Below, in pieces: positions 1-20,998 of a DNA stretch of 20,998 nucleotides. The notes beneath the pieces were generated by a model. That model was not told the DNA's origin. It made no database searches and saw only the letters and a program-made list of their open reading frames with translations. Origin of the DNA: a bacterium (GTDB taxonomy: Bacteria > Zhuqueibacterota > Zhuqueibacteria > Oceanimicrobiales > Oceanimicrobiaceae); the NCBI GenBank assembly GCA_046757025.1, contig JBHHXN010000088.1, positions 1 to 20,998 on the forward strand. Direction: 5' to 3'. Each line of letters starts with the position of its first letter. The stretch's first letter is position 1. The translations under genes and the position numbers were made by a program.

Positions 1-56
1 CTACCAATAGCCAAAAGCGTAAAGCCAATCGCTGGTTTTGGGTGTAAAGAAAAGAT

Positions 57-122
57 CACGCAAGAAGGCAATGGTTATCAATATATTTGTTCTTTTCTTG
101 ACGAGCTTGGCGGCTTTGCGTG
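57..122. repeat. Degenerate palindromic intergenic repeat (CACGCAA...CTTGGCGG CTTTGCGTG type)
   Basis: cacgcaa (57-63) is the reverse complement of ttgcgtg (116-122); the right arm is built of tandem units cttgacgag/cttggcgg/ctttgcgtg (97-122). Confidence 0.45.
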
Positions 123-211
123 GAGAATAGAATTTGTTTGTAGCTATAAGCTGCGTTAAGAATTTTTCAGGCTAACTAATTTTGAACTTAAAAAAAAGAA
201 AATTCAAAACC

Positions 212-1540
212 ATGGCTGCAACCGAAAATTTTATGGGGATTCACCCACAAGAATTCGTTGATTATCTCAAAAAGCAAAAAATCAGGCGTTTCTATTTTGT
301 CTTCCATTCAGGCTCCAATAAAGTCGTCCCATCGCATCCTGAGCTGCAAGCCATTGCAGAATTCATCGAGACAGACCAGCGCGACTTTATGCGGCACGAA
401 GGACTTTTTTTCCAGATAAGCCAGCACCACGACACCCTGCAAGGAGCGTTTGTGCATCGCACGGTTCGCGGTCAAGGAGCAGGCGGCGTGCGCTTTTGGC
501 AGTATAACACGCTGGAAGATTACCTGCGGGACGGTCTGCGGTTGTCCAAAGGCATGACCCGAAAAAACGCTCTGGCCGGACTCTGGTGGGGCGGCGGTAA
601 AGGCGTCATGGCGCAAAATCCAGACGCGGACAACCGTGACCCTGAAGTGCGGGCCGCTATTTACCGCGATTACGGCGCCCTGGTTACCTCCATTCGCGGA
701 TGCTACGTCACCGCCGAAGACGTCGGCACGAACGTCTCTGACATGCAGCAGGTGTTTTCGCGCACCCGTTTTACTACCTGTATCCCTCCCGAATCCGGCG
801 GCAGCGGCAATCCCTCCATTCCCACCGCCAGAGGCGTGCTTTGCGGCATGGAAGCGGCACTTAAATTTATAGGTGAAGATTCTTTGAGGGACAAAATCGT
901 GGCGGTTCAGGGCATGGGCAATGTCGGCGGTCCGCTCATTCAGTACCTAACTGAAAAGAAAGTCAAAAAAATCATAGCTTGCGATATCGATGCGAACCTG
1001 GTTGAGAATTGGCAGAAAAAACTAAATCACTCCATCCTGGATGCACGGGTGGTGGCGCGCAGCGACCACTCCATTCTGCACGAGGCCTGCGACATACTGG
1101 CGCCTTGCGCCACGGGCGCCATTTTGAACCCTGAAGTCATCCCACAATTGAAAGCCAAAATAATTTGCGGCGCCGCCAACAATCAGTTGGAAGATGCCGA
1201 ACGCGATGATCGTTTGTTGTTTGAACTGGGCATCTGGTACGTGCCGGACTTTTTAACCAACCGCATGGGCATCGTCAATTGCGCCAACGAACAATATGGC
1301 TATGTAAAAAACGATCCGCATATCGAAAAGCACCTATCGCAGGAATGGCAGCATTCCATTTACCAGACTACCCTGAAAGTGTTTCGGGCTAGCCGGGCCA
1401 GCGGTGAGCCGCCGGCCAGGGTCGCCATGCGCCTGGCCGATGAAATGTCGCTCCAGCCCCATCCCATCTTTCGCCACCGCGGCCAGCAAATCATCGATTC
1501 GTTGGTGACAGAGGGCTGGCATGAACAGGAATCGTTTTGA
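212..1540 (+). CDS. Glu/Leu/Phe/Val dehydrogenase family protein (leucine dehydrogenase-like)
   Basis: Motifs GGVR, catalytic-Lys region GMTRK...GGGKG, TAEDVGT, GSGNPS..TARGV, Rossmann VQGMGNVG, APCA.G, CGAANNQL and PDFLTN. ATG at 212 is preferred over TTG at 182. Confidence 0.92.
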   Translation: MAATENFMGIHPQEFVDYLKKQKIRRFYFVFHSGSNKVVPSHPELQAIAEFIETDQRDFMRHEGLFFQISQHHDTLQGAFVHRTVRGQGAGGVRFWQYNTLEDYLRDGLRLSKGMTRKNALAGLWWGGGKGVMAQNPDADNRDPEVRAAIYRDYGALVTSIRGCYVTAEDVGTNVSDMQQVFSRTRFTTCIPPESGGSGNPSIPTARGVLCGMEAALKFIGEDSLRDKIVAVQGMGNVGGPLIQYLTEKKVKKIIACDIDANLVENWQKKLNHSILDARVVARSDHSILHEACDILAPCATGAILNPEVIPQLKAKIICGAANNQLEDAERDDRLLFELGIWYVPDFLTNRMGIVNCANEQYGYVKNDPHIEKHLSQEWQHSIYQTTLKVFRASRASGEPPARVAMRLADEMSLQPHPIFRHRGQQIIDSLVTEGWHEQESF

Positions 1541-1969
1541 CGTATTTTAGAAACAATGGTATCCGATCGGCTGATGCGCTTCAAAATCAGCCATTTTGAT
1601 CAAGGTCATTTCATCTAACGAAACGGTCAATAAAGTGATCCCCAAAAATTTCTTCAGTTTGAAGTTGAAACTTACTTTTTCGACAGTCTCAAAAAAGTTC
1701 TCTAACTACCATGGGATGTCGAGTCACGGTTTTCCCACGGGGTTCATGCACACACCCATTCGGCACGTATTGACACTTAAATCCATCCTTTCCCGGCCAA
1801 GGTTATGAAACCCCAACGCCATAAATGTGAATATTCACCTTTTTCAAGTTTAACAAAGTCAAAAGCGTGTTTCACAAAGTTAACTGATTTCAAAGTTGGC
1901 AATTTCAACATTTTTCATATCTATTAAAATCAGAAAAAATATGCACAACTAAACAAAGGAAGGATCAAA

Positions 1970-2428
1970 ATGGATACCATTAAAGAGTGGTTGAAACCCG
2001 AATTCATCTGGATTGCAGTCGGACTGATTTTCCTACTGCTGGAATTTGCCCATCCAGGTATCATCGTGATCTTCTTTGGAATTGGAGCGTGGCTGGTTGC
2101 CATAACATGCTTTTTTGTGGACATTTCTTTAAACATGCAATTGCTCATTTTTTTGTTTTCGTCTGTGATTGCCTTGATCGCCCTGCGGGGTAAGTTTAAA
2201 AATCTTTTTCAACAACACGGTTATTTGGAAGCGGGTGAAACAGAAATCATCAACGAGTTTGTTGGTCAAAAAGCGGTGGTGGTGCAGGAAATCACCCCGA
2301 AATCAAAAGGCCGGGTTGAATTTCACGGCAGTCACTGGGATGCCGAAGCCGATGAAGCCATCCCCGCAGGAACGACTGTGGAAATCGTGGATAAAGACAA
2401 CATCACGTTTATTGTTAAACCTTTATAA
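1970..2428 (+). CDS. nfeD: NfeD family membrane protein (short NfeD/YbbJ type)
   Basis: Hydrophobic N-terminal half (W..VGLIFLLLE..PG...FFG.GA) and OB-fold C-terminus (VGQKAVVV...GRVEFHGSHWDAEA...G..VEIV). RBS-like aggaagga upstream; directly precedes an SPFH gene. Confidence 0.92.
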   Translation: MDTIKEWLKPEFIWIAVGLIFLLLEFAHPGIIVIFFGIGAWLVAITCFFVDISLNMQLLIFLFSSVIALIALRGKFKNLFQQHGYLEAGETEIINEFVGQKAVVVQEITPKSKGRVEFHGSHWDAEADEAIPAGTTVEIVDKDNITFIVKPL

Positions 2429-2440
2429 AGGAGGATTATC

Positions 2441-3373
2441 ATGGAAGCAGGGACCATTTTTTTACTAGCCGTCATCATCGTTGCGCTGATCACCTTTTTC
2501 AAAACCATCCGAATCGTGCCGCAAAAATCCGCATTCATCGTCGAGCGATTGGGTAAATACAGCGGCACCCTGGAAGCCGGATTGCACATTATGGTGCCAT
2601 TTCTAGATCAGATTTCCTACAAACATACTTTAAAAGAGCAGGCCATCGACGTGCCGCCGCAGACCTGTATTACAAAAGACAATATTTCAGTAGAAGTTGA
2701 CGGTATTTTATATCTGCAGGTCATCGATCCCCGCAAATCTTCCTATGGCATCAATAATTATCAGTTCGCTTCCACGCAGCTTGCACAAACTACCATGAGA
2801 AGTGTGATCGGTAAGCTCGAGCTGGACAGGACTTTTGAGGAGCGCGAAACCATCAACTCTGCCATCGTGCAAGCGGTGGATAAAGCTTCTGACCCGTGGG
2901 GTGTGAAGGTGACGCGCTACGAAGTAAAAAACATTGTTCCACCGCAGAGCATCAAAGACGCCATGGAAAAGCAAATGCGGGCTGTGCGGGAAAAAAGAGC
3001 TCTCATTGCGGAATCTGAAGGTGACAAACAAGCCAAAATCAATCGTGCGGAAGGCGACCGGCAGGAATTGATCGCGCGTTCCGAAGGAGAGAAACAAAAA
3101 CGCATCAACGAGGCCGAAGGCCGGGCAGCGGAAATCGAGAAAGTAGCCGAAGCCACAGCCAAAGGTATTCGAGAGATTGCCGCGGCCATCAACGAGGAAG
3201 GCGGTATCAACGCAGTGAATCTTCGAGTTGCTGAACGCTATATTACGGAATTTGGCAACCTCGCTAAAACCAATAATTCGATTATCATTCCCTCGAATCT
3301 ATCTGACGTCGCCGGCATCATCGCTTCGGCCATGACCGTGATCAAAGAGCAAAACCATACACAAAGCGCCTGA
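2441..3373 (+). CDS. SPFH/Band 7 stomatin-like protein (QmcA/paraslipin type)
   Basis: N-terminal TM helix, IVPQ...IVERLGKY, ITKDN..V.VDG, LAQTTMRSVIGKLELD.TFEER, WGVKVTRYEVKNI.PP and AEG-rich coiled coil. GGAGG RBS at 2429-2433. Confidence 0.95.
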   Translation: MEAGTIFLLAVIIVALITFFKTIRIVPQKSAFIVERLGKYSGTLEAGLHIMVPFLDQISYKHTLKEQAIDVPPQTCITKDNISVEVDGILYLQVIDPRKSSYGINNYQFASTQLAQTTMRSVIGKLELDRTFEERETINSAIVQAVDKASDPWGVKVTRYEVKNIVPPQSIKDAMEKQMRAVREKRALIAESEGDKQAKINRAEGDRQELIARSEGEKQKRINEAEGRAAEIEKVAEATAKGIREIAAAINEEGGINAVNLRVAERYITEFGNLAKTNNSIIIPSNLSDVAGIIASAMTVIKEQNHTQSA

Positions 3374-3385
3374 TTGCTTGCCATT

Positions 3386-4150
3386 ATGAAGTCTGGTTTA
3401 ATCCGATGGATTCTCCGTTATTGCGCCCGGAAACTGATTTTACCGGGCGTCATTTTTTTAACAGCAGCCGTCATTTTAATCAGCAACTTTTCCTGTGTTT
3501 TACGTGCAATTGCAAAACGCATCGCCTACACTTATCCCGGCTGTATCTTTGATATCGAAACCAGCCAACCGCTACTGGCGCTCACCATCGATGACGGTCC
3601 AGATGCCGCCACCACGCCGCAAATCCTCACGGTACTCAAGCGCTTTCAGGCGCGGGCCACTTTTTTCGTGCTCACCGAGCAGGTCGTGCAAAATAAAAAC
3701 CTGGTCCGGCAAATGATCCAGGCAGGTCATGAGATCGGCAACCATTTAACGCAAGATGAAACCAGCATCGGGCTGCCTTTAGAAGAATTTCAACAAAAAT
3801 TTTTTGCTGCAGATTCGGTGTTGGGAGAGTTTGCCGCTATCCGCTGGTTTCGACCCGGAGGCGGCTTGTACAACGCCTCCATGCTGGATATTGTGGAAGC
3901 CCGCCAGTATCAGTGCGTACTCGGCACCCTTTACCCTCTCGACACCGGCATTCCCTGGGCGTGGTTTACAAAACAGTACATTCTGCAAAACGTGTATCCG
4001 GGTGCCATCATCATCCTGCACGACCGGGGGGCGCGCGGTCAACGCACAGCTCGTGTTCTGGAAGACATTCTTCCCCGGCTGCAACAGCGGGGGTACCGCG
4101 TGGTCACGCTTTCCGATTTGTTGTTGATGGAGAAAATAGTTACGGATTAA
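3386..4150 (+). CDS. Polysaccharide deacetylase (CE4/NodB-like), N-terminally membrane anchored
   Basis: CE4 motifs LTIDDGP, ATFF, GHEIGNH, WFRPGGG, GAIIILHD and GYRVVTLS; hydrophobic N-terminal segment. The start could instead be TTG at 3374. Confidence 0.9.
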   Translation: MKSGLIRWILRYCARKLILPGVIFLTAAVILISNFSCVLRAIAKRIAYTYPGCIFDIETSQPLLALTIDDGPDAATTPQILTVLKRFQARATFFVLTEQVVQNKNLVRQMIQAGHEIGNHLTQDETSIGLPLEEFQQKFFAADSVLGEFAAIRWFRPGGGLYNASMLDIVEARQYQCVLGTLYPLDTGIPWAWFTKQYILQNVYPGAIIILHDRGARGQRTARVLEDILPRLQQRGYRVVTLSDLLLMEKIVTD

Positions 4151-4313
4151 AATGATGGTTGAATTTGAGAAAAAAGAAAGTTACATTTCTTTTTGAAAGA
4201 ACGAAAGAAAACGATAATTTTTTACTATTCGGAAAATGCATTCTTTGAATTTCTGATAAGGTAATGTTTTTAAGATGTTTACCTAAATTGATCGATTTAC
4301 CGCTGAAGAGCCT

Positions 4314-4487
4314 TAGTAGACCGGTTCTTAATTATTATTGCACTCCCGATTTTCGGGAAAGCAATCTCCTAACTTTCTGAAAATAAAGAGATTGCTTCGT
4401 CGTCCCGATATTCATTATTGTAACATTTAATGAAAAATCGGGACTCCTCGCAATGACCGCAATGGTAATGAAGGCATCGCTTTACTA
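4314..4487. repeat. Nested palindromic repeat element (GAGATTGCTTCG...CCTCGCAATGAC class) inside imperfect terminal inverted repeats
   Basis: Perfect IR aagcaatctc (4359-4368)/gagattgctt (4388-4397); hairpins tcccga-ttt-tcggga (4344-4358) and gtcccgat...atcgggac (4402-4444); tcctcgcaatgac at 4445-4457; outer ends tagtagaccggt/atcgctttacta match 9/12. Confidence 0.65.
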
Positions 4488-4520
4488 GAAACGGGTTTCG
4501 TGTTCAGAATTAAGGGTGTT

Positions 4521-4671
4521 CACGCTTCACAGACTGTGTGAAAACATGGTAAAACAAACCACTGGTTTGTGAAAACAGATCTACGATTTAAGCTAAGTTC
4601 TTGTTTTCTTTGCAATCTATTCTCGCAAGCAAGATGCTTGCGTTACGTTTTCATACAGGCTCTTCAGCGTG
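4521..4671. mobile_element. Putative MITE (non-autonomous element, 151 bp)
   Basis: Terminal inverted repeats cacgcttcacagactgtgtgaaaac (4521-4545) and gttttcatacaggctcttcagcgtg (4647-4671) match 20/25. No coding capacity; internal hairpin cgcaagca-aga-tgcttgcg (4624-4642). Confidence 0.55.
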
Positions 4672-4773
4672 TTTTTTCCTCACCCCAGTGCACCGTCTTG
4701 CCTCGGTCATAAATCGCTCAATTTAGGGTTTAATTAACTAAATCAGAACCATTAAAATTAAGAAAGAACAACC

Positions 4774-5244
4774 ATGGCAGCAAGTATTAAGTTAATCGAT
4801 ATCATCGACGGATTGCACATGCAGGGGGAAGAAAACACTCTTTTTCTCCATAAAAAAACCGGCGACATAATAAACATCACCGAAGAAGATTTTTTGCTCA
4901 GTGAAAGAGATGAACCTCTTAGTGACCTACCTGAATGGCAGCAGGAACAAGTAAAAATCGCCCGCGCGCTGGATGAAACGGACGACTATATTGAGCTTCC
5001 CAATCGTTCTAAAATCAACGACTACGAAATTATGGAGAAGTTCTGTTTGTCCATTACCGACGACACCATGAGAGAAAAACTGTACTATGCCATCAAAGGG
5101 ACAGGTGCATTCAGGAGGTTCAAACAGAAAATACAGGAATTCGGAGTAGTAGATGACTGGCACGAGTTTCGGGAGCAAGCCTACCGTGAAATCGCCATTG
5201 CCTGGTGTAACGATCACCAGATTCCCTTTACCGAATCTGAATGA
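4774..5244 (+). CDS. UPF0158 family protein
   Basis: Acidic 156-aa protein with the pattern FL.KKTG.I, YIELP....DYEIMEKF, L..AIKG.GAFRRFK and W.EFR......A..WC. Confidence 0.88.
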   Translation: MAASIKLIDIIDGLHMQGEENTLFLHKKTGDIINITEEDFLLSERDEPLSDLPEWQQEQVKIARALDETDDYIELPNRSKINDYEIMEKFCLSITDDTMREKLYYAIKGTGAFRRFKQKIQEFGVVDDWHEFREQAYREIAIAWCNDHQIPFTESE

Positions 5245-6158
5245 AATCGTCTGCCACTATGGATTCGGACGACGTCATCGCTGTCGAGGATTTAACCAAA
5301 TACTACGGTCAAATAGTCGGCATTCATCAGCTGAGCTTCACGGTCAAGCATGGAGAAATCTTCGGTTTTTTGGGGCCGAACGGCGCCGGCAAAACCACCA
5401 CCATTCGTCTTTTACTGGACTTGCTGCGCCCCACCAGCGGGAGGGCACATCTGTTTGGGCAGGATATCCGCAGGCATTCTATGGCGATTCGCCAAAAATG
5501 CGGTTATTTGCCCGGCACTTTTTCTGTTTACGGGCACCTGAGTGGCAACGAATTTTTACGACTATTAGCGAATCTCAGAAACAGCGCTGCCCCGATGCTG
5601 GCGCTGCTGTTCGATCGTTTTCAACTCTCAAAATCTGATCTTAATCACAAGATAAAGCATTTATCGCACGGCACCCGTCAGAAACTGGGCATCGTACAGG
5701 CTTTTATGCACCAGCCGCCTTTACTCATTTTAGATGAACCCACCATCGGGCTGGATCCTTTAATGCAGGAAGCGTTTTATGAGTTGGTGCAATCGTCGCA
5801 AAAGCAGGGGCAAACGATTTTTTTCTCTTCTCACAATTTGCCGGAAGTGGAGAAAATTTGTCAGCGGGTGGCCATCATCCGCCGCGGCGAATTGGTGGCG
5901 CTTGAAACCCTGGCAAGTTTGAGAAAAAAAAGGGTGCGGCGGCTTAAATTTAAATTGCGTGAAGCCGTGGCCGACCTGCGCTTGCCGGCGGCGCAATTGC
6001 TCAAAAATCATGATTTGGATTACGAATTCCTGGTGCAAGGTCCGTTCGAAGATTTGCTCAAAAAGTTGGCCACCCTACCCATTGAAGATCTAACTTTTCC
6101 AGAGCCGGACCTTGAAGAAATTTTCATGACGTTTTACCGGAGCGACGAAAGTGAATAG
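5241..6158 (+). CDS. ABC transporter ATP-binding protein (ABC-2/multidrug exporter type)
   Basis: Walker A GPNGAGKTT, signature LSHGT, Walker B LLILDEPT, H-loop SSH and C-terminal EPDLEEIF; ATGA overlap with the upstream gene. Confidence 0.95.
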   Translation: MKSSATMDSDDVIAVEDLTKYYGQIVGIHQLSFTVKHGEIFGFLGPNGAGKTTTIRLLLDLLRPTSGRAHLFGQDIRRHSMAIRQKCGYLPGTFSVYGHLSGNEFLRLLANLRNSAAPMLALLFDRFQLSKSDLNHKIKHLSHGTRQKLGIVQAFMHQPPLLILDEPTIGLDPLMQEAFYELVQSSQKQGQTIFFSSHNLPEVEKICQRVAIIRRGELVALETLASLRKKRVRRLKFKLREAVADLRLPAAQLLKNHDLDYEFLVQGPFEDLLKKLATLPIEDLTFPEPDLEEIFMTFYRSDESE

Positions 6159-6963
6159 GCTGGCTTATCCCCTGTTTATTCTGAAAAATCACCGCGGCTT
6201 TCTCTTGTTCGGCGCCCTGGTAATCGGCGCATTGCAGGCGGTGATCATTGCCTTGATTTCTACCGTCGATACTGCCTCCATCATCACTTTATTATTTGAG
6301 CAGTTACCGCAGCGTTTTCAGGAGTTTATCAACGAATCGTTTTTAGTCAGCTTTTCGGTTAAAGGGGCGGCGGCTTTTGGCCTTAACCATCCATTTGTGC
6401 TGGCTTTGTTGGCTATCAGCGCCATTCACATTCCCAATCGCCACATCGCCGGCGAAATCGAAAGCGGCACCCTGGAACTCATGCTGGCCCAACCCTTTGA
6501 GCGCACTCGGCTACTTCTGTGGCTCTGGTTTTCCGGCGGCGTTTTGCTGCTGGGAATCATAAGCGGCGGCCTGCTGGGATCCCTCTCTGCACTTGCCGCC
6601 ACCGACAACCTCTCGGGCGCTTTGCTCATAAAAATGCTGCAAATCGCCGCCAACCTCTGGATGCTTTTCGTTTTCATCATGAGCTACACCTTGCTGATGG
6701 CCACCTTCAGCGGCGAAGGCAGTAAAATCGGCATGCAAAGCGCCGGAGTGACGTTTTTGTTTTTCTTCCTTTACCTGTTCAGCACCCTTTGGGACGGACT
6801 CAAGTTTACGCAACCGTTCAATTTTTTCAGCTACTACCAACCACAGAAGTTGATGTTTGGACAGCAAAGCTTCGGAATGAATGTTTGCGTACTCTCAGGC
6901 TTAATTGCTATTAGCCTGTTCATCAGTGTGCGGCAATTTAATCGGCGGGATATTCCGGGATAA
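6151..6963 (+). CDS. ABC-2 type transporter permease
   Basis: About 6 hydrophobic helices, coupling motif IAGEIESGTLELMLAQPFER, PFNFFSYY and C-terminal FNRRDI. GTG start overlaps the ATPase stop. Confidence 0.9.
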   Translation: MNRLAYPLFILKNHRGFLLFGALVIGALQAVIIALISTVDTASIITLLFEQLPQRFQEFINESFLVSFSVKGAAAFGLNHPFVLALLAISAIHIPNRHIAGEIESGTLELMLAQPFERTRLLLWLWFSGGVLLLGIISGGLLGSLSALAATDNLSGALLIKMLQIAANLWMLFVFIMSYTLLMATFSGEGSKIGMQSAGVTFLFFFLYLFSTLWDGLKFTQPFNFFSYYQPQKLMFGQQSFGMNVCVLSGLIAISLFISVRQFNRRDIPG

Positions 6964-7271
6964 AAAATAAAATACACAGGCTGCGAATTCGGCGCGCTCA
7001 ATGAGCCGAAAAATGCCTCTTTGGCCACGATCATTGATAATAACAAATCCTTCTTGGTTCAGGACAATTCGACTCGAAACTCGCCTCGAACAGTGTCAAA
7101 GGTGTTATCACCATGACATTCGAAGTGCGCATTTTTTTGCTGATGCAGCCATACTGTCTAACCCAGTCGAAAAGCTCGCACAGCTCAATTCCCCCGCAAC
7201 TATTTGCCAAATAAAATTGCATTCTAATAAAACCTTGCCAATTTCAATTTTGCGAAAATCTCAGAAAAAAC

Positions 7272-7299
7272 TTGACATTCGCAGAATTTTTTGTATTTT
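7272..7299 (+). promoter_or_regulatory. Putative sigma70-type promoter
   Basis: Perfect TTGACA (7272-7277), 16-bp spacer, TATTTT (7294-7299), in an AT-rich intergenic region upstream of the LprI gene. Confidence 0.4.
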
Positions 7300-7773
7300 T
7301 ATCAAGGGTGACGTTTTTTAGAGACACATTATTTGACTTTGTTCTCAAAATAAAACGGCTTTTCTTAGTCGTCAAATCTTTTATTTTAAATAGCTGGGGA
7401 GTGGCGAGACTCCTGTTCTTGATTGTGAGAATGGCCATGAGGATATCAATCCCGATGGTTCATTTAAATATAAATTCAAATCTACAAATTGCTTCATCTT
7501 AAATTGATTACCTCAAATTATCGAACTCCATCATTTGGCAGGCACCAACCGATGCCTTTTTCTCAAGTCCTGTAATTTGTAGTCTCCATCACAGAACAGA
7601 ATTTTGAAGCGGTGATTTTTCAAAGTGATGACCGGGTGACGTTTTGTGCCCCATGACAAACTTCCGTTGTTTTAATTTCATTCCCCTCACTTAGACCATT
7701 TAGTGCGATTGCGAAGATCGGTAAAAATAGCTGGTCCAACCATGCAATCGAATCCACTGAAAGAAAGGTTAAA

Positions 7774-8169
7774 ATGACTAATAGAAATTTATTTGTCATA
7801 TTTATTTTTTTGGCAACGGCCCTTGAAGTGGGCTTTGCCCAGGAACCCCCGTCATCGGATCCCTGTGCAGAAGCCACAACTACCCTGGAGATGCAGGAAT
7901 GTCTGCAAGTGCGTTACGAAAAGGCCGATGCCGACCTGAATCTAGTTTACAAACTGCTCAAGTCAAAATTGAGTGAACGTCGCCAAATAAAACTGCAAGC
8001 AGTTCAGCGCGCATGGATCTTTTTCCGGGATAAAAGCGCGGAGTTTGAAGCCAGCGAGGAAGAAGACGGCAGCATGTATCCCCTGATTTATCAACTGACG
8101 CTGGCAGAAATGACGGAAAAGAGAGTTGAAAAACTCAAGCAACTCATCCAACGAATTGACAAACCATAA
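7774..8169 (+). CDS. Secreted lysozyme inhibitor LprI family protein (DUF1311)
   Basis: Sec signal peptide (MTNRNLFVIFIFLATALEVGFA/QE) and the pattern C.EA.TT.EM.EC....Y.KADADLN.VY..L ... LQAVQRAWI.FRD..AEF ... GSM...... MT..R...L. Confidence 0.88.
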   Translation: MTNRNLFVIFIFLATALEVGFAQEPPSSDPCAEATTTLEMQECLQVRYEKADADLNLVYKLLKSKLSERRQIKLQAVQRAWIFFRDKSAEFEASEEEDGSMYPLIYQLTLAEMTEKRVEKLKQLIQRIDKP

Positions 8170-8213
8170 GTAATTAATTCAGGACAAAAATCAAAATACA
8201 TGGAGGAATGATT

Positions 8214-9050
8214 ATGCCAAATTCAGTCTTGAAATTCCGAGATGGATTTAACGATACATCGCCTCATCAGCGCGATGAGGTTAAAAGGTTACAAAAAGCC
8301 CTGCAAAAAGCCGGTTTCGATGTGGCAGCGGACGGCCTGTTTGGTCAAGGCACGCAAAACGCCGTGCGCAGTTTTCAATCGCAGCACAGTCTGGAGGCCG
8401 ACGGAGTGGTGGGCAGCCAAACCTGGCAGGCGCTTACCGGCGCAGACGAGGCGTCTAATAATGGCGGCGCTTCCGCCTCGCTGGATGGCTTCCGGGGCAA
8501 TTTGAGCTGGATTCATGCACGTGAAGGGCATGCCGGAAAAGCTTACTGGCCCGGCGGCGCTTCCGGCGTCACTTTCGACCCCGGGGTGGATTTGGGACAC
8601 GCCCGTCCGGAAATGATCAAAACCGCTTACAAAGATTTTTTAAATTCCGAACAAATGACCGCCGCAGAAACGGTTTTCGGCATTAAAGGGAAAGATGCTA
8701 AATCCGCTTTGGAAGGGAATGCCGTACTGCAAACCATTCGCATAAACCGAGAGCAAGCAGACGCCGTTTTTCCGTTGGTGATCGAACCCTACTGGCAGGC
8801 CATTTCAAATCGTTTTCCTGCTCTGGCGGATTCCGACACGCTGCCTTCGGTGCAGACCGCTTTGCTTTCTATTGCCTACAACCGCGGGGCTCGCAACCAG
8901 GCGCTGGAGGGACTCAATCAGCCCCTTGCCAGCAAAAACTGGGCACAGGTTGCAGATGTCATCGGCGCCATGCAGCAAGACCACCGGCTGGAAGGCATCC
9001 GTAAACGTCGCAGAATGGAAGCTGATTTGATCCGAAATGAGCTGGCATAA
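8214..9050 (+). CDS. Peptidoglycan-binding domain + pesticin C-terminal-like muramidase
   Basis: N-terminal PG_binding_1 (VKRLQKAL...DGLFG..T..AVRSFQ..HSLEADGVVGSQTWQAL); catalytic-type motifs IHAREG and SGVTFDPGVDLG; VQTALLS.AYNRG and RRR.EADLI. GGAGG (8202-8206) favours ATG at 8214; no signal peptide seen. Confidence 0.85.
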   Translation: MPNSVLKFRDGFNDTSPHQRDEVKRLQKALQKAGFDVAADGLFGQGTQNAVRSFQSQHSLEADGVVGSQTWQALTGADEASNNGGASASLDGFRGNLSWIHAREGHAGKAYWPGGASGVTFDPGVDLGHARPEMIKTAYKDFLNSEQMTAAETVFGIKGKDAKSALEGNAVLQTIRINREQADAVFPLVIEPYWQAISNRFPALADSDTLPSVQTALLSIAYNRGARNQALEGLNQPLASKNWAQVADVIGAMQQDHRLEGIRKRRRMEADLIRNELA

Positions 9051-9386
9051 AACTGGATAGAAAGACCTTTTTCTGGCAATTTGATTTGCTCTGAAAAACT
9101 CCGGGTGCGAACCGATACTCTGCATTCATCCACCTGACCCAACTCTCTTACCTTTACCCTGCTTGATTGAGGTATGGCAGCTCGGTGAAATGCGAGAGAC
9201 CGGATGCCGTTCTGAATGTCAACTGTAAGTGATGAAATTGAAAAAATTCGGTTACACCCCGACTTCCCTCGAGGTGACGGGAATTAATCATAAGACAAAT
9301 CTGAAAATTGCATCCGAAACGATTAATTTCTACTCGCCTTTGGTAAAGAAAAATACTTCACAAAAAGATAAAATGCGGAGGACAAT

Positions 9387-9950
9387 ATGAACAATGACCA
9401 TTCTGTTGTTGAAGCAAAAACTGCTGACAAAGCGGTAAAAAAGACGCCGGCCGCAGCAAACGCAATCGGTTCGCCAACAAATGGCAAAATCCTGGAAGTT
9501 AAAATTGATTTCATAAAAAAAGAAATAGAAAGCGCTATCCGGAAATTCAACAAAAAACAAAGACGCAACAGCAAATTCGGCTACATTGTGAAAATGCTGG
9601 CGTTGACTTTTTCGGCCATCGTCACCATCCTTCTGGGATTGAATCTGGAGCCGGCGACGATCTTCAAAAACATCGCTCTGGTGATTTCAGCTTGCACCGG
9701 TGTAGTTGCCGGCATCTCGGCCTTCTTCGATTTTAACGAGCTGTCCATTAAATACAAAGACACCGTTGACAAACTGGAGCTGCTCAAGGTAAAGTTGAAT
9801 TACATCGAGCTGGACAGAGACCACGTGGATTTCGCCACCATCGACAAAATTAAGGACAATTATCTGCGGGTACTGCAACAAACACATGAGTATTTTCAAT
9901 CTGTGCGGAAAGATCAAGGAGCACAGACAAAGACCAGCACGGATCAGTAG
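9387..9950 (+). CDS. SLATT/DUF4231-like two-TM protein
   Basis: Basic helix, two adjacent TM helices (MLALTFSAIVTILLGL; IALVISACTGVVAGISAFF), then F.EL..KY.....LE.LK helical tail. GGAGG RBS upstream. Confidence 0.72.
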   Translation: MNNDHSVVEAKTADKAVKKTPAAANAIGSPTNGKILEVKIDFIKKEIESAIRKFNKKQRRNSKFGYIVKMLALTFSAIVTILLGLNLEPATIFKNIALVISACTGVVAGISAFFDFNELSIKYKDTVDKLELLKVKLNYIELDRDHVDFATIDKIKDNYLRVLQQTHEYFQSVRKDQGAQTKTSTDQ

Positions 9951-10003
9951 GTTCCTTATTCCGTTTGTTGTACACATTTTTTGAATAATTTGGAGTGTTT
10001 ACC

Positions 10004-12103
10004 ATGACACGTCGCATGACACTTATTTTGCTTTGCCTGGCTGGAAGGTTTTTTGCCGAACTCTGGCCGGCAGCACAGCCCCAACTGTTTGCGCAACCGG
10101 TTTTGAGAAAAGTTGAAACGGTGGAAAAAGCCCGGGCCGGCGAAAAAATCTGGCTCACTTTGAAGGGGCTAAATTTTCAACATGTGAATCGTATCGACTC
10201 GGTCAAAATTGGCGATTTGCATACTGAAGTCATGTCTTTCAGAAAAGAATCCGACAGACAGCTTAGCGTGCAGATTTTGATTCCTGAAGATGCTGAGCCG
10301 GGTCGTCACAAAATCGCCATTCTGGTTTCAGGCGAAATGTTCGAAGGTTGGTTGAATGCCCCCTCCCCGTTTGCTTCTGCCGGGCCGCAAATGGAGGTCT
10401 TTATGGGCATCCAATTGTTGCAGTCCGGCAACTCGCAGAGCCTCGTGTTTGAGGAAACGACGGTGGGTTCCCCTGTTAGCAAACGGTTCAGAATCGACAA
10501 TATCGGTGCGGAGCCTTTGCTCCTGAACCGGCCGGAGATTCCAGCAGGTTTTCGCCTGATGGGGTCGTTTCCCGAACAAATTGGCTCAGGAAGCAGTGCT
10601 TTTTTTTATATTCAGATGGCGGCCCAATCCGAGGGACGTTTTGAAGGAATATTTCGCTTTTCAAACAACGATGAAAATGCCCGGCTTTTTCAAATACCAT
10701 TATCCGGCTCAGTGAAGGCGGCTGCTGTTGCGCAAAGTCCGCGGCCGGTTTTACAATCCGTTGAGACCGTTCGTGTGCGAGCGGGCGCCGTCGGGGAGAT
10801 CACTTTACGAGGCAGCCATTTGCGGGCGGTGGAAAAAGTAGAAGCCGTGCAAATCGGCTCCATGCAGGCAGAGGTGCTGCAATACACGACCCCGTCGGAT
10901 GAGGTCATGCGCGTGCAAGTGCGCGTTCCCAGCGAAATGATAGCGGGACACCAGGAAGTCGCGCTGCAGGTCTCCGGAAGCGGTTTTCGATTCTGGCTGA
11001 AACCCGAGGGTTCCCAAATCACCGATCGAACTCACGAGAATAGGCCGCTACCCGGCATCGACGTACTGCCATCGGCTTCCGTGCGCCCTCAACAAAGCAA
11101 TCCTCCAATATTGTTTCATGTCACGGCCCCCGCCACTGACTCCGTGGAGGTCATTTGGCTCGCGCTGCACGGAAGCCACTTTCTGCCTTCTCATCGAATT
11201 ACGAGCGTTGAAATTGGCGGACGAGAGTTTCCGGTACACATTTCTGTCGTAGAATCCGCTGATCTGATTCGAGTTCAAATTCATGGTGCCGAAAAGTTGC
11301 CAGGGGGTGAGCAGGCGTTTGCAGCTCTGTTCCAAGGTGCGGAATTTGAAGCCTGGCTAAGGCCCACTCGGGAAGCAACGGTGCAACTGCCCAGCCTTGA
11401 AAATGCCCCATTCGGCAACATTTTTGAAACGGTTGCTGGTCGCGGTCGGAGTTTGATTCGGACAGTGCGAGCCATCCTGCCAGTCAAAATTGCGGCGTCT
11501 GAGTCCTGGTGGTGGCTGCCCATCGCCGCAGTCGCCTTGCTGCTGGTGGCGGTGCCCGGTACTGCCGTAGCGATAAGAAAACGCGGTGTTCATCTGAATA
11601 AATCTCAGCAGCCGACATCCTCAAATGCACCGGTCGTTCAATTTAAACCCAAAAAAAATCTGGGTTCGCAGCTCATCAAAGAAAGTCAGCCGATTAAAGT
11701 CCTTTTTGAGCTGCGCGTAAAACCGCTGCTGGATGTCGGAAAAGTAAAAATGCAGCACCAGGGATCCTTGATTGCACAGGAAAAATCTAAAAAAATAAAG
11801 CCCCTAAAGGCAGTTGCGAAAACGAAACCAAAGCCGCAATCCGCCGATGATTTAAAACGCATCGAAGGCATTGGTCATAAAATTTCCGGGCTGCTGCAAG
11901 GGTCGAAAATCCAGACTTTTGCCCAGTTATCTGCAACCGATGTGGCCCGACTACACGAAATCTTAAAACAAGCCGGCATCACCATCGCCGACCCCGCTTC
12001 CTGGCCGCAACAGGCAAAATTGGCGGCAGCGGGTAAATGGCAGGAGCTCGACAAACTACAGGCAAAACTCAAAGGCGGGCGCTACGTAACTGCCGTTTCT
12101 TAA
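10004..12103 (+). CDS. Membrane-anchored Ig-like repeat protein with C-terminal helix-hairpin-helix (DUF4332-like) domain
   Basis: Signal-like N-terminus; three ~90-aa internal beta repeats; a choice-of-anchor-D/ASH-like Ig domain (F.ETTVG.PVSK.F.I.N.G...L...SNND....IPLSG); TM helix WWWLPIAAVALLLVAV..RKR; C-terminal DDLKRIEGIG.KI...FAQL...DP.SWP.QAKLAA.GKW...LKGGR. GGAG at 9992-9995 favours ATG at 10004. Confidence 0.75.
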   Translation: MTRRMTLILLCLAGRFFAELWPAAQPQLFAQPVLRKVETVEKARAGEKIWLTLKGLNFQHVNRIDSVKIGDLHTEVMSFRKESDRQLSVQILIPEDAEPGRHKIAILVSGEMFEGWLNAPSPFASAGPQMEVFMGIQLLQSGNSQSLVFEETTVGSPVSKRFRIDNIGAEPLLLNRPEIPAGFRLMGSFPEQIGSGSSAFFYIQMAAQSEGRFEGIFRFSNNDENARLFQIPLSGSVKAAAVAQSPRPVLQSVETVRVRAGAVGEITLRGSHLRAVEKVEAVQIGSMQAEVLQYTTPSDEVMRVQVRVPSEMIAGHQEVALQVSGSGFRFWLKPEGSQITDRTHENRPLPGIDVLPSASVRPQQSNPPILFHVTAPATDSVEVIWLALHGSHFLPSHRITSVEIGGREFPVHISVVESADLIRVQIHGAEKLPGGEQAFAALFQGAEFEAWLRPTREATVQLPSLENAPFGNIFETVAGRGRSLIRTVRAILPVKIAASESWWWLPIAAVALLLVAVPGTAVAIRKRGVHLNKSQQPTSSNAPVVQFKPKKNLGSQLIKESQPIKVLFELRVKPLLDVGKVKMQHQGSLIAQEKSKKIKPLKAVAKTKPKPQSADDLKRIEGIGHKISGLLQGSKIQTFAQLSATDVARLHEILKQAGITIADPASWPQQAKLAAAGKWQELDKLQAKLKGGRYVTAVS

Positions 12104-12160
12104 AAAATTTTCAGCACAAGTAAACTCATTTTAACAACTCATCCCGAAAAGGAATTTGTC

Positions 12161-12790
12161 ATGACCAATAGCCTCACTTCGTTGAATCAATTTTTTGTCA
12201 TCGATGACCTCTCAAAAAAGCAAGTATCGCAATTAACCCAATCCCGCGGTTTCGAGGCCATCAAACAGAAGTGGTCCAAAAAATTAAAAGGCGTGCCCGT
12301 CAGCAAAGGCCTCGTTGAACAGTTGGTAAGGCCGCTCAGCGATTTACTGAATGTAGATTTACGGGCGATTCTGGTTGGCGCCTGGAGTCAATCCAATGAG
12401 CTGGCAAAATTTCTTGACCCGGAAAAATATCCACCAGGGGAAACACAGATCGTTTCTTTAACCGAGCACACACTGACCTCCACGCACCAGCCGGTTTTGA
12501 AACCGTATATCAACAAAGTGGCGCTGGGACAAATCAAATTCAACGTGCTTCTGGAGCTTACCCTCAAAGGCGCGAATTTAAAAATTCAGGATGGCAAAAT
12601 TATGGAAGCCACCCTGGGTTCCTGTCAGGGCCATGGTTCGGTAAAATATGAGGATTATGCTCTAATTGAAAAAGAGCTGCAGGAGCTCACTTTACCCGGC
12701 ACCATCAAACTCGGAGACGGCATTCCTTTAAAGCACCCGCTCAAGGACGTGCATCAGTTTGTGAGCAATTTAAAAGAAGCATCCTTTTAA
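12161..12790 (+). CDS. Hypothetical protein (soluble; helical N-terminus, beta-rich C-terminus)
   Basis: 209-aa ORF with AAGGA RBS, co-directional with the upstream gene and followed by a hairpin; no functional motif recognised. Confidence 0.8.
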   Translation: MTNSLTSLNQFFVIDDLSKKQVSQLTQSRGFEAIKQKWSKKLKGVPVSKGLVEQLVRPLSDLLNVDLRAILVGAWSQSNELAKFLDPEKYPPGETQIVSLTEHTLTSTHQPVLKPYINKVALGQIKFNVLLELTLKGANLKIQDGKIMEATLGSCQGHGSVKYEDYALIEKELQELTLPGTIKLGDGIPLKHPLKDVHQFVSNLKEASF

Positions 12791-12797
12791 ACCGCGC

Positions 12798-12838
12798 CAA
12801 TGGCTCAAACACAGTTTGAATCTGTGATTGAGCCATTG
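12798..12838. terminator. Hairpin between convergent operons, possible bidirectional terminator
   Basis: caatggctcaa (12798-12808) pairs perfectly with ttgagccattg (12828-12838); inner stem cacag/ctgtg. Lies between stops at 12790 (+) and 12855 (-); no clear U-tract. Confidence 0.6.
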
Positions 12839-12854
12839 CCCGATTTGGCGACGC

Positions 12855-13532
12855 CTACTCCAGATACGATTTGCGGCGGACAAAAATGTACAAGCTATAG
12901 CCGGATAGCCACACAGCCGTGAGGTTTATCAGCAGCACGCCGGCTCCGGAAAAATACAACTGTACAAAGGCGTGGCGATCGATTAAAAAAGACCGGCTAA
13001 ACAGCCCCAGAAAATCCATATAAGAATACAGCAAAAAATAACCAGCAAACCCCATCAAAAACCAGACGGCGTGCAACACAATCCGATCCTTTTGCCGCAA
13101 GAAACAGCTTTTCAAGTCGTGATAAATACTAAAGCCGGCGTACCCGAGAAGAATTAACCCGTTGATAGGCAGCAACGCCCAGAACACATTTACACCTGGC
13201 ACAGTCGGTTCGACCAGCAGCAAACTCGCAAAAAACAACCCCACTATGCTCAGCCAGTACACCACCGTGAATATCAGCCGCAACAGACCGATCTGGAAAG
13301 TTGTCAGCGGTATCCGCAAATGATAACGTATCCGTTTGTTTTTGGTTTTTTCAAATTCCCCACTGAAACGGCCAAAAAGCGTGGCAGCCCACAGCGCGAT
13401 GGAGATATCCCGCACAAAATGTTCTGGCTTACCCCATACTGCCACGATGGCAAATAAAGTGACGTAAAGAAGATATCCCAGAACAAGATAAATTTTATTG
13501 TAATTGATTTCGGCCCTCAAAAGGTTCCACAT
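12855..13532 (-). CDS. Multi-TM membrane protein, putative ABC-2-type permease; paralog 7 of the array
   Basis: MWNLLRAEINY start, KNKRIR...IP...RL motif, HDL motif and RRKSYLE end; about 6 hydrophobic helices. Confidence 0.85.
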   Translation of the reverse strand: MWNLLRAEINYNKIYLVLGYLLYVTLFAIVAVWGKPEHFVRDISIALWAATLFGRFSGEFEKTKNKRIRYHLRIPLTTFQIGLLRLIFTVVYWLSIVGLFFASLLLVEPTVPGVNVFWALLPINGLILLGYAGFSIYHDLKSCFLRQKDRIVLHAVWFLMGFAGYFLLYSYMDFLGLFSRSFLIDRHAFVQLYFSGAGVLLINLTAVWLSGYSLYIFVRRKSYLE

Positions 13533-13597
13533 TTTTTATCGCCTTTAACTACATCAATTGTTTTTATTAAACCAAATGGCAGCCATCCAGTTTTCCT

Positions 13598-14908
13598 TCA
13601 TTTATAGCGAAGCCATTTAACGGCTTCTTTGACAGACGGTTTTTTACCGTACATCAAAATACCCACGCGATAAATTTTCGCTACGAACCAGATCATAATG
13701 ACGATGGAGATCATCATCGTAAAAGGCGATAAAATGGCGCCCGAAGGAAGAATGGGATCGCTCACGGCAATTCTGGCAAACATCACCATGGGAGTAAAAA
13801 ACGGCACCAGCGACACCCAGAATGCCATGGTGGTATCGGGATTTTTGATCACCGTGAACATAATAAAATAACCGATAATCACTAAAAAAATGAGCGGCAT
13901 CTGGTACTGCTGCCCTTCGTCGTCGGTGCTGACGATGGCGCCCACTGCAGCAAACAAGGTCGAGAAGAAAACGAAACCCATCAAAAAGAACAGGATGAGA
14001 AACGCAAACACCACGGGTGAAAAATGAATCTGTCGAATCATTTCCAGAAAAGCCGGCGCGGTCACTCCAAATTTCACAAACAAAGGCTCGCCATACTGCA
14101 CAGCAAAATAAATAAACACACTGATAATGGTTAGCTGAGTGAGCCCAAGGGCGCAGATGCCGATGATTTTGCCCACCATGAGCTCCACGGGTTTCAGAGA
14201 CGCTACGATGGTTTCGGTGATGCGCTGGCTCTTTTCTTCGATGACGCTGCGCATCATGGTCTGGCCGTAAATCATGATCATGAGCAGCAATATGTAGGTC
14301 AGAATGTAGGTGAGGGCAAAGCTCGAAACCCCGCTTTTTTTAATTTCACCCGTTTCCGTAACCTGACTGCTCACCAGCTTGACGCGTCCCAGGGACATCT
14401 CCTGGCGTACTTTCTCGGCTGAGAGTCCCATGTTTTCTAACCGGTAATTAACCACAATGCGCGACAAGGCGTTTCGCAGGTCGCGCTGCTCGTCAAAATC
14501 GCTGACGCTGCGGGCAGAATATTTCACCTGGCGGCTATCCACGATATCGTGTGGAATCACCAGATAGCCGTGTATCTTTTTTTGCCGCACCAAATCCTGA
14601 TAATCCGACATGGCGGTTTCTAGTTCATCATCGGGTACTATTTTTTGGGTGAAGGTATATTTTGGTTGGCCGTTTTTTAACGTATCCGGGAGCATTCGCA
14701 CAAATTCGCTGAAAATGCGACCGGTTTGATCCACGACAAAGTAGTGGCGTGTGGAGGGTTGAAAAAACTTTGCAAAAATAAAAATGCCGGCAAAAACAAA
14801 AACCAGAATCAAAGGGAACAACATGGTGCCGATGATAAATCCTTTGGTTCGCACCCGTGTGACGTATTCCCGACTGATGACCGCTAATATTTTTTTATTC
14901 ATTTCCAT
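13598..14908 (-). CDS. ABC transporter permease, NatB/YhaP-like
   Basis: KILAVISREY.TRVRTKGFII, large extracytoplasmic domain, IYGQ..MRSVIEEKSQRI.E, GKIIG, S.VPFFTP.VM..R and AKIYRVGILMYGKKP. Confidence 0.92.
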   Translation of the reverse strand: MEMNKKILAVISREYVTRVRTKGFIIGTMLFPLILVFVFAGIFIFAKFFQPSTRHYFVVDQTGRIFSEFVRMLPDTLKNGQPKYTFTQKIVPDDELETAMSDYQDLVRQKKIHGYLVIPHDIVDSRQVKYSARSVSDFDEQRDLRNALSRIVVNYRLENMGLSAEKVRQEMSLGRVKLVSSQVTETGEIKKSGVSSFALTYILTYILLLMIMIYGQTMMRSVIEEKSQRITETIVASLKPVELMVGKIIGICALGLTQLTIISVFIYFAVQYGEPLFVKFGVTAPAFLEMIRQIHFSPVVFAFLILFFLMGFVFFSTLFAAVGAIVSTDDEGQQYQMPLIFLVIIGYFIMFTVIKNPDTTMAFWVSLVPFFTPMVMFARIAVSDPILPSGAILSPFTMMISIVIMIWFVAKIYRVGILMYGKKPSVKEAVKWLRYK

Positions 14909-15827
14909 TGGCTCCCGAGTTAGTTTGATTCACCGATTCAATAAAAATCTCATTCAATGAAGGCTCCTTGATTTCAAATTTATGAATGATTGCAGACTGC
15001 ATGGCTTCTCGTAAAAGCTGCTGGGTGTCGGCATTTTCTGTTAATTCCACCTCAGCCGTATTGCCAAATTTGTCTGCTTTTTTAATTTGCCGCGACTGAC
15101 TCAAAAACGCATCGCTGCCGTCAAACTCAATGAGCACATGATGGCTGCCGAAACCGGCTTTGACATCGCTCAATTTACCTGACAACACTTTCTGTCCGTT
15201 ATTTATGAGAAATATGTCTTCGCACAGTTTTTCAGCGCTCTCCATAACGTGCGTTGAAAAAATGAGGGTGGTACCGTCGGCTTTGAGCTCAAGCATAGCA
15301 TCTTTGATGAGATTGGTGTTGATGGGATCGAGACCACCGAAGGGCTCATCTAAAATCAACAACTTTGGGCGGTGCAGCACCGTTCCGATATACTGTATTT
15401 TCTGCTGCATACCCTTGGAAAGCTCTTCGATCTTTTTGCTTTTCCAGGCCATCAGTTCAAATTTTTCCAGCCACAAGTCGATTTGCTTTTTCGCCTCCGA
15501 CCTTTCCATAGATTTCAGTCTGGCCAGAAACAGCAGCAGTTCCCCCACTTTCATTTTGCGGTAAAGGCCTCTTTCTTCCGGTAGATAGCCCACGTGGTCA
15601 TTTGCGCTCACCGGATTCGAATCGCCTAAAACAGCGATTTGTCCGCTATCCGGAATGATGATGTTCATGATCATGCGGAGAGTGGTGGTTTTGCCCGCGC
15701 CGTTGGGACCGATTAGACCGAAAATTGTGCCTGCTTCGATGGCAAAAGACACTTCATCCACAGCTTTAAAATCTCCAAAACTTTTACAGATCTTTTCAAC
15801 TTCGAGTACTTTCATATTTACACTCAT
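14895..15827 (-). CDS. ABC transporter ATP-binding protein, NatA/YhaQ-like with C-terminal DUF4162-type domain
   Basis: GPNGAGKTT, GYLPEERGLY, LSKGMQQK, LILDEPF.GLDP.N, STH and EPSLNEIF. Alternative start at 15815. Confidence 0.95.
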   Translation of the reverse strand: MSVNMKVLEVEKICKSFGDFKAVDEVSFAIEAGTIFGLIGPNGAGKTTTLRMIMNIIIPDSGQIAVLGDSNPVSANDHVGYLPEERGLYRKMKVGELLLFLARLKSMERSEAKKQIDLWLEKFELMAWKSKKIEELSKGMQQKIQYIGTVLHRPKLLILDEPFGGLDPINTNLIKDAMLELKADGTTLIFSTHVMESAEKLCEDIFLINNGQKVLSGKLSDVKAGFGSHHVLIEFDGSDAFLSQSRQIKKADKFGNTAEVELTENADTQQLLREAMQSAIIHKFEIKEPSLNEIFIESVNQTNSGANGNE

Positions 15828-15944
15828 CCATTTTAATGGTTAAAATATAAAGCCAACTGTTCTACGCTTTTTTACGCCTTTCTTGATTATTCATTCAAAT
15901 AAAATTTTACGCCGAGCAAGCTACAGCCTCCTTTGCCGAGCGCA

Positions 15945-16571
15945 TTAATCGATGTAAGATTTTCGTGTTTCGAACGTTTTTACAGCGGGATACAATAGTA
16001 CTATGCCGGCCCCTAAACACATAACTCGAATAATCTTTCCAGTTGTCTCCCAAACGGAAGCCAGCCCCAGTGGAATTCCCAGCAGGATAGTCGAGATCAA
16101 AATGATAAATATCACCAGATCGAATTCGACACTATTAAATTTATTCAACCATGAATGCAGCAAATCCAACAGCACAAAATAAATAGAGCAGCCAAACAGA
16201 ATCAAACCCAAAAACATTAAAAGATCATAAATATCGTGCTGCCATCTCGGACTGACATTTTTAAGAAAAAAATACAGTAAAAAATAAATGCCAAAATACC
16301 ACACACAGGGTAAAAGAAACAACAGCAATCGCGATACCGCGAGTTGACGAATAGAAATGGGCAAAATCACCACTTGCCGGTTGCGTTTCTCAATAATCCA
16401 GAAAATCACCAATTGTAAAATTGTGGCAATGGTGAGAGGAAAGACCATAGTGTTGACGCCGGCGGTTTCGCTGATGCGAAAATAAAACAGCATACCCGGA
16501 ATGATTATCGCTAAAACTAAAACGATGTTTTTATAAACATACAACAGTTCGGCTTTTAAGATACGCCACAT
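15945..16571 (-). CDS. Multi-TM membrane protein, putative ABC-2-type permease; paralog 6
   Basis: MWRILKAELLY start, EKRNR...LPIS...RL, LDL and RKSYID end; GGAG RBS upstream. Confidence 0.85.
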   Translation of the reverse strand: MWRILKAELLYVYKNIVLVLAIIIPGMLFYFRISETAGVNTMVFPLTIATILQLVIFWIIEKRNRQVVILPISIRQLAVSRLLLFLLPCVWYFGIYFLLYFFLKNVSPRWQHDIYDLLMFLGLILFGCSIYFVLLDLLHSWLNKFNSVEFDLVIFIILISTILLGIPLGLASVWETTGKIIRVMCLGAGIVLLYPAVKTFETRKSYID

Positions 16572-16582
16572 AAATATTACTC

Positions 16583-17275
16583 CTATTCAAGGTATGATCT
16601 ACGTTGATTAAAAATATAAAGATTTGAGAGTGTTAAGCCTGCACCAGTTAGTAGAAAAAATAATGATCCCAGCGGCTTCCAGGCAAAATGATCAAAGTAC
16701 ATTTTTAGCTGAGCAACAGGTTCAAGCGGGTTAAATGGGAAATAACGTGAAATTGCTGATACGCTAAAGAAAAGCGTAACCGACATCAGGACGACCACAT
16801 AAATGGCAGTTAAAATGAGCAACTGATATTTTCCTGTCAAATAAAATCTTAAATCGCGGTGAATAAAAGGAAAAGCATTGGCTGCCATCATGAGACCCGT
16901 TACCGACAACAGATACCAAACGATAGAAACATGAATGGCTTGCGGTCGAATAATTGTCAGAGCAATCCAGAAAATGCCTGACGAGGCCAGCCAAAAAGTA
17001 AGGATGAATAACAGTCGCATCCAGGCAATGTTCTGGAGTGACTGCGGTAACTGAATATAGACGCGGTCGGATTTTTCCTTTATCATTCTGAGTATTCTAA
17101 AAAACAATATTACGATATTCGTAGTCACCATAATGGTGCTCAACCCGGGAACATCCCGGTTGACCGATGTCCATCCCCAGCGCAGAACGCCAATGGCCGC
17201 GAAGAGAACAAACAAAATTCCCAGCAGGAGACCCAACTTCTGGTATTCAATTTCTGACTTTAGTAGCTTCCACAT
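16583..17275 (-). CDS. Multi-TM membrane protein, putative ABC-2-type permease; paralog 5
   Basis: Start reassigned to MWKLLKSEIEY (ATG at 17275) by homology with the neighbours; EKSDR...LPQS...RL, RDL and RRSYLE end. Confidence 0.85.
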   Translation of the reverse strand: MWKLLKSEIEYQKLGLLLGILFVLFAAIGVLRWGWTSVNRDVPGLSTIMVTTNIVILFFRILRMIKEKSDRVYIQLPQSLQNIAWMRLLFILTFWLASSGIFWIALTIIRPQAIHVSIVWYLLSVTGLMMAANAFPFIHRDLRFYLTGKYQLLILTAIYVVVLMSVTLFFSVSAISRYFPFNPLEPVAQLKMYFDHFAWKPLGSLFFLLTGAGLTLSNLYIFNQRRSYLE

Positions 17276-17336
17276 AAATTCGATCTTTTTAACCTTGTTT
17301 TGAATAATCAAACAAATTCAATTATCTACCTCACAC

Positions 17337-18026
17337 TTACCCAAGATAAGACTTGCGCCAGCCAAAGCTGAATACAGTCGTGAAAGCCAGTACAAAGCTG
17401 GCGAGCACAAAAATGATTAACTGAAATTCCGTTGCCGGCGGTTCTGCCAATAAATTTATTTTGTCGAGATAGTGAATCACCACCAAAAAATTTTTATCGA
17501 GATTTTTTTGCAGCACGGTGAGGACGAAAGCATAAATGGTCAGAACATTAACCACCAGGACCATAACGATGACCACGCCCCTGATTTTAGAACTTTTATG
17601 CAAAAACAAGACTTTAAAGGAATCACGCCACAAATCTCGTATCACAAAATAAATGGTAAAACCGACCAGGATGATGCCGGGATAAGCGATCAATTTTATC
17701 GGCTCCTGCGGAATTCGAAAATTGAATAATAAATAAATTATGAAATAAATCATACTAACACTCAGACAGGCCAGTACAATTATGACGAGCCGCGCCAGCG
17801 CCAATTGTCGGTTAGAAAGGGGTAAACGCGTGACTTGATAATCCCGTTTTTCTCTGTTCCGGTGAATATTCCAGAAAACGGTCAGCATGTAACTGGCGAT
17901 CAAAGTATAGCCGATTCTAATTTCCGAAATGGCAAGTTCATAACAACCCACTAACAGGATGAAGCTGAAACATCCAAAAATCAACTTTTGGTTATAACGA
18001 ATCTCCGCTATGATTATTTTTAGCAT
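17337..18026 (-). CDS. Multi-TM membrane protein, putative ABC-2-type permease; paralog 4
   Basis: Start MLKIIIAEIRY (ATG at 18026, AGGTGAG upstream); EKRDY...LPLS...RL, RDL and RKSYLG end. Confidence 0.85.
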   Translation of the reverse strand: MLKIIIAEIRYNQKLIFGCFSFILLVGCYELAISEIRIGYTLIASYMLTVFWNIHRNREKRDYQVTRLPLSNRQLALARLVIIVLACLSVSMIYFIIYLLFNFRIPQEPIKLIAYPGIILVGFTIYFVIRDLWRDSFKVLFLHKSSKIRGVVIVMVLVVNVLTIYAFVLTVLQKNLDKNFLVVIHYLDKINLLAEPPATEFQLIIFVLASFVLAFTTVFSFGWRKSYLG

Positions 18027-18038
18027 CTCTCTCACCTA

Positions 18039-18713
18039 TCAAACATAAAATCGCCGCTTGCCAAATGTCCACACCGGAAATGCTGCCACTGCCGAAATCA
18101 CAATTAAAAACGTAACTTTACCATAGGTAGTGATAAGCGGGTGGCTGTTATTTACGAATTCAATCAGGCTTTCTAACCAAGCTGTCGGCCGACCGGCTTG
18201 ATAGGTTTGCACCATCACCAGGAGACCAAGAAGATTCAATCCCAGAAATATCACCATACATGCCATTCTCAATCGATTGCGTGTAATTCCTATTTTTCTG
18301 AAAAAGTCCCCAGATAATTCATTCAACTCGTAAACAATGGAAAATCCCAAAATCAGACATGCGGAAACCAAAATTAACGGGAGAGGATTGAATGGTTGTG
18401 GTAAGGGCAAAATTGCCTGAATCAAAGCAGATAAAAATATCACCGTCGCACAGTAAGGGAAAATCATGGCGATTCGTACTACCCCAATTTGGAGGGCTGG
18501 CAGCGGATTGATTTGGAAAAAATAATCTCGTTTCTCACGACTTCTAAAATTGTACCAGTTTTGCGGGAACAGGTACAAGATCATGAATAGGATAAAATAG
18601 GCGGAATTTAACCGATCGATAGCTTCGATAATTTTTACGTAAACAACGATAAACGTGATTCCAAACAAGATATTTTTATGATAATTAAACTCTGCTCGTA
18701 GTATCTGCCACAT
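18039..18713 (-). CDS. Multi-TM membrane protein, putative ABC-2-type permease; paralog 3
   Basis: MWQILRAEFNY start, EKRDY...PLP...RI, NEL and KRRFYV end; GGAG RBS upstream. Confidence 0.85.
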   Translation of the reverse strand: MWQILRAEFNYHKNILFGITFIVVYVKIIEAIDRLNSAYFILFMILYLFPQNWYNFRSREKRDYFFQINPLPALQIGVVRIAMIFPYCATVIFLSALIQAILPLPQPFNPLPLILVSACLILGFSIVYELNELSGDFFRKIGITRNRLRMACMVIFLGLNLLGLLVMVQTYQAGRPTAWLESLIEFVNNSHPLITTYGKVTFLIVISAVAAFPVWTFGKRRFYV

Positions 18714-18724
18714 TTTTTACTCCG

Positions 18725-19368
18725 TTATTCTAAATATGAATGTCTTCGTTGAAAGGTGCGCATTCTTAAAAACACCAATCCAATCCAGATAAAAGTTAAG
18801 ATAGTCGCTCCCATAAACGAGTCCATAAGGATTCTTTGTATCAGCGAGTTGCTGCAATTATATATCAAAGCGAAAAATATGACCGACATGAACAGTGTTA
18901 AGCTAAACCAATAGATCAAATAAAGCCTACAAAGAGCTTTTTCTTAACTGTAGCAAAACGTACATCCTGCATGATTAGATACCCAAAACTAAAAATCAAA
19001 GTCAGACTTGAAAAGGTCATCAATCCACTAAAAGGTGCGATATCATTTGCCAATTGTGAACGCTCAACAATCGCCTGGGTGGCCCAGGCTGAAATCATGA
19101 TGATGTTAAATAACACCACAAATAACAACATTTTTAAGGTGCTCTGTGTTCTGCTTGACACGGGTAAACAGAAGTGCTGTCGTGTGCGTGTTTCTTTGGC
19201 GTCACGGCCAAATAGCGCGGCAAAACACAAGACTAATGGCATCCCGAAAATCGTGTACAAACCCGCCCGGTCGATGAGATACAGCAACCAGATGCCGATT
19301 GTGACAAATGTGGCCAGACACAGCGCCTTTCGATTGTAATTCAATTCTGATTTAATCATTCTCCACAT
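18725..19368 (-). pseudogene. Frameshifted/split multi-TM membrane protein; paralog 2 (ORFs 18916-19368 and 18725-18919)
   Basis: The first ORF has the family start MWRMIKSELNY and ETRTR...LPVS; the second carries the family end RRHSYLE. Adding one base in the T5 run at 18938-18942 fuses them into a 214-aa protein. Confidence 0.75.
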
Positions 19369-19380
19369 AGCTCAATCAAT

Positions 19381-20034
19381 TCACGATTGGTAAGATTTAC
19401 GGTGCAAAAAGAAATGATGGCTCAGGTAAAACATTCCCACACAAATAGAATTGTAGATAAAAGCGTCTAGAAATGTTTTCTGAGTTTTGTTTCCAAAACT
19501 TATATGTTCAGGCTTTAAGTAACCTTTATCTATAAGTACTACACCACTCATTATGAATATAAATAAAATAGTAACATACATAATACGATATTTTTTTAAC
19601 TGCCCAAAACCCAAATCGTGAAACTGAAAAATAAAGTTCATAAGGATCAACAAAATCGCATTTATGGCAGACATATACCATATCGCCTGATTGTCATGAC
19701 CCAAATGTCCAAGAAAAAAGACGACTCCCCATAGAAATACCATGCCTGATTGAAACAGAATCAAAGACATTAAACGAACACGACTGATCTGTTTTAGCGT
19801 AACCGGTAAACGAAGGAAATATCGGTCCCGCTTTTCGTTATCGCTTTGTATGCCCATAATGATAGCAGAAACGACAAGTATTACCGAAGTGATGACCGAG
19901 AAGCCATAAATCCCCTCTATGTCTGGTTCGATATTTCCAGTCCTGTCAAGAAACAGATATATAATTGCAATAGTATAAGCAAAACTCACCATGAATTTAT
20001 TATAAATGAATTCCGCTTTCAGGATTTGCCACAT
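19381..20034 (-). CDS. Multi-TM membrane protein, putative ABC-2-type permease; paralog 1
   Basis: MWQILKAEFIY start, EKRDR...LPVT...RL, HDL and RKSYQS end; GAGG RBS upstream. Confidence 0.85.
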   Translation of the reverse strand: MWQILKAEFIYNKFMVSFAYTIAIIYLFLDRTGNIEPDIEGIYGFSVITSVILVVSAIIMGIQSDNEKRDRYFLRLPVTLKQISRVRLMSLILFQSGMVFLWGVVFFLGHLGHDNQAIWYMSAINAILLILMNFIFQFHDLGFGQLKKYRIMYVTILFIFIMSGVVLIDKGYLKPEHISFGNKTQKTFLDAFIYNSICVGMFYLSHHFFLHRKSYQS

Positions 20035-20077
20035 GATTGACCTCTCAAGGCAGGTTCATTATTTTGATTTCTAATTT

Positions 20078-20965
20078 TCATATCTTCAAAGGCATTCTGC
20101 CTCCCTCTTTAAGTATCTGCACGGCGATTTCATCGATGGTCAGGCGGCTTTCCTGAACGTTTTCAATTCCCAGATCGGCAAGTTGCTTCAAGGTGATCTC
20201 GCGATTGGAACTGATGACCTGGTGATCGTTGCCTTCATGCTGATGGCTCACAATGGCGTCTAACCTTACATTATTTTCCGTAAAACGGAAAGAGATTTTT
20301 CGCCACTGGTCCGTCAAGTCATTTATGCCGGATCGCAGCTTGATCCTGCCGTTGTCCAGAAACGCCAAGTCGTCGGCCAGGCGGCTGATATCCGACAAAA
20401 TGTGCGTGGAGTAAAAAATGGCACGCTCGCCATCTTCCAGCACCTGAAACAGCACATCCAGCACTTCGGTGCGCACCACCGGATCCAGGCCGGCGGTGGG
20501 CTCGTCCAGCAGCAGCAATCTGGGTGAGTGCGCCAGAGCCGAAATCAAGGACAGCTTCACCCGGTTCCCGCCTGAAAGCTCCTTTGCTTTTTTGTGCAAG
20601 GGAATGACAAATCGTTCGGCCAGCTCCTGCACCAGCCGGTCAGACCAATTCGGATAAAACTGGGAAAGAAATTTCAGATTTTTCTCGCCGGACCAGTTTT
20701 CATAGAAAACATGCACGTCTCCCACATACCCGATGTCAAACTTCCAGGCGGGCTTATTGGGATCGTTTCTCCGGCCAAATATTTCCATCTCCCCGCTGTC
20801 AGCTTTGAGAAGTCCCACCAGACAGTGCATGGTGGTGGTTTTGCCGGAGCCGTTGGGCCCGATGTAACCAAGCACGGTGCCGGGCGCTAATTCCAAATTT
20901 AACGGACCCAGTTGAAAGTCTGGAAAGGTCTTAACCAGATTTTTGATACTAAAGGCATTTGGCAT
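20078..20965 (-). CDS. ABC transporter ATP-binding protein (YtrB-like exporter ATPase)
   Basis: GPNGSGKTT, LSGGN, LLLLDEPTAGLDP and STH; GAGGAG RBS at 20973-20978. Confidence 0.95.
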   Translation of the reverse strand: MPNAFSIKNLVKTFPDFQLGPLNLELAPGTVLGYIGPNGSGKTTTMHCLVGLLKADSGEMEIFGRRNDPNKPAWKFDIGYVGDVHVFYENWSGEKNLKFLSQFYPNWSDRLVQELAERFVIPLHKKAKELSGGNRVKLSLISALAHSPRLLLLDEPTAGLDPVVRTEVLDVLFQVLEDGERAIFYSTHILSDISRLADDLAFLDNGRIKLRSGINDLTDQWRKISFRFTENNVRLDAIVSHQHEGNDHQVISSNREITLKQLADLGIENVQESRLTIDEIAVQILKEGGRMPLKI

Positions 20966-20998
20966 AATTTATCTCCTCTGTTTAGGTTCTTTTTTCTC

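Follow-up and report, generated by a model that had tools for sequence, protein, structure and literature searches.

A divergent array of predicted type V ABC permeases behind a conserved ATPase: evidence for one motor with a variable repertoire of membrane subunits in a YtrA-type operon

Background

How many membrane subunits can a single ABC exporter ATPase serve, and why would a bacterium keep several of them side by side? The question is raised by a stretch of 20,998 nucleotides of bacterial DNA (contig JBHHXN010000088.1, hereafter the window) that carries seven paralogous multi-TM genes, all on the minus strand. Motor sharing among membrane partners is itself not new; in type I importers with multitask NBDs and in ECF modules, one motor serves several membrane partners. 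In Gram-positive bacteria, type V exporters under YtrA control are known that have one or two permeases per ATPase. An earlier note on this DNA had proposed a modular transporter in which one ATPase pairs with interchangeable subunits, resembling a poly-immunity or specificity repertoire against peptides, toxins or phages.

No published description of a tandem multi-permease ABC-2 array, or of a multi-permease YtrA/KSB1 system, was found in a search of mostly open-access literature, nor was a GntR-SpoIIE or GntR-PP2C fusion associated with an ABC transporter. The YtrA regulon tables (PMC4494728 supplement) and Fig. S9 of the MbrRAB report, both outside that search, may show multi-permease YtrA operons.

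Results

Organization of the array

The first six copies lie downstream of an ABC ATPase gene (ATPase1, 20078..20965; 295 aa, PF00005 with a C-terminal extension), in the order p1 (19381..20034, 217 aa), p2 (18725..19368), p3 (18039..18713, 224 aa), p4 (17337..18026, 229 aa), p5 (16583..17275, 230 aa) and p6 (15945..16571, 208 aa). Their internal spacers measure 12, 11, 12, 61 and 11 nt, four of the five being 11-12 nt as originally described. Copy 7 (p7, 12855..13532, 225 aa), to correct the earlier account, is placed downstream of a second ATPase (ATPase2, 14895..15827, 310 aa; PF00005 and PF13732, with a DrrA-type C-terminal domain) and of the partner of the latter, an ABC2_membrane_3 permease (13598..14908, 436 aa; PF12698, E 1e-47) that we take to be NatB-like. 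This permease has no significant BLASTP match to p1-p7 and is therefore outside the paralog family. In many relatives, too, the array is followed by a second ATPase and a gene of the ABC2_membrane_3 type, and ATPase2 could be an alternative motor for copy 7. A 20-bp inverted repeat (12798..12838) between copy 7 and a converging gene is probably the terminator at which the operon ends; promoter and terminator scans remained at chance level, and Rfam gave no match in the window or in positions 1-2600 of contig C182, described below.

The strong divergence of the array is real. Pairwise identity among the seven copies is about 20-29% (22-29% by BLASTP over long stretches), with E values of 1e-5 to 1e-25 for most pairs, while p3 and p5 align only at short ends. 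A profile built from the seven copies matches these seven loci and none other in the genome. The four anchors shared by the copies (MW..L.AE..Y, EKR.R....LP......R, DL and RKSY) were likewise recovered.

The length of about 208-230 aa attributed to all seven genes applies to six, which are full-length, and not to copy 2, which is frameshifted. Its 150-aa ORF (18916-19368) is continued in the -1 frame (18725-18919) for the last third of the reading. The junction can be placed no more finely than codons 142-150, on an A-rich run or immediately behind it. Contigs from three of four sequencing runs (X1, X2 and X4, all from one study, X1 being possibly the source of this assembly) span the break without an indel, and the break is therefore not just an error of this assembly; consequently, at most six full-length subunits are encoded here. 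The sequence G-AAA-AAG, presumably a slippery site, is found at the break or directly before it, and programmed -1 frameshifting was therefore considered. No stimulatory hairpin was found at the break (-6.5 kcal/mol versus -7.2 +/- 2.4 for shuffled sequences) and the intact relatives of copy 2 (G161-G164) are uninterrupted, which makes the loss of one base the simpler reading.

Predicted fold and conservation of the permeases

AlphaFold models of p5 (pLDDT 95.5) and p7 (pLDDT 92.8), the two of the seven copies modelled, predict type V membrane domains with an elbow helix, six TM helices and a coupling helix. Among 48,161 chains, the top 12 matches of p5 and the top 16 of p7 were all ABC exporter membrane domains with about 200 residues aligned. 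Z-scores were 13.2 to the Rv1217c-type pump 8k1m, 12.4 to CcmB and 11.8 to both PmtD and NosY for p5, and 12.4 to CcmB and 12.1 to PmtD for p7; helical bundles may by chance score as high as 11-13, although the matches here are consistent and full-length (PmtD, NosY, CcmB and ABCG among them). Foldseek TM values to NosY and PmtD were 0.56-0.61. The models and structure searches thus favour the ABC-2 (type V) fold suggested in the earlier note, and the co-encoded ATPase has intact Walker A/B, D-loop, H-switch and signature motifs. In 25 of 25 aligned orthologs of ATPase1, Walker A, D154/E155, D161 and H188 are invariant and the Q-loop position is D; the signature reads LSxGNR. ATPase1 is 52-86% identical across the 80 loci fetched, and is likely the shared motor of the array.

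At the sequence level, most family members have no Pfam or NCBIfam match at curated level. The nearest profile is PF13346 (ABC2_membrane_5), whose cut-off of 25 bits is reached neither by p1 (24.1 bits, E 3e-5) nor by p6 (16.6 bits, E 0.006), the other copies giving no match; it matches 16 of 80 members at E <= 0.001 and is found in 39% of the members of an ESM Atlas neighbour cluster. Searching the PDB by sequence with a profile of 80 members gave no relative (best E 0.069).

Across 149 diverse members, conservation is concentrated where the subunit is predicted to face the cytoplasm and the ATPase, with values of 0.60 for the elbow, 0.48 for the coupling region and 0.63 for the C-tail, as compared with 0.23-0.38 for the TMs and 0.16-0.20 for the outer loops. 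Such a pattern is expected of any ABC-2 permease family, and the argument is partly circular because the alignment members were picked by profile. In 32 disjoint close pairs, the helices lining the predicted lumen and those of the scaffold are equally conserved (0.634 versus 0.638), but among distant paralogs the former are less so (0.119 versus 0.155; the bootstrap interval excludes 0); the gap amounts to only 0.04, and distant pairs approach saturation. Such a "constant but different" signal characterizes the lumen-lining TM1/2/5 and ECL1, where the combination ECL1+TM2 was picked after the data had been seen (20 of 31 untied pairs), whereas ECL2/3 are variable in close and distant comparisons alike.

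Regulators and operator

The window ends 33 nt upstream of ATPase1, and this leader (20966..20998, minus strand) joins contig C182 through an 8-nt overlap; indeed, contigs of X1 and X4 continue into C182 positions 1-30 and 1-33, respectively. The regulators are on C182: a 127-aa GntR (C182:103-486, PF00392) and a GntR-GAF-PP2C phosphatase identified by Pfam (C182:489-1997). The operon begins with the GntR-GAF-PP2C gene and the stand-alone GntR is second, YtrA regulators being generally, not strictly, first. The N-terminus of the phosphatase is about 51% identical to a stand-alone GntR of this family. Upstream of the operon, also on C182, there is a long palindrome of YtrA operator pattern, with GT/AC far from its centre (ACTGTA-N13-TACAGT, 58 nt upstream in genome G000), which occurs in 49 of 72 loci and in 18 of 1,339 control windows; the Bacillus subtilis operator, AGTGTA-N13-TACACT, is similar. 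A GntR-type gene is present in 77 of the 80 ATPase-anchored loci and a GntR-PP2C gene in 46. The 127-aa GntR belongs to the YtrA subfamily as defined in two reports (PMC6746942, PMC4494728), and regulator, operator and GntR-PP2C gene together place the array among the YtrA-controlled exporters.

In the model for the MbrRAB system, R53 of MbrR and an acidic patch of MbrA (D195/D210/D212) take part in repressor sequestration (bioRxiv 10.64898/2026.02.18.706565). All 25 GntRs examined here carry an Arg in the VQRAY helix, a generic feature, and ATPase1 has acidic residues at D198 (invariant, also generic), D/E215 (24 of 25) and D216 (23 of 25), at a spacing from the Walker B Glu similar to that of MbrA when compared without an MbrA alignment.

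Distribution and diversification

Because the permease alignment has no stretch conserved enough for a DNA-pattern search, loci of relatives were located using the ATPase as anchor (best 80 of 106 confirmed). Of 167 genomes of the phylum (likely KSB1), 32 have the same layout, which also recurs in several other phyla, with one to nine copies; the remaining 135 genomes, many of them incomplete, gave no match, and within the family three of 20 other genomes carry the array. The permease family comprises at least 876 clusters at 50% identity, which a word-indexed protein search under-reports (seven matches), and 196 copies fall into 93 clusters at 30% identity. Where 2 kb or more of sequence follows the array (56 loci), copy number was one (23 loci), two (14), three (6), four (8) or five (5), and truncated loci include arrays of six and nine copies. 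None of the 23 single-copy loci is followed by a small multi-TM paralog (two are followed by other multi-TM ORFs), and since single-copy operons exist, one subunit type is enough.

The nearest relative was found in another genome for 159 of 166 copies, and in the same genome for seven. In quick IQ-TREE or FastTree trees with long branches, a single clade of the seven copies was rejected (AU p 2e-28; 47 of 196 sequences). Recent tandem duplication was discarded on both grounds. Subfamilies are shared across phyla. That of copy 1 is present in G020, G134, G158 and others, copy 4 is 45-46% identical to a copy in L055, copy 6 is 64% identical to its G017 ortholog, and the copy-3 subfamily travels with that of copy 6. 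In these comparisons, the permeases form old subfamilies that different genomes share, kept in order, gained and lost. The variable repertoire behind one ATPase anticipated in the earlier note is borne out for number and set, which differ across relatives; 32 of 34 subfamily pairs retain their gene order, and congeners have mostly one-to-one orthologs.

Selection on the permeases

Orthologous permeases are under purifying selection. Whole-gene dN/dS was 0.10-0.29 in 15 of 19 pairs, the other four being saturated, as compared with 0.20 for the NatB-type permease, 0.17-0.22 for GntR-PP2C and 0.05-0.14 for ATPase1, so that permease values are only about 1-4 times those of ATPase1. Of the features that a poly-immunity locus would have, a tandem repertoire varying between related genomes was found, and diversifying selection, as measured by whole-gene dN/dS, was not. 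No cassette repeats between copies, or repeat family tied to gene ends, were found in 12700-20998, and no recombinase among the window genes and the sampled neighbours in the relatives scanned. The 22 window genes and 47 selected neighbours in relatives included no recognisable gene for a bacteriocin or for other biosynthesis.

Discussion

Considering the gene set, predicted fold, conserved cytoplasmic face, operator, variable copy number and purifying selection, our preferred reading, to which we give a probability of about 0.65, is a YtrA-regulated ABC exporter whose conserved ATPase powers several old, separately maintained type V subunits for different membrane-active compounds. The GntR would repress the operon at its palindromic operator, and each subunit would dock on ATPase1 via its elbow helix, coupling helix and C-tail. 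Subunits may work as homodimers, which would be enough in single-copy operons, and perhaps as a few fixed heterodimers of the copy-3 type with the copy-6 type. PmtCD exports PSMs, protects against LL-37 (PMC9974410) and has a lumen framed by TM1, TM2 and TM5 (PMC12623860); by analogy, amphipathic compounds, e.g. antimicrobial peptides, may enter the TM1/2/5 lumen from the membrane and then be pushed out. Transport activity may also lift repression, by analogy with MbrRAB, which senses bacteriocins and for which a model of sensing and efflux of membrane-active peptides has been proposed (bioRxiv 10.64898/2026.02.18.706565). Lineages would alter their range by gain or loss of whole subunits, not by rapid sequence change. 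The copies likely use ATPase1 in common to pump out different membrane-active compounds, and possibly to detect them, the substrate range of the subunits being suggested by pure analogy; one motor with a variable repertoire of membrane subunits is supported.

Subunits might act only as a few fixed heterodimers, the array then amounting to two or three conventional transporters that share an ATPase gene, but this seems unlikely. The copy-3 and copy-6 subfamilies do occur together in G000, G012, G017, G063, L053, L055 and L067, genera g71 and g79 each keep a stable set of two genes, and the two permeases of the type V exporter YtrB2CD have been modelled as a heterodimer (PMC11466899). However, 23 of the 56 complete loci have one copy and odd copy numbers are common; subfamily 85 is found alone in four loci and beside different partners elsewhere, the copy-3 type is present in L070, where none of the copies falls into the copy-6 cluster, and the co-occurrence of copy-3 and copy-6 types can be simple co-inheritance.

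We consider it improbable that the locus is a poly-immunity cassette under arms-race selection, its copies diversifying fast and being swapped against toxins or phages, the strong form of the proposal in the earlier note. The abundance of clusters, the patchy distribution within the family, the crossing of phyla by subfamilies, nine internal fragments of broken copies in seven of 80 loci and the strain variants of copy 7, four of five being non-synonymous, would agree with it; yet only two of nine variants in the other copies are non-synonymous, permease dN/dS is similar to that of the NatB-type permease and GntR-PP2C, and faulty assembly may account for breaks seen in draft genomes (in G012 the ATPase is also split). 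Purifying selection, old subfamilies, conserved order and the lack of cassette repeats speak against the fast-diversifying repertoire, and nothing points to specificity against phages. Even less credible is a neutrally growing and decaying array in which most copies are redundant, or only regulatory or sensing, without transport: copy 2 is indeed frameshifted, most genomes of the phylum gave no match and some ABC systems have non-transport roles (PMC7828314), but each ortholog lineage is under purifying selection, recent duplicates are rare and subfamilies persist across phyla.

A more far-reaching reading, which we regard as doubtful, would be a multi-input envelope sensor-pump, in which up to nine ancient type V subunits mix as homo- and heterodimers on one ATPase and each senses a different membrane-active compound. 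These inputs would converge on a single output, the loaded ATPase binding both the YtrA repressor, in the manner of MbrRAB, and the YtrA-like head of GntR-GAF-PP2C. In the Gram-negative KSB1, Calditrichota and Ignavibacteria, efflux would thereby be coupled to a stress response that works by partner switching. Our results describe an uncatalogued permease family, up to nine members of which accompany a single conserved ATPase in Gram-negative phyla that have been little studied. If the ATPase is shared, the family would constitute a natural library of how TM1/2/5 encode specificity while the motor interface is constant, and a test case for the combinatorial assembly of ABC exporters.

Several known systems resemble the array in part. 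One is PmtABCD of Staphylococcus aureus, whose regulator is PmtR. It shares with the array the predicted type V fold and two ATPases in the operon, and PmtA (NF047565) is the best NCBIfam match of ATPase1, at 191 bits below the cut-off of 350; it differs in having one permease per ATPase and a membrane domain only about 10% identical, and no PSM-like peptide genes were recognised here in general annotation. The cut-offs of the LanFEG profiles were likewise not reached, with p1 scoring 15.5 bits against 145 for TIGR03732, ATPase1 109.5 against 310 for TIGR03740, and two of 80 family members matching LanFEG profiles weakly.

In regulation the array resembles MbrR-MbrAB of Streptococcus salivarius, which, in the available text, combines a YtrA-type repressor, an ATPase and a permease in one operon with a palindromic operator. 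MbrAB nonetheless has one permease per MbrA in a Gram-positive host whose further transporters have their own ATPases and operons, whereas up to nine permeases accompany one ATPase here, and that text describes no GntR-PP2C. Similarly, ytrGABCDEF of Bacillus subtilis has a GntR repressor and two ABC ATPases (PMC7828314, PMC11466899), with two permeases instead of one to nine, and a type VII second transporter (YtrEF) in place of the ABC2_membrane_3 type. Multitask-NBD and ECF systems, in turn, are importers, in contrast to the present array, which would be a YtrA-controlled type V exporter with more subunits per ATPase than the one or two known.

Organization of the array and its operon

The window is all of contig C88. 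Its minus strand carries seven paralogous genes for membrane proteins within 12855-20034. Their reading in the earlier note as highly diverged paralogs joined by short anchors is borne out, with pairwise identities of 22-29%, the anchors as described, and a seven-copy profile that matched these seven loci and no others in the genome. The run of six behind one ATPase (ATPase1, 20078-20965, catalytic motifs intact) was recovered with spacers of 12, 11, 12, 61 and 11 nt, but copy 2 is not intact, since a frameshift, also found in contigs from three of four sequencing runs of one study, splits it near codons 142-150. Likewise, all seven genes assigned to the array are present, but copy 7 stands behind a second ATPase and an ABC2_membrane_3 (NatB-like) permease unrelated to the family. 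The 20-bp inverted repeat directly beyond copy 7 likely marks the operon end.

Homologs of the genes found upstream in relatives occupy the start of C182, another contig of the same genome, reading toward the contig end: a GntR protein of 127 aa at its start and, by domain assignment, a GntR-GAF-SpoIIE (PP2C) protein of 502 aa (C182:489-1997). The two contigs overlap by 8 nt, and contigs from two runs extend into C182, one spanning window positions 12500-20998 and running on over C182 positions 1-30, the other reaching over positions 1-33. Both extensions are at or slightly below the bridging threshold, and the join is consistent with the gene order of relatives. The fusion heads the operon here (locus L130) and in 46 of the best 80 of 106 loci retrieved by an ATPase-anchored scan, in two forms of about 345 aa (lacking the GAF-length spacer) and about 502 aa. 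Across the 20 relatives examined its acidic PP2C motifs are for the most part preserved, and they can be seen in the protein of this genome as well; from its sequence the fusion may be an active phosphatase. More than 20 SpoIIE/PP2C-like domains occur across the genome.

A palindrome, ACTGTA-N13-TACAGT, precedes the first gene of the operon at a distance of 58 nt. Its exact core, CTGTA-N13-TACAG, occurs twice in the genome, the second time on a further contig (C147:9978) with inner bases unlike the operator consensus. With one mismatch allowed, 49/72 testable loci have the pattern close to their first GntR-type gene, versus 18/1,339 control windows. A short GntR regulator adjoining an ABC transporter, together with a long palindrome, defines the YtrA subfamily according to two studies (PMC6746942, PMC4494728).

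Other features of the window

All remaining genes noted here are on the plus strand. NfeD, a band-7 (stomatin/flotillin-like) protein and a polysaccharide deacetylase are encoded at 1970-4150; a flotillin is included in the MbrR regulon. A separate ABC-2 unit (4774-6963) comprises an ATPase (5241-6158) and an ABC2_membrane_2 permease (6151-6963), preceded by a UPF0158 gene. An LprI lysozyme inhibitor (7774-8169), a peptidoglycan-binding, pesticin/phage-lysozyme-like protein (8208-9050) and a SLATT-domain protein (9387-9950) look like a lysozyme-inhibitor pair adjoining a SLATT membrane effector. Within 9995-12790, a 702-aa protein carries Ig-like (TIG, choice-of-anchor D) domains, a single transmembrane helix and a C-terminal DUF4332-like domain; the gene after it encodes a 209-aa protein matching no Pfam or NCBIfam family. 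Positions 1-181 hold a MITE-like dispersed repeat of about 120-180 nt that folds as a long hairpin, with 19 BLAST matches on 15 contigs (85-93% identity) and no match in Rfam.

Distribution and copy number

The sequencing runs containing this DNA are hydrothermal-vent metagenomes. Within the phylum, 32 of 167 genomes had matches, this one included, as did 14 of the 105 near-complete ones; of 20 other genomes of the same family, only three did. The best 80 of 106 loci, drawn partly from the same genomes, have ATPase identities of 52-86%, and 77 carry a GntR-type gene. Beyond the phylum their record titles, which are submitters' labels and in some cases contradict each other, name Calditrichia, Ignavibacteria, Gemmatimonadota, Latescibacterota, Aminicenantes and Thermoanaerobaculia. 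Full-length permeases number one in 29 of these 80 loci, two in 22, three in 8, four in 10, five in 6, and six and nine in one each; the 3 loci with none are all truncated. Where 2 kb or more follow the last copy (56 loci), one to five copies occur in 23, 14, 6, 8 and 5 loci, respectively. With seven copies, this operon therefore stands close to the upper end of a continuous distribution. The permease family forms 876 clusters at 50% identity.

Non-permease genes stand within or after some arrays (domain annotation; L023:2263-4350, L032:4234-6338, L026:8193-12574, L021:8486-9870). Two relatives, G099 and G115, have an S41 peptidase and LolA-like protein pair, which in G115 follows the array; within or directly after their own arrays, G144 has an ECF-type sigma factor and a beta-lactamase-family protein, and G149 a PEMT-type methyltransferase and Yip1.

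Fold and sequence variation of the permeases

AlphaFold models of copies 5 and 7, from alignments of 149 rows, reached pLDDT values of 95.5 and 92.8, and comprise an N-terminal elbow helix, six transmembrane helices (TM), a short coupling helix following TM2 and one helix within the last outer loop. ABC exporter membrane domains filled the top 12 (copy 5) and top 16 (copy 7) places among 48,161 chains; these include the mycobacterial pump 8k1m (Z 13.2, rmsd 3.7, 210 aligned), CcmB (Z 12.4), PmtD (Z 11.8-12.1), NosY (Z 11.1-11.8) and ABCG/ABCA. Foldseek gave TM scores of 0.56-0.61 to NosY and PmtD with E >0.001. On their own, Z values in this range are unremarkable for helical proteins; the predicted ABC fold is assigned because the matches are consistent and full-length. 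PF13346 was the sole family touched by sequence (16/80 members), with every window copy below its cut-off.

Conservation across 149 members is highest in the elbow, coupling region and C-tail and lowest in the outer loops, in agreement with the proposal that the ATPase side is kept. In PmtD, TM1, TM2 and TM5 frame the lumen (PMC12623860). Using 189 sequences, with TM numbering carried from the model and not from superposition, conservation of TM1/2/5 versus TM3/4/6 was equal in 32 disjoint close pairs (0.634 vs 0.638), whereas in distant paralogs TM1/2/5 were less conserved (0.119 vs 0.155; bootstrap -0.050 to -0.024). This amounts to a modest pattern of lumen helices constant within and different between subfamilies, as substrate differences among subfamilies would predict.

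Evolution of the repertoire

The set analysed holds 196 copies, 166 of them in multi-copy genomes. Within their genomes these 166 match their closest paralog at a median identity of 22%, and in just 7/166 cases does the nearest relative come from the same genome. A single clade of the seven window copies was rejected (AU p 2e-28, 47-sequence subset), and several fall with copies from organisms of other classes or phyla. At a 30% threshold the copies form 93 clusters, two members of one cluster sharing a locus in 7 of 50 multi-copy loci, and order was kept in 32/34 subfamily pairs co-occurring in at least two loci. Between congeners the copies correspond as one-to-one orthologs, some of them lost: G099 has six, G101 five and G100 two. 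G100 is without the second copy, and the G100 and G101 contigs stop shortly past the array. Nine internal fragments, possibly draft-assembly errors, occur in 7 of the best 80 of 106 loci.

The earlier note envisaged a variable repertoire, which stands, with 1-9 copies per locus and orthologs lost among congeners. Fast sequence diversification, as in an arms race, found no support: orthologous permeases are individually conserved (dN/dS 0.10-0.29 in 15/19 pairs, four being saturated). Comparison values were 0.05-0.14 (ATPase1), 0.20 (NatB-like permease) and 0.17-0.22 (GntR-PP2C protein). Among strain variants, one in the ATPase being excluded as probably from other organisms' contigs, the low non-synonymous share in copies 1-6 (2/9) agrees with slow gain and loss; copy 7 (12855-13532) deviates, with 4/5 non-synonymous and more variants than any other copy, although numbers are small. 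On these sequence comparisons, the repertoire changes slowly, as old subunits, each conserved in its own right, are gained and lost.

Proposed mechanism and comparison with known systems

GntR would repress the operon, and ATPase1 dimers would carry any subunit via a common cytoplasmic face. Single-copy operons show that one subunit type suffices; the linked copy-3 and copy-6 subfamilies may pair as a fixed heterodimer. The cargo could, by analogy, be membrane-active amphiphiles: PmtCD clears PSMs and protects from LL-37 (PMC9974410), cell-wall antibiotics trigger the ytr response (PMC7828314), the YtrA-type ClnR binds LL-37 (bioRxiv 10.1101/347286), and in S. salivarius a permease meeting bacteriocins leads the ATPase MbrA to capture a YtrA-type repressor (bioRxiv 10.64898/2026.02.18.706565). 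Conserved acidic residues of ATPase1 have, counted from the Walker B Glu, a spacing apparently similar to that in MbrA. If such capture holds, many permeases on one ATPase would let many signals act on a single switch, with a second output possible through the YtrA-like head of the PP2C fusion.

No paper on this permease family, on its arrays or on the GntR-PP2C fusion came up in a literature search covering few subscription journals. The system is a member of neither Pmt nor LanFEG, and its copies, below cut-off, are not members of PF13346. Precedents exist for membrane partners sharing one ATPase (PMC7658222). The operon would function as YtrA-controlled type V exporters do, and those defining features of the class that could be tested were found here.
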